From positions 11,594,001 through 11,658,000 of the forward strand of contig OZ249442.1 in NCBI GenBank assembly GCA_965235115.1: a stretch of DNA of 64,000 nt. Direction: 5' to 3'. Position 1 is the first letter of the stretch; every line of letters starts with the position of its first letter. The DNA is from Laetmonice hystrix (taxonomy: Eukaryota). Shown here piece after piece: positions 1 to 64,000 of the stretch. The notes under the pieces are model-generated. The model had not been told where the DNA came from. It made no database searches and saw nothing but the letters and a program-made list of their open reading frames with translations. Made by a program: the position numbers and the translations under genes.

Positions 1-60
1 ATAGCTTGAAAAATAATACCGATTAGGGGTAGAAACTTAACAACTACTACTACTGCTACA

Positions 61-62
61 GG

Positions 63-100
<38 letters not shown>

Positions 101-530
101 GGAAGGCGAAACCATACAATTTCAAAATCCCATTCCCCCAAGGGGATGAATGGGATAATAATAATAATAATAATAAAAAGGAAGGCGAAACCATACAATT
201 TCAAAATCCCATTCCCCCAAGGGGGTGAATGGGATAATAATAATAAAAAGGAAGGCGAAACCATACAATTTCAAAATCCCATTCCCCCAAGGGGGTGAAT
301 GGGATAATAATAGTGTACACCCAAACCGTACAATTTCAGGATCCCGTTCCTCAGTCGGAGGAACGGGATAATAAGGAAGACGAAACCAGACAATTTCAAG
401 ATCCCTTCCCCTATCGGGGGAAGGGATAATAATAATAGGGAAGACGAAACCGTACAATCTGAAGATCCCATCCCCCTGTAGGGGATGGGATAATCTGAAG
501 ATCCCATCCCCCTGTAGGGGATGGGATAAT
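61..530. repeat. Tandem array of about 6 units: (ATA)n + conserved leader + terminal hairpin; resembles stacked Helentron/HINE-type ends
   Basis: Leader gaaaccRtacaatttcaa(a/g) is repeated. Each copy is followed by an ATCCC...GGGAT hairpin and ATA microsatellite. The ORFs 37..702 are repeat artefacts. The Helentron assignment is inference. Confidence 0.75.
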
Positions 531-1498
531 AAATACAAGGGAATAAAAAGGGGGAGCGTATACAGATTGGTGCTGTTTCTCCTTCCTTATTCTTAGAACA
601 CTGGGTTGTGATTGGTATCTTCACGTTCTGTTTGAGATTCACAATGACTTCTATAGAGGGTGAAAACCACAAATGACTCACGCAGTGCCCTTCCCCCAGC
701 ACTCAGCCCCCCCTCCCCTACCCCCTCCCATCACCTCATGCGGAACTAAATGCCATGTCGATCCCAAGATAAGGGGGGGGGGCGATCTCAAGTTTCACGT
801 GCATATAAGAATTACATAAAAACGGGAAAATGATGAGGGGAGAAATGAAGACGACAGGGGGGGGCGAAGGCCCGCCAGAATCACCAAATCACCATAAAGC
901 CGGTATAGAATATAATATATCTAGCCAGAACAGTCGGGGCCCCAGATAGTCAACTTCTCCCCTAAATTTCTCTGCCGTATTGAACCTATCCCATGAACTG
1001 TCAGTTTACAGATCCCCCTTCCCCTACAAAATCTCCCGCCGCGGCTGCTCACGCATGGCAGGTCCATGAGGGTTGGCACGATCACCACGCACTCCCACGC
1101 ATGTCTATACGCCGCAGTTGTGACCCGAACGCCAGCTCCCTTTTCGATAACAAGAAATCCTATATCGTGCAGTTATAATGAGTATAACTTTAAGCAGAAA
1201 CAATTACTGTCCAGAGCCAAGCTGTATAGGAAACCCCAACTGTTAAAAAGCTAAAAAAAACTTCCTCAGCAGTATTACGCAGTTCTCTAATTAAGTGTTA
1301 TCTTCCGAAACGTCCCAACTGCTATACCCTCGGGCTGATTCAGCAACTATGTATACGTGGTCAGCATGTCCCAGTCCCCGCTCTTTACTTGTCCACCAGT
1401 AATGATTGACACCTCTTGCATGCGTCAGTAACTTTTTATTAGTAAAAGCCCCAAAAGGAAAGCCACACCCCATTACTGGTCAGCAACTTTAGCACAAC

Positions 1499-1506
1499 TA
1501 TAAAAG
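1499..1506 (+). promoter_or_regulatory. Candidate TATA box for secreted gene A
   Basis: cTATAAAAGg, the same 10-mer as upstream of paralog B. The gene A coding exon has an acceptor-like tttccag ending at 4233, implying an upstream UTR exon. The link across the N gap is unproven. Confidence 0.35.
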
Positions 1507-1822
1507 GTCGCACACCCCTTCTAGAAACGCACTATAGCCACCAGACGTGTTACCACCTTCTTAGCCACTCACTGGGGCGCGCCTAGAAACATTTACAGTT
1601 AATAGGCCTATAATAGAGGTCTACGGCTCTCGGCAGAAAAATCAGCAACACAATTCACCAGCCTGGAAGACCCTTGTAACTACAACCAGGAGACAATAGA
1701 ACAACCTTCAACCATCATTGCGTTTCCTCTTCATCATTGCTAGATATTTTTTGTTTTACTTATACCTTGACCAGTTCGGCTTTGGATCTTGGCCGAACAA
1801 AGACAGAAAGAACTGGGGGGCA

Positions 1823-1910
1823 AAGTTATAGGGTTAACAGTTTTCTATAGAGGTGACCAACTGTTAAAGTTATAGGGTTAACAGTTTTCTATAGAGGTGA
1901 CCAACTGTTA
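1823..1910. repeat. Exact 44-bp tandem duplication containing a hairpin
   Basis: aagttatagggttaacagttttctatagaggtgaccaactgtta x2; taacagtt/aactgtta arms. Confidence 0.85.
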
Positions 1911-2248
1911 CTCAGCGATCGAGGCCTGTACATATGACACATTGGATTGGCCCCTGTCGAGACAGAATTAAGGCTGGTCCTCACGACGGTATATGCACTG
2001 ACCGAGAAGGGAACTGGGCCGAAACAAATAACAGAAACAGTTCCAGCGCTTCTCGTCCGGCCAAGTTCTCATGGCTCTGTACCATAAGGCAGCCCGTTAC
2101 AGGGGCATATGCTATAGCATAGACTGGTAACAAGCTTAATATAGCTATCATATAATAATATATGTGTATATAATATCATAGGGCCTTATATCATAGCATA
2201 CCATATCACATAATTATATCTAAATTGAGCTGGTGGAAGTTTAGACCA

Positions 2249-2382
2249 NNNNNNNNNNNNNNNNNNNNNNNNNNNNNNNNNNNNNNNNNNNNNNNNNNNN
2301 NNNNNNNNNNNNNNNNNNNNNNNNNNNNNNNNNNNNNNNNNNNNNNNNNNNNNNNNNNNNNNNNNNNNNNNNNNNNNNNNNN
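2249..2382. other. Assembly gap (134 N)
   Basis: Run of n in the sequence. Confidence 1.
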
Positions 2383-3131
2383 TTCACAGATGGACATTTA
2401 GTTTGTTACAGTCTGTTCAGTCTGCCACCCTTGCGTGCAAAACCTCCGTGCAAACTCCCCTTTAAGAAATAATGACCATCTTCGGTCTGCTGACGACGAT
2501 ACACATTGCTCATACATGCAGAGGCCCATGTAGACCCTCTATGCCATTTGGCATAGAGATAATTATGTTCTCATGCTAAAGCTTTTTGTGCATTCTTAAT
2601 ATGCATGTAGGCCTATAGGTCCGCATTTTAACAGTTGAAGGCCACGTGCTTCAGCAGGAGAAGATATATAGGAAACACTTACAGGTTGGAGGTAGGCAGT
2701 ATGATCATCCTGGTGTTGACGCCGGAGGAGGGGCCGTGCCGGCGGGGGGGGCAAAGAAAAGGGTAAACTGACCGATATAACAGTGCAGCTGTAGGAACGC
2801 TATAGAGGTAGACTTATCCCCTGCCATACAGGTTGTATTCAAACACCAAGTCTTATTATACCCCAAAATATAGTCCCTTGAAAAAATTATAGAGGTCTAC
2901 TCAGTGTTTGCTTGTGGGGGTAGTGGCGCCGGAACGAGTTGAAGGGCGGGCCACCGCAGGCTTTGAAATGGAACCTACTGGGTTTACGGTGTTTTTTGGA
3001 TTCTTAGATCTTAAGGTTTAAACAAGGCACTTTTTGAAACCTCTAAGAGGTAGGACAGTTTGATGACGAGACCTGACGTGACGAAAAGAGTAGGATTGAT
3101 CATCGTTCCATAAAATCAAAGCCTGTCTTAA

Positions 3132-3315
3132 GCTGTTGACACACCAAAAACGTTTTTTTCAATGCGTTTCAATGCGCATTGACTCCACATAATGGATGTG
3201 GTTTGGGTTCAATGCGATTCAATGCGCATTGGGAACCGTGTTGGGTGTGTCACGAACCGTATCAATGCGATTTACATCGATTTGAAGCGCATTGGAGCGT
3301 CGGTGTGTCAACGGT
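3132..3315. mobile_element. Short palindromic MITE-like element
   Basis: gttgacacacc ... ggtgtgtcaac inverted ends; internal repeated aatgcg(c)att motifs. Confidence 0.55.
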
Positions 3316-4256
3316 AGCTGTACCACAGCACCATCAGCCCCCCCCCCCATATCGACGCTTAAGTGGAACAGCTCCATAAGAAAATGTACCAGCCCTTCAA
3401 CCAGAACGATAAACTAGCAAGACGCTATGTATAGGCATATTTGTATACTGTATGTATTGGCACATGTCGTACATTTCTTTAGACCTACAACACTAAACAT
3501 CAAGTGTGAAACATAATGTAGAGATATATGCCCATAGCAATAAACAGGTAAAACAGAGCACAGAAAAGTCCAAGTACTTTTTACGGAGGCCCTAACCCTA
3601 ACCACTTCGCCTATATCATGGGTGTAGCCAGGGGGGAGTACGAGGGATTCGGACGAACCCTCTTTTGCGGGGCACTATAAAATTAATCAACGTCAAATCT
3701 TTAGGCAGACAGTCAAAGCCTGTGTGTATAGTCGTCTCCGGGCTTCACAAGCCGGCCTCAAGTCGCGGGATGGAGCGCTTAGCACTACAAACTGATGATT
3801 TGCCTCCAGGTCGAACTCCCCCCTTTTTTTTTTTACTTTACCACCCCACTCTTCTCGTGTGCGTATAACTTATGAATGCTGGTCAGCAGAGTGATATGAT
3901 GACGTCGTAATCGGTTTAAAATCTCCTTGGTTTTCTGTTTCTCTGTCCCCCTTTACCTATGTACGACAGGCCTATACAGATTACGTTGTGTTCCCTATCG
4001 CCAACCATTGTATAACGCGCATAAGTTGAAACCTTTGCCTCGTTGGGCAAAAATACCATGCCTCCTTAGTTCTTGTAACTGCATGGGGGAATAGAAGACC
4101 GTGGAAATCGGACTACGAAAACAACAATTGAGTTTCCCAGTAAGCATAGACCTATTCAGCGAGCAAGTAGCTTTGCTGGCCTTGACAACTGAACACTGGT
4201 GTCATATGTTTTAATCATGTGACCGATTTCCAGATCTTCCCCATTGAAACAAGTCG

Positions 4257-7200
4257 ATGATGAGGATGACGATGATGATGTTGGTGCTGGTGGTAGCCAT
4301 GGTTACCTGTGAACTTGCTTCCGCCGACCCTGACACCCAGACGCCTCTCTTGAAAAGGCTGCTAGAACTCCTCAAAGAGAAGAAAGCCAGTGGTAGGTCA
4401 CAATTAAACATCCACCTGTTTATAGAGTATTCATATGTAGTGTGGGGGGGGGGGGGGGTCCAGGAACCCCGCCCGCCTCCTTTGAATAAATTACTTATTG
4501 AGGACATTTTTGGTAAAAAAAAAAAGGAGGTGTAAAATGCATTATTTTAACCAAAGGAAACCTTCATATTTCCACTTTTTACCACTTACCACTTAGTGAC
4601 GTCATTAACTCGTTATTACGACTTAATGACGTCACTAAGTGGTAATTTCGAGATCACCACAATTTTTTTCTCTGAACGCGATTAACTCGAAATTACCACT
4701 TAGTGACGTCATTAAGTCGTAATAACGAGTTAATGGCGTCACTAAGTGGTAATTTCGAGATCACCACAATTTTTTTTCTCTTTATGTCGCCAACAGGGCT
4801 CCGTATATAAGGACACAATAATATAATGCTGTTTTTATTATGATATTTGAATTATTGCACACTCCTATCTCGACCTAAGCACATCTAAGCTCAGCTTTTC
4901 TCCAACGACTTTCAGAGGTCCCTGTCCATAGCAACCCATCACCAATCCTGGAAAATGTCAAGAAAACAGAAATTGGAGAGCTTGTATCCGAACAAGGTAA
5001 ATCAGGGCATGCATGGATTATAAAATATTCTAATCTTGTTTTCGCCGGGAAGATGACCTCAGATATACCGACACTCACAGTGACTCACTCATTCAACTTT
5101 TCTCTTTCCGGACATTCTGAAAGTTACGGGGTTACATCTGATGCCCGTGCATCTGAAGAAAATCACACAATTAGCCAGTGTCCTGCAGGATGACCTTAAC
5201 ATAATAGTGGAGTGTTAACGTGGGTAACATCACTATTGCGATATTTTCGTTTTTACTTTTTATTGCTGAGTCCCAACAACATGCAAAATATACTACAACA
5301 AAATGTACATCCGATTTAAACTTTTTTTTCAGAACTTTCAGCTAAAGCGGATGAAGATCTGGAAAAAAGAGGTAATTTTTTTTATAAGCACCGACTGCAA
5401 TCGTTTCATCAACAACATGACATCTCAGGATAACAATGTCATGATGTATGCAATTGTTCTTTACAGACCTTGGAGAATTGGAGAAATCGACCAAACCAGA
5501 CGAGGATTCGGTAAGCGTCCTGCTAAGGGGGTTGCTGGACATAATGGAGGAAAGGGAATTAGGTTAGTGAAGCGTTTTTTGATGGTTAAAATATGAACAA
5601 AGAATCATGATAATAAAATATACAAACTGAAACTTGTGGGAAGAAAAGGATGGAAAGGTAGGGGCGGATCCAGGATATTGCAGCTGGGGGTGAGGGTGGT
5701 GATGTATGTATAAAACCTCAGGTGGGCCGTATAGACACACTCTGGGGGACTAAAGCCCCCAAAGCCTCCCCCTGGATCCACCACCGGTAGGTTCTAGTGA
5801 ACTGCTCTTTGATGGTTTACATTGCAATACAATATATACAAACTGACTCTGCAGGAAGAAGAGGATGGGCAGAGAAAGTTGAATGGGAGGTTGATGGTTA
5901 AAGCATAGAGAAACAATTGTTATATACAGTAAACAACCCGAAGAAGAGAAATAACGGATACTAACTAAATGTGAATTTCCACTGAATGTGGCGCCTTTAA
6001 TCAAATTTATTCGGCTCTTTCTTTAACGTTTCAATCTGCACTCTCTGCCATCTCTCTACTCATGCAAGACTCTCGATACCGCGGCCGTCAAACTACCACA
6101 GTATAATTTACCTATACCGTACCAGTTTTCCATGTTAACTAGTACATATTAAACCACATGTTGTAAACGTCTGGACCGGAGTTATTTAGTGCAGGTTTAA
6201 TGTGTTCACACTCTAATGAAGCAAGCCGTCTAGAGCCACCACAGTTTTCCGTTGCGTGACTACGAATCCAGACATTGCGTTTCATGCACTTAACATTAAA
6301 AGGAGGTCATTGGTACTCAACAACCTGATACAACACGACCTTTGGCTGTAGCCTCTTGAGTATAAAAGACAAAACACCCGTGTGCGAAAATTATATTTTA
6401 CTATGGATAAGCATGATACGGTGGCTGATTTAGGACACCGAAAACATTCTACTTATCTGGAGATCCTTTCCCGTTATCTCGAGATCTTTTCTCGTCATCA
6501 TGGGATTTTTACCTTTTTAAAATCAGAAACACTTACAAGTTTTTTCTATCAAAATACATAATATTGATATGTCATGGGTTTGACTTAGTGTAGCAGATTA
6601 CGTTAAAGGTCATACAGGTGCTTTGGTGGATATTGTCAGCAAGTATGATGGCCACAAAGATTTTTGTTTAGCTCCAACTGGAAGCGTACCATAAAATGAC
6701 GTCATGAATATTCCGTATTCATGTCATGCCAGCGTTATGGGACTTTATCTTAAGACAATGATAAAAGATCTCATGATAACGCGAAAAAATCTCATGATAA
6801 TGAGATAAGATCTCGTGATAACGAGATAAGATCAGGGAAAGATCTCGTTTCCCGGTGTCTCGTACTGTTCAGCATACTGTGAACGATGGACAAAAGCCAT
6901 TCAATCCTTTATTTTCGCAGGGAAGCGTGGCATGCAAGCGATGCGGTACGACCCTAAGAAACGACAGCTGACCATCTACTTCCAGGTTTGTGTGAAGGGA
7001 GACAGAGGTCGGAAAAAGTGCAGGAAGGCATCCACAGGCCACTACTGGGAGATCGAGGAGTATGACGGCTCGAACTGTGTCGTGTCGGTGAGCATACAAT
7101 CTCCCACATCGTACCTATTCGTCCTGTAATCGGCTTGATTCCGTAGGCATTGGCCCAACCAGCAGAAAAAACCTCGTTGAACCAAGATGACAAACCCCGT

Positions 7201-8733
7201 CAAACCTTGAAAACAAAATCAGGTCATCGATGACGCGACTCTAACCCAAATAGATCTACACGTTTCAAGGGCGCAAAATGTAATTTATAGAAAATATATT
7301 CCTATAAGTTCTTGAGGCACGGGTGCATGACATGAGGCCTCGTTTTCGGGAATAGATGGAAAAGCTCTCACGCTTTTCAAGATCCTCGAATGGTTTCAGA
7401 TAACCAGAAATATCTGTTGTGTCTTTTTCCTTTTAATCCAGATAATCCATGATCTCCAAGTCGTACGACTCTTCAGTTCAGTTATATTCCCCATGTTGCG
7501 TAACAATGGATCATGACTCAATGGTGGCTTGAGCGATATTTTCTGAAGACGGAGGGCCTAACTGTTCTTCCCCTGGAATGCTACAAATAAATGTAGACCC
7601 GAACCTTGATGTAACAAAAGCGTTGGGCTATCATAAACCGCTGTCTCTTTGGGCATCTCTATTCAATTTTCCTTCTATTCAGATAAGACGAGGGAGTGTA
7701 CCCAAGTATATGGTGATTGACGAGAATGGAGGCAGAGGCCCCCTGGAAGTAATCCATGTGGACTTTGATCCAAAGATGCGCTACAAGGTCCGGGCCTGTG
7801 AGGTCATAGAAGCTGGTGGTAAGGAGGGATTGACACGCTGCAACGTAGCTTTGTACAAGGGACCAAACAGACCCTTCCTACCCAAAACAGGTGGGTATAA
7901 AATTTCAGGTTTGCTTCAGACTATCTAAGAATGTGCAGTTGCATTTAGCTTCTTCCTTATCTCTGGCTTGAGGTCGTTTCCTGTATAACGTTGATCAGAA
8001 TCAGTGCCCTTAAGAAGCATCAGAAAAAAGAAACACATTTTCTGAGACTAAGATCAATCAACGACAGTATAAAGTATGAACTATAAAATACACTATATGT
8101 AAAATAAATATGTTCTCTTTCAGATCTGAAGTACCCCGCATTGATGGACAGAGCAAAGGGTAATCCCAATGAGATCGTCCGAGAAATTGTTCAAGGCAAG
8201 AAACCAATATTTTCTGGGTGAGGGGCGCCAGTGCCCTGTCCTTTTATCTCTAGTATATCCACGAAGGCATAGAGTTGTAGATCGGATGGATAAAAAAAAG
8301 TCCCCAACTTTAAGCTCCAATATATCAAAAACTACATCACAAACTTGAAGTTGGGGACTTTTTTTAAAATCCATCCGATATATGTGTAAAAGTCGGCACT
8401 GTTTGCGGATAAAATCGAAAACGTTCTGTTGTTACTCTTTCTATACCTGTTGGAAACTGAAAAAAAACAAAGGGTCCGTGGCGTACTGATCAACACAACT
8501 CCTTCCATAACTATATTTTTTTGCCTTAAAAAACATATTTCCGCCTCGTCCCGCCAAACCTTGTTTCCATGGTTCTGATCGGGATTTAAAAGCAGTTAGA
8601 TGGAGTTAAGTTGATTTGGATCGCCATGAGTAGATCTTGCATATAATCTCCTTTCTTTTTTTCAGGTGCCAAATGCCGTTTTGGTAAGGACAAGGGCAAC
8701 ATGCTTCAGAACGCGAAATCAGTGGGAATCTAG
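4257..8733 (+). CDS. Secreted prepro-protein A, uncharacterised family (204 aa predicted)
   Basis: Exons 4257-4392, 6921-7087, 7683-7890, 8124-8159, 8666-8733; all GT-AG, phases 1,0,1,1; frame closes at TAG. Hydrophobic signal peptide, pro-helix LLKRLLELLKEKKAS, GKR site, 6 Cys in the mature part. Exons 2 and 3 have the same lengths (167, 208 nt) as paralog B. The last two exons are less certain: exon 4 could read through to TGA at 8219-8221. Confidence 0.85.
4588..4806. mobile_element. Compound palindromic (cruciform-prone) repeat in gene A intron 1
   Basis: Two mutually inverted copies of accacttagtgacgtcattaa...ttaatgacgtcactaagtggt; TGACGTCA at 4597, 4627 and 4704. Confidence 0.7.
6433..6862. 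mobile_element. Inverted-repeat element built of ctcgt/ataacgagat-type subrepeats
   Basis: Left end ggacaccgaaaac...ttatctcgagatc is inverted relative to right end gatctcgtgataacgagat...gtttcccggtgtc. Confidence 0.5.
8281..8379. mobile_element. 99-bp miniature Tc1/mariner-type MITE related to the element at 26666-27518
   Basis: About 30-bp TIRs atcggatggataaaaaaaagtccccaactt / aagttggggactttttttaaaatccatccgat. Confidence 0.7.
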
Positions 8734-11151
8734 GATTCCCCATCTTTGTTCTGAATCTAAACCACACAATACTTTCGCAGAGTTTAATTTTGGCAGTCTT
8801 TGCTTGTACATTGTACTCTCACTGGTGTTGGAGAATCACTGGTCGTGACCTTTGTTTTGGACCTCCATTCCATTGTCCAGAACAAAGATCTGTCATACCT
8901 AGCTTTTGTAACTCGGTGTTTAACAGTTGATCCATAAAGTCAGTATCTAAAGTAAGTAAATAGTGTTGGTTCAACTTACATCAGGAATATTAGTATGTTT
9001 AATTAGAAGAAACCTGTGCAGCGGAAAGTTTCAATGGTGCACACCGCGGTTCGTGGGGAACGGGAAAGGGCGATTTGCAGCATAATTATTGTTGAATTGT
9101 TATTTAGTTAATTATTATTGTATCTACTGCATTTCTTTCAGAACTAGGCCAATTTAGGCCGAAAACTCCTTTCACCTTTATAAGGTTACGGTGACCCCTA
9201 AACATAATATTAAGAACTTTTAATTGAGTTCCATAAAGTGCACTGCCATATTTAACAGACATACTAGTCATGTAATTGTCAACCCTGCCACAAAATTCGA
9301 TCATCACACTTTCATTGGCTTTGGGGGATATTTAAATGTGCCACATAATTTGTGCAATCTATTTAAGCTTTAGTCACACGTATATTTTTCCGACATATAC
9401 TTTTCTAACATATCTCACTATGCTAAGTACGATAACAACAAAAGTGTTTATTAGAAATCATGTTTTGCATATCAATAAAACATCATATCGTTTTAAGATT
9501 TGTTTTATATTTCTTTAAGGATGATATTATATATTTGAGCTTTGAAACGTTTAGTTTCGGTTCACTGCTGTGTTTGAAAAGTTGTCATGTTTAGGATTAC
9601 AGGTAAAGTCTTGTCCAACGGCCACTTTTCTTTCCACATGCATGTTTCCCGCCGCGAGTCTAAGAATAGAAACATTTCCCCTCACAAAAGCGTCAAACGA
9701 TGCACGACGTGATATGATAACGTCACCCTGTCTGTAGCCTTCTCTCACGTGAGATCGGCGCCCAGGGACAAACTTAAGACGCCCCCCCCCCATTGCCAAC
9801 TTGATTTTTTTTTAAATTGTTACGGCTATATGTTTGCCCCTATCCCTTTGCGCCCAGGGGCAAATGCCCCCTGCCCCCTCACTACGCTATACAGCTCCTG
9901 AGCTGCGGTTGTCCTAAGAGAAGGGGGTCAGGAAAACCGGTCCTTGACGGGCTGGGGAAGTCGACCCGGACGGTGATGTGTCAAACCTGGCAGGTTGAAT
10001 ACTTATCATGCCCATTGTCATCATGGCCCATTTATGTCAATGGTAGACTTGAGTCGGGAGTGAATCTTGACATCAGAACGCCACTCTATAGATCTACGGC
10101 AACGCTGCGAGAGACTGGTACATCTAGATGTCGTGACCGACAGACGGAATTTAAGATAGTGGGGTTCTGGAGTCGGAAATATAATCAGACACCGACATAA
10201 CATATTGGATCCTATTATGTACAGTGGGGATCCAGGATTTTGATAAGGGGGGGGGGAGTACCTAAAAAATCTTTTAGCATCGCTACGCTCGACATGATTT
10301 GATTGTGACTATATATACTACACAAACACAAATACACACACAAAATAATTGCTATTCCCACACAGGTCTACAGTGTACTGACCAGTTTTAAAGTCTCAAA
10401 AAATGTCCACAGAAGAATTTGTTTTCAGGAAGCGGTAATGTTATGATATGTTGATTGGAAGATAGATGTGTTGTTATTCAAAAATGGTTAAAAAGGGGAA
10501 AATCTAAGGGGGGCCCGAGCCCCCTGGACCCCCCACTACTATTAGCCTTTAGATCAAAGAGCTTGGGGATTGCATTTATAGGATTGAATAGGGGGGTCTA
10601 TCATTATCATATCCCGAGATACAAACGTGGGTCTCAACTGACCTTGGCTGGAGACCTGCGCCCTCTGGTGGCAGTCTGGTCGCACCGGCCGCACCATCTC
10701 TTACTAGTCTATATCTAATAACTCACGCAGTCTTGTCACCAAATACACAGGAACTGGAAGAAACTCCGCACGAACCTTTCTGTCCATTCGGGTTCAGTCA
10801 ACTGAACCAATTAATCGTTTGTATTTTAATAACAAAGTGTCAATTGCTTCAAAGTAAGCTAGTGATTATTCAACAAATGGAATTCCATCTACAACAGCTT
10901 CACGATAGTAGGACATGGGGGAGGGTGGTTTTGGATTCTTTCGAAGCCCCCTGTTTGAAGAATGGAAAATTACGACCCGCCACCGAAAAAAAGGAATGCA
11001 GAAAATGTCTGAAAGCATAACCATCTGCTTTAGTTTAACCCGTGAAATTAGGGCCATTTCAAAAACCTGTAGATAAAACCAGTATTAAAACCTTGATTCT
11101 GACCTCAAAAAGTAATTTCCGAAATCCTGACATCCCAAAATCCCCACAGCT

Positions 11152-11486
11152 GTACCTAGGGGCTGGAAGCTGAATCTATACCTAGGGGCTGAAACACGGA
11201 AAGCTGAATCTATACCTAGGGGCTGAAACAGGGGAAGCTGAATCTATACCTAGGGGCTGAAACAGGGGAAGCTGAATCTATCCCTAGGGGCTGAAACACG
11301 GGAAGCTGAATCTATACCTAGGGGCTGAAACACGGGAAGCTGAATCTATACCTAGGGGCTGAAACAGGGGAAGCTGAATCTATCCCTAGGGGCTGAAACA
11401 CGGGAAGCTGAATCTATACCTAGGGGCTGAAACAGGGGAAGCTGAATCTATCCCTAGGGGCTGAAACACGGGAAGCTGAATGTATC
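11152..11486. repeat. 34-bp minisatellite, about 9-10 copies
   Basis: Unit aagctgaatctatacctaggggctgaaacacggg. Confidence 0.95.
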
Positions 11487-13527
11487 CAAATTTTCAGATA
11501 CATTTTTAGGAAGTTCGCTACCGTACGGATACACAGAAAGGACACACAGTGCATATTTCGTCTGAAGTTATAACTGCATCTGTTTGGCCTCACCCCCCCC
11601 CCTTGCACCCTACCCCCTCCTTCACTCCCTCCCCCCCCCCCCCGACACACACACCCTCTTTCCCGTCGCCGGCTTGATGTCTATTCTTCTGTTGACGGCG
11701 GTCTGTCGGCATGCTCTGGTTCCCCAACCATTAATCACCAAGGTCAACTCTGTGTCCCTACACCTTCCATTACATCTGTGTCGTCTTTGTCCCCCTTTTT
11801 ACAAGTAAGGCGCACATATTACATATTGATTACATGCTCCATATAATTGTGAGAACTATAAACACACTTATTATGATAGACAATGCATAGTTACTCCTGG
11901 AACAACACAGTGACCCAGGTAGTGTAGCTGATTGGAGCGCGGTAAAAACGACTTCGACGTTTTACACTTCATCTGTTGCCATCAGGGAAACTCGCTTTAT
12001 CAGTGGCTAATTTGATCGTGGGGGTGGGGGTGGAACACCCCCCCCCCCCCTTGGAATTCACATAATCTACTGAGGCCTCGTTTGGGTATTTCATTCAAGG
12101 CATTGTCTGTTCTAGGATCTGTGCAATAAAACACTGTCCATTATCATCTCCACTTTATCCGGGATACCATACGGTATGAGTATTTGCTGTCTGGTTCGTC
12201 AGGAAAATAAAGTGGGCAGTTCGGGGTATTCCCCATGATGGGGTTAATATAACTTTGGACCAGGAAAAATAATAGATTTTTACTTTTTAGGGCCAATTTT
12301 ACATGTTATAACGGAGAATCCATCGCCGCTTGCAATCGACCCGACATTATAAGCCTATTTCCCTGTGTGTACACCCGACAAAAATATTGCAACATGCACT
12401 CTTTAGAAGTGCTCGGTATGTATGGTCATACTCGTTGGTATAGTCTAGCTTTGTGCAGTCCTGTCGTGTCTTGTCAGAACTTATTAGAATTGTCTGTTCA
12501 CACCTGTAGATCTTGTATTGTATCGTTCATGTGTATTGATACTCTCTATGTATGCATGCATATATAAATGGAAAAGAAAAAATACTTTTAAAAAACCAAC
12601 AACCTACTTGGGGTGAGCAATAACCGCTTTTTTATTTTTTTTATTTTTTGTTTGTGTGTGTGTGTGTGTGTTTTTTTTTATGTTTTTTTTTTATCGCCAG
12701 TATGTTGTAGATAGGGCCAATAGTTAGGTATTATGTATACATATGTATGTTATATTAATCCAACCTGATGGTTGCTAATAAAAACTTATCTTATCTTATC
12801 TTATCTTATCTATCTTATCGTAATCTGTGTAACTTTTCCAGATACACCGATTTCAACATGTGGCGGAACAGTAAGGGCTGGCTCCTTGTAATACGCCGTC
12901 TAGTTGCTTCGCATTGTATTTATCGGGTCTCACTCAAAAGCAAAGCAATTAGTACAGTTGTATCAAAAGTTAAACAGATACCACCTCCCTTGTTTGATAA
13001 ATTCGTTTCTCTGGATATCTCCCTCACGAGTCGCCCCTCGTGTCTCTCCCTTTTCCTCTGATTTCGCCGTGAAGATGATATTACCGACACGGCCCACACT
13101 CACTCATATTCTCACACTGCCCGTGTCACATAAAGTCATGTCCCCATATAGAGGTCAATGAATCCCGTCTCAGAGTGCCTACGTGATCTCGGCCTACTTT
13201 TAAAACATTTGCTTCTCCTCCGACATATTGTGACGACCCGGCCTCGTCGTGTTTGCGTCACGGATGGGTTACCGTATCTTGTCCGCATTCCTTAAAATCT
13301 CAACTTTACCGATAAAAGCCTTGTTTACGACCAAATTTGTTCTTGTTTTTGTACCTCGTGATGCACAGAATGACTGTATCACCACCTCAGTTTAAGAAAA
13401 TTGAAGAAAAAAAACCTTTCGATCTTATTTTGTTCCTAGACGACTATATTTAAAAGCAATGGAAAGGCAACGACAGACATGTCCGGTTTTGTTAAGCAGT
13501 CACCTGTGTCTTCCGCCCGCCCCTGTC

Positions 13528-13611
13528 TATAAAAGGCTAAACCCAACCAACCTGACCACTTGAGATCCGGGGAACAGTAGCGCGTGCACCGTCTTCAGTT
13601 AATCTCGCAAG
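13528..13611 (+). promoter_or_regulatory. TATA box and non-coding first exon of secreted gene B
   Basis: TATAAAAG at 13528-13535; strong donor AAG|GTAAGT after 13611; acceptor tttcaacag at 14123, 18 nt before the ATG. Confidence 0.6.
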
Positions 13612-14140
13612 GTAAGTCGCATTACAAGCACACCCTGGTCGACATTTTTGTGGGAGTATTAAGTGTAGGAGGCCATGGGAAGATATGCCACAGTTTGGAA
13701 AACTTTGGAAAACATTTAGGTTTGAAAAAGTTGGTACAACTCTAAGCTGGTGTAGATTTCTAACTAACGGCTTATTTATCTCTCTCAGCCTTATCTCTCC
13801 GACGGACATCCTTATAGCATTTATCGAATTTACTACGGTAACGTTTAATGACTGAGTACAATTTCTATAAGTAGCATGCATACTCAAAAAGTGAGGAGGA
13901 GAGTTCAGCGAGGTTGAAAGATGCCTTGCCAAGATGGGAAGTAAATTGAATTTGGGAAAGAATTTGCTGCGGCATGTTATACTTTAACTTCGAAGTGTGA
14001 TAACCGGTATCTTCTTTCACATGCAACAAAAAGTGAAATGTTATAACTTAACACATGTTGCTGTCAGTGTGAAATGTTCATTCTAATTTTTGATAGAAAA
14101 TGTGTTCTCTTCAATTTCAACAGAGCAGACGCCGTTGACA

Positions 14141-17100
14141 ATGAGGACCTACGTGTGGCTAGTGGTGGCCATGGTTGCCATCGTTACTGTGGCAGCAGAA
14201 CCGAACGCCGATCTCCTCAAACGGTTGGTGAACGCCCTCGAGGTGAAGGATGCAGGTGAGTGTTTCATTGGTCGACAGGCCCGCATGATAATAGCATTTC
14301 ATCGAAACAACACGCCAGAACGGACGCGCAATATCTTTGCTGTACTACTTTATCTCTGTGACAGCCTTATCTCTACAACGGACAACCTTATCTCTGTGAC
14401 CGACAGCCTTATCTCTCCGACGGACAACCTTATCTTTGTGACCGACAGCTTTATCTCTCCGACCGACTACTGACAGCCTTATCTCTCCGACGGACAACCT
14501 TATCTTTGTGACCGACAGCCTTATCTCTCCGACGGGAAACCTTATCTCTGTGACCGACAGCCTTATCTCTCCGACGGGAAACCTTATCTCTGTGGCCGAT
14601 AGCCTTATCTCTCCGACGGACAACCTATCTCTGTGGCCGACAGCCTTATCTCTCCGACGGACAACCTTATCTCTGTGACCGACAGCCTTATCTCTCCGAC
14701 GGACAACTCTATCTCTGTGACCGACAGCCTGATCTCTCCGACGGACAACCTTATCTCTGTGACTGACAGCCTGATCTCTCCGACGGACAACCTTATCTCT
14801 GTGACTGACAGCCTTTTCACGCTGACCGAGAGCCTTAGCTCTTTAACAAATAGCTTTATGAAATGCCATGTGCCCTCAACCATACAGCATGTGAGTGTGA
14901 CGTCTGTTGCACATTGTTCCGTTGCCTTTCCTCATGAATTCCCAGGGACAGTTTTTGCTTCCGTCAAAACTCGAACATGGTGGTAAAAAACGTTATCTTG
15001 CCGCTTGCATCGATAACAGTCGTTATCCTTACCAGAAAGCTTTTAATAGCTTGTATTAGAAGACTTTAGGGAGAGGTCTTTCAGGAGGAACGTATAGGAC
15101 CAACACGTCCCTTGTGGGATGTGATGCAACAAGCTATTTGACCTTTGTCACCTTGTTTTCATATCAAACACTTACAAACGACATATATAAAAATACATGC
15201 ACTATAGGGACAGGAAACTATGTGGCTAAAAATACCCGCCATATTAGCGTCAGTTGACTGCTACGAGCCCTGACCCTTTTCAGTACTGAACGAACTCGTC
15301 CGAGAGTGAAAAATTCAAGACCATTCACAAATACGGGAATAGGGTATGAGCATTAGAGAAATTAAATGAAGAGAAAGGAAAAGTTAAAGTAGTAGAATGG
15401 AGTATAGGTAGAAATTAAAGCTTTATAGTCATGGTTTTTTCTTGGAGAGGGGTGGGTGGGCGAGGGGAGGTTAGACTTTAGACTTAAGACGCCAAGTCCT
15501 GCTGTGTCAGATACGGTTCTGTGTGCCCGTCGGCGTCAGCTCGGTCATGGTGGAGTGGGTACTGACTGTATCAACAAGTCGAGGACAGTTTGGGGTCACA
15601 TCACCCACCGCACAATGATCAAATTATACATGCACGCATGACGGACCACTCATCACGCGGTCTGTACATCCACATGGCCCTGCCGTAGTCAACCGTCACA
15701 CCGGTAATATTCGGTGTACGTGCAGGGCTGCATGATGGTGGGGGTGGTGGTGGGGGTGGTGGTGGTGGTGGGGGTCATGGAGAGGGTGGGGTGAAGTGGG
15801 GTGAGGTGGTCGGGGGTGATTCTCACGGGGTGGATATTAACAGAATCTTTACACATGCCCTGTGAGTGTAACTTACCTGGATTAACAGGATCTTTACACA
15901 TGCCCTGTGAGTGTAACTTACCTGGATATTAACAGGATCTTTACACATGCCCTGTGAGTGTAACTTACCTGGATATTAACAGGATCTTTACACATGCCCT
16001 GTGAGTGTAACTTACCTGGATATTAACAAGATCTTTACACATGCCATGATATTGGTTCTATCCGAAAGTATCTCTAAAGCTTTCATAATATTTTATCTAC
16101 CTAAGATTGGTCCAAAATGGACAATTCAAATAGAAGATAGAACTAAAAAAAAATACATAAAAAAGAGAGAAAGTAGGAAATACAACAACCAAGGGCATTG
16201 CCTTAAAAACGTGTTACATTAATAGCACATAAAATTAGGTATACCTTGGGTGTCCAAAACTTTTGAGAGCGGTATTAGAGTCGCGCTCCCACCGCGCGAT
16301 CTTTTTTTTTACAGTCAGCCGAAAATTTGAGTTCGCCGGATATCTTTGTACGAGTCATGTTCGGTCGGTTGATTATCGCCCTGTACTTGGACTCTCCCAC
16401 TGTACGATTATCGCCCTGTACTTGGACTCTCCCACTGTACGATTATCGCCCTATACTTGGACTCCCCCACTGTATGATTATCGCCCTATACTTGGACTTT
16501 CCCACTGTACGATTATCGCCCTGTACTTGGACTCTCCCACTGTACGATTATCGCCCTATACTTGGACTTTCCCACTCTACGATTATCGCCCTATACTTGA
16601 ACTTTCCCACTATACGATTATCGCCCTGTACTTGGACTCTCCCACTGTACGATTATCGCCCTATACTTGGACTTTCCCACTGTACGATTATCGCCCTGTA
16701 CTTGGACTTTCCCACTGTACGATTATCGCCCTGTACTTGGACTCTCCCACTGTACGATTATCGCCCTATACTTGGACTTTCCCACTGTACGATTATCGCC
16801 CTATACTTGGACTTTCCCACTGTACGATTATCGCCCTGTACTTGGACTCTCCCACTGTACGATTATCGCCCTATACTTGGACTTTCCCACTGTACGATTA
16901 TCGCCCTGTACTTGGACTCTCCCACTGTACGATTATCGCCCTATACTTGGACTTTCCCACTGTACGATTATCGCCCTATACTTGGACTCCCCCACTGTAC
17001 GATTATCGCCCTATACTTGTACTCCCCCACTGTACGATTATCGCCCTATACTTGGACTCTCCCACTGTACGATTATCGCCCTATACTTGGACTCTCCCAC

Positions 17101-19587
17101 TGTACGATATGCGCGTTAATTTCGGTCATTTTGATCAGATATGGTGGAGATATGTAATGTGGACGGCGGGCTATACGGGAGGGGGGTGTATTGGCGGACT
17201 TGTGAGTGTTTTCATGTCTACGTGTAGAAAGTTCACAAAATTATGTTTTTATCATTTCCAATGAACGTCAGGTTTGCCCGACAGGCGGGTAGCAATATGA
17301 AACGATACAATATTTAGTCATAAAAATAAAACATGTATTGGGGTTGCGTAATGAACTTTGTGTATATATATAAGAATCAGAATGCAATATAGGATAAATT
17401 TGGGTTGCTGAAAATATAACATATAGGTGCATGCTAACCACGGTCGATTCCTGTGTTTGTAGGCCTATAAGGCTATATGTGCCTTATATAGCCTCATGCC
17501 TTCTTTACATAACAGGATGGGATACTAGTCCCATAGCTACATCATATTGCCCTCCAGAACTATCTCACTTGAAGACTCCCATTACATGTATATTGATACC
17601 CACGAGTAGAACGGGTCAACTGTTATTGCGCCATCCCGTGATAGGCCTAGTCGAATGAATCGTGCTCGGACCCAGGAAATTTACACCTGTGTGCTATAGG
17701 ACAAATAACTCTTGTTTTGACCCGGAGGCCCCCTCCATGTATGCAACCAGACGAATTGTCTTGTGAATTGCACCCGGAGTCAGGATTCTCTGCATACCAT
17801 GACACCACCAACACTAAACTGTTTTGCCCTCAGAGAAACGGAGCATGCAGCTGATGAAGTACGACGCCGGCACAGGGAATCTGAAGATCCAGTTCCAGGT
17901 TTGCGTTCAGGGAGATCGCAGTAAACAACCCTGCCGTCCCGGTATTCAAGGCCATTACTGGGAGATCGTCGAGCTGAACAAGGACGGATCCGTCTCCATG
18001 GTGAGTGTGACGCCGGTGTCGCGGTCTCATCTTTCCGCCGGTGTCCCGGTCTCATTTTTCCCCCGGTGTCGCGGTCTCATCTTTCCGCCGGTGTCGCGGT
18101 CTCATCTTTCCGCCGGTGTCGCGGTCTCATCTTTCCGCCGGTGTCGCGGTCTCATCTTTTCGCCGGTGTCGCGGTCTCATCTATCCGTCGGTGTCCCGGT
18201 CTCATCTTTCCGCCAGTGTCGCGGTCTCATCTTTCCGCCGGTGTCGCGGTCTCATCTTTCCGCCGGTGTCGCGGTCTCATCTTTCCGTCGCTGTCCCGGT
18301 CTCGTCTTTCCGCCGGTGTCCTGGTCTCATCTTTCCTACTGTTAGGACGCTGCATCTGAGTATATTAAGTGTGTGTGTCGCCGTTTGGGCTTCACCACTC
18401 GGCAGACATACAGACTTCAGTCAAACTTCTGGGAACTTGGACCGCGGAGAAATGACACCGTGACACATGCAGGTCGTAGATTATACACGTTGCGTTTTAT
18501 AGACCCGACACGTCTATCATGCAATATCGTGTGATATCGGGTCGGCTCGTGTCGCAACGTATAAGCTCTCACATTAATCATATCTATTAATTCTACAAGA
18601 AAACTAATGGGAATTATTGAAATATGCCTATACGTAGGAAATGTTGTATTTAGAACGTTTACCATAATCTCAAAGTTATTTAATGAGTATTTCTTTTCTG
18701 GAGTCTTGTACAAAAAGTAAGATATAAATTTCCAGAATGTATCTCTTTTCAGATCAAATCCGGCAAAACGACGAAATATATGGTGGTGGACCCTACCCTG
18801 GGGGGCCAAGGTTTCTCTGAGGTCATCAATGCCAACTTTGACCCCAAGAAAAGATACAGGGTGACAGCGTGCGAAGCTCCTAAGCTCGGCCAGGGTTACG
18901 ATAAATGTAACATGGTCGAGTTTGTCGCTGGACGGAGCGGTACCTTCTTCCCGACTAGTGGTAAGAAACAACGTCAGGCCTAATGTCCATACCACACTGA
19001 CAACGTCAAGCCTAATGTCCATACCACACCAACAATTGTTGCGGACCTAGTGGTGAGCTGACCCCGCGCGGCGCGCGGGCCAGTCCCATCACTAGATCCG
19101 GGTGCTGGCCCTTGTGGTGCGCTGGCCCGCGTGGTGCGCACCACCAGGGCAGCCCTAGTGAAGGGAGGTGCGACTCCGCTCTAACTTGCCCATTCCAGTA
19201 AATATGTTTCAGCTGTATCTTCCCTAGCACTCATTAGGGGAAGCAAAGGTAATTGTACATATAGTTGGAACATTCCAACACGTTTAACTTCAATTTCAGG
19301 ACCTCTTTTCCACATGCTTCATGTGTAAAGTCCTATGCAGCACCAGGGCCAGCCATCACTAGGGCCAGCACCCGGACCTAGTGGTGGGCTGGCCCTAGTG
19401 CAGGTGCCTGCAGGTGCAGGTGTATAAAATAGTGCATTCTGGGTCAATTTGAGGGGTTGAAACGTTTTGAAAGAGGATTACATTTCGATTACATTTTCAA
19501 AGTTTCCATCTGGTGATATATGTTTCTCTCGCCCTCTTTTTTTCTCCAGCAAAAGCGCGCCCAAGTGGAGGAAATAACGCCGTCTAG
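14141..19587 (+). CDS. Secreted prepro-protein B, paralog of A (175 aa predicted)
   Basis: Exons 14141-14255, 17834-18000, 18753-18960, 19550-19587; GT-AG, phases 1,0,1; ends TAG TAA TGA. Signal peptide, LLKRLVNALEVKDAEKR pro-region, 4 Cys. Shares FQVCVxGDR, GHYWEI, KYMV, FDPKxRYxVxACE and CN motifs with A. Confidence 0.87.
14349..14815. repeat. 42-bp minisatellite (2x21-bp subunits), about 11 copies, gene B intron 1
   Basis: Unit ccttatctctgtgaccgacagccttatctctccgacggacaa; a lone partial copy lies near 13790-13810. Confidence 0.95.
15832..16045. repeat. 47-bp minisatellite, about 4.5 copies
   Basis: Unit ggatattaacaggatctttacacatgccctgtgagtgtaacttacct. Confidence 0.95.
16371..17107. repeat. 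35-bp minisatellite, about 21 copies
   Basis: Unit gattatcgccctatacttggactctcccactgtac; source of the spurious 333/276/150-aa ORFs. Confidence 0.97.
18011..18335. repeat. 25-bp minisatellite, about 13 copies, starting 10 nt after the gene B exon 2 donor
   Basis: Unit cgccggtgtcgcggtctcatctttc. Confidence 0.95.
19042..19402. mobile_element. GC-rich inverted-repeat element in gene B intron 3
   Basis: ggccagtcccatcactagatccgggtgctggcc (about 19078) is the reverse complement of ggccagcacccggacctagtggtgggctggcc (about 19362). Confidence 0.55.
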
Positions 19588-20215
19588 TAATGAGGGTCAT
19601 TCCGTGAACACCATGGACTTAACCCTGCAAGATCTGCTTCCATCGCCACCTTGTTGCTACGAAGGAATACCATGTTTCGTCGAGATATGACTTGTCTGCC
19701 GTGAGCTATCTTTGGCAAACTGCCAGGAGGGAGTTGACAAATGACGAGTTACGTAAAACGATGACTCGACAGAAACAATTATGAAAATGGGGCAACAAAA
19801 ACAGAGCATGGATTACGTGATATTGATTAATTAAATTAACTTGATTGCTATCAGAGGTTACGATGAAATCTAAACAGACTTTCTGATCATTTTGACGAAC
19901 TGTTTACAGATTGGATCAGTGTACTTGTATTGGCATTGTAAACGAGTTCTGAAAGATTAAAACGAGACAAGAAGTCCCGAAATACAAGACATTAAACAGT
20001 GTTCTATTGTCTCTGTTTTTCTTCTTAACCAAACTACCATCCTTTATAGCCTCTTAGAATTTATTCGGGGGTGCGGATGGGGGGGGGGGGGGGGTGCCAT
20101 CTTCTTGTTTTACCAAAACTGTCTTTTTATGGAGCATTTTATTATGACTTAGAATTTGCAAAGACTAAAGTGAGGCATGTAGGAGCGCCAGTCGTCTACG
20201 AATAGAGTCTACGGC

Positions 20216-20793
20216 ACACGCCTTATCCAGACCGCCGCCAGAATATCATCACTCTGAATCAGAGAGACTATAGGCTGATCTCTGAAAGAGGGAGATTCTA
20301 AGACGAATACGGAACACACCTTACCCAGGCCGCCGCCAGGACATCACCACTCTGAATCAGAGAAACTATAGGCTGATCTCTGAAAGAGGGAGATTCTAGG
20401 ACGAATACAGAACACACCTTACCCAGGCCGCCGCCAGGACATCACCACTCTGAATCAGAGAAACTATAGGCTGATCTCTGAAAGAGGGAGATTCTAGGAC
20501 GAATACAGAACACACCTTACCCAGGCCGCCGCCAGGACATCACCACTCTGAATCAGAGAGACTATAGGCTGATCTCTGAAAGAGGGAGATTCTAGGACGA
20601 ATACAGAACACACCTTGCCCAGGCCCCCACCAGAACATCGTCACTCTGAATCAGAGAGACTAGGCTGATCTCTGAAAGAGGAGGATTCTAGGACGAATAC
20701 GGAACAAACCTTACCCAGGCCGCCGCCAGAACATCATCACTCTGAATCAGAGACACTATAGAATCTAGGCTGATCTCTGAAAGAGGGAGATTC
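20216..20793. repeat. 98-bp tandem repeat, about 6 copies
   Basis: Unit recurs at 98-bp spacing (acatcaccactctgaatcag at 20341, 20439, 20537). Confidence 0.95.
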
Positions 20794-20927
20794 TCGGATG
20801 CGTGATCGCATAGTTGTGAGGAGTGTTTTTCTGACAGATTTCGAGACATCGTTCATTTATCAAATATAGTGTTCCCCGTCTTCCTGTGTATCACTCAGTG
20901 GTCCCCAACCTTTTTCGTGTGGTCCCT

Positions 20928-21984
20928 CACTCGGCTCACCCACGATTGACACTCGGAACACCGACGCTGCTTCTGATTGGCTGTTTCTAGGTCATATCCG
21001 GAGGCGAAGCAGGCCTCGGATGTATGAAGCGGCCATTTTCCCGTTTTTCGTGCAAAGTAGTGTAAAGCGGTCGCACATGAACACAGAGAGTAAATAGTCG
21101 ACCCCTACGCACAGGCACATAGGCCTAGTTCAAATATAATTTCTCAGCATACCTGTACCTCGAATTTTCTATCGTGGAGACAAAACAGTCTCTTCTTCAC
21201 CTGGGAGGAAACCCAGATATTCTGACTTTGTATAAAGTCCGACACTAGGGAGTTCTACATTTTCGGCACGGCGGCAGCGCGCGAGTTTGTTGTTTACATC
21301 CGGGTCAGCGGTCCCGACCTAGCCACCCACCCACCCCACCCCCCAGCATGGGAACCTTCGTCGTACAGCCGAGATATGACGGAGTCAATCGTGGGTGAGC
21401 CGAGTGCCACGATTGACTCGCGTCATATCTCGGCTGTAGCCTACGACGAAGGTCGCCATGCTGGGGGGTGGGGTGGGTGGGTGGCTAGGTCGGGACCACT
21501 GACCCGGATGTAGACAACAAACTCGCGCGCTGTCCCGTGCCAAAAATGTAGAACTCCCTAGTGTCGGACTTTACAAAGTCAGAATATCTGGTTTTTCTCC
21601 CAGGTGAAGAAGAGACTAGCTGTTTTATCTCCACGATAAAAAATTCGAGAAGGAAAGGTATGCTGAGAAATTATATTTGAACTAGGCCTATGTGCCTACA
21701 GTGCGTAGATTATCGGGTCGACTAGGCCTATTTACTCTGTGTTCATGCGCGATGCCGCTTCACTGGGGTTCGCACAAATCCAATCGGAACGACCGAGCCA
21801 TTTCCGGTTTACTTTCCTTTCGGGAACCGGATATGACCTAGAAACAGCCAATCAGAAGCAGCGTCGGTCGTTCCGAGTGGCACAAATCCTGGGAAAATGG
21901 CCGGTTCCATACATCCGAGGCCTGCTTCGCCTCCGGATATGACCTAGAAACAGCCAATCAGAAGCAGCGTCGGTGTTCCGAGTG
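20928..21984. mobile_element. Non-autonomous DNA transposon (CACTCGG...CCGAGTG ends, 10-bp TSD) carrying an inverted second copy of itself at 20950-21406
   Basis: Outer TSD tgtggtccct at 20918-20927 and 21985-21994; inner TSD ccacgattga at 20940-20949 and 21407-21416; the two halves are reverse complements. Confidence 0.85.
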
Positions 21985-23299
21985 TGTGGTCCCTCTTTCA
22001 GTAAGAGGTCCAGTGAAATCCCCCATAACCCCCCCCCCCCCCGAATATCTATTAAATAGGCCTAACTAAATAAAAGCATCTAAAAATAAATTTATTAGAC
22101 ATCTTTTTAAATAGATAAATAAAAATCGCTTGATGATATACACAGCCCCCTAGCGTGATAATAGTGCGTCAGGACGTCGTAGTTCTTTCATCCGCCACCA
22201 GAGGTCGTACCTGTATGATGATTACATACTTCGGCCCAGTTGTGACAGCATATTATTACCACTATGTGCAGTGTTACCAGAGGTTCACATCACTTTCCCC
22301 AATCATTAATGGAAAGAGGCGGGCTTCAAACGACGTTTGAAAGTCGTCCCTTTTTGAAGGCTGCGTGTGTGTGACCGTTTGAAGTGCGTCCCTTTTCACG
22401 TTGTTTACATCCGATAGGTGGCGCGATTGAACACACCACTATCGCCCCACCTGTCGCAGGGTGTCCAAGATTTGACGTTGTTTACTCAGTGACGGAGCCT
22501 GGACTAGGCCCCCTAGGCCTAAGTTGTTCGTTTACATTCATTTAATCATGATGTCTGGGATAATCGCAGTGGTAATAACAGAGATGCCAAGTTATTGAGC
22601 CCTGAAAGAGTGAGATTCCAAGTACTGTCGGCGTGTCCCACCTGCCTTCGGCCGCCACCCTTCAGGAGGAGGGGGTCTTGGGGCACGTTCCGGACTTAAT
22701 TTTCAAATTTTTGAAAATTAATCACTAAATTAATCACTGTCCTTTGGTTTGAAGCCCTCGCTTCGCTCGGGCTTCAAACCAAAGGACAGCCTTCAAACCA
22801 AAAATGGCGGGCTTCAAATGAGCACAACGCCCAGCAAAATCATATTATTGTTATATTATATCTGGCCTAACAATCATAATTTTGGGGGCGTAGTTTCAAT
22901 TTCACGTATCAAAAAAGAAGCCATTTTTCGCTTATCATTGCATAAACCTGTCTCTCCCCTAAGCGCCACAGGTGCCTGCCAGCCCGGCCAGGAAAACGTG
23001 GTGATTCCACCGGTAGCCGGAAGGTGGCAGTGCAGTCGGAGCCGCCGCTTCAGTACAGCACCCTGGCGTTTGCCTGCAACATTTCTGTAATATTTTTTTA
23101 CTTGGGGATGGGATAGCCTATCTGATATAGGCAAGGCGTACAACGTCATTTGCCATTGTTAATTAAACCTTTACGGCAAACAGCCGATTAGATGGGAGCA
23201 AATGATATACGAAACGTATGGCCTGCCTCCTTATAAATAAAGGCATGGAAACATGAGGCGTCCCTATACCTCTGGCTACTGTTGTAGCTATACACGCCA

Positions 23300-23535
23300 A
23301 CAGCACAGTGAGGCCAAAGAGTACAGGGAGGTCAAACAGTACAGTGAGGAATCCCTCCAAGGTACTGGCCGGCCTAGTACCCAAGCAAACACTACAGTGA
23401 GGCCAAACAGTACATTGATTTGAGGCCAAACAGTATACTGTGCATGAGGTCAAGCAGTGTGGGAGGCCAAACAGTACAGTGAGGAGTCCCTACATTCTAC
23501 CGGCTGGCGTAGTACCCATGCAAACAGTACAATGG
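23300..23535. repeat. Degenerate tandem repeat of about 18-bp aacagtacagtgaggcca subunits
   Basis: Visible periodic acagtacagtgagg motif with a higher-order duplication. Confidence 0.7.
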
Positions 23536-25175
23536 GGTAGTGGAAATGAAAGGTACAGGCAAGGAGCATCTAATGTTAAAATTTGGAGAAGATACTCAAA
23601 GGGGAAGTATAGGCCTACATATCACAACCATTTATCTGTAGCGAACGATACGAGACGGAGACGTTTGACAGTTATATTATATTATTATGTCAGGGGTGTC
23701 TGAAAGCTTGTGCTAGATCCGGGAGGGGGAGGGGGATTGGCAGTAATTAATGCCTTTCGTGTCGTTAATGCCATGCAGTGAGTGAAAACCTTATTAAATT
23801 GAATACACAATCCTTTTTTTTAAATCCTGTTTAGATGAAGTGGTAATTAAACAATTGAAGCCCATGTCGAACATGTTCTATGGGAATCGAGTTCCTGCAC
23901 CATCGGCTACTTAGGCCTAACAGAAGCTTAGTCAGTCGGGAGCCCAATATAAGTAGGCCTAACTTCATGACTGATATAGGTTTATACATGTACATGTATA
24001 ACTACATTCAACATTTCGAACAATAATAATTAGAAAACTATCATATTTATCTTTATTTTCTTAATTTTTAGTTGTCACTCTCTTTCAATCGTTGTGAAGC
24101 CATTAAACGACAATGCGTCACGGAAACGATATCCTGCTCCTGCCATTGTGCCCTATAGACCTACTGAAGCTTACTATGAAACTTACTGTGTCAGCCGCTG
24201 CGGTCAGTAAAACACAAGTTAGGCCTATCATGCAGTGAACATCCTGAAGCAAACACTGTATCAAACATGTCTCGTCATCTGGCGGAGAATACTTCCCGGC
24301 GGGATCGTTTAGGCCTATAGGCCTATAGAGAGTCTATATAGGCCTATGGGGACCCAGTTGCAGAGCACTGGGAGGGAGTGCATGGTGTCTACGGTATGAA
24401 GGCTCCAAATCAATGGGCGGACCCAGAGATATGGGGGTCATGGGGGTTGAAACCAAACATAGCAAATCTTTCCTTTTTTTTGACTATTTCAGAATTCAAC
24501 ACTCCTCCTCACTTTGGCGCTGGGTGAATGTTTGAGTTTGAGTTTGAACCTCAAATGGTAGAGAATAGGCCTATAAAAAAATCTTACAAAAATAGTTACT
24601 CGGGGGGGGGGGGGGGGGGTCGCACCCCGTAACCCCCGGATCCGCCTCTGCAGTCATACTATAGTTCAAGTCCTCAAGTATTGCCCACCACATTATGTAA
24701 ACATGATATCGCGAACAAACCAGACTACGTCCGGGTGTATGTGTGGATGTGAAAGTGCTGGAACAGACTTTTCCTGCTCACAGAACCAACTATAACTTGT
24801 GCACTGACCTGTATACATAGCACATCATCACGTCGTGATCTAGAGGTAAGTGAACTATGGAATCTACAAACATAGGCTTACATAATGACCGTATGTTTTA
24901 GTATCAACAGTGACGGCACCAGACTGAGAAATCCAGAGGGAAAAAGTGCGGGCAAACAGAAACTTGGAACTTTACCAGAAACATTTGAATGGAAGGAGGT
25001 TCCATTTGAGGCGGATGACCCCCTCCCCCATTCCACGATCAACACAGGCCAACTTTTCTGTGCATTTTTTTCAATCTTCAGTGAAATTTTCTGATTTTTA
25101 AATAATGTTATAATATGAATGGTGACCAGCAGGTGGAAGCATACTTCTCGAGATCTGCAACCATCTTCCGCTCAC

Positions 25176-27744
25176 ATGATGAGGACGACGTTTTATCTGC
25201 GGTCATTGTTGAGTTCGACGTTCCTCGTTTTTTTACTCGGAGGGTTGATTGGTCAGGTTGTCCTGACAGCGAGTGACAGACCTTTTGAACGCCCGAAACC
25301 TGGCCACGCCTTCAACTGTGGTAAGTGAAAACAAATTCCGAACCCCCCTCTTGGTAACAATTTTTCTTTTTTTTTCACCATAAAACTTTCTGAATTGGCC
25401 AGGCTAAAAGCAAATTCGTCCCCTGACTACCCCCCCCCCTTACCAAAATCCTGGAGCCGCCCCTGCTGTTGCCGTTTTCTCCATTCATTTAGAATATAGG
25501 CCGGAACAGGGCTACACTAGCTAAAAGCCACCCCTCGTACCATCCAGACACGTTATAAGAAAACAAACTTTGACCAGGTATAACATATCGTTACAGGTGA
25601 TCGGCACACAGGCGCCTGGATCACGTGGAGGCCGCGTCAAATGAGATACGGTGACGTCATAACAATCAGTGCATACTTTAACCCTGGTATGTAAAGTTCA
25701 CTGCGTCTTGGTACAAAAAGGGAATAAAGAAGTGAACCGAACTTTTCGCCCTGAAGGGAATTGTTTTAACACGATAATGTGCAATACTTGTATCCCTTAG
25801 ATGGCAATGTAACAAAGATATCAGGTACACGTAATATATACAGTTTATACCCTAATACCGTTTTCCTGGGACTAATGTCCAAAAATCAAACCGGATATGA
25901 AAGACACTCGTCTTTTTTAATTCAATTGTACACATATCAGAGGTGTAGATTTAGAATCACTGCACGTGAATTGGATTTAAGTCGGATGTCACAAATTTGT
26001 ACATGGAAGTACAGTTATTGACCACCCGGGACACATGCAAGGTAAATATAGGCCTATGTCTGAATTCCGCAAATAGGTACATTATAACATGCGTCTTTAA
26101 TGACCTCCATTGTTTTCATACAGTATTTAATCTCAAGCATGGACTACTGAACGTATCATTTTCCCAACCTAATGCTCCAAACCTTCTTGTCGGAAATGTT
26201 GCATTTGGCTGTGCAGACATACACGTTTACGTCAAAGACAACAGAATATGCCCTTTCTACAAAGACCGTGTGTAGCAATTTGACATTATTATACAAGTTT
26301 TTTCGTTATGGACGAATTACATGCAATAAAATACGACATGATAATGATAGTTTAATCAATTTAATGTAATATTTCATATTATGTACTTTAAAAAGTACCA
26401 GTAAGTTATATTATTATATCATTATTATATCATTCTTAGTGGTAATAAAGAGGCGACAGGTTCAGTTCTAGGATAAAATGTGCTTTAACGTTTCCCCCGG
26501 TTTAATGTACTCAACATCGATCGACTTTTTGATAGGTCCCATCATATTTAAAGAATTTAAAGTGAAACTTCCCCCGTCTACGCCATTAATACCTGTAAGT
26601 ATGTAGAAATTATTTCTATTCCTTGTGTATATATTATGTACATGTACATGAATACATCTATAGTATCGGGTGGATAAAAAAAATGCCCCGAACTTTAAAC
26701 TTTAATATCTCAAAAACTATCCATTATAATTCAATAAAATTTCTCTTACTATAACTTCGTGATCATATCTCTTGTATGTTAAAGTTTCAGCTCAATAGCT
26801 TTGATAGTAATCCCGTGGCCCTAAAAACAAAAATCCGTGTCTAAAAACACAATGCCGGAATTAGGTCAAATATCATGCAGCTGCCAGGTGTCCAATTTGA
26901 CACTTATTTGATGCACCGCATTGTACCTTGGGTAAAGAAGTTTTCAATATTTAGTTTTTGCATGGTTTACAATATGTATAATGTTGTGAACCACTAGATA
27001 TAATAAATTATGTGCTATTCCTAGTACTTCCAGAGAAACCCAGATGTTTAATTTGCCAAACCCTACAGAGAAACTGCAGCATTAGGACGATATGACTGTA
27101 ACCAGAAGTTTAAGGGAAATCGTATCATTATCACGTTTAGCAACACGTTCAGAACGCTGTTTATTTCCCAATAATGGGAGGATAATTCCCTATCAGAGAT
27201 CAGGAAGTGCATTGGCGCATGTAAAAAGAGACTGAGAGCAGTATGAAGTGAACACGGGGGACCGATTGACCACCTACTCTAGTGTGAGGCCAGGCACTCT
27301 GGTGCGACTACCACTCGCTTTAGCCCGGCATTGCGCTTTTGTACAATGATTTTTGTTTTTAGCGCTACGGAAATACTATCCAAGCTATTTAGTTGTAACA
27401 CTAACAACTAAGAGACAACATCGTGAAGTGATAGTAAGAAAAATTTCATTGAATTACAATCAATACTTTTTGAAATATTGGAGTTTAAAGTTCGGGGCGT
27501 TTTTTTTTATCCACCCTATATATGTATATGTAAATGGGAATTCAGGTAAACATGCACGCCTGCCCCAAGTAATCATTTGCGAACATCAATTTTTCAGGGT
27601 ACATACACCTTCAAGCTTAATATCTTTGACGACCATGGGAGGAGGTTTGCCTGTCTCGTCGGTGTGATATCGATCCTGGATGATTTCAATATGATTCGTC
27701 GTTCTGGGAGCCGATACATGGAACCTAACATTCAGATAAACTGA
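25176..27744 (+). CDS. ML (MD-2-related lipid recognition) domain protein 1, MD-2/MD-1-like, secreted (194 aa)
   Basis: Exons 25176-25320, 25597-25686, 26124-26267, 26536-26594, 27598-27744; GT-AG, phases 1,1,1,0; ends TGA. Signal peptide; 4-Cys ML pattern (FNC, GCAD, ICPFYKD, FACL); ITWRP and GTY motifs. A probable UTR exon ends at 24845 (AG|GTAAGT). Confidence 0.88.
26666..27518. mobile_element. Non-autonomous Tc1/mariner-type element in ML1 intron 4
   Basis: About 35-bp TIRs gggtggataaaaaaaaatgccccgaactttaaact / agtttaaagttcggggcgtttttttttatccaccc, flanked by TA; no transposase ORF. Confidence 0.8.
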
Positions 27745-29428
27745 GATAACATAATCATGCAGATCTCTACATAAGGAGCCACTATATGTATACATGTATA
27801 TACTGCACCTTCAGTGAGTCACGTAAGACTAAACACTACTTTCACTTAGGACTAACAGTCTTTGTATATTCAAGATAAAGACCGACGGCGACAAGAAAAA
27901 CAAATTTAGTGGTTGACCACTGACTATACCATAGACCTATAGGCCTACCAGTGTAACGTTAGATGTTAGAAGTTCAGTTATTCGCTGCACGAGACTACCA
28001 CTAGAATGTAGAAGTAGGCCTAGGCCCATGTAGAGAGCCCAATAAAAACACATTGCCGGGCCCCCACCGGCCTGAGCCTGGAGGCCAGATATGCCACTGC
28101 ATCTCATGTATTATGTGCGCTGCATGCATTTGGTTATTTGCTAATTGTTTCATCGACTACTGTCACTCCTGACATAGCACTATAGCTATAATGCAGCAGC
28201 CAGGGGCGTGGGAAAGGACGGGGGCACGGGGGCCACCCTGATATATCCCCCCACCCCAATAGTTGACCCCCCCCCACCTTATTTCTGCATGCGGACTGAT
28301 TCTTCTGATAACTATAAGGCCTTGGATTTTGTTCCCAGATGATGCCAGGAAAATGGGGCATTTAGCACTATTTTCAATGGTTTTTTTTGGGGGGGGGGGA
28401 GGACCCCAGACCCCCAGCTCTAAGCTTCACGTCTTCGGCGCTCGGATGGGGGTGCCGCGTCCCCCGTTTCCTAAATTCATGGATCCGTCCTTGCAGTCCC
28501 TCCAATAAAAATTTGCTTCCTACGCCACTGAAATAGGCATAGGCTTTCAACATGTAGAGAACCCAATAAAAACACGTTGCTATACCCCACCGGCTGTATT
28601 GGAGTATTGGAGTATGCCAATGCATCTCATGCATGCAATGCATCTCATGCATGCATTTGAATCCAAGACAAGATCACCCCCCCCCCCCGTCTTCCGACCC
28701 CCCCCCCCCCCCCCCACCCTCCCAACCCCATCCCCCATGCACCCCGTCTTGTGAATTAGCGAAGTAACTGTCGGAGAATGCAAGGTGCCTGTGAAGGCCA
28801 GAATATTCAGTGTCTGAAGGCCAGGAATTCCACCGTGAACCGGTGTGGAGTTTCAGTTTGTCTGTGAAGTAGAGTTTGTACCTCTAGGCCACCGTACATT
28901 ACGTACCGAGGAAAAAATGTCATGTTACGAGGTCCGTGAACCATGACTGGGATTTCCCCGCAGCCTGCATCGCACTGACCTGTTTACAGTTGTTCTGGAG
29001 GACTAAACGATCTATAGAGCCGTACTATCTGTATGGACAGTAATATAACCGTACTGTTCACCATAAATGACACAGATCCACACGTGTCATTACGGAAACG
29101 TTTGCAATAAGCCTAAATGGTCGCCAGACACCAAACCGACCTCGGCTGAAAGGTCAGTATAACTAAATAGGCCTAACCCACATTTACATCAGATATAAAT
29201 GTATACACTCGAGCAAGTGATAGATCGTTTGGCGCACGTGATTTCCCAGAAAATGGGCCTCAGAGCTCTATTATATAACCTCCGTATGGCTGTAACTTGT
29301 AAGCAAAATATTGTAAACCTAATATGCATTATTGATGGCCAAGGAGTCAATTAGCACATGTACGTATGTAAAGCAATATTGGAGCTAATAATATGCATAT
29401 CCCCTAATATACGTTATTTTGCTTCTAG

Positions 29429-32400
29429 ATGACGAAATCAGTTGATTGGTCCCTTCGGCTGGTCGTAACTGCCTGCCTTGCTACTTGTCTTCTTGGGGCA
29501 GTCATCAGCAGTTCTAAGGGGAATGATGTGCACGTTAAATTCCCTGATATTGGTCAAGTAACGGATTGTGGCAAGTCTGATGATTTCCTGTATCTAAATC
29601 TAATAACGCCTACGTTAAGTCATCTGTGTGCACATGTGTGTTGTTTGTCATAGGTCTATGGCGATAATATAAATAAACGTGCTGTTTATTCGGTACGCAA
29701 TCTATAGAACACAACCATTTGAGATGTCATGGGCAAAATGAAAAGGCGGCTTGATTAAAGGGTTGGGGGGGGGGGGGGGGTCGCTGAGAGGATTATGTAT
29801 AGATCTAACCTAAACAATTATTGAAGGTTGTTGAGGTTTAACAAGTGGAACGGACCGGAATCCTCACTGCTCAGAGTGAGATGTAGTTGTGCTATATCGA
29901 GTATAGGCAGATGTAATATTCTGGTGGTGAAGAAAGAACAAAAATTAGGAGTGAACCAAAAATAATGACGTGGATCATGGGAACATTATATCACAATGAC
30001 TATTATACAAATATGGCACTTGGTTGAGTGCAATATGAAAATTTATGGCACGATGGCAACTGATATTGCACGACGCGAAGCGGAGTGCAATATCAGTTTC
30101 CAGAGTGCCATAAATTTTCATATTGCACGATACCAAGTGCCATATTTGTTTTATTTTATGGCTGCCGCACTTTTCCTGTCTATGCCAGGACCCATCAACG
30201 ACTGCACAGTCAGTTTAACTTTACTCCATAAGACTCATCATCTAGACCTAGGCCTACCGGTATGCTGAGCCTCAGTGCGTCAGTACTCGCAATTCTACCA
30301 GTAAATCATGATCAAAACATGACCAATTAACAATCAGTCACCACATAAACTTCTCATGTCGGGAAATTAGATAGGCTACAGGGATCCATCGTGTTCACGA
30401 CCGCTTTATTTAGCTAGGCCTAGAGCCAGCCTAGACAAGAGGCTATACAAGATTCTGAACTCAGCCTTGCGTAGTTTCCGCTTTGCTTTCATACGCTGTC
30501 ACCCCCCAGGCTGTTCTATTAAACTTACGTTAAGAATGCCTAGGAGCCTATTTGCACGAGGGGGTGAAAACACTTGACGGCAATGCAAAAGTAATATTGA
30601 CTGGTCAATATTACTTTTTCCGTGCAATATTAGTTTTTATCTGTGATCACGTGACAGGGAACTGACCAATCAGGACAGGGAAAGTGCGGCAGCCATAAAA
30701 TAAAGGCCTATATTGCGTGCGGTAACAGATTTCTGAACTCGTTGCACTGAACTCGTTGCACTGCATGGAAGTATATCCTACAGCCTGATTGACTATTTAA
30801 AGTGGGGACTAGTGGGATTTGTTGTTGGCTCCTGACTATGTGCAAGTATCGTTGTTGCAGAAGGTAAAAGTGAAAACTTCAAGATCACGTGGACTCCTAA
30901 ACAGCTATCCATTGGAGATACGGTCACTGCGAATGGTTACATCAAACCAGGTCCGTATTATATGTGGGCATTAAAGGAAAAGTAAAATAGGTGAACGTGA
31001 AGAAAGTATTGAAAAATAGTTATATCTCTTATATGATCATCTGGTTGTTGGTAATCTTATCACAGATAAGATAGTCCTCTTATACTTTAAATTAGGTACA
31101 AATATAATCGTTTTCCTGTGACTTAGGACCAAAGACAAAAACAAAACAAAACAGGTTCGTTTTCCTGTGACTTACGACCAAAGACAAAAACAAAACAAAG
31201 CAGGTATAAAAGACGATCGTCTTTTTTCGATTCACTGAAAAATATCTGATTTCACCCACAAATTTGTCAAGAAATACCTAGGGTAAAACCCTAAATATAT
31301 AGGGTAAAACGACTAGGATGATTTTTGTTTAATCCTACAGAACGTGACATATGGAAGAAGCCAAATTACAATTTTTCTTAGTCCTTTCCTATAAGCTTTC
31401 AGCCTTGGATATTCAAGTAACTCTGACAAAAAATACAGTGTCAATACCTTACAACATAATTGATTAAAATATTTTCAGCTTCGAGATAAAACATATTATG
31501 TTTGCTAAATAGTTGGAAGATAGGCCCTACATGGACAGGACATCATAACTCGTTGTGAAAAACCTTAGTTGGTATTACTGCCACCAGGGGGCGGCAATTC
31601 GTCTATCATAGCATGGCACCAGAATGTGAAGCACCAGTTAGACAGTCCCAAAAGAGAAATATCAGAAATCTGTCGGCCCTGTTGAGTAACCTAGGCCTAG
31701 GGCCTAAATTTAGGACACCTCACCAAGATATGTGCCATTGTGTAACATGAAGAAATAATATAGGCCTACATTTAATTCAACCGTCATAATTTTATAGTGC
31801 TTTGTGTTTTCTCCCGGAAATATAGCGCGTGACTTAATAGAGGGAGGATGGGCGAATTTTAGTGCGTTCCTGGAAGGTGTTCCCCACCCCGCCTTCGCCT
31901 CGTATGGCCACTTCAAGTGTGAAGACGTCCAAACCTATGTGCCGTGGAAAGTGTGCCCTCTTTTGAAAGACCGTAAGTATCAGCCTTAGAATTTTCTAGT
32001 TAATCTTCTGGGCTTTTAAATTTTGTTTTCTATGTTATAGACCCAATTTGCTATATTCTGAAGACATTGCTGTTGTCCACAGCCTTACTTTTATTATCAT
32101 ACTATTTCAGTATAATTTCTTTGTTTGTTTGTAGGTCCGGTCATAGTACGGAATTACAAGTATCTAATCAAACCATCGGAGCCAGTACCAGTCGTATGTC
32201 AAACGCTTGATTCGAACTTTCTCTTCCTATACTAATAGACAGACCTTTTTCTTGAGATATTATCAGGGCATATAGGTCTAGACAAAACAGGAGCGGATCT
32301 GGAATTTTTGAAGATAAGAGGGGGGACAGCTAGTTTTGTGTGTCCGTTCTATTTTTTCTAATATTTTCTTTTCACCTGTTTTGTCTATAAAATGGGGGTA

Positions 32401-32716
32401 TCCCCCACCCCCTCGGACTTTCCTATAGATATGCGACTTGGGCCTAATTTCTTTTATAGGCCTATTGTTTTAAATTTCTGTTGATGTGAAGATGTTGGCA
32501 AATGGAGAAGAACTAGTACAATATAGGGGGCCTACAGAGTTTTGTGGCCAACGTGCCGACCACGTAGACCTAATATAGGCCTATATAGTTCTGTTTCACT
32601 AATATTTTCATGTTCCACTGTTGCAGGGAAAGTATTCTCTGAGATTTGAGCTCTTTGACAACAACAAGAAGAGATTCGGTTGTTTCATTGCCACCCTTGA
32701 GCTTCTCGATACTTAA
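29429..32716 (+). CDS. ML domain protein 2, MD-2/MD-1-like, secreted (175 aa)
   Basis: Exons 29429-29570 (GC donor G|GCAAGT), 30861-30950, 31826-31972, 32135-32193, 32627-32716; phases 1,1,1,0; exons 2 and 4 equal ML1 lengths (90, 59 nt). Motifs YIKP|ARDL, KCED, VCPLLKD, GKY, FGCF; ends TAA. A probable UTR exon ends at 29152 (AG|GTCAGT). Confidence 0.9.
30008..30705. mobile_element. Palindromic repeat element(s) in ML2 intron 1
   Basis: About 140-bp palindrome 30008-30148 centred on cgcgaagcg; further inverted pair tatggctgccgcactttt/ccctgtc (about 30156) and gacagggaaagtgcggcagccata (about 30675). Confidence 0.65.
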
Positions 32717-33213
32717 AGGACGCCACACCAACAACCAGACTCCGAGAACGAGAAGTAAAGAAGAAAATACCTACTTTACAATAAGGGCGTGGTTCAATCG
32801 AGACCCACAAAACGTATTCTGACTGTACGCACAGTTTAAATATGGCGGACACAGCATTGCAGACATTATTAATATGACCATATTGAATGAATACAAAGGT
32901 CAGTCTGAGCTCAGCCTTTGGGCCGGGGTTAATTTGATCATATCACAACTAGGTAATGTATTCCGAGGAAGGAGGCTGGTTCCTCCTCTCTTCAGATCTG
33001 TTCATGTGAAGATGTTGGCAAATGGAAAAGAATTAGTACCTATACAGGCTATAGGAGGCCTACAGAGTTTTGTGGCCAACGTGCCGACTATTTTTCCATG
33101 GTAAAATAACGCATGCTATATAGTCTACTACTGCTGTAGGCTAATACCTTTCAATACTCAGTGAAAATATATCTTTTTTAATCACGGCCAGAGCATTGTA
33201 GGTGTATATATTT

Positions 33214-33398
33214 CAGGCGCGGATCCAGAAATTTTTGCGGAGGGGGGGGGGGGGGGGGTCCAGAAGATGCGAACCGCCGGGGGATGGGGCAATGGTCTGG
33301 GGCCCTTCCCCGATAGCATTACAAAAACCTAAGTTGGTCCCGAGCAGGGGGGGGGGTCCGGACCCCCTGGACCGCCCCCCCCTCTGGATCCGCGCCTG
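33214..33398. mobile_element. Short poly-G MITE (caggcgcggatccaga TIR); related copies near 5660-5785, 10224-10535, 24357-24650 and 25330-25465
   Basis: Perfect 16-bp TIR caggcgcggatccaga/tctggatccgcgcctg; TATTT on both flanks; the GGATCC-containing ends recur through the window. Confidence 0.7.
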
Positions 33399-35125
33399 TA
33401 TTTACCCAAGAATCTAGATGTAATCCGGCCGGCGGCAGTAACTGACGGTTGTCCCACCAAACGAATGGCACTGCCACGCCCCCTGGCGTGAGTGAAACTA
33501 ATGGTTCCGTCACGCCCCCTAGCGTGAGTTAACGAATGGCTCACCAGAACCAGATAGGCGGCGCCACTGTGGATGAAGCCATGGAAGTTGGCTGGTTCCC
33601 AGCTCCCTCACTAGGTGTCTCTAGGCCAACAAGAGAGATGTCCGTGGAGTCCAGCTGGTTGCAGGGAGGCAGCGTGTCCAGCCAAACATGGAAGTGCGTA
33701 GAACGAGATCACTTGTTGCTCGAGGAGGACTCTTTTGGTGGAAAATATAGATTTTATTATATCCAGATTTAGGCATTAATGTATAGCTTTGTTTGATAAA
33801 AAGTACAAGAGCAGAACACTACGGTACATGTATGTATATATTCGAAAGTTTAAATTAAATCTGCATTTGAGGGGGGGGGGGGATATATCGGGTGGGCAAA
33901 AAAAAACAAACAACAAACTGGAACACTCATTTCTTGACTAACTTCTAGACTTAACTTCTCAATCAACATATTAAGAACAAATTAGATAGGCCTTCATCGT
34001 TTAAAGTGAACAAGGCTCAGAGCTAGAAGCGCTATCTTATATAAGCAACGCCTTGTCCGGGCAAGAAACTATTGTCTCTTTTTGGCTGCAGAGGCTTATG
34101 GGGTCGCAATAGCCACACTAACTATAGAAATATGATTGTGGCTAGCAGTTTGGATGCATCTATAGAAACTGCAATTAAAGAGCATCAAACATACACATGT
34201 AGCTTAGTATTTATTATCTCTACAGGGCCTAATAAACATGCATTATCCGGAAAGTCTGTTGCCTAGGCTACTTATTGTTTTTTTTCTGTTTAAAAACGAT
34301 TAAATAAATAATAACGTTACTAGCCCCCCCCCCCCCCCCGCTCAGAGCAATAATTAGGAAAATACATTGTCTGAAATTTATATCGCTTATAAAATTTGGC
34401 AGACAAAGATTGTACAATCTTTGGTATAGAGACTGGTGTTTGTAGATCGGTGTAATGACCTGATGGTAGGCCTACAAGGTAGACTAAGAGATGGTAGGGT
34501 TGTGGATCGTAGATGTCCATGTCTTAGGCCTAATAATTATTGTTTGCTATGGACACATAGGCGTAGGCCTATATAGGCCTATTTGAATATCTCTGGTCTC
34601 TTATACCAAAAGGAATAGCCATAGACCTATCCACTGCTATGTTATAAGATACAAGTATTGTCAGCCTAGATGTCGGCAGTTCCATTATGGCCGTCTGGCA
34701 GGCATTTAATTAGCCTACGGCCTATAGCCTCCCTTCCAACAAGACCTCCTCCCTCTCAGGACCCCCCCCCCCCCGGCCCGAGCCACATAGCCGCATCTAG
34801 GCCAAGATCCATGAGTTACCCGGTAGGCCCATCGGGCTTGGTCACAACCCGAATGACGCATAATGTGGCGTAATAACATAATCGAGGCAGGACCCCTTGA
34901 CTGCAAAGGAAAGAATCAATAATTTGATAGTCTAAAGTAGGCCTAGGCGTGTAACAGTGCAGGTCAAAGAGGAGCCTGGGCCTCCACCCGGGCCCCACCC
35001 GCCACACACACACACACCACCCCACAGCCTACATCCGCCGGGGCATGCGTACTTAGTTTTTGTGACGTCATCACAGCTTTGACATCACCAACAATCTTGC
35101 AGTTGGTCTTGTGATACTAGCGAAA

Positions 35126-39928
<4,803 letters not shown>

Positions 39929-42900
39929 CTGCATGTATACACAAGGTGACGCCCATCAACAGCGCTTGCTTCAGGACTTTGGACTGGACTGCATCCTTCT
40001 GTTTTATTGCCTGCTCTGTACCTCTGTACTCTGCCGTTACCCCTTCCCTTGGGCTGTGAGCACAGCAGTGGGACACGTGTAACACTGGCCGACCTTTCAG
40101 AGTTCAAAATCTCAAAGAGACAAGGTCCGGACGGTAGTCTGGGCCTGCCACTATTGACAACTTACAGGACCTGTATATAGGGATTCTGATTGAATTCATT
40201 TCTTCATGGCTGAGCCGGTCAGAATTTCTAAATACAGGCAGGCTTGTAGTGTGAATTTTTGATGAAAATGATGTGAGAGGCAGGAAAGTGTATGCTGAGC
40301 CCCCCGTATAAAGAATCACTGGTTACTAGATAAAGTAGTTGTATGAAGGCAATCATAAATGTCTCGACTTATGCTTGTTCACATAAAGCTTTCATTTCCC
40401 CCCCCCCCCCACATGGAGTGTTTGCAGACTGGTGATTGTGTGATGTCTGAAATATCCTCAGAAATATCCTCACAAAAATTTCCAGCGGTTTTTGTTCAGA
40501 ACTTGCAGCAGCTGTTGGTCCAGTCAACTCTGCCACTGTTTGAACTACTTAAGGACAATTTATGATGCAGAGATGTTATGTAAAGTAAGTAAGAAAGAAA
40601 AACATTCCCAAGATGTGAAGATGTTGGCCACATGGAGCCAAGCGAGAAAAACAACTCCAGACCTTGCAATACAAAAATTAGACAGGTTACAAGAATAAAT
40701 TGAAAGGCTGTTATTTCAGAATGTTTCATTGGGAAATTTAACAGACTTCTTTGAATATTTATCCTTCTGTACACTACTCCTTGCAAATTATTTAATAGAG
40801 AATCCGTAGTGGCGGATTTGGTCAAGCAAGTGTGTCCTTTTTTGACTGAGTTGCAATTTGGAGTTTGTGAAGAACAACGTGAGATTTGTTTAATCTCCTT
40901 AAGTACTCAGTATTGACCACAAAAATACATACAGTCTTGATAAAGAAAACATAAAGGAATTATACTGAATACTGTCTGAAATTGGGCGCAAGTCTGGCCA
41001 ATGATCATTGGCTATGCGCACTATTTGAAGGTAGTAAATATTTCACACATGTATCAGTTAACCCTTTGGTTAAGTGCTTTGTACATTGCCTCTATGTCTG
41101 CCTGTGCAGTTGGTGTATTTAAATGCAATATACTTGAGATATCAGCTTGCCAGATCTTCTCTTTAAAGAAAACTTTTTGTGAGAACTAATACCGCACCTT
41201 GGCCAGTATGGTCATTGCATACCATAGCCTGGTATTGGACTTCGTATTTAGTGTCATAAAATACTGCCTCACATTTTCATCATTAGTTTTAAGGTATAAA
41301 AGTACCTGGTCTAAAAGTTGTAAATATTTGCGCTGAAGCTTTGTCCAATCCAAAACTGGCCTGTAGTGGGACGTAGGTAGGATGAAACCTATTCCTGATG
41401 TCGAATATGTCGATTCTTGGGTTTTCTAGTAACTCGGGAAATTGTGCTCTTGAATGATTGCACATATACATTGCATTGAATTAATGGCATAAACTGGTTT
41501 TATGGTTTTTTTTGTTTTTCATTTCGTTATGTCAGTGGTGATATCTCCAATGATGTAATATTTTACCTGTTTTGACTCCAGAATTAATGTTTGTAATCTT
41601 GATGTTGACCATGATAGGTGGCTGGTATTTGTGGAAAAGAACTAATCTTAAATGATATTATAGAAAGCAGATGAAAACGTGTTTGTGGTGCCAGTAAAAT
41701 GGCTTAACTCAACTTTAAATGCAAGTTTGGAGAAATGGTAGAGGGGAATTTGTCGTAAGTAGTACCAGTTACAAAAATTGTGTCGAGGCGAACTCGTATA
41801 TCTTTAGGAAAAGGCCGGTGAAATCACCATCACTCGCTTGCACAGAATTTTGGGGTTAATGTGAACTAATGAGGCCTGCATTGAAAATTAGAATACCAAA
41901 TAAACCCCATATGAAGCCATTGTGTACTATAAGGCTACCAGCGGGAGTACCAATATGGAGCCTCGGAGTGGACTTGGTGACGGGGCAGAAGGCCCGGATG
42001 TCAGGTTTGGTGTGAACTACTCGAGGCGAAGCTTTAGTCCTCTCTTGGTAGAGCTAACAGACCATTTGATGTCAGCATGTTAACGGTCGGGGACCATTAC
42101 CTTCCCATGGAACAGTTATCTAGTCGTTTCTGCAGCATTAACTGCTTTTTCTCTAATAGTGACACCACTAATTGTAATGTTATCTTGAAACATATCTTCT
42201 GTTTTGATCTGCAAAAACATCCACAGATAAAAACTTGTCCCGAAAACATGCGTAATCTATAATGGGAAGAGAAAGAAATAGTTAAATTGATGTTTTTCTT
42301 CATTACTTTACGCGGCGACGTTACCTTGCTGGTGGGTACCCTTTAAAATTAGAATCATGGTAGCGTGATTCTCTGTCCGCACGATGTACATGTATTCTAT
42401 TAAAGGCAAAAGTTTATGATAATACAATAATCTTGCATTGATACCCGTAGCCTAGTATCTCTAGAATTCTTAATTCATGTACCAAAGGAGGGAATGGATG
42501 GTTTGTGTGTGTAACAATAGACTGGGTTGTTCCCGAAGGCACATGTAGGCGAAGTGTTCAACGTGTACTGTATAGTAATGTATTGTCAAAAAGAAAAAAA
42601 AATCAAATCTTAGTATTAACTTGACAAGGCTGATGTGTCCTTTATATTGACAAGGCTGATGTGTCCTTTATATTAATCACGCCCCGATAATAAATGTACA
42701 TGTTCTCACCAACATTCGTACTCTGAGCCTGGTATTTCAAAGAATTTATTCATATTGCGGGAAACTACAGGTGAAAAGTTTGTGTAGTGGTAATACCATG
42801 CTAATTGTAATCGAATTCTGCAATGAATTATTTTGGTGAATTTTCGGTATAAATGCTTTGGGTGAAAGCTGCATTTATTAAGGAAGGTTTAAATCGTAAA

Positions 42901-44026
42901 TTGCTATGGTTATAATGAGTAAGACGTATTTCTGGTCGTTTGGTTAACCCATGTTGTGTGCTGTATTTACCAGGATGGGCCTTGAGCTAACATCACGTAC
43001 GTTGGGCATGGTACTTGGGACACACCTGTGTCTGAGACAGGTAGAATTGGGTGATGGATCCTATTGTTGAAATGGAATTTTCTTTGTAACGGGCCACTAA
43101 CCTGGTGATTTGATCCGTTAGTATCCTCCACATCCTCAGCCGCCTACTCTATTCAACAGTACAAGCCAGTTTATGTACACCCATACTGGAATAAACTATT
43201 GTATTGTCAGAAATAAAGAAACTATATTTATGACATCAGAAAAGGTTTCCCCCTTTATCTATGACTCGTAGCAGGGCAGCAGATGCAGATCGATCTTTTT
43301 TTGAAGAAGAGATTAAATTGACACCGATACATTGTATACTGATAATCTCTTAGACTAAGGAAGATATGAATTTTTATTAGGATTGTTAATAACGACTATT
43401 CTGTGGTTAAGATTTGATCACAAATACTTGTAGATATAAAATAGCAATGAGACGAACCTATTCTTGATCATTCAGGAACACTTTATTATGAACACTTAAC
43501 ATCCAGAAGATACCTTGACTAAACAAAAGGTAAACTATAATAAATGATTATATCATACATGCCAACATTTAGTCAAATCGATCAGGAATCGTCCCAAATC
43601 ACGAAGAATATTCTTCAGGACTGTTTTGACACTCTCTCTTGACAACTTATAGATGGCTCCCCCTTTCCTTCTATTCATTCGTCTGTGTTCCTTTCTTTCT
43701 CTCTCTCCTTGACTGACATGTACATACAGTCTGTATTTAGCACAGTTCCGATTTCTGTTGCCGGTGACATTGTACCTTAGTTGAGAAATGTAAAGTCCAC
43801 TTGATGATACGTATTGCATCGTTTGTCATGTATCGTGATACGTATCGTATCGTTACACAAGTGTATCGTTTCAGCCCTACTGGTGAGACATACATGAAAC
43901 ATCAGACCGTTTTTTAAATGGTAGTAACTACGTAACGGGTCAAATACCTCTAGAAGGATTCAGTTTCTTCGTTAAATGTGATTTAATCCCGGGTTTGTCA
44001 TGTATGTACGCACGTAGGATTTAGAT

Positions 44027-47000
44027 TCATTGAAACCCTTCGAAAGGGAGTGCTACCTGTTCAAAGAGATCTTCACCACCAGAGGGCAGCAGTGTCATGT
44101 TTAAGTTCAGTCCACTTGTATTTGAATCAAACTGTTGTCGCCGACCGTGGCTTGATGCCCTCCTTGGGCCATCAGGTTCTCTTTCCCTCTCCATCAATTT
44201 CTCCACCTCACTCGTCGAAAGGTGGTCAACCTCTAATTTGTGCACATTTTTTAGGTGATGTCGGAGAACGCAGGGAAAGCGTGCAAAGTAATTACAAAGC
44301 CGACACCAGTGTCCCCTTCCTTCGTCTTCGAGGCGATGGTAGCGAAGATGTTTGGAGAAGTAATCCTTCACCAGTGTCGTAAAGTTACACTTGGGGCAAT
44401 CTAGACGCTTTGCTGACGCCGCGTCCACATGCGCTCGTCTCATATGGCCTCGGAGGTGTTCTGTGTCAAAGTTATGACAGCAACAGTTCATTGGCAACGT
44501 GATTATGAAGGCCCAACATTATTTATCTATTTCCAAACTGACTAAAGATGACTTTAAATAGCAAACACAAGGAGTAATAAGATTTCACATGGTTTTAGAT
44601 AGGTCCCAGTCCCATAGCACAAAACAATTTAGAAAGTACAATTATCACTAATTTGAATCAAGTCATGAAAAGCCACTACAAGCACTTTTATAGCAGTCAC
44701 AGTTCTATCATCTATGCAGGCACGAAGCTTTATTCTGGGTTGGCAAAATTGCAAGTCGTTTTCTCAACTGAGTTGCATAAATGATTATGAGATCGTTATG
44801 GTTGGCACATCTGGTAGACCTCTGAAGTGAGAGAGATAAGCCGGTACCATACCTTCCGCCTTGTAGCCACGTCCACAGATCTCACAGGTTACATTGATTC
44901 CCTCCTCGTGAGACATCTTGTGACGCCTCATCAGTCCCTTACCCAGGCTCTTGTAATCACACTTGTCACAGTAAAGTGGTTTATTCTTGGAGATGTTTAT
45001 GTCGTGGGACATAAACATATGTCTATTTAAATCATTTCTGTAAAAAGAAAAGGGTGAGTTGACATTAATCATGTGTTTCTTTGGTACCTTTTTTTTGGTT
45101 ATATTTCTACATTGAAATTACCCTTAACAAAGAAAGTTCAACCAGCAGAAACTTTGATGAAATTTTCTGTTTCCCTTTTTTACAATCAACAATGGATAGC
45201 AATTAAACAATGAATAGCAGATAGGTCTAAGCTAATAAGCACAATAATTAGAAGATAAAAAAATATGGCATACCTTCGGCGGAATTGAAGAGAACAGATA
45301 GAACAGAGATGAGGTTTTTCATCAGTGTGGGTCATCCTGATGTGCTGTTTGAGATTATTTTTATGGTACGGAAGATCATCCAGAAAAGTCTTCCCACATA
45401 TTGGGCAGTTGGTCGTCTTTCTCTCCTTTGGGGGTCCATGCATGAATCGAATGTGATTTTCAAGACTTTTTGCAAGCAGTACCTTTCCACATTGTGGACA
45501 TGAACAAGGGCCTTTCGGCTTTTCAAACCGGGTTAGCCTAACTCTGTGCTTCATCCTAGCATGCAGGTAGACGTCGAGTGGGCTGTATGTCATGTAGACA
45601 CAGCGGCTACAGTGGTAGCGAGGGATGAATGTTGGTGCCACCCACTGATGGTGCATGACCTGGTGTTGTATGACCTTTCCAATGACCATTAATAGCTGCA
45701 GCTCCTGCTGCTGGTCACTCTGACACCTGACCTTGGAGCCACATGTACACTTGGTACAAGTCATGTTCCACACGCCAGCCTCTGGCTGCTGAGCATGGTC
45801 TGCATCCTGGACGTGACGGGCAAAGTCTCCCAAACTGCTACACTTGTAAGGGTTTGACTGACAGAATGGGCAATGAGAGGGCACGTCGCTGCGGAACCTT
45901 CGGTTCAAATCAATGGAAGTAGATATGTTCTGGGTGTCGGAGTCATCATACACATCAAAGGCAAATACATTCAGGTCCTCGACAGACATGGTACAACCGC
46001 TACTGAATACCGACACAGAGGGGTTTGATTTTGGCTTTGTAATTGTAGCAGGAACCCGGTGTGATTTCTGAGGAGCCTTTCGGTATCCTTTCCAACTAGG
46101 CTGAACGTTATGGAAATGTCGCCTAACAGCTGCTGGGATGTTAGATGGCCCAAGTCTGGGACTAGGTTTCTGGGATAGATTCCTACTAGTCAGATGGGTC
46201 TGAGGTCTTGCTAATGGAACTGGTGCCTTCGTGTTTTGCCTTCTTGGAGATTTAATATCCTTTGGTTTTCCTTTCTGACCAACTTCATTCTGTGGACTCC
46301 AGTCAGGATCACTTTTATCCGAATTGTCATCTGTTTTATCATCATCATCATCATCATCGTCGTTGTTGTCGTCATCTTCCCCATCAAACTCTATATCACT
46401 GCCATCTATATAGTCATTAAGTTCATCGTCCTCCTCACCATCATCCTCATCAAGGTCAATATCAATATAATGAATGTCATCGTCAGAGTCATCATCACCA
46501 GTATCATCATCATCCATATCATCTTCTTGGACATCTTCATAAAAAAACTCTTCCAGATCATCACCATAGTCTATATCATCATCATCATCATCATCATCAT
46601 CGTCGTCGTCGTCATACAATACAAGGGAACTGTCTTGTTTTTCACCCTTTATATCTGTCATCTGACAATCTTTCTGTACGGAGCCACCTTCAGAACTCGG
46701 GCCTTCTCCTGTCAAACTCATCCTAATACCAGGTTCCTTTTTAATATTGGCATTCTGTGAATGTTCTGACGGGTCTGTGGTGCTTTGTTCTTGTGTATCC
46801 GTATGTATCATCTCTTCGAGGGTCAACAGATGTTCACTGCCACGCTGATCATCCACGGGAAGTACAACAATGGATGTCACCCTAGGAGAGGCATATCAGA
46901 TATCAATGATTATTTATTATACCTAAATATGGAACAAGAGAATGAACTGTGGATTTCATCAATAAAACAGGTCCTTTTGTCAATACACATTAAAGGTACG

Positions 47001-48443
47001 TTTACAAGCGCAAGCTAGTTTTTTGCTGAAATTTTCCCCCAGAAGCTTAGGGTTGGTCCTTTATACATACATAGACCTTTTCATCCTTGACACTCTTTTC
47101 CCTTGGTAAGCCCCTATTCGCCCGTCATAGTCACAAATTCAGAGCCAAGCAGGTCTAATGGAATTTCATTTGCCACGAATGAAGAGGTTTATCCATGGTT
47201 TTTATTGGTGGCCACATTGAGAAATGGTTGTATTTGACATTTTACGGCAAGTTCTTGGACTCAAGACAACTAATAACATTGGAATTGCTGTAGCCTATGT
47301 GAGCCCTGTGTGACAGGCTTCAGCTCCCAGCCAGAGACATCTAAAGTCACAGAATGGAATTCCCCTCTCAAATTCACATGTCAGATCAGAGTTGAAGGAA
47401 TAATGGCCATTTATCTATTGTTGTTTTCAGTGAAAACTGAAAACTAGGTAGACAAGTGCTTCCTTTGAATCCGTTCGGCACTACAGACGATCTCAAACAC
47501 ATCTTAGACACACGATGGTAGTGATAGGTAGGAACTGGTTTATTTTTTATGTGTAGTTGCACTTGTGTATCTAACAACTACCTCTTTCCTCTATGGATTC
47601 ATGAGTACTGGTAGGTACTGGTACTGGTAGGCTATACTATGTGGCTCTGTTTAACCAGTCATTCATATCAAATAATAATAGAATTCTTGTTTATCTTGTG
47701 ACCAACCTGCCATGTGTTACAAGCTCAGCAACCTTGCCCAGAAAACTCTGCAAAGCCTGCACGATGAGATGATCTTCCTTCCGTGAAGCTTTACATATTG
47801 ACGTGTAAAGATCATCAGCCTGCAATACATAATTCACATACATAGGTATTAGTTTTCTCTTCAATCATTGGTAACTTTCTGATACAGTTTTAATCATTCA
47901 TTAAGAATTTAGAAAATTCTTTTTGCACACCTACAGAAATCTGATTTTCGTTCCTTAGACTAGAGGCTATAATGCTCTGATGAGAATCTCAGGTAGGGCA
48001 TAAAATCTAAACAAGTATTCCAAGACTGTAACTTACCTTCTGCTGTATAGTGGCAAGTGTGATGTCCTTTTCCTGAAAATGCAGATTTAATATATTAGTG
48101 ATAACCTAAACAGGTGGCATTTATGTTCTAGTCAGAGTACTTTGAAACAGTTGACTGTGTTTACAATTTATCGTTCACGAATGAACTGATTACAAGCCAA
48201 TTCAATGCCAAAGGTTTTTATCACTACTGCTGATCAAATGAATCCATAAATGAAATACCACCTCCTTAGTCTTAGCAACTAAAGAAAAACCCAGAAAGGT
48301 ATCTCCCTTGTCCTTTATAATTCGTGAAATTACTTCATTGAAGGCAGTGAATTTAGTCATTCCAGCTGCCAGCTACTACTCACCATTTTGGAATGAGATT
48401 CAGGTTTGTTTTCTTTTTTCATCTCCACTGGTCCATCTGCACT
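44027..48443 (-). CDS. C2H2 zinc-finger protein (about 9-10 fingers) with long Asp/Glu tract, about 800 aa; 5' end and last exon uncertain
   Basis: Minus-strand exons 48443-48384, 48072-48037, 47819-47707, 46881-45274, 45037-44853, 44460-44027; all GT-AG and frame-consistent (2436 nt). Fingers such as CPQCGK...HIRFMH and CEICGRGYKAEEHLRGHMRRAH; TDEKPHLC linker. Confidence 0.85.
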
Positions 48444-48833
48444 CTACGTAGAGAAGTTACATCAAACATTACAAAAGGGAGTGAGAGTAAAGAAATAAAT
48501 ATAAAAACTGTGTGAATCTATTATTACTTGGGACATGAGATAGATTTATTTGAGGGGCTTGGAGCAATTTTGCTATTCACTGTGTTTGTTTGAGGAGCAA
48601 TTTTTAAAATTTGATTCACAATTTCCTGAGACTAGTAATCATGTAGACTTTACATATGAACCAAATGTTGTAGTCTTTGATTTAAAACAAACAGAAATTA
48701 GAATAACAATAATTGAAATAACAGTCACTTCAAAGCGAACAAATTTACAAGGGCTATAGGAAACACAATTGAAAAGTTTGGATGAATATAATATTTAGTA
48801 TCAAAGCACAACATCACTGAATAGACAATTAAA

Positions 48834-49296
48834 GGTGTGCGTCCATTTCGGCCGCCTGCCGGTTCAGCCGCCCGTATAGTTAGGGTGGTGTATACAGGAT
48901 CCGGGCGCCAACAAAACGGCTGCCAACTCTATTATTTTTATTCCGTTCTCTTTCTCTCTTTCTTATGTACTCGACCAGGGCTTAGGCGGTTAAGGTTTAG
49001 GTTTGGCCTAGGGTCAGTGTTACTAGTAGTAGGGTTAAGGTTAGGCCTACGGTTAGTTAGTGATAGATTAATCCTGCCGGCGGAGCCGCCGCGTGCTATG
49101 CCCGATCATCCGGGTAGCATCGTCCGTAGGTTATTACCTCTCAGCGGCCGTTTGCTGTTTGCTGGCGGCCGGATCTTGCTGTGCCACCGTTAGGGTTAGG
49201 GTTGGTTTAGGGTTAGGGTTAGTACAGTTAGCACCGAATACTACCACAGTATATACAGGCGGCCGAACCGGCAGGCGGTCGAAACGACTGGCGAGC
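48834..49296. mobile_element. Non-autonomous element with subterminal inverted repeats and degenerate (TTAGGG)n tracts
   Basis: tttcggccgcctgccggttcagccgcc is inverted relative to ggcggccgaaccggcaggcggtcgaaa; (c)aattaaa direct repeat on both flanks (48826-48833, 49297-49304). Confidence 0.7.
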
Positions 49297-49929
49297 CAAT
49301 TAAACAAACAGGTGTGGATTCAGCGTTTTGGAAACTGTGTGTGTGTGTGTGTGGGGGGGGGGGCCACAACAAAAATATGGCAGAAATGGCCAATCATAAA
49401 GCTGTTAGGTTAAATTGTGAATAATAAGTAAGGAAAATTCACGCCAAATGTGTTGAAATGGGAAATGCCAAATGGGGGAGGGGTGTACAGGTCTTAACCG
49501 ACAACTGGTTTAAACTGACAACAGTTGCCAGTTTAGATCCAGGTCTAAACTGACAAATAATGATTACGAGTGCTGGAATGATAAATTACTAATTTGAACG
49601 ATTATGTGAAATTCGGGTAAGCGGTAAGTGGACGGCTAGGGTAGGGACTAGGGTAGTCCAGGAACCTAGACCCTGTTTCTGCTAGTTTGTTGTCAACAGG
49701 GTCTAGGAGTTAAGCTTTCAAATCCAGTGGCACCTTGCCACGCCTACCCCCGTGGCAAACTTCACTGGCTTCACTCACTCACTACGACTGACTCATTACA
49801 CTAACTGACTCTACCGGTGACAGCAGACACCTTTTTCTCTCTCTTCACACCGTTATTGGGGTATGTTGATTAATACTGAGTTCGTGTGCGGCTGTCGTTT
49901 GCAACCCTCTCTGAAATCGTCGATGAATC

Positions 49930-50170
49930 TGTCGCCATCTTGATTCGAATTTGGCTAGCGGTGACGTCATGGGCATGTTTCTGGTAAAAGTGGAATCGCA
50001 ATGGGAAGTGAACAGCACCACGCTGGCTGGGAATCTGCGTGGTTCGTTCCGCCTGGCGGCCACATAACAATTCATATGTTCATGACCACTCGGTCAATCC
50101 AACATGGCTATACTTCCGTTCGACGGTTGTGTGTGCAAAGAGAACAGGCAAAACCGTGCACAAAAGTATG
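49930..50170. promoter_or_regulatory. Probable bidirectional promoter between the ZNF gene (-) and SNX16 (+)
   Basis: YY1-like caagATGGCG on the minus strand at 49942-49933; CRE TGACGTCA at 49962-49969; CpG-richer than its flanks; genes are divergent. Confidence 0.45.
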
Positions 50171-52023
50171 CTTTATAAAGACCACAACGCAACACATCAC
50201 CGTGAATCCTACATTAATATCTTTTGTATCTAACGTTACTCGTTAGTACTTGGCAAGTTTTACCACCCGGAGTGATCCCAAAAGGAAGTTATCAGTCGCC
50301 GAATGAGGCGAACCCCGGTCACTCGAACGTTCAATGCGGTTGCCACGCGCTTTTTCGATTCAACTGCCAGAGTCTGATACAGACTACATATCAGATATCA
50401 GACTCTGGCTTGTTGGAGTAGGACTAGGGTGGAGGCAGCGACGCCCCTCCTTCCTACCCGTCTACCCGGCGAATTCTGTTTGCTATAACAAAACCTGTTC
50501 ACCGAGATACAGTTTTCCCCTGTCACCACACTTATAAAAGATTCATCTATGTTATACAATGCAGGAAAATGTCAAATAGAAGAAATCCGCGGAGATTGCC
50601 TACCATTTCTTGTGAGAATGTGGGCAAAGATAGTTGTAATTTTCCGGTTTTCCGGTCCTAACACAATGGTAAAAGGGTGACAATCAACACCTATTAAAAC
50701 GAGAACGAAGGGTTTCAAACAGACAAATTAGTTTGAAGTGAAGCCGCCAGATGGGGGTAGTATCTTTCTCGGTCACCGACTGTATGATGTGGGATTAAAG
50801 TTAGGTCACCGCCAGGTCGTGAGGTGTGAAATGACTTGTAGCTTATTAGCTAACATCAGACAATTACATTTACGGGTCTACACCTCTTACATGGCTGAAT
50901 GAAACATGCGACTTACTAATGATAATGTCATATTGCTGCAAGTGTTAGATCGAGTTAAGTTCATGTGCTAAAATTAGTAACGGGCTAACGCGCACCTGCT
51001 TCCCATCATCAACAGACGTGATGCCGATGGCGATGGCCAGATGCGGTCGACGATGCCGATGGATCATGGGAGACCGTAGTCGGACGTCGGGTGGCGTTGG
51101 TTTACCACAGTGTGACACACTAAAGCCCTGATGTTCTCCGTATTGTGTAAACACAGGTTTTTATTGTGATGTTTGTGGAGCAGTTATTGATGCTGGCCGG
51201 GGTTGCGTGGCCCGCCTGATGCTGTGTGTGGGCCGGTGGCGGGGAGACCTCCAGCGGGGACCGAGGACCGACACGGTGCAGTGCGCCCAGCCGTGCAGCA
51301 GGCAGGCACGGTAAGCGAGGGGCAAGCACAGACTACCAGCACATCACAACAATGATCATGTGCGCTGGGAACGACTTGGGTGATTCATCGTCATGTCACG
51401 ACCACTAGATCCACACTTAGCCTCACAGCTGGCGGAAGCCAAGGTCGACTGAAGTGAAGACGCCCGCCGTAGATAATCTACAAACTTTCACTTTGCACTC
51501 ACTGAAGGCTTACCGACACACGGACGTGGTGGATGGTGGTAGTGCCTCTGTACTCCACACCACAGACACAGTGCTGGTGTTGGATGGATTACAGTTGGGT
51601 TACAGTTGTGACAACAGTTGACAGACCAGGAACTTACAAGGTGTGAACAATAACAGGAAGACTTAATATTTGACTGATGATAGTGGCAGATCTTGAGCTC
51701 ACTGGAGACAGAGTGTGATGTTAGTGGCCTGTGTCGTGCTGCTGTGTAAGGAAGGCCAATCATGCAGCAGCATCAGTCCACATCATGTTCCAATGTCTAT
51801 TGGATGTAGGCAGAGTATATTAGGACTAGTTAAAGACTAGTACAGTAGAGAGGAAAGATTTCCTGGTACCGGGTATCGGGGCCGCAACATTCGAGCCAAG
51901 ATCTTTGATGCAGAGTAACGAGGTTCAAGACGATAATAATCAGGAGTTGTGTAAAAGTTGTGGTTTGCACAGAATTCAGCATCGTTAAGTTAACAACCTC
52001 TAGCGTCATTTGATACTTCGAGG

Positions 52024-55000
52024 ATGGAATCGCAAACTAACTTAGAGGGTGATCCAGGAAATTGCTCAGATGAATCAAAAGATTCAACTCTCAAAGAGTC
52101 TAGCTGTGAGGGATTAGGTTCTTCCCCTGCAGCAGCAACCGGTGGTTTGACCAGTTCTCATCCATTGAGTCCTGACGTAATTGTTAAACTCAAACCAAAA
52201 ATAGATGACAACAGTAACATTCAAAACCTGAAAGGTAGTTCCCAAGGGGACTGGAGACGAAACAGTACTGCAAGTGAGAAAAGTTCTACAGGTACATCAA
52301 CAGACCATGGCGGGGATTCTGATCAGGCTGAGGCATGCAGTGGGTCTGAGAAGTCTTCCTCCTCAAAAAGAACAAAATCTCCCGCTGGAAGCAGGCATTC
52401 AGATTCTAGTAAGGATCTCATAGGCACACCCAAGCCACAGTCTCGCTCGCCCAGTCCTGCCTTGGACATTGCTGAACATTTATCTCTCGATGGTGTTTTG
52501 CCACAAATGACGAGCACACCACTTGGAACGACCCGTCCATCGTCACACGAAGGGGTTCTCTCCGCCGCCCCATCACTGGGACAGAAAGCAGACAGGCCCC
52601 AGTCTCTGTTTCCGCCCGATACACGACGTGAGCTTGATACAAGTGCTAATGCTGAGGATGTTGACACCTCTCTCCTTAGTCAGTGTAGTACCCACACAGC
52701 TTCACACGAGTCACAAACTGACCTGGACTTGTATGATCAGGTGCAGGTACCAATCATTGGTTATGAGACCATGGAGCAACGTTCCCGCTTTACGGTGAGT
52801 CCTTTTACATGGATGAATCTATAGATTTGAAGGGAAAATATACAACATAATTTTTGCCTGTTTGCATAAGTCATGATACACGTCACAATAAATTAGTGTT
52901 AAGATATTTTTTCTTTTCAGCTAATAAGAGTTTTTATACCTCAGTTAACTTTAGTTTATATTGAAGGTTTAACAAATGGAAAGACATAAAAAATTATTCA
53001 CTTAAGTAAAGTTCATAAATATATACTAAAAGATTAGTAATCTGAGGTTTCTTATTGTATCAAATTGTTCAGACTCAAAGTCAAAGAGTGGCTGATTATA
53101 ACATGTCACAATACTGATAATGTTAAGAATCAACTGTTGTTTTTAAGTCGATACAGAAAGATGCAACACGAACATAGATCATTCATAACAGAAGTTAGTC
53201 ATGCATACTCGGTCTTACTTGGTCACCACTTTTTTTTATTTCTTGCTGGGGGTTGCCACTAGAGGGTGGCAGAAGACATGATTGGCTGGTTTCATGGGGC
53301 TCATTAAGCTAACAATACTTGGAAACCCCTATTGCCTGCATTGTATGTTTTACCTGATCCCAGTAAAATCCCGTGGGAGGTGCTGTTAGCGTCTCCTCAG
53401 TGTTTAATACCTTGAGGAATAGGAATGGCCACAATGGGCCAGCTCATGCATTGTCTGTCCTTGCCTGGATGTATGACAATGAATGTGGTCTCTTCTGGAA
53501 CCAATCTGGGAGTGTTATGCTCTAGGTGTATGACTCACTGAGGTAGGTATTACTAGGACCTGAGACCTGAGATTTATACAGTGTTCAGGCAGTGGTTGGC
53601 AGCCTCCCAGCATCGACACATCTCTACTTATTGTGTCTTGTCATCATGTACTTCTAGGTCGGCTGTATAAAGAGAGGTGTGTCCTCTCGAGCATGTTTTT
53701 TTCAGCTTATGGAATGTGCTTTGGTTCTTTCAGTGGTGAGTTTTGTATAATAAGACCGTTGCCAGGGAATGGAGAAAAACATAAGATTACAATATTAGGT
53801 ATATTTAATTTTTAGGGAGCTCTCTTCAGTCTAGATCATAACCTAAACTTCTGATGCTTTCTTAAGTACTCTGACCCAAATATTGAATGACAGACAGTAG
53901 ACCCATGTACAGTACATATGTTTTTAAAATGTATGGGAGATCTGATTGCAAGGACAGGTATTGATAGCCATAGGGGTGTGCATACTGAGTGCAAGATGAT
54001 AAAATAAATCATGTGTTATACTGCAGGGGTCGGAGGATGTTGGACAATGCCACTTGCCCACGGGACTAGTGACCATGCAGGTTGCACTAGTCCCTAGAAA
54101 TTTCTGCTAGTCCCAACACATTTATGAATTCTATAACTAAAATTGGATTTATTTATGACTCTGCATGTAGTAGGCCTAATAATAAAGAACTGAAAAATAC
54201 CATCATGGCATGGATTTCTCCTTTAAGTTGCATTCATTTTTTCAAAGCACAGTCAAACCTCGTTCCGGGTACAATTAGAGCTCTAAGTTGGTTTAAATCG
54301 CCTGACGGGCGATTACCCATTGGCTCAGTACTGGTCCTGACGTCGGCGAGCGGGCGAGTGGATCTCGCGACCCCTGATACTGATTACTGAGTATGTCAAT
54401 AACATTTGATAGTGTCATCACGTCAGGTCAGAAGATCTATGGTTCTGTCATCATCATGGCCATCACACCCCATGATAATTATAATGCCACTGTGACATTG
54501 ACAGGTGACAACATCTGTAGCCATGGATAGGTATAGATGTGGTAATGTAGGATGGGTATAGATGTGATAATGTACATGGGATAGACGTGTATAGATGTGG
54601 TAATGTAGGATGGGTATAGATGTGATAATGTAGGATGGGTATAGATGTGGTAATGTAGGATGGGTATAGATGTGGTAATGTAGGATGGGTATAGATGTGA
54701 TAATGTAGGATGGGTATAGATGTGGTAATGTAGGATGGGTATAGATGTGGTAATGTAGGATGGGTATAGATGTGGTAATGTAGGATGGGTATAGATGTGG
54801 TAATGTAGGATAGGTATAGATGTGGTAATGTAGGATAGGTATAGATGTGGTAATGTAGGATAGGTAAAGATGTGGTAATGTAGATGTGGTAATGTAGGAT
54901 AGGTATAGATGTAGCAATGTAGTCCTGTTAACGTTAGAAATAAAGGCATCAATACTTGTCACTTCAATGACACCTGAAGCTTGTGATCTTGAGCAGTAAA

Positions 55001-58000
55001 TTTTGACTAACACTCCATCAAGGAACTGGGTGCAGATACAGGACGGGTCTGTCCCACTTGCTGGAATTGTTTGGTTTGTAATGTTTGAATCATATAATTC
55101 AGGGTCTGAAACGTTTGAGGTAAATTAATATAAATTTGTATTCAATGTAGAGCAATATTTTCAGCAACACCAGGGTAAAAAGGCATAGCACAGGTCGATA
55201 CTGAACATCACCTCAGACACTGTAATTCCTTTGGTTCTATGCAACCTATCTGACGTAACTTTGTACCAAACTCTTCTTTAAGAAAAATGTAATCTAACTA
55301 ATGTTGGCAAAGGGATATGATTATAAGGAAGTGCTTTGATACACAACCAAAGGTGGACCGGTATGTCACAACAAAGGGATTTTTCCCCCCTCCAGTTGAC
55401 TGGGATAGTTCACCTTTTTAAGTACTACATGATAAACCCCTCAGTTGAATATATAGTTCATGTTTAATCATGAAGAAGTTACAAAATCTGTAAAATAAAA
55501 TCTGTTGCATTCATGTTGGCCTGGCCAATGCAACCCCCCCCCCCCCCCCCGCCCAATCAACCAGTGCAGCCTTCATTCATTTGTCAGTCCTAAATGGTGG
55601 TGGAGAGTGTGGGACCCACTTGTCATCATTAGGGGTGGAGAGTGTGGGACACCATGGTGAGCTGGTGGTCTGGAATGGTTTAGGAAATCTACAGAATTGT
55701 TCACATCTGCTGAGGTGAGACGGAATCCATGCTTTCCTAGATAGAGCTGTTCTCTGGTTGGAGTGAGTCAGTGAGTGTGATACCCCATGTATGTTTGTAT
55801 ATGTGGATCATGTGAGGTTGAGGAGTGAGTTGTTGGGTGTACACACTGGACGGCAGACTGGGAATATTAATTCTATAAACACTGCTCTAACAGTCTCAAA
55901 ACAAACGCATTCTGTTTTTAAACTTATAATGTACGAATAAAGAACCGTCTGGAATAAATATATTCAGGATTCGTTATAGTGCTCAGCTTATAACGCTTAG
56001 TTATATACTTAAAGGTTTTAAAAAGGTTTTAATCTGATAAACTTATACGGTACTCTCAAATAAAAACAGAACTTTACTTGAAGCAGTTGTGATCCATGGA
56101 GTAACCTGAATCTGAAGGGGGGAAAATATTTATAAGAATCTTCGTGGACTTACGTAATTTTAAGGGTTATTTTCATTTCAGAACCAATAGGTAAGCGGTT
56201 TCCCTCTTTTCAAGAGGCTTTGTAACAAAGGCAAAGCTCTCTAGCTGCCCATAACTGTTTGTAAACTGGAAAATAAATAACCATGTCCGTCATACTTTAA
56301 TCTGTCAGTGTCCAAACATGGGAAAAGGTTTGGGTAGGTAAGATACTGCAAACCATTATTGAAATAGACATTGCACATTTTTTCTTTCCAGGTATTCAAG
56401 ATCAGAGTTCAAAAGGCAAAAGATGAGGGATGGTTCATTTTTCGAAGGTACAGCGATTTTGTCCGGCTGAATGATACGGTAAGTAGGCTAGTGTGATTGA
56501 TTGATGTGTACATTTCGGATTTGTTTGTGTATAGAGCCGTTTGAGACTCCCACAATTGGCACACAGGGTTTCCCCTTCAAGAACGCGGTGTGAGAGACCC
56601 TACCAACATGACTGTCTATATCACCCAGAAGCAGGAATGCCATGACGTGTTTGACACATCAAGTGTTAAGGATTGTTAGCTCCGTGACTGGGCCTGCTAG
56701 ATGGACCTCATTGACACCTTTCCTGTCCCAGCATGGACACATTCACAGGCATCGAGTAGCTGTGAGGGGGCTAAGGGCTATCCTTTATAAGTAAGACACG
56801 GATCTCTCTAGGATAGAAATAAAGTGCTCACCTTCAGCGTGCTACCACGGGTAGGCCGATAATGACATTGTGTGCACCATTTAATGGCCGGGGGTTCGGG
56901 GGATGCCTCAAATTAGAAATGGCCTTTTGAGAAGAGTTCAAACAACCCATGGCTGGATCACTCACTGAGGTACTATCAACTGAATGGTGATGATTTATCA
57001 CCATAAAAACGTGTTAGCGAGCTCCCTGGTAAGATTTCTCCGGTAATGTTAGCAGTACTGAGTGGTCCAGTTTTACCCTGGCAGGATGCTGTTACTGAGA
57101 GGGTAGTTTGATACAGCCTGATTTCACCGGTTGATACGGGGTGATCAAACTACAGGCAGATGAGAGCATGCATACTGGGGGGTAATAAGTGAACATTGGA
57201 TAGCCAGAGACAGGCTATGGCTAAAAGTTTCTCAGCAAATGGTGCAATAAAAGTTGGTTCTCACCACTGTTCTCATGTAAATTTATATACAATGAAAAAA
57301 TCTTTTTGTTTGGTGTAAGAAATGAAAGAAATCGTTTGCAGAAAAGAAACTATAGGCCCCGCCAACCCTGTATATGAAATGGTCTGGCCCTTATATGGCC
57401 TTCAGTTGGTGGCAGTTGAACTTGGGTACACGTGTACTGGGTCAAAGTGTCCGACAAAACATTTTGTGGGGTCTCATGTAATGTGAGGCCTGTTTGAATG
57501 GTGAATGGGCAGCCATCATCCGGTAAATGGTAACTGTGGGGTCATATCATTGACTCCTGATCAGGGAGACCACAACCAGAGAGTAAGTAACTCACCGACC
57601 CAGTATCAACACTGATAAATACAAGAGTGCTTGGTTCACTTGTTTTTGTTTTGCCCAGAGATAAAGATTGCCCGTCTGTCTGGTTCTGGGTATTTTAAAG
57701 TGGAACAAACAGGTCGAGAGCCTTGCACTTTGTCTTGTAACTAAACGTGACAGGCAAATTAGATGCAGTTCAGCTGCCATGAAATGTTTGTTCATTCCTC
57801 CGTGATGGCTGCCAGGATGAACAAGACATTCTGTACTATAGAAAGCTGGACTTGATTCTCAAGTGCATTCTCAGACTTCTTGTCTTTGTGTTGTTGTATG
57901 ATGTAACACAATCAAAACAAATATTTGATTAAGGTGGTTCCTCTGTAAAATTTCTAGGAGATAGATTTTTTTTTAAACTTTGCATAATTGTTGCATGATA

Positions 58001-61000
58001 TATTAGAAAAACGAAGGCCGCAAATTTGCCTTGGGAAATCTCACCGCAGAGATACGGTTCATACGGTTACAATGGTGCACAGAAATTCCCAGATCTACAT
58101 CATTGATCATAATTTATATACATGTATATTGAAAACATCGGTCATGATATGCTTGACATGGGCAGAGGTACGGTAAAGTGTTTTAACAACCTACATTGTC
58201 TCTTGGTTAAATAACAAGAAATATTTCTTTATTTCAGCTGAAAGGAGTCTTCTCACACTTTCGTTTGGCCCTGCCGCCCAAGAAGTGGGTAGGAGACAAT
58301 TACGACCCGCGGTTTCTGGAGGATCGTATGCTGGGATTGCAGGCCTTTCTCAATAACGTTGTCAGTCATCGTGATGTGTGCAACAGGTGAGGTTCAATGA
58401 GAGCGCCGTCTCCACGGAAACTCTTCACAGACTGCTCTGGCATTTAGATTTGGGGGTCGGGCGCTTGGTGGATTGTATACTCAATTAAAAAAGAAAAGTA
58501 TGTTTTTTTATCATTTGGTTTATGCTATTTGTGTACAACATGCACCATAGCGATAGTCGACATTCATTTATTCCCTGTCGAACTATTTAGGGCCCTAGAC
58601 TGACTCTTAGCACTTGACATCAATGTTACCCTAGCACCAGTGCAAGCCATGCCAGTTAAAAAAAATCTGTTGTAGATTAAATCTTCAACAAGTCCGTAAT
58701 TCAAACTGAATGTAAAGAACAGGTGGCTGTTTTAGAATTCTATACATTGAGGAACAGATGTCGACACTGTAATAACCACTGACCCAGATCACATCAGGGA
58801 CAGTGGAACAGATAATATAAGGTTACTCCTTCACTGTATCACAGCTCTGTGGGTACCAGTAGTGCTCAAGGTAGACTGAAGACCAACAAAAATATAAAAA
58901 AGTCAGATTGATTACAAACTCCTGTTTCTACTGGTCTGGGATGTATTTTGATAGTTCACCACGAGTTTCTTTTTTTTTTATTCTAATAAGATCAAACCAG
59001 AATATTTTGACACAAAATTCTAAAAAGCCCAATGGTATAGTAAGGCGATCTAGATCTTTTCAGTGGTTTTTGAAGGACATAATACCCCATTCATGACATA
59101 GCAAGGCAAACTGAGCAGGAGATCTTTATAATGACTGGTTCATGACACTTTGATGAAAAGTCTTCTGTGTATAAAAAGGACCTTTTCTGGGTCAGATTGC
59201 ATGTATCCGGAGTGCTGTTGTTGTGAAGAAAAGAGGATCTAACATTTGAAACCCAGGAAAGTGGGACAGTCGTCACGTGTCCTCATCTTAGAGAGTGACA
59301 GGACATTATCATGAATGTCATCATACAGTAAACGACCAATGTGAATATCGCTAAACTTTCAGGTGGTTAACAGTTTTAACTTTTAGAAAAAAATGACGTG
59401 TTCTTAAGGGCCTTCATAGAGAACCATATGTTGGTGATTTGTTTGTAGTCTTGATTATTGTGATGACCTGTGCCCCATATAACTTGTATTTGGTTAAATA
59501 TTTAGCCCTGATATCTTGTATAATTTGGTTGGGTTTGTAGCCCTGATATAACTTGTGTTTGGTTGTATTTGAGCTCTGATATCTTGAATAATTTGTTTAG
59601 GTTCGTCGCCCTGATAAAACTTGTGTTTGGTTGTAAGCCCTGATATCTTGTATAATTTGGTTGCGTTCGTAGCCCTGATAAAACTTGTGTTTGGTTGTAT
59701 TTGAGTACTGATATCTTGTATAATTTGGTTGGGTTCGTAGCCCTGATAAAACTTGTGTTTGGTTGTATTTGAGGACTGATATCTTGTATAATTTGGTTGG
59801 GTTCGTAGCCCTGATATAACTTGTGTTTGGTTGTATTTGAGGACTGATATCTTGTATAATTTGGTTGGGTTCGTAGCCCTGATATAACTTGTGTTTGGTT
59901 GTATTTGAGGACTGATATCTTGTATAATTTGGTTGGGTTCGTAGCCTACATCAAATACAACCAAACTTGTGTTTGGTTGTACAGTAGAACCTCACAAATA
60001 CGACCACCTGAGGGACTGGCCGAAAGTGGTCGTAATTCTGAGATGGTCGTAATTCTGAAATTTGACCTGGATTAGGAAGGGTTTTGGGTATAGGGGGGCC
60101 TGTCATTTAACCTGGATTAGGGATGCTTATAGGTATATCAGCATGATATCAGTAAAGGATGCAATAGACAAAGATTCATAGGCCTACATTTACATAATGT
60201 ATAGGCCTCCTATATCCTTTTCCAGTGTTTATTTGCATGAAGAGAAAGACCAACTTGAAACACTCTAAAACTTGGGAATAACTGAAAACTATGACAAGAC
60301 TGAACAGGAACAAGTGTGTGGGATACAAAAATCAGTCTCGGTTTATAGTGACTCAAGTAGGGTCTAGGTGGACAGAAACACCTTGGCCCATTAATCCAAG
60401 TCGCACCTCCCATTGTGTTCATAAAGTCTCTACAAACACTGCTGTTATTTAGGGTCAAGGTGGGCAGAAGCACCTCGGCCGGGTCTGTTAATCCAAGTCG
60501 CACCTCCCATTGTCTTACAACTACATGTACAATCACTGCCAGCCACTCCATCTGGTCACTGACTGGTCGTTATTGTGAGGTTGAATCCAATTTGGGACTG
60601 AAATAAGTGGTCGTAAAAGTGAATTCCGAGGTGGTCGTATTTCTGAAACTTAAATGCATTGAAAATATAGGGATAATTTTGGGACTGCTCAAAAGTGGTC
60701 GTATTTTTGAGGTGGTCTTAGTTTTGAGGTGGTCGTTAGGTGAGGTTCTACTGTATTTGAGGACTGATATCTTGTATAATTTGGTTGGGTTCGTAGCCCT
60801 GATAAAACTTGTATTTGGTTGTATTTGAGCCCTGATATCTTGTACATTTGTATTTGGTTGGGTTCAATCATAGCCCCGATATAACTTGTATTTCATTGTA
60901 TTTGTAGTGAAGCTGTCCGTGTGTTCCTATGCATTGATGACCCTCCAGGACCACATGACAGTCTGGAAGAAAGTAGGGTAAGATATGGTTTCCTGTGACA

Positions 61001-61571
61001 TTATGTATGTGATATGAAGTTCTGTCTCAGTTGCCACCAACAAGAATAGAAAAAAAAACAGAATTAATATGCTGTGGTTCATATACCGGTCTAGTTGTAA
61101 AGTCATCTTGCAAGCAGAGCTAAGGAACTGCCCCCATGCTGCACCTGTGTCATTGTTAAACCAGGCATACAGGTACCAATCTGACTCAAGTCAACTCAAT
61201 CAAACTGGTTTTTCATGCCTTGAAAACCATACTGTCTCATCCTGACCTGGCTTCATTCAGCGGGCCCTGGCTCCATTCAACTTGGTCTAAGTGAGGTCAG
61301 CGTTTCCGGGGTATAAAAATCCAGTTAGGTATAGTGGAGTTAAGTAGGTATAAGATCAGCTTAAGAGATATATTTGTTTACAAGTAGCAACTTCCATCTA
61401 AATGTGATATGAGTTAGAACTCTGGATTTTACAGGCATTGTGTGAGATATTCGAAGACCAGGTGTATAACTTGCGTCAAGAGCTGACGAACCGTGACTCG
61501 CGTATCAGTTTGTTGGAGGAGGAGCTGGCTCTGTACAAGGCTGAGGTGGAGAATTTACGGAAAGCTCTCAG
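52024..61571 (+). CDS. SNX16: Sorting nexin-16 (PX domain + coiled coil); 3' end not identified
   Basis: Exons 52024-52794, 56392-56478, 58238-58386, 60908-60977, 61435-61571 (ends phase 2 at AG|GTATGT). [51 protein letters not shown] and [14 protein letters not shown] match SNX16; a coiled coil follows. Confidence 0.92.
54525..54921. repeat. 25-bp minisatellite, about 16 copies
   Basis: Unit ggatgggtatagatgtggtaatgta. Confidence 0.95.
57600..57880 (+). mobile_element. Possible heavily decayed CR1/L2-type LINE ORF2 fragment
   Basis: Scattered translations [11 protein letters not shown] and [14 protein letters not shown] resemble the LKW..HI and KLE.VQRRA.R motifs; many stops and shifts, so weak. 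Confidence 0.3.
59489..60907. repeat. 68-bp minisatellite (2 related 34-bp halves), interrupted by a MITE and running up to a SNX16 acceptor
   Basis: Unit ggttgtatttgaggactgatatcttgtataatttggttgggttcgtagccctgatataacttgtgttt; resumes at 60754. Confidence 0.93.
59982..60753. mobile_element. 772-bp non-autonomous Tc1/mariner (pogo/Tigger-like) element with TA TSD
   Basis: TIR cagtagaacctcac...acgaccacct / aggtggtcgt...gtgaggttctactg; TA at 59980-81 and 60754-55; removing it restores the satellite unit. Confidence 0.88.
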
Positions 61572-64000
61572 GTATGTACTTTTACAGCTGTCGTATATTA
61601 TGGGACTGCAATTTTCATATTTTCCTCACCTATAATGAACGAAGGATGGGAATTGCTGACCATTCTTATCACAATAGCACATGTACCTTATTTTACTGCT
61701 AAAACTGTTGAAGGGTAATTACATCATTTATTTATTTAGGAATTGTTCCTGAGAGTGAAATTCGACCACTCTGTTGAAAGCATCTTTTTGTCATATTTTT
61801 TTCCCCGTTTTATTTTAGTTTGTCGCTGCATTCCAAAATAAGTTGTGTGTCATTTGCTTTAAACATTTGCAGTGTCCATTCATATTTACAACTGGTTTTT
61901 GAGATAGTTTGGAGGGATTGAAGGATTAATATGGGATAACTAAAATTTAGGCTTAATATGGCAGTCAATTTTTATGTATAAAAACACTATACCGTAGTCT
62001 TTTAGTACTGCTTTTATTGAAAGATATGTTGAAGCCTACGTGGAATGATCTCGGTGATACTCTGCCTCTGACTGAGCGCCTATGCTTTGAATGTTGTAAA
62101 GTTAGCTAACTGGTATTAATCTATTGATAATTAGATTTGAGTAGATTTGATGTGTGTTGGTCATCAGGACATCTGTGATACATTATGTATAATGGTATTA
62201 GATGACAAAGACAGCTATATAACAAGATATCTCGGCAGTCAGTCAGTGAAGATAAGTTAGATAACAGGTTACTTGATATAGGATGAGTTATCTGCTGTTG
62301 TATGTGGCACCTCGGTGAAGCCGTTTGTACTGGTTTAGTAAGATTGATCGATCCAAACTTGCTGCAATAGATTTAATGTTGACTCTGAAATTAGATGTCA
62401 TGACATCTTCCTGTTGGCTGTATCAAGAGGCAGGCCATTAGGTGACTAAAGAGAACATTCAGTAATGTCAGGTCACTGGAGCGAGGGACAGACTCTAATT
62501 TAGTTGTTATCTATGGTGTCGGCATTTATCAGTGTGCATAAGGCATCTGTAAACTGTACGTAAAAAGTGATACTATGATCGTTGTCAGTGTGAATGTTAG
62601 GTGGACTCCGCTAGGCTGGTATAGACAGACTTGTTAACAGGAGGATTGACTGGTTCTAACAATCGTAGATGTTAAATATGGAGAGTTAAGGGCATAAGAT
62701 TAAAACAAGATTTATTAAGAAGTTAAGGCAGTATTTTAGGTCAGGCCTGAGGGATGTGTCCTTGCTTTTGGCAATATCCTAGGAAATTGCTTATTAAACC
62801 TAACAATGCACAGTTTTTAGATTTCACTTACAATACTGAGTTTCTCTCTGTTATGATTGCTCCCCAGTCTGCCCCCATGGACAGAAAAATAGTTAATTTC
62901 TTGAAAAAACGTATAAGATACCCCCGGTAAGCAGAACCTCCTTTCTTAGGTTCCAGAACTCTATACTCTTTCAATTTGTGTAAAGATTTGTGAACCAGTG
63001 GGGTTTCAGAACTGTGAAATCTTTGACATAGCAACAGCATTTATTAATCTAGAGCTTGCCTACTCGCTACGCTGCCTGGAAACGATTGGAATAACTAATT
63101 GTCAGGTCTCATTCTGGCCAAGTCCTGCTGTGTCATAGCAGTCATGTTAGATATAATTTGGGTACTCTGATATAAGTTGGGTTAGATTGACCAGAGTTTT
63201 ACGAAATTACTAAATATGAAGGTATTGGGACAAAGTAATATTTAACACAGATTAACCCCTAAATTATACTGAGAAACGTGATGCCTGGCTCACAGTCTCA
63301 AGTGTCATCCTCCACTAATGGTGACTGAGTTAACAATGCTGTGTGGCGTGTTTCTTTCTTGTCGTTTCAGAGTAGAGTGCACTGTCTATAGCAGCTCGTT
63401 GTTAGTGTGCAGACAGGCCGACCTCAATCACATTATAAGTCTTGTTTTACTCAACCTGTAAGCTATACCATTACTGTAGCAGTGGGGTGCGGCTTGCAGG
63501 CTTAGGCTCCCTCCTCCTTAGATCCTAATCTTAGATCCTTCCTAAGATGTCTGTCTAGGTACTGTGATGGTTAGGACACAAGTTTTGTTAGCGTATCACA
63601 ATGTGGTGGATGGAGTCCATTATGTGCGATAGCTGTTGTCGATGTGGATCTTTAGCAAAGATTATGTGATCTTAGGATAAGTGGTTGTATCATTAGGGTG
63701 GCGTGTGCCCCCTAGGATTACTGTTGGATTAGCAGGATCTAACACAGATCAGATGAATAAGGTGATTTATTATATGCACATTTTATCTGCCTGTGCCATT
63801 CAGGGGGATGCCATACGGTGGCCCGTATGGAACATATGTTCCATACGGACTTATTTGATTTTACACGTGACGGGGTTAACTATGAGGTCCTATGGAAGCA
63901 CTGGAACATGTATTATAAATTATGCTTAGCTGTTCTAACAGCAGGCCCCACCCCTCAGTTTGCTACCACTATGTGAACACTGTGTAGAAAAAATGGGGGG

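Follow-up and report, generated by a model that had tools for sequence, protein, structure and literature searches.

The 64,000-nt stretch of DNA analysed here (the window) contains two neighbouring, intact, spliced genes on the + strand, gene A (4257-8733) and gene B (14141-19587), and the analysis of their sequences indicates that they are two real protein-coding genes that arose by tandem duplication and belong to a lineage-restricted family; we regard their gene models and the constraint acting on them as established. A tandem pair at these positions had been proposed in the initial annotation, and its presence is confirmed. On balance, the products of both genes are best read as lineage-restricted, convertase-processed secreted binding or defence proteins. 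If confirmed, they would represent an unannotated, lineage-restricted secreted family that is revealed only by a splice-aware reading of the DNA. Secreted families of this kind are often the home of taxon-specific immunity, venom or signalling innovations; the practical value of the present one is modest at this stage and depends on the source organism, the expression site and the fold of the A and B products.

The coding part of gene A exon 1 (4257-4392) is supported by its similarity to exon 1 of gene B (46% amino acid identity, E 0.003, tblastn within the window), and that of gene B exon 1 (14141-14255) by the same similarity and by its splice site. Exons 2 (6921-7087 in gene A and 17834-18000 in gene B) and exons 3 (7683-7890 and 18753-18960, respectively) are supported by tblastn, MAFFT and splice sites, and the end of gene B exon 3 coincides also with the end of similarity to a third homolog, P0001, described below. 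Our exon models reproduce the identical lengths of exon 2 (167 nt) and exon 3 (208 nt) and the identical phases that had been claimed for the two genes, the intron phases being 1/0/1 in both. All splice sites are canonical, with GT donors and with AG acceptors behind pyrimidine tracts. The donors of exons 1, 2 and 3 (phases 1, 0 and 1; the slash marks the exon end) are GTG/GTAGGT, TCG/GTGAGC and CAG/GTGGGT in gene A, and CAG/GTGAGT, ATG/GTGAGT and GTG/GTAAGA in gene B, and that of exon 3 is conserved. Exons 2 and 3 form a core unit of 375 nt, with phase-1 introns on both sides and one phase-0 intron inside. A 25-bp minisatellite starts 11 nt past the exon 2 donor of gene B. An ORF of 201 aa that is antisense to gene B exon 3 (18417-19022) has no Pfam match and no counterpart at gene A, and was rejected as a chance ORF.

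Comparison of the two genes by tblastn within the window revealed 54-56% identity of exon 2 (E about 1e-16) and 44% identity of exon 3 (E about 2e-13), and no third copy of the gene in the window. In MAFFT alignments, the two exons 2 are 49% and the two exons 3 are 46% identical; over the 122 aligned codons of the core, the identity is 47.5%. The identity at the first, second and third codon positions of the core is 0.61, 0.63 and 0.41, respectively, and pN of 0.37 with pS of 0.74, the latter saturated, leads to a dN/dS of about 0.16. Introns 1, introns 2 and the 1-kb regions upstream of the genes gave no blastn match between A and B. The restriction of the similarity to exons, the strongest divergence at third codon positions and the low dN/dS together indicate constrained coding genes. 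The earlier description of the pair as old and constrained is supported.

The N-termini of both products are signal-peptide-like, in agreement with the signal peptide proposed earlier. Their hydrophobic 12-mers have KD values of 2.8-3.0 and are followed by small residues at positions -3 and -1; the predicted signal peptide is of about 23 aa in A (4257-4325), ending ASA/D, and of about 19 aa in B (14141-14197), ending VAA/E. The predicted secretion of both products is well supported. The signal peptides are followed by conserved pro-segments of 22-25 aa, which contain the LLKRL motif and end with Lys-Arg at the junction of exons 1 and 2. The initial annotation had described the LLKRL segment as an amphipathic helix, but its hydrophobic moment (0.34-0.35) is no better than that of shuffled sequences (p about 0.28-0.30). 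Exon 2 of gene A opens with a split Gly codon followed by Lys-Arg (6923-6928), and exon 2 of gene B opens with Lys-Arg (17836-17841); the residue preceding this pair is Gly in A (GKR) and Glu in B (EKR). The Lys-Arg pair that had been noticed after the pro-segment is conserved at the start of exon 2 in both genes and is followed in both by [GS]MQxM[KR]YD. Since further KR and KK pairs occur inside the mature domain, the KR alone is no proof of cleavage, and the cleavage after it is put forward here as a putative step.

Exons 2 and 3 together account for the core, which is about 122 aa long. In gene A, exon 2 encodes its first half, with Cys 21, Cys 31, the HYWEI motif and a Cys 50 that is specific to A, and exon 3 encodes the second half, with KYMV, EVI, FDPKxRYxVxAC and the second pair of cysteines; exons 2 and 3 of gene B encode the respective halves of its core. 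The motifs LxIxFQV, HYWEI, KYMV, EVI and FDPKxRYxVxAC, as well as the four cysteines, all of which had been listed as common to A and B, correspond to invariant columns of the MAFFT alignment. Within each pair (21/31 and 92/106), a short distance of 10 and 12-14 residues, respectively, separates the two cysteines. The mature domain comprises 134-144 aa. The strongly cationic character ascribed earlier to mature A is reflected in its net charge of +14, and mature B is cationic as well (+6.5). No N-glycosylation sequons are present in the A or B protein. AF2 models of the half-domains encoded by exon 2 and exon 3 of gene A contain strands only and no helices. They may weakly suggest an all-beta core, weakly because of their low confidence (pLDDT 48.5 and 46, respectively).

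A search of Pfam, NCBIfam and PHROGs with the separate exon peptides of A and B gave nothing above noise, and a search of PDB sequences with single exons and exon profiles gave nothing significant; the only echo of an FN3/Ig-like sandwich consists of non-significant matches of only 14 residues to antibody light chains (E 0.14-0.22). Homolog searches with those ORFs of the window in which exon 3 of A or exon 2 of B is located provided no candidate, and no relatives were confirmed among metagenome contigs, searched with the profiles of both exons, or among viral contigs. The conserved motifs brought up chance matches or nothing in the literature, and the window was also scanned for Rfam families and tRNAs, with no match. 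When 1.84 billion representative proteins were scanned exhaustively in HMMER with the exon 3 profile, a single relative emerged, P0001, an 84-aa exon-3-like fragment from the ENA assembly ERZ26222911. It is 43-46% identical to exon 3 of A and of B up to the position of the exon-3 donor, where the similarity breaks off. P0001 retains both exon-3 cysteines; the Pro of FDPK is missing from it. The only relative of a zinc-finger gene that neighbours the pair is also found in ERZ26222911. This coincidence indicates that the lineage is barely sampled, and that the absence of a known family is weaker evidence than it appears. The earlier statement that no family can be recognized holds with respect to sequence (Pfam, NCBIfam, PHROGs, PDB), but the novelty that it implied has to be discounted, as the lineage is almost absent from databases. 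The orphan status of A and B largely reflects this poor sampling.

Results of our analysis can be combined into the following tentative scheme. The prepro-protein would enter the ER, where the signal peptide is removed, and each of the cysteine pairs 21/31 and 92/106 may hold together a beta-hairpin in what would be an all-beta domain resembling a sandwich. A Kex2/PC1-3-type convertase would cut after KR; the site is not of the furin type, as Arg is missing from P4. The product released outside the cell would be cationic and of 14-16 kDa, and there it might most likely bind a surface or a polyanionic ligand and act as a defence or recognition effector. Such a role is suggested by charge, size, the secretion signal and gene-family behaviour only; tandem duplication, deep divergence and narrow distribution are typical of genes for extracellular defence or recognition. 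It is conceivable, although rather unlikely, that A, B and P0001 are the founders of a protein family that is new, perhaps also in its fold, and whose members are secreted, cationic and processed by a convertase; it would be restricted to an animal lineage with very little sampling and would constitute a new extracellular class of defence or signalling proteins.

As regards the fold, it is possible, though somewhat doubtful, that the core belongs, in a divergent form, to one of the known beta-sandwich superfamilies (FN3-like or Ig-like) and was missed because only half-domains were searched. Many FN3 and I-set Ig modules, as exemplified by the fibronectin and NCAM genes, are phase 1-1 units with one intron, and the 375-nt unit formed by exons 2 and 3 has the same organization; the size class and the strand-only, low-confidence half-domain models are also alike. 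The F-D-P-K-x-R-Y-x-V-x-A segment, present in A and B with a Trp 47 residues upstream, resembles in its unscored pattern the signature of the FN3 E-F loop and F-strand, which we take to be hydrophobic-x-Pro-x-x-x-Tyr-x-hydrophobic-x-Val/Ala plus a Trp in an early strand. Likewise, the Cys21...Trp40...Cys92 spacing is compatible with the Ig triad, and the weak 14-residue light-chain matches point in the same direction. However, neither the peptides of exons 2 and 3 from both genes nor the longer ORFs around them have an fn3, Ig, V-set or I-set match in Pfam (PF00041 included) at E<=10, and the PDB matches are non-significant. The YxC motif of Ig domains is absent, as the Tyr precedes the Cys by 5 residues, the Pro expected in an FN3-type signature is missing from P0001, and the core is long for FN3. 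While Ig domains have a cross-sheet bond, the closeness of the Cys pairs in A and B suggests hairpin staples, and the hydrophobic alternation would place both putative core cysteines on the face opposite to the hydrophobic residues. A beta-trefoil of the FGF/IL-1/ricin-B type, a domain of about 125 aa with a threefold internal pseudo-repeat, was also considered and rejected: alignment of the exon 2 and exon 3 profiles with hhalign gave a probability of 0.6%, column shuffles reach scores as high as the best self-diagonal of the A/B core (15.8; p 0.46), and the exon pieces have no Pfam match.

With respect to function, both genes might instead encode prohormones or precursors of signalling ligands that pass through a regulated secretory pathway and release the short N-terminal peptide and/or the large domain as signals, which we hold to be unlikely. 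Dibasic KR sites without Arg at P4 are of the PC1/3-PC2 rather than of the furin type, the Gly-Lys-Arg end of the pro-segment of A is a classical signal for cleavage plus amidation, and the pro-segment, with its LLKRL common to A and B, is conserved as much as the core (46% identity). In the order of signal, 22-aa peptide, Gly-Lys-Arg and predicted disulfide domain, as well as in the non-furin dibasic site, gene A is similar to neurophysin-type prohormones. Nevertheless, amidation is not conserved, since B ends with EKR, the large domain is clearly constrained, unlike a spacer, and the Pfam search with the exon pieces provided no match to known hormone or cytokine families. In contrast to the 14-Cys fold of neurophysin, the domain of A and B has 4-6 cysteines and a strand-rich prediction, and there is neither a sequence match nor a Cys ring in the N-terminal peptide. 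Still less probable are venom or toxin-type secreted effectors, although many cnidarian and molluscan toxins have the signal-propeptide-KR-mature layout, and the genes, tandem, fast-diverging and lineage-restricted, with cationic and predicted disulfide-bonded products, resemble the genes of prepro-toxin and antimicrobial precursors. The match of A exon 1 to Pfam Conotoxin (PF02950) is below the threshold (14 bits vs. the cutoff of 25.1, E 0.1) and concerns profile positions 1-41, i.e., signal and pro-region composition only; exon 1 of B has no such match. Pfam and PDB sequence searches with the exon pieces yielded no toxin family for the mature domain, which is far larger and poorer in cysteines than toxin and antimicrobial peptides. 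That exon 1 lies outside the gene, and that translation starts at the in-frame Met two codons past KR in both exons 2 (MQxM...) and yields a product of about 120-140 aa that is not secreted, is very improbable: conservation extends upstream from that Met to the KR and the codons before it, which immediately follow good acceptors, a similar exon 1 with a matching phase-1 donor precedes both cores on the same strand at a distance of 2.5-3.6 kb, and four conserved cysteines suit an oxidising, extracellular setting. Finally, we give almost no credence to A and B being chance ORFs or decaying pseudogenes. While the scan of 1.84 billion proteins revealed no annotated or transcript-derived relative, the exon-restricted similarity, the dN/dS value with the most diverged third positions, the open frames and intact splice sites of both genes and the presence of P0001 in another assembly all argue against it.

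The core is followed by a short C-terminal tail, for which the read-through of exon 3 and an additional exon 4 are both candidate ends, tentatively assigned. When exon 3 is read through unspliced, a stop codon is reached after 12 codons in A (at 7928; product of 182 aa) and after 7 codons in B (at 18983). The tentative exon 4 of gene A (8666-8733, + strand) and that of gene B, taken from the initial annotation (19550-19587, + strand), are each preceded by a 14/14 pyrimidine tract plus AG. The former adds 22 codons to the stop, resulting in a product of 192 aa, and brings a sixth cysteine, which makes the Cys count even; the 204 aa given earlier for A could not be reproduced with either end. 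The latter adds 12 codons to the stop, and the previously reported length of B (175 aa) is recovered with this exon. The poly(A) signal nearest to it is located at 19830.

Genes A and B, two neighbours on the + strand (4257-8733 and 14141-19587), are a real, constrained, unannotated gene pair without an assigned family. The stretch in which they lie is eukaryotic in character, with a GC content of ~0.42, numerous minisatellites, and spliced genes. Exon assembly from sequence placed exons 1, 2 and 3 of gene A at 4257-4392, 6921-7087 and 7683-7890, and those of gene B at 14141-14255, 17834-18000 and 18753-18960, all on the + strand. Exon 2 and exon 3 are 167 nt and 208 nt long in both genes and share the phases 1, 0, 1, as the initial annotation had described, while introns 1 and 2 measure 2528 and 595 nt in A and 3578 and 752 nt in B. 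All six donors open with GT (GTAGGT, GTGAGC, GTGGGT, GTGAGT, GTGAGT, and GTAAGA), and all acceptors are AG with a pyrimidine tract in front. It is very probable that both assemblies represent real genes.

The comparison of A and B indicates that their similarity is confined to exons. When each exon peptide was searched against the whole window with tblastn, it matched its reciprocal exon only, with no third copy in the window: exon 2 at 54-56% identity (E ~1e-16), exon 3 at 44% (E ~2e-13), and exon 1 at 46% (E 0.003). Blastn of introns 1 and 2 and of 1 kb upstream did not give any match between the two genes. Over 122 aligned codons, the amino acid identity is 47.5% and the nucleotide identity at the three codon positions is 0.61/0.63/0.41, with pN of 0.37, pS of 0.74 (saturated), and dN/dS of ~0.16. 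Exon-confined similarity, the codon-position pattern, and dN/dS are the signature of an old duplication with purifying selection acting on the protein, and the earlier description of an old, constrained tandem pair holds.

The C-terminal ends are less firmly placed. Exon 3 of both genes closes at a good phase-1 donor in a homologous codon; if this donor is not used, the frame ends after 12 codons in A and after 7 in B. Further downstream, a single acceptor stands out in each gene by its 14/14 pyrimidine tract (8666 in A, 19550 in B); it opens a tentative exon 4 of 22 codons in A (8666-8733, +) and of 12 codons in B (19550-19587, +), each followed by a stop. Both candidate exons open with Ala-Lys-[Cys/Ala]-Arg. 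That of gene A brings a sixth Cys and is mildly favoured by the resulting even Cys count. With the candidate exon 4, the previously proposed length of 175 aa was recovered for B; the 204 aa proposed for A could not be reproduced, as its model gives 192 aa with the candidate exon and 182 aa by read-through.

The precursor anatomy described in the initial annotation proved mostly correct, its statements on processing, fold, and function being interpretations. The N-termini of A and B consist of a basic residue, 12-14 hydrophobic residues (Kyte-Doolittle mean 2.8-3.0), and small residues in positions -3 and -1 (ASA|D and VAA|E, respectively), and from these signal-peptide-like features both proteins are probably secreted. 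A pro-segment of 22-25 residues follows, with LLKRL in common and Lys-Arg (KR) at its end; in A and B alike, exon 2 has the KR codons as its first complete ones. The amphipathic helix ascribed to LLKRL is not distinctive, since its hydrophobic moment (0.34-0.35) was matched by 28-30% of shuffles. In A, the pro-segment is closed by Gly-Lys-Arg (4383-4392/6921-6928), which in peptide precursors is the classical signal for cleavage plus amidation, and in B by Glu-Lys-Arg. Because Arg is absent at P4, neither site is of the furin type; given established convertase specificity, we take both to have the look of Kex2/PC1-3-type dibasic sites. As further KR/KK pairs occur inside the domain, cleavage after the pro-segment KR is a predicted event.

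Behind the KR, both proteins keep [GS]-M-Q-x-M-[KR]-Y-D, and the core encoded by exons 2 and 3 retains the motifs listed originally and the four shared Cys, at positions 21, 31, 92/93, and 105/106 from the first residue behind the KR, with an extra Cys at 50 in A. With the tentative last exons, mature A would comprise 144 aa (pI 9.7, net charge +14) and mature B 134 aa (pI 9.4, net +6.5), so that A is strongly cationic, as had been noted, and B is cationic as well. Mature A and B have no N-glycosylation sequons.

The Cys of the pairs 21/31 and 92/106 are 10 and 12-14 residues apart and strand-like segments flank each pair, which suggests that the two pairs may form disulfides stapling hairpins. 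AlphaFold2 models of the half-domains, built on the available alignments, contained strands only, at low confidence (pLDDT 48.5 for exon 2 and 46.1 for exon 3): strands at residues 4-10 and 15-22 in the former and five short strands in the latter. A beta-trefoil was considered and rejected, since the core has no internal repeat (hhalign probability of exon 2 vs. exon 3 0.6%; self-diagonal test p 0.46). Three features resemble those of FN3- or Ig-like sandwiches and would fit such a fold: a unit of ~125 codons that is spread over two exons with phase 1-1, the F-D-P-K-x-R-Y-x-V-x-A segment, and the Cys...Trp...Cys spacing. However, the YxC motif of Ig domains is missing from the core, and no profile backed FN3 or Ig membership when exon pieces were scanned. 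That the core is a divergent FN3/Ig-like module is a possibility at somewhat below even chance, and it touches the novelty of the proteins, not their function.

As to function, A and B would be made as secreted prepro-proteins, and processing after the KR would set free a binding protein that is cationic, all-beta and stabilised by disulfides. Its likeliest role is that of an extracellular effector in defence or recognition, which we propose tentatively. The non-furin dibasic site and the GKR of A would fit a prohormone or signalling precursor, but the EKR of B speaks against it, and this reading appears unlikely. A toxin-type effector is more doubtful still; the Conotoxin-precursor Pfam match to the signal and pro region of A was sub-threshold (14 bits vs. 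a cutoff of 25.1). It is quite improbable that the proteins are non-secreted and start at the Met behind the KR, and with dN/dS of this order a non-functional locus is hardly credible.

Scans of every exon peptide against Pfam, NCBIfam, and PHROGs gave no match apart from the sub-threshold Conotoxin-precursor one, and PDB searches with single exons and profiles gave no significant one, in keeping with the earlier statement that no family is recognised; antibody light chains appeared at a non-significant E of 0.14-0.22 over 14 residues at the xACEV segment. Word-indexed searches of 5.8 billion clusters yielded no candidate, and scans of metagenome and viral contigs were empty. With the exon 3 profile, an exhaustive HMMER search through 1.84 billion representative proteins brought up a single protein (P0001, E 2.4e-7), an 84-aa ORF fragment on a contig of 288 kb in ENA assembly ERZ26222911. 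It is 46% and 43% identical to exon 3 of A and B, respectively, and keeps both exon 3 Cys. The similarity stops at the exon 3 donor Gly; the two residues behind it, Lys-Cys, may be the translation of a GTAAGT-type donor.

The zinc-finger ORF of the same window (45186-46880, -) has a single relative, P0002 (51% identity), in the 5.8 billion clusters (~15 billion proteins), and it comes from the same assembly; the window's own ORFs are absent from that collection. The lineage behind the window has therefore hardly been sampled or annotated. A lack of close relatives is to be expected and says little, and a lack of distant ones carries meaning only within the reach of a 71-position profile searched against 1.8 billion sequences, where ~41 bits are needed. 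Of the novelty claimed initially, the lack of an assigned family stands, while its extent was inflated by sparse sampling. Called genes beside P0002 carry retrotransposon-type Pfam domains (RVT_1, RNase H, integrase, gag-like), a sign of a Ty3/gypsy-like element in the genome from which P0002 comes.

Minisatellites with periods of 25, 35, 21/42, 34, 47, and 98 bp are dense in and around A and B (18011-18336, 16371-17108, 14360-14842, 11165-11485, 15831-16045, and 20216-20798). The 25-bp array begins 11 nt past the exon 2 donor of B and creates a misleading 173-aa read-through ORF, and the 35-bp array in intron 1 of B creates a 333-aa pseudo-ORF. A 201-aa ATG-started ORF antisense to exon 3 of B (18417-19022, -) was judged a chance ORF, as it has neither a Pfam match nor a counterpart antisense to gene A. 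Outside the pair, 134 consecutive N occupy 2249-2382, as an assembly gap or masked sequence.

The neighbours in the window give no hint of function, and tRNA and Rfam scans of it had no match. A Rab2-type GTPase exon covering P-loop/switch I lies at 37268-37345 (+; PDB Rab-2A E 6e-12, Pfam Ras E 4.8e-5). The C2H2 zinc-finger gene (44027-46880, -), with a 564-aa ORF and downstream zinc-finger exons, carries a long poly-Asp/acidic tract. The Ser-rich 266-aa ORF at 52024-52824 (+), without a Pfam match, may open the coding part of a gene that extends rightward, as its first exon; to the right of it, from ~54 kb on, GC skew is strongly positive.

What the first reader, a model, noticed from the sequence alone, without database searches (positions are those of the whole stretch)
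25176..32716. Two invertebrate ML genes with the exon architecture and motifs of vertebrate MD-2/MD-1
Both genes have five coding exons, phases 1,1,1,0, and a 90-nt symmetric exon 2. All four introns fall where I recall them in human MD-2 (LY96): after YC|D (here DC|E, NC|G), in YIP|RRDL (here YIKP|ARDL), after CRALKG|E (here CPLLKD|R, CPFYKD|R) and before GKY (here GKY, GTY). The four Cys map to MD-2 C37, C95, C105 and C148; the C25-C51 pair is missing. NPC2 has a different phase pattern as I recall. MD-2 is generally treated as a vertebrate TLR4 co-receptor, so true invertebrate orthologs would bear on the origin of LPS sensing. The vertebrate details are from memory and need verification.
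Basis: partly seen in the sequence, partly recalled or inferred. Interest (0 to 1): 0.8.

Follow-up and report, generated by a model that had tools for sequence, protein, structure and literature searches.

The report
Invertebrate MD-1/MD-2-like lipid-binding gene pair
Two neighbouring genes in this invertebrate encode small secreted lipid-pocket (ML-domain) proteins that share exon layout and chromosomal neighbours with vertebrate MD-1 and MD-2, so the partner of the endotoxin receptor TLR4 may be older than vertebrates.

Summary
Two tandem + strand genes, g1 (25176-27744, 194 aa) and g2 (29429-32716, 175 aa), each have five coding exons, intron phases 1,1,1,0 and a 90-nt exon 2. They are paralogues (29% identity, E 3e-29). 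g2 passes Pfam's ML-domain cut-off.

I measured intron maps on real loci. Pig LY96 (MD-2) and marmoset LY86 (MD-1) have the same four introns in the same phases. Three of the four are also in NPC2, both in macaque and in this genome's two NPC2-like genes, so they are not diagnostic. Only the phase-1 intron six codons after the third Cys is shared solely with MD-1 and MD-2. GM2A shares none.

New evidence: the genome's only SSR1 (TRAP-alpha) gene lies 0.75 Mb away and its TMEM70 orthologue 1.3 Mb away. These are neighbours of human LY86 and LY96 respectively. Two such hits among ten tested loci has a chance probability of about 1e-3.

Sequence does not resolve the question. The tree is a polytomy. 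Profile comparison is weakly better with NPC2 than with MD-1. The fold is generic ML. The C25-C51 disulfide is absent, no RNA data exist and no orthologues were found.

Verdict: real ML genes. They are probably (about 0.55) co-orthologues of MD-1/MD-2. Function is untested.

The parts
25176..25320 (+). g1 exon 1: start codon, signal-like hydrophobic segment, first conserved Cys (C48). Ends in phase 1 straight after the Cys codon.
   Evidence: GTAAGT donor; hydrophobic window at residues 15-26
25597..25686 (+). g1 exon 2: 90 nt, phase 1 to 1.
26124..26267 (+). g1 exon 3: N-x-S sequon, Cys pair C108/C121, CPFYKD motif. Ends in phase 1, six codons after C121.
26536..26594 (+). g1 exon 4: 59 nt, phase 1 to 0.
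27598..27744 (+). g1 exon 5: starts GTY, holds the last Cys (C165), carries a 19-aa C-terminal extension relative to g2, then the stop.
29429..29570 (+). g2 exon 1: start codon, signal-like segment, first conserved Cys (C47). GC-AG intron follows (donor GCAAGT).
30861..30950 (+). g2 exon 2: 90 nt, phase 1 to 1. Ends YIKP, with the next codon split before RDL.
   Evidence: same alignment column and phase as LY96, LY86 and NPC2
31826..31972 (+). g2 exon 3: RDL, N-x-S sequon, GVPHP, Cys pair C109/C121, CPLLKD. Ends in phase 1, six codons after C121. This is the intron shared only with LY96 and LY86.
32135..32193 (+). g2 exon 4: 59 nt, phase 1 to 0.
32627..32716 (+). g2 exon 5: starts GKY, holds the last Cys (C165), then the stop. 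This is the part most like MD-1.

Best explanation
g1 and g2 are a tandem pair of intact genes for secreted ML-domain (MD-2-related lipid-recognition) proteins. Each is predicted to have a signal peptide followed by a beta-sandwich of about 130 residues. The fold would be held by two disulfides (first Cys to last Cys, plus a central pair) and would enclose a hydrophobic pocket for a lipid.

They form an ML lineage separate from this animal's own NPC2-type genes. They are most likely co-orthologues of the ancestor of vertebrate MD-1 (LY86) and MD-2 (LY96). The pair duplicated in tandem in this lineage.

Shown here:
- the gene models and their paralogy;
- ML-domain membership;
- gene architecture identical to LY96 and LY86, including one intron that NPC2 lacks;
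- linkage to SSR1 and TMEM70.

Inferred: secretion, disulfide pairing, lipid binding and orthology.

Speculative: that they serve as lipid-presenting partners of a Toll-like receptor, as MD-1 does for RP105 and MD-2 for TLR4.
For: ML domain. g2 matches PF02221 at E 7.4e-6 and 26.8 bits (cut-off 22.7), residues 44-170 against profile positions 4-131 of 133. g1 is its paralogue (E 3e-29). An AF2 model built with a mixed alignment (pLDDT 67) matches only ML structures at the top of the lists.

Distinct from NPC2. This genome's two NPC2-like genes group with vertebrate NPC2 at 93/97 support, excluding g1/g2. g1/g lack the NPC2 C-x4-C hairpin. Their exon 2 is 90 nt, against 108-111 nt in NPC2.

MD-1/MD-2 architecture. 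In an alignment made without intron information, introns 1, 2 and 4 fall in identical columns and phases in g2, pig LY96 and marmoset LY86. Intron 3 is phase 1 and lies six codons after the third Cys in g1, g2, LY96 and LY86. It is absent from macaque NPC2 and from both NPC2-like genes here. GM2A introns are all phase 0.

Linkage. The sole TRAP_alpha (SSR1) locus is at C7:12.38 Mb and the TMEM70 orthologue at C7:12.96 Mb. The window is at C7:11.59-11.66 Mb. In humans TMEM70 abuts LY96 (bioRxiv 10.1101/817528), and the gene order is LY86, RREB1, SSR1 (PMC4502905). Two of ten tested loci within 1.35 Mb compares with 0.043 expected. RPP40 and RAB2 are also on C7.

Weak sequence hints. The only ML chain reached by phmmer against PDB is mouse MD-1 (E 1.7). 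hhalign against MD-1 gives P 0.003 over the last exon. The top Foldseek hits in PDB and in AFDB clusters are MD-1 / Lymphocyte antigen 86.
Against: - Sequence does not place them with MD-1/MD-2. The best tree has that split at 49/4 support only, and AU tests cannot reject a sister relation to NPC2 (p 0.45) or GM2A (p 0.25).
- hhalign is better with NPC2 (P 4.5e-4 over 98 columns) than with MD-1, and shows nothing with MD-2. g2 carries NPC2-like motifs (GVPHP, CPLLKD).
- The C25-C51 disulfide of MD-2 and its MD-1 equivalent are missing.
- Intron 3 could be an old ML intron lost in NPC2. GM2A has a phase-0 intron about one codon away. No other invertebrate ML gene could be sampled.
- The linkage is at megabase scale, not adjacency. 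ELOC, STAU, RIOK and FARS2 homologues lie on other chromosomes.
- The structural ranking is biased by an alignment rich in MD-2 and MD-1. By VIA-align Z-scores, NPC2, Der f 2 and MD-1 are tied.
- There is no transcript evidence and no orthologue in the protein collections.
Confidence: 0.55

Rival explanations
1. g1/g2 are a lineage-specific or invertebrate-wide divergent ML family with no special relation to MD-1/MD-2. On this view the shared third intron is an ancestral ML intron lost in the NPC2 stem, or a parallel gain. The nearness of SSR1 and TMEM70 would be coincidence or loose ancestral linkage.
For: The sequence tree is an unresolved polytomy and AU tests reject nothing. Three of the four introns are pan-ML. 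GM2A has an intron about one codon from intron 3. AFDB clusters list many unnamed invertebrate ML proteins at similar scores. Several other human LY96 and LY86 neighbours are not on C7.
Against: It needs two extra ancient ML lineages with reciprocal losses, one lost in vertebrates and one lost here. It leaves the double linkage unexplained (Poisson P about 1e-3; about 0.02-0.04 if SSR1 and TMEM70 count as one cluster). It also leaves unexplained the exact position and phase match of intron 3 and the shared 87-90-nt exon 2.
Confidence: 0.3
2. g1/g2 are fast-evolving duplicates of NPC2. They would have lost the hairpin disulfide, gained one intron and taken on a new lipid-carrier role, for example sterol or semiochemical transport, as in arthropod NPC2 expansions.
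For: hhalign is best with NPC2 (P 4.5e-4). The GVPxP and CPxxKD motifs are shared with NPC2. VIA-align Z-scores are highest for NPC2 chains (10.5-10.8). AU cannot reject G+NPC2.
Against: This genome's NPC2-like genes cluster with vertebrate NPC2 to the exclusion of g1/g2 (93/97), so any split predates that clade. g1/g2 are on a different chromosome (C7, against C3). The gained intron would have to land by chance on the exact MD-1/MD-2 site and phase.
Confidence: 0.1
3. The loci are not functional genes. They would be decaying pseudogenes or chance exon-like ORFs.
For: No RNA run for this organism. No homologue in two very large protein collections. g1 alone is below the Pfam cut-off. g2 uses a GC donor.
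Against: Both copies keep open frames across five exons, conserved Cys and sequon positions, and consensus splice sites, although they have diverged to 29% identity. That pattern is what purifying selection on both copies would leave.
Confidence: 0.03

Closest known systems
MD-1 (LY86) and MD-2 (LY96), vertebrate ML-domain partners of RP105/CD180 and TLR4
   Same: Five coding exons with four introns at the same sites and phases (1,1,1,0). These include the phase-1 intron six codons after the third Cys, which NPC2 lacks. Exon 2 is 87-90 nt. The [RE]D[LI] motif follows intron 2 (g2 only) and G-x-Y follows intron 4. Cys residues correspond to MD-2 C37, C95, C105 and C148. The loop between the central Cys pair is long (12-13 residues, against 10). 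Both are linked to SSR1 and TMEM70. The last exon resembles MD-1.
   Different: No significant overall sequence similarity and no supported clade. The N-terminal disulfide (MD-2 C25-C51) is absent. Exons 3 and 4 are 15-18 and 6 nt longer. The middle of the protein looks more like NPC2. Any receptor partner or ligand is unknown.
NPC2 (Niemann-Pick C2 sterol carrier), including the two NPC2-like genes of this genome at C3:31.28 Mb
   Same: ML fold. Introns 1, 2 and the one before the penultimate strand are shared. GVPxP and CPxxKD motifs are shared. NPC2 gives the best, still weak, profile-profile score (P 4.5e-4).
   Different: NPC2 has no intron after CPxxKD and a 108-111-nt exon 2 that encodes a C-x4-C hairpin missing here. 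Its central Cys loop has 6 residues. Vertebrate NPC2 has an extra C-terminal intron. g1/g2 fall outside the NPC2 clade (93/97) and lie on another chromosome.
GM2 activator protein (GM2A)
   Same: Member of PF02221. The C-terminal G-x-Y...KR-x-GC motif resembles g2 exon 5 when read by eye.
   Different: All three GM2A introns are phase 0 and none coincides exactly with a g1/g2 intron. GM2A is larger and has eight Cys. The structural match is weaker (Z 7.0).
Arthropod and other invertebrate ML proteins reported to bind LPS (for example shrimp PvML1, PMC9832027) or to work with Toll (Spodoptera MD-like protein with Toll5, PMC11536157)
   Same: Secreted invertebrate ML-domain proteins, some with immune roles alongside Toll receptors.
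   Different: They are usually treated as NPC2-like or generic ML proteins, not as MD-1/MD-2 orthologues.

Membership tests
ML domain (Pfam PF02221, E1_DerP2_DerF2) | Match to the family profile above the curated cut-off over the whole domain | tested here: met
   g2 scores 26.8 bits (cut-off 22.7), E 7.4e-6, profile positions 4-131 of 133. g1 alone scores 15.5 bits but is a clear paralogue of g2 (E 3e-29).
ML domain (Pfam PF02221, E1_DerP2_DerF2) | Secreted protein of about 130-150 residues with an immunoglobulin-like beta-sandwich fold | tested here: met
   Signal-like N-terminus. The AF2 model (pLDDT 67) has ML structures as its top matches: Foldseek E about 1e-5 and VIA Z 8-10.8. Caveat: the alignment used for folding consisted of ML proteins. 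The single-sequence model failed (pLDDT 37).
ML domain (Pfam PF02221, E1_DerP2_DerF2) | Conserved disulfides: first strand to last strand, plus a central pair | tested here: inconclusive
   Cys residues sit at the matching alignment positions. Actual pairing cannot be shown by sequence.
MD-1/MD-2 (LY86/LY96) subfamily | Gene architecture: five coding exons, introns in phases 1,1,1,0 after the first Cys, at the end of strand C, six codons after the third Cys, and before G-x-Y | tested here: met
   Measured on pig LY96 (L009) and marmoset LY86 (L011) and compared with g1/g2.
MD-1/MD-2 (LY86/LY96) subfamily | Three disulfides, including the N-terminal pair (MD-2 C25-C51) | tested here: not met
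   g1 and g2 have no Cys before the first conserved Cys in the mature part and none in exon 2.
MD-1/MD-2 (LY86/LY96) subfamily | Sequence or phylogenetic grouping with LY86 and LY96 | tested here: inconclusive
   hhalign: MD-1 P 0.003 over 31 columns, MD-2 not significant. The tree split G+MD has 49/4 support, and the alternatives are not rejected.
MD-1/MD-2 (LY86/LY96) subfamily | Conserved gene neighbourhood (TMEM70 and JPH1 beside LY96; RREB1 and SSR1 beside LY86) | tested here: inconclusive
   SSR1 is 0.75 Mb away and TMEM70 1.3 Mb away on the same chromosome. They are not adjacent. The C2H2 zinc-finger gene in the window could not be identified as RREB1. JPH was not resolved.
MD-1/MD-2 (LY86/LY96) subfamily | Binds lipid A or phospholipid and associates with a TLR4- or RP105-type ectodomain | not testable with these tools
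   No candidate receptor was chosen, so no co-folding job was sent.
NPC2 | Six Cys, including the C-x4-C hairpin encoded in a 108-111-nt exon 2 | tested here: not met
   The hairpin Cys are absent and exon 2 is 90 nt.
NPC2 | Gene structure with no intron between the central Cys pair and the penultimate strand | tested here: not met
   g1/g2 have intron 3 there. Macaque NPC2 and both NPC2-like genes of this genome do not.
NPC2 | Falls inside the NPC2 clade | tested here: not met
   The NPC2 clade, which includes this genome's NPC2-like genes, has 93/97 support and excludes g1/g2. A sister position remains possible (AU p 0.45).
GM2A | Four exons with phase-0 introns, eight Cys, a larger beta-cup | tested here: not met
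   Mandrill GM2A junctions fall at CDS positions 81, 243 and 426, all phase 0. The structural match is weaker.

The most novel reading that the evidence does not exclude
The MD-1/MD-2 lineage, and with it a secreted lipid-presenting partner for Toll-like receptors, predates vertebrates. On this reading g1/g2 are its surviving invertebrate representatives and work with one of this animal's TLRs to sense microbial or endogenous lipids. The MD/TLR partnership would then be inherited by TLR4 and RP105 rather than invented for them.
Probability: 0.15. Interest if true: 0.85.

Novelty: new member of a known kind. Interest (0 to 1): 0.62.

Why it matters
MD-2 is the subunit that actually holds lipid A in the TLR4 endotoxin receptor. 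Current work finds it only in bony vertebrates: it was not found in cartilaginous or jawless fishes (bioRxiv 10.1101/817528), and no orthologue was found in Ciona (PMC7347617). That has led to the view that MD-2-dependent LPS sensing is a vertebrate invention.

Sequence searches cannot settle the matter, because MD-1 and MD-2 evolve so fast that they no longer detect even NPC2. Gene architecture and linkage do not fade in the same way.

This locus shows that a non-NPC2 ML gene with the exact MD-1/MD-2 exon plan sits near SSR1 and TMEM70 in an invertebrate. That gives a concrete, testable candidate for the pre-vertebrate ancestor. It also gives a recipe for finding more: the phase-1 intron after C-x-x-x-K-x, a 90-nt exon 2, and linkage to SSR1 and TMEM70.

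If the rival reading is right, these are simply two more divergent invertebrate ML proteins, which is ordinary.

Tried and rejected
- Exon-by-exon Pfam scans of the pieces found nothing. Only the spliced protein matches.
- A representative-library search with g2 exon 3 (48 aa) gave no hit.
- The word-indexed homologue search with g2 gave none. The same search with an NPC2-like exon of this genome gave only two unnamed metagenomic proteins. The organism's clade therefore seems poorly represented, and I could not name the organism.
- No RNA runs were found.
- Single-sequence AF2 failed (pLDDT 37).
- phmmer of g1 against PDB gave nothing relevant.
- Structure ranking cannot separate MD-1, MD-2, NPC2 and Der f 2. 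It is also biased by the alignment used. The ESM Atlas fold search did not complete.
- Tree and AU tests are uninformative on the key split.
- The idea that the neighbouring C2H2 zinc-finger gene (44030-46895, - strand) is RREB1 could not be confirmed.
- The second PF06979-family gene, on C3, could not be named by the Atlas.
- NPC2-ISCA2 microsynteny, tried as a control, is not kept in this genome.
- Rfam found nothing in the window.
- Earlier scan notes held nothing on this locus.
- No co-folding job was sent, because I had no principled TLR candidate.

Method note. The database confirmed them (99% identity to the gorilla representative for LY96; exact for the other three). All intron maps were made on non-human loci returned by the tools.


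Full report
**What is there**

I rebuilt both gene models from the window. g1 has exons 25176-25320, 25597-25686, 26124-26267, 26536-26594 and 27598-27744, and encodes 194 aa. g2 has exons 29429-29570, 30861-30950, 31826-31972, 32135-32193 and 32627-32716, and encodes 175 aa.

Both genes lie on the + strand, 1.7 kb apart. Both have five coding exons, intron phases 1,1,1,0 and a 90-nt exon 2. Every acceptor is AG. Every donor is GT except the first donor of g2 (GCAAGT, a GC-AG intron). Each exon frame runs into a stop a few codons inside the intron.

The two proteins are 29% identical, with blastp E 3e-29. Exon boundaries, four Cys positions and one N-x-S sequon are conserved. Both copies stay intact despite deep divergence, which argues for real, selected genes.

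There are only these two copies in the window. Exon-3 searches found no further copy in the 627-Mb genome. No RNA run exists for this organism, so the splicing is inferred.

**Family**

Single exons match nothing in Pfam. The spliced g2 protein matches the ML domain PF02221 above the curated cut-off: 26.8 against 22.7 bits, E 7.4e-6, covering profile positions 4-131 of 133. g1 reaches only 15.5 bits but is g2's paralogue.

AlphaFold2 without an alignment failed (pLDDT 37). With a mixed alignment of MD-2, MD-1, NPC2 and window pieces (A2) the model reached pLDDT 67.

The best matches of that model are all ML proteins. These include mouse MD-1, mouse MD-2, NPC2 from yeast, human and cow, and Der f 2. 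Foldseek E-values are about 1e-5 and VIA-align Z-scores run from 8 to 10.8. Because the alignment consisted of ML proteins, this confirms compatibility with the fold. It does not rank subfamilies.

**Checking the vertebrate side with data**

I fetched LY96 orthologues and the LY86, NPC2 and GM2A clusters. I then mapped the proteins onto non-human genomic loci with an exact spliced mapper.

| Gene | CDS exon lengths (nt) | Phases | Junctions |
|---|---|---|---|
| Pig LY96 | 112/90/129/53/99 | 1,1,1,0 | YC\|d\|D, YYIA\|r\|RDI, CGALKG\|e\|T, FSP\|\|GQY |
| Marmoset LY86 | 136/87/129/53/84 | 1,1,1,0 | QSC\|d\|P, GIIL\|r\|EDI, CGRRKG\|e\|Q, IPQ\|\|GEY |
| Macaque NPC2 | 82/108/173/78 plus a short tail | 1,1,0,0 | KDC\|g\|S, TFTS\|n\|I, EYPS\|\|IKL, VQI\|\|VSHL |
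| Mandrill GM2A | not listed | 0,0,0 | junctions at CDS 81, 243 and 426 |

The literature agrees for human MD-2: skipping exon 2 removes 30 aa and changes D38 to G (PMC9755862).

**What the architecture does and does not say**

The tool-made alignment A2 knows nothing about introns. In it, introns 1, 2 and 4 of g2, LY96 and LY86 fall in the same columns (57, 87, 175) with the same phases. NPC2 shares columns 87 and 175. NPC2's first intron also follows the Cys that bonds to the last Cys, so it too is the same intron. Three of the four introns are therefore general to the NPC2/MD part of the ML family and are not diagnostic.

I also read the two NPC2-like genes of this genome at C3:31.28 Mb. 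They have exactly the NPC2 layout. Exon 2 is 108-111 nt and encodes the C-x4-C hairpin. There is no intron after CPLKDN or CPVTAN. A phase-0 intron precedes LKVV.

Two features set g1/g2 apart from NPC2 and match MD-1 and MD-2. One is intron 3: phase 1, in the sixth codon after the third Cys (C-x-x-x-K-x, then the split codon). The other is the short 87-90-nt exon 2 without the hairpin.

There is a caveat. GM2A has a phase-0 intron about one codon from that site (CPFKE||GTY). An old intron in this neighbourhood, later lost in NPC2, cannot be excluded. I also could not sample other invertebrate ML genes.

**Sequence affinity**

phmmer of g2 against PDB reaches only one ML chain, mouse MD-1. The E-value is 1.7, over the last exon.

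Profile-profile comparison gave the following:

| Comparison | Result |
|---|---|
| g1+g2 vs NPC2 | P 4.5e-4 over 98 columns |
| g1+g2 vs MD-1 | P 0.003 over 31 columns |
| g1+g2 vs MD-2 | nothing |
| MD-1 vs MD-2 | P 2e-11 |
| MD-1 or MD-2 vs NPC2 | nothing |

So g1/g2 sit in between. They still resemble NPC2 in the middle (GVPHP, CPLLKD) and MD-1 at the end.

A maximum-likelihood tree gives four clades. These are g1+g2; NPC2, including this genome's NPC2-like genes (93/97); MD-1+MD-2 (89/90); and GM2A. The best tree joins g1/g2 to MD-1/MD-2, but with no support (49/4). AU tests cannot reject g1/g2 with NPC2 (p 0.45) or with GM2A (p 0.25).

The finding's refutation criterion, robust grouping with NPC2 or GM2A, is not met. 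Positive support from sequence is also lacking.

**Linkage, the new evidence**

The window is at C7:11.594-11.658 Mb, on a 36.9-Mb chromosome. I searched the genome for Pfam families of genes that flank LY96 or LY86 in humans.

- The only TRAP_alpha (SSR1) locus is at C7:12.38 Mb.
- An intact, full-length TMEM70 gene is at C7:12.96 Mb. The ESM Atlas names it TMEM70.
- In bony vertebrates LY96 lies between TMEM70 and JPH1 (bioRxiv 10.1101/817528).
- On human 6p25-p24 the order is F13A1, LY86, RREB1, SSR1 (PMC4502905).
- RPP40 is also on C7 (34.2 Mb).
- A RAB2 exon lies in the window itself (38810-39124). From memory, human RAB2A is on 8q, the same arm as LY96.
- ELOC, Staufen, the three RIO kinases and FARS2 are on other chromosomes.

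I counted seven specific families, which give ten loci. Two loci lie within 1.35 Mb of the window, where 0.043 are expected (Poisson P about 9e-4). If SSR1 and TMEM70 are treated as one cluster, P is about 0.02-0.04.

A single ancestral locus carrying SSR1, an MD-like gene and TMEM70 would explain this. After the vertebrate genome duplications it would have left LY86-RREB1-SSR1 on one paralogon and TMEM70-LY96 on the other. The NPC2-like genes are on a different chromosome (C3).

**How it probably works**

Each protein has a signal-like N-terminus and then an ML beta-sandwich. The Cys positions suggest one disulfide tying the first strand to the last and one closing a 12-13-residue loop in the middle. 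ML proteins hold a lipid between the two sheets, and I infer the same here. The ligand is unknown.

Under the orthology reading, the most interesting possibility is a role as a soluble lipid-presenting partner of a Toll-like receptor. Nothing here tests that. I did not send a co-folding job because I had no principled receptor candidate.

**Verdict**

The exon plan is truly that of MD-1 and MD-2, but only one intron and the short exon 2 discriminate against NPC2. Sequence cannot decide. Linkage to SSR1 and TMEM70 tips the balance towards co-orthology with the MD-1/MD-2 ancestor.

My confidence values are:
- about 0.55 for co-orthology with the MD-1/MD-2 ancestor;
- about 0.3 for an unrelated divergent ML lineage;
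- about 0.1 for an NPC2 offshoot;
- about 0.03 for non-genes.

I found no report of a pre-vertebrate MD-1/MD-2 orthologue in the papers searched.

Noticed in passing
window 38810-39124 (+): An exon of a RAB2 orthologue lies about 6 kb downstream of g2. Its top PDB matches are Rab-2B, fly Rab2 and Rab-2A at E about 1e-47, against 1e-30 for Rab14. From memory, human RAB2A is on 8q, the same arm as LY96.
   Followed up: partly
window 44030-46895 (-): A multi-exon C2H2 zinc-finger gene with a 569-aa open exon that contains His-rich low-complexity stretches. By position it could be the RREB1 counterpart (human order LY86, RREB1, SSR1). Pfam and the ESM Atlas give only generic zinc-finger matches.
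   Followed up: partly
G000:C3:31277598-31285471 and G000:C3:33106112-33106825: This genome's two canonical NPC2-like genes sit in tandem on C3. A second PF06979-family gene, with introns and TMEM186-like by eye, lies 1.8 Mb from them. Both ML loci therefore have a TMEM70-family gene within 2 Mb. This may be the trace of an old segmental duplication, or coincidence.
   Followed up: partly
window 4248-4532 (+) and 14087-14470 (+): Two open frames begin with a signal-like hydrophobic stretch followed by a shared LLKRL-x-x-x-L-[EK] motif. They may be paralogous first exons of small secreted peptide precursors.
   Followed up: no
window 29990-30160 and 30590-30700 (intron 1 of g2): Long, near-perfect inverted repeats that look like a hairpin-forming miniature transposon inside the first intron of g2. 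Read by eye only.
   Followed up: no
window 32470-32560 and 33000-33090: A repeated element of about 90 bp (GTTCATGTGAAGATGTTGGCAAATGGA...) occurs once in intron 4 of g2 and again about 300 bp downstream of its stop codon.
   Followed up: no
window 11165-11485, 14360-14842, 16371-17108, 18011-18336, 20216-20798, 54525-54891, 59477-59946: Several minisatellite arrays with periods of 21-98 bp and up to 21 copies. They account for most of the long ORFs in the window, so those ORFs are not genes.
   Followed up: partly
window 61408-61632 (+): An open frame with a heptad-like, Leu/Glu-rich coiled-coil sequence, probably an exon of a neighbouring gene. The region 54-64 kb has a strong positive GC skew.
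   Followed up: no
window 2249-2382: A run of 134 N (assembly gap or masked stretch). Left untouched.
   Followed up: no
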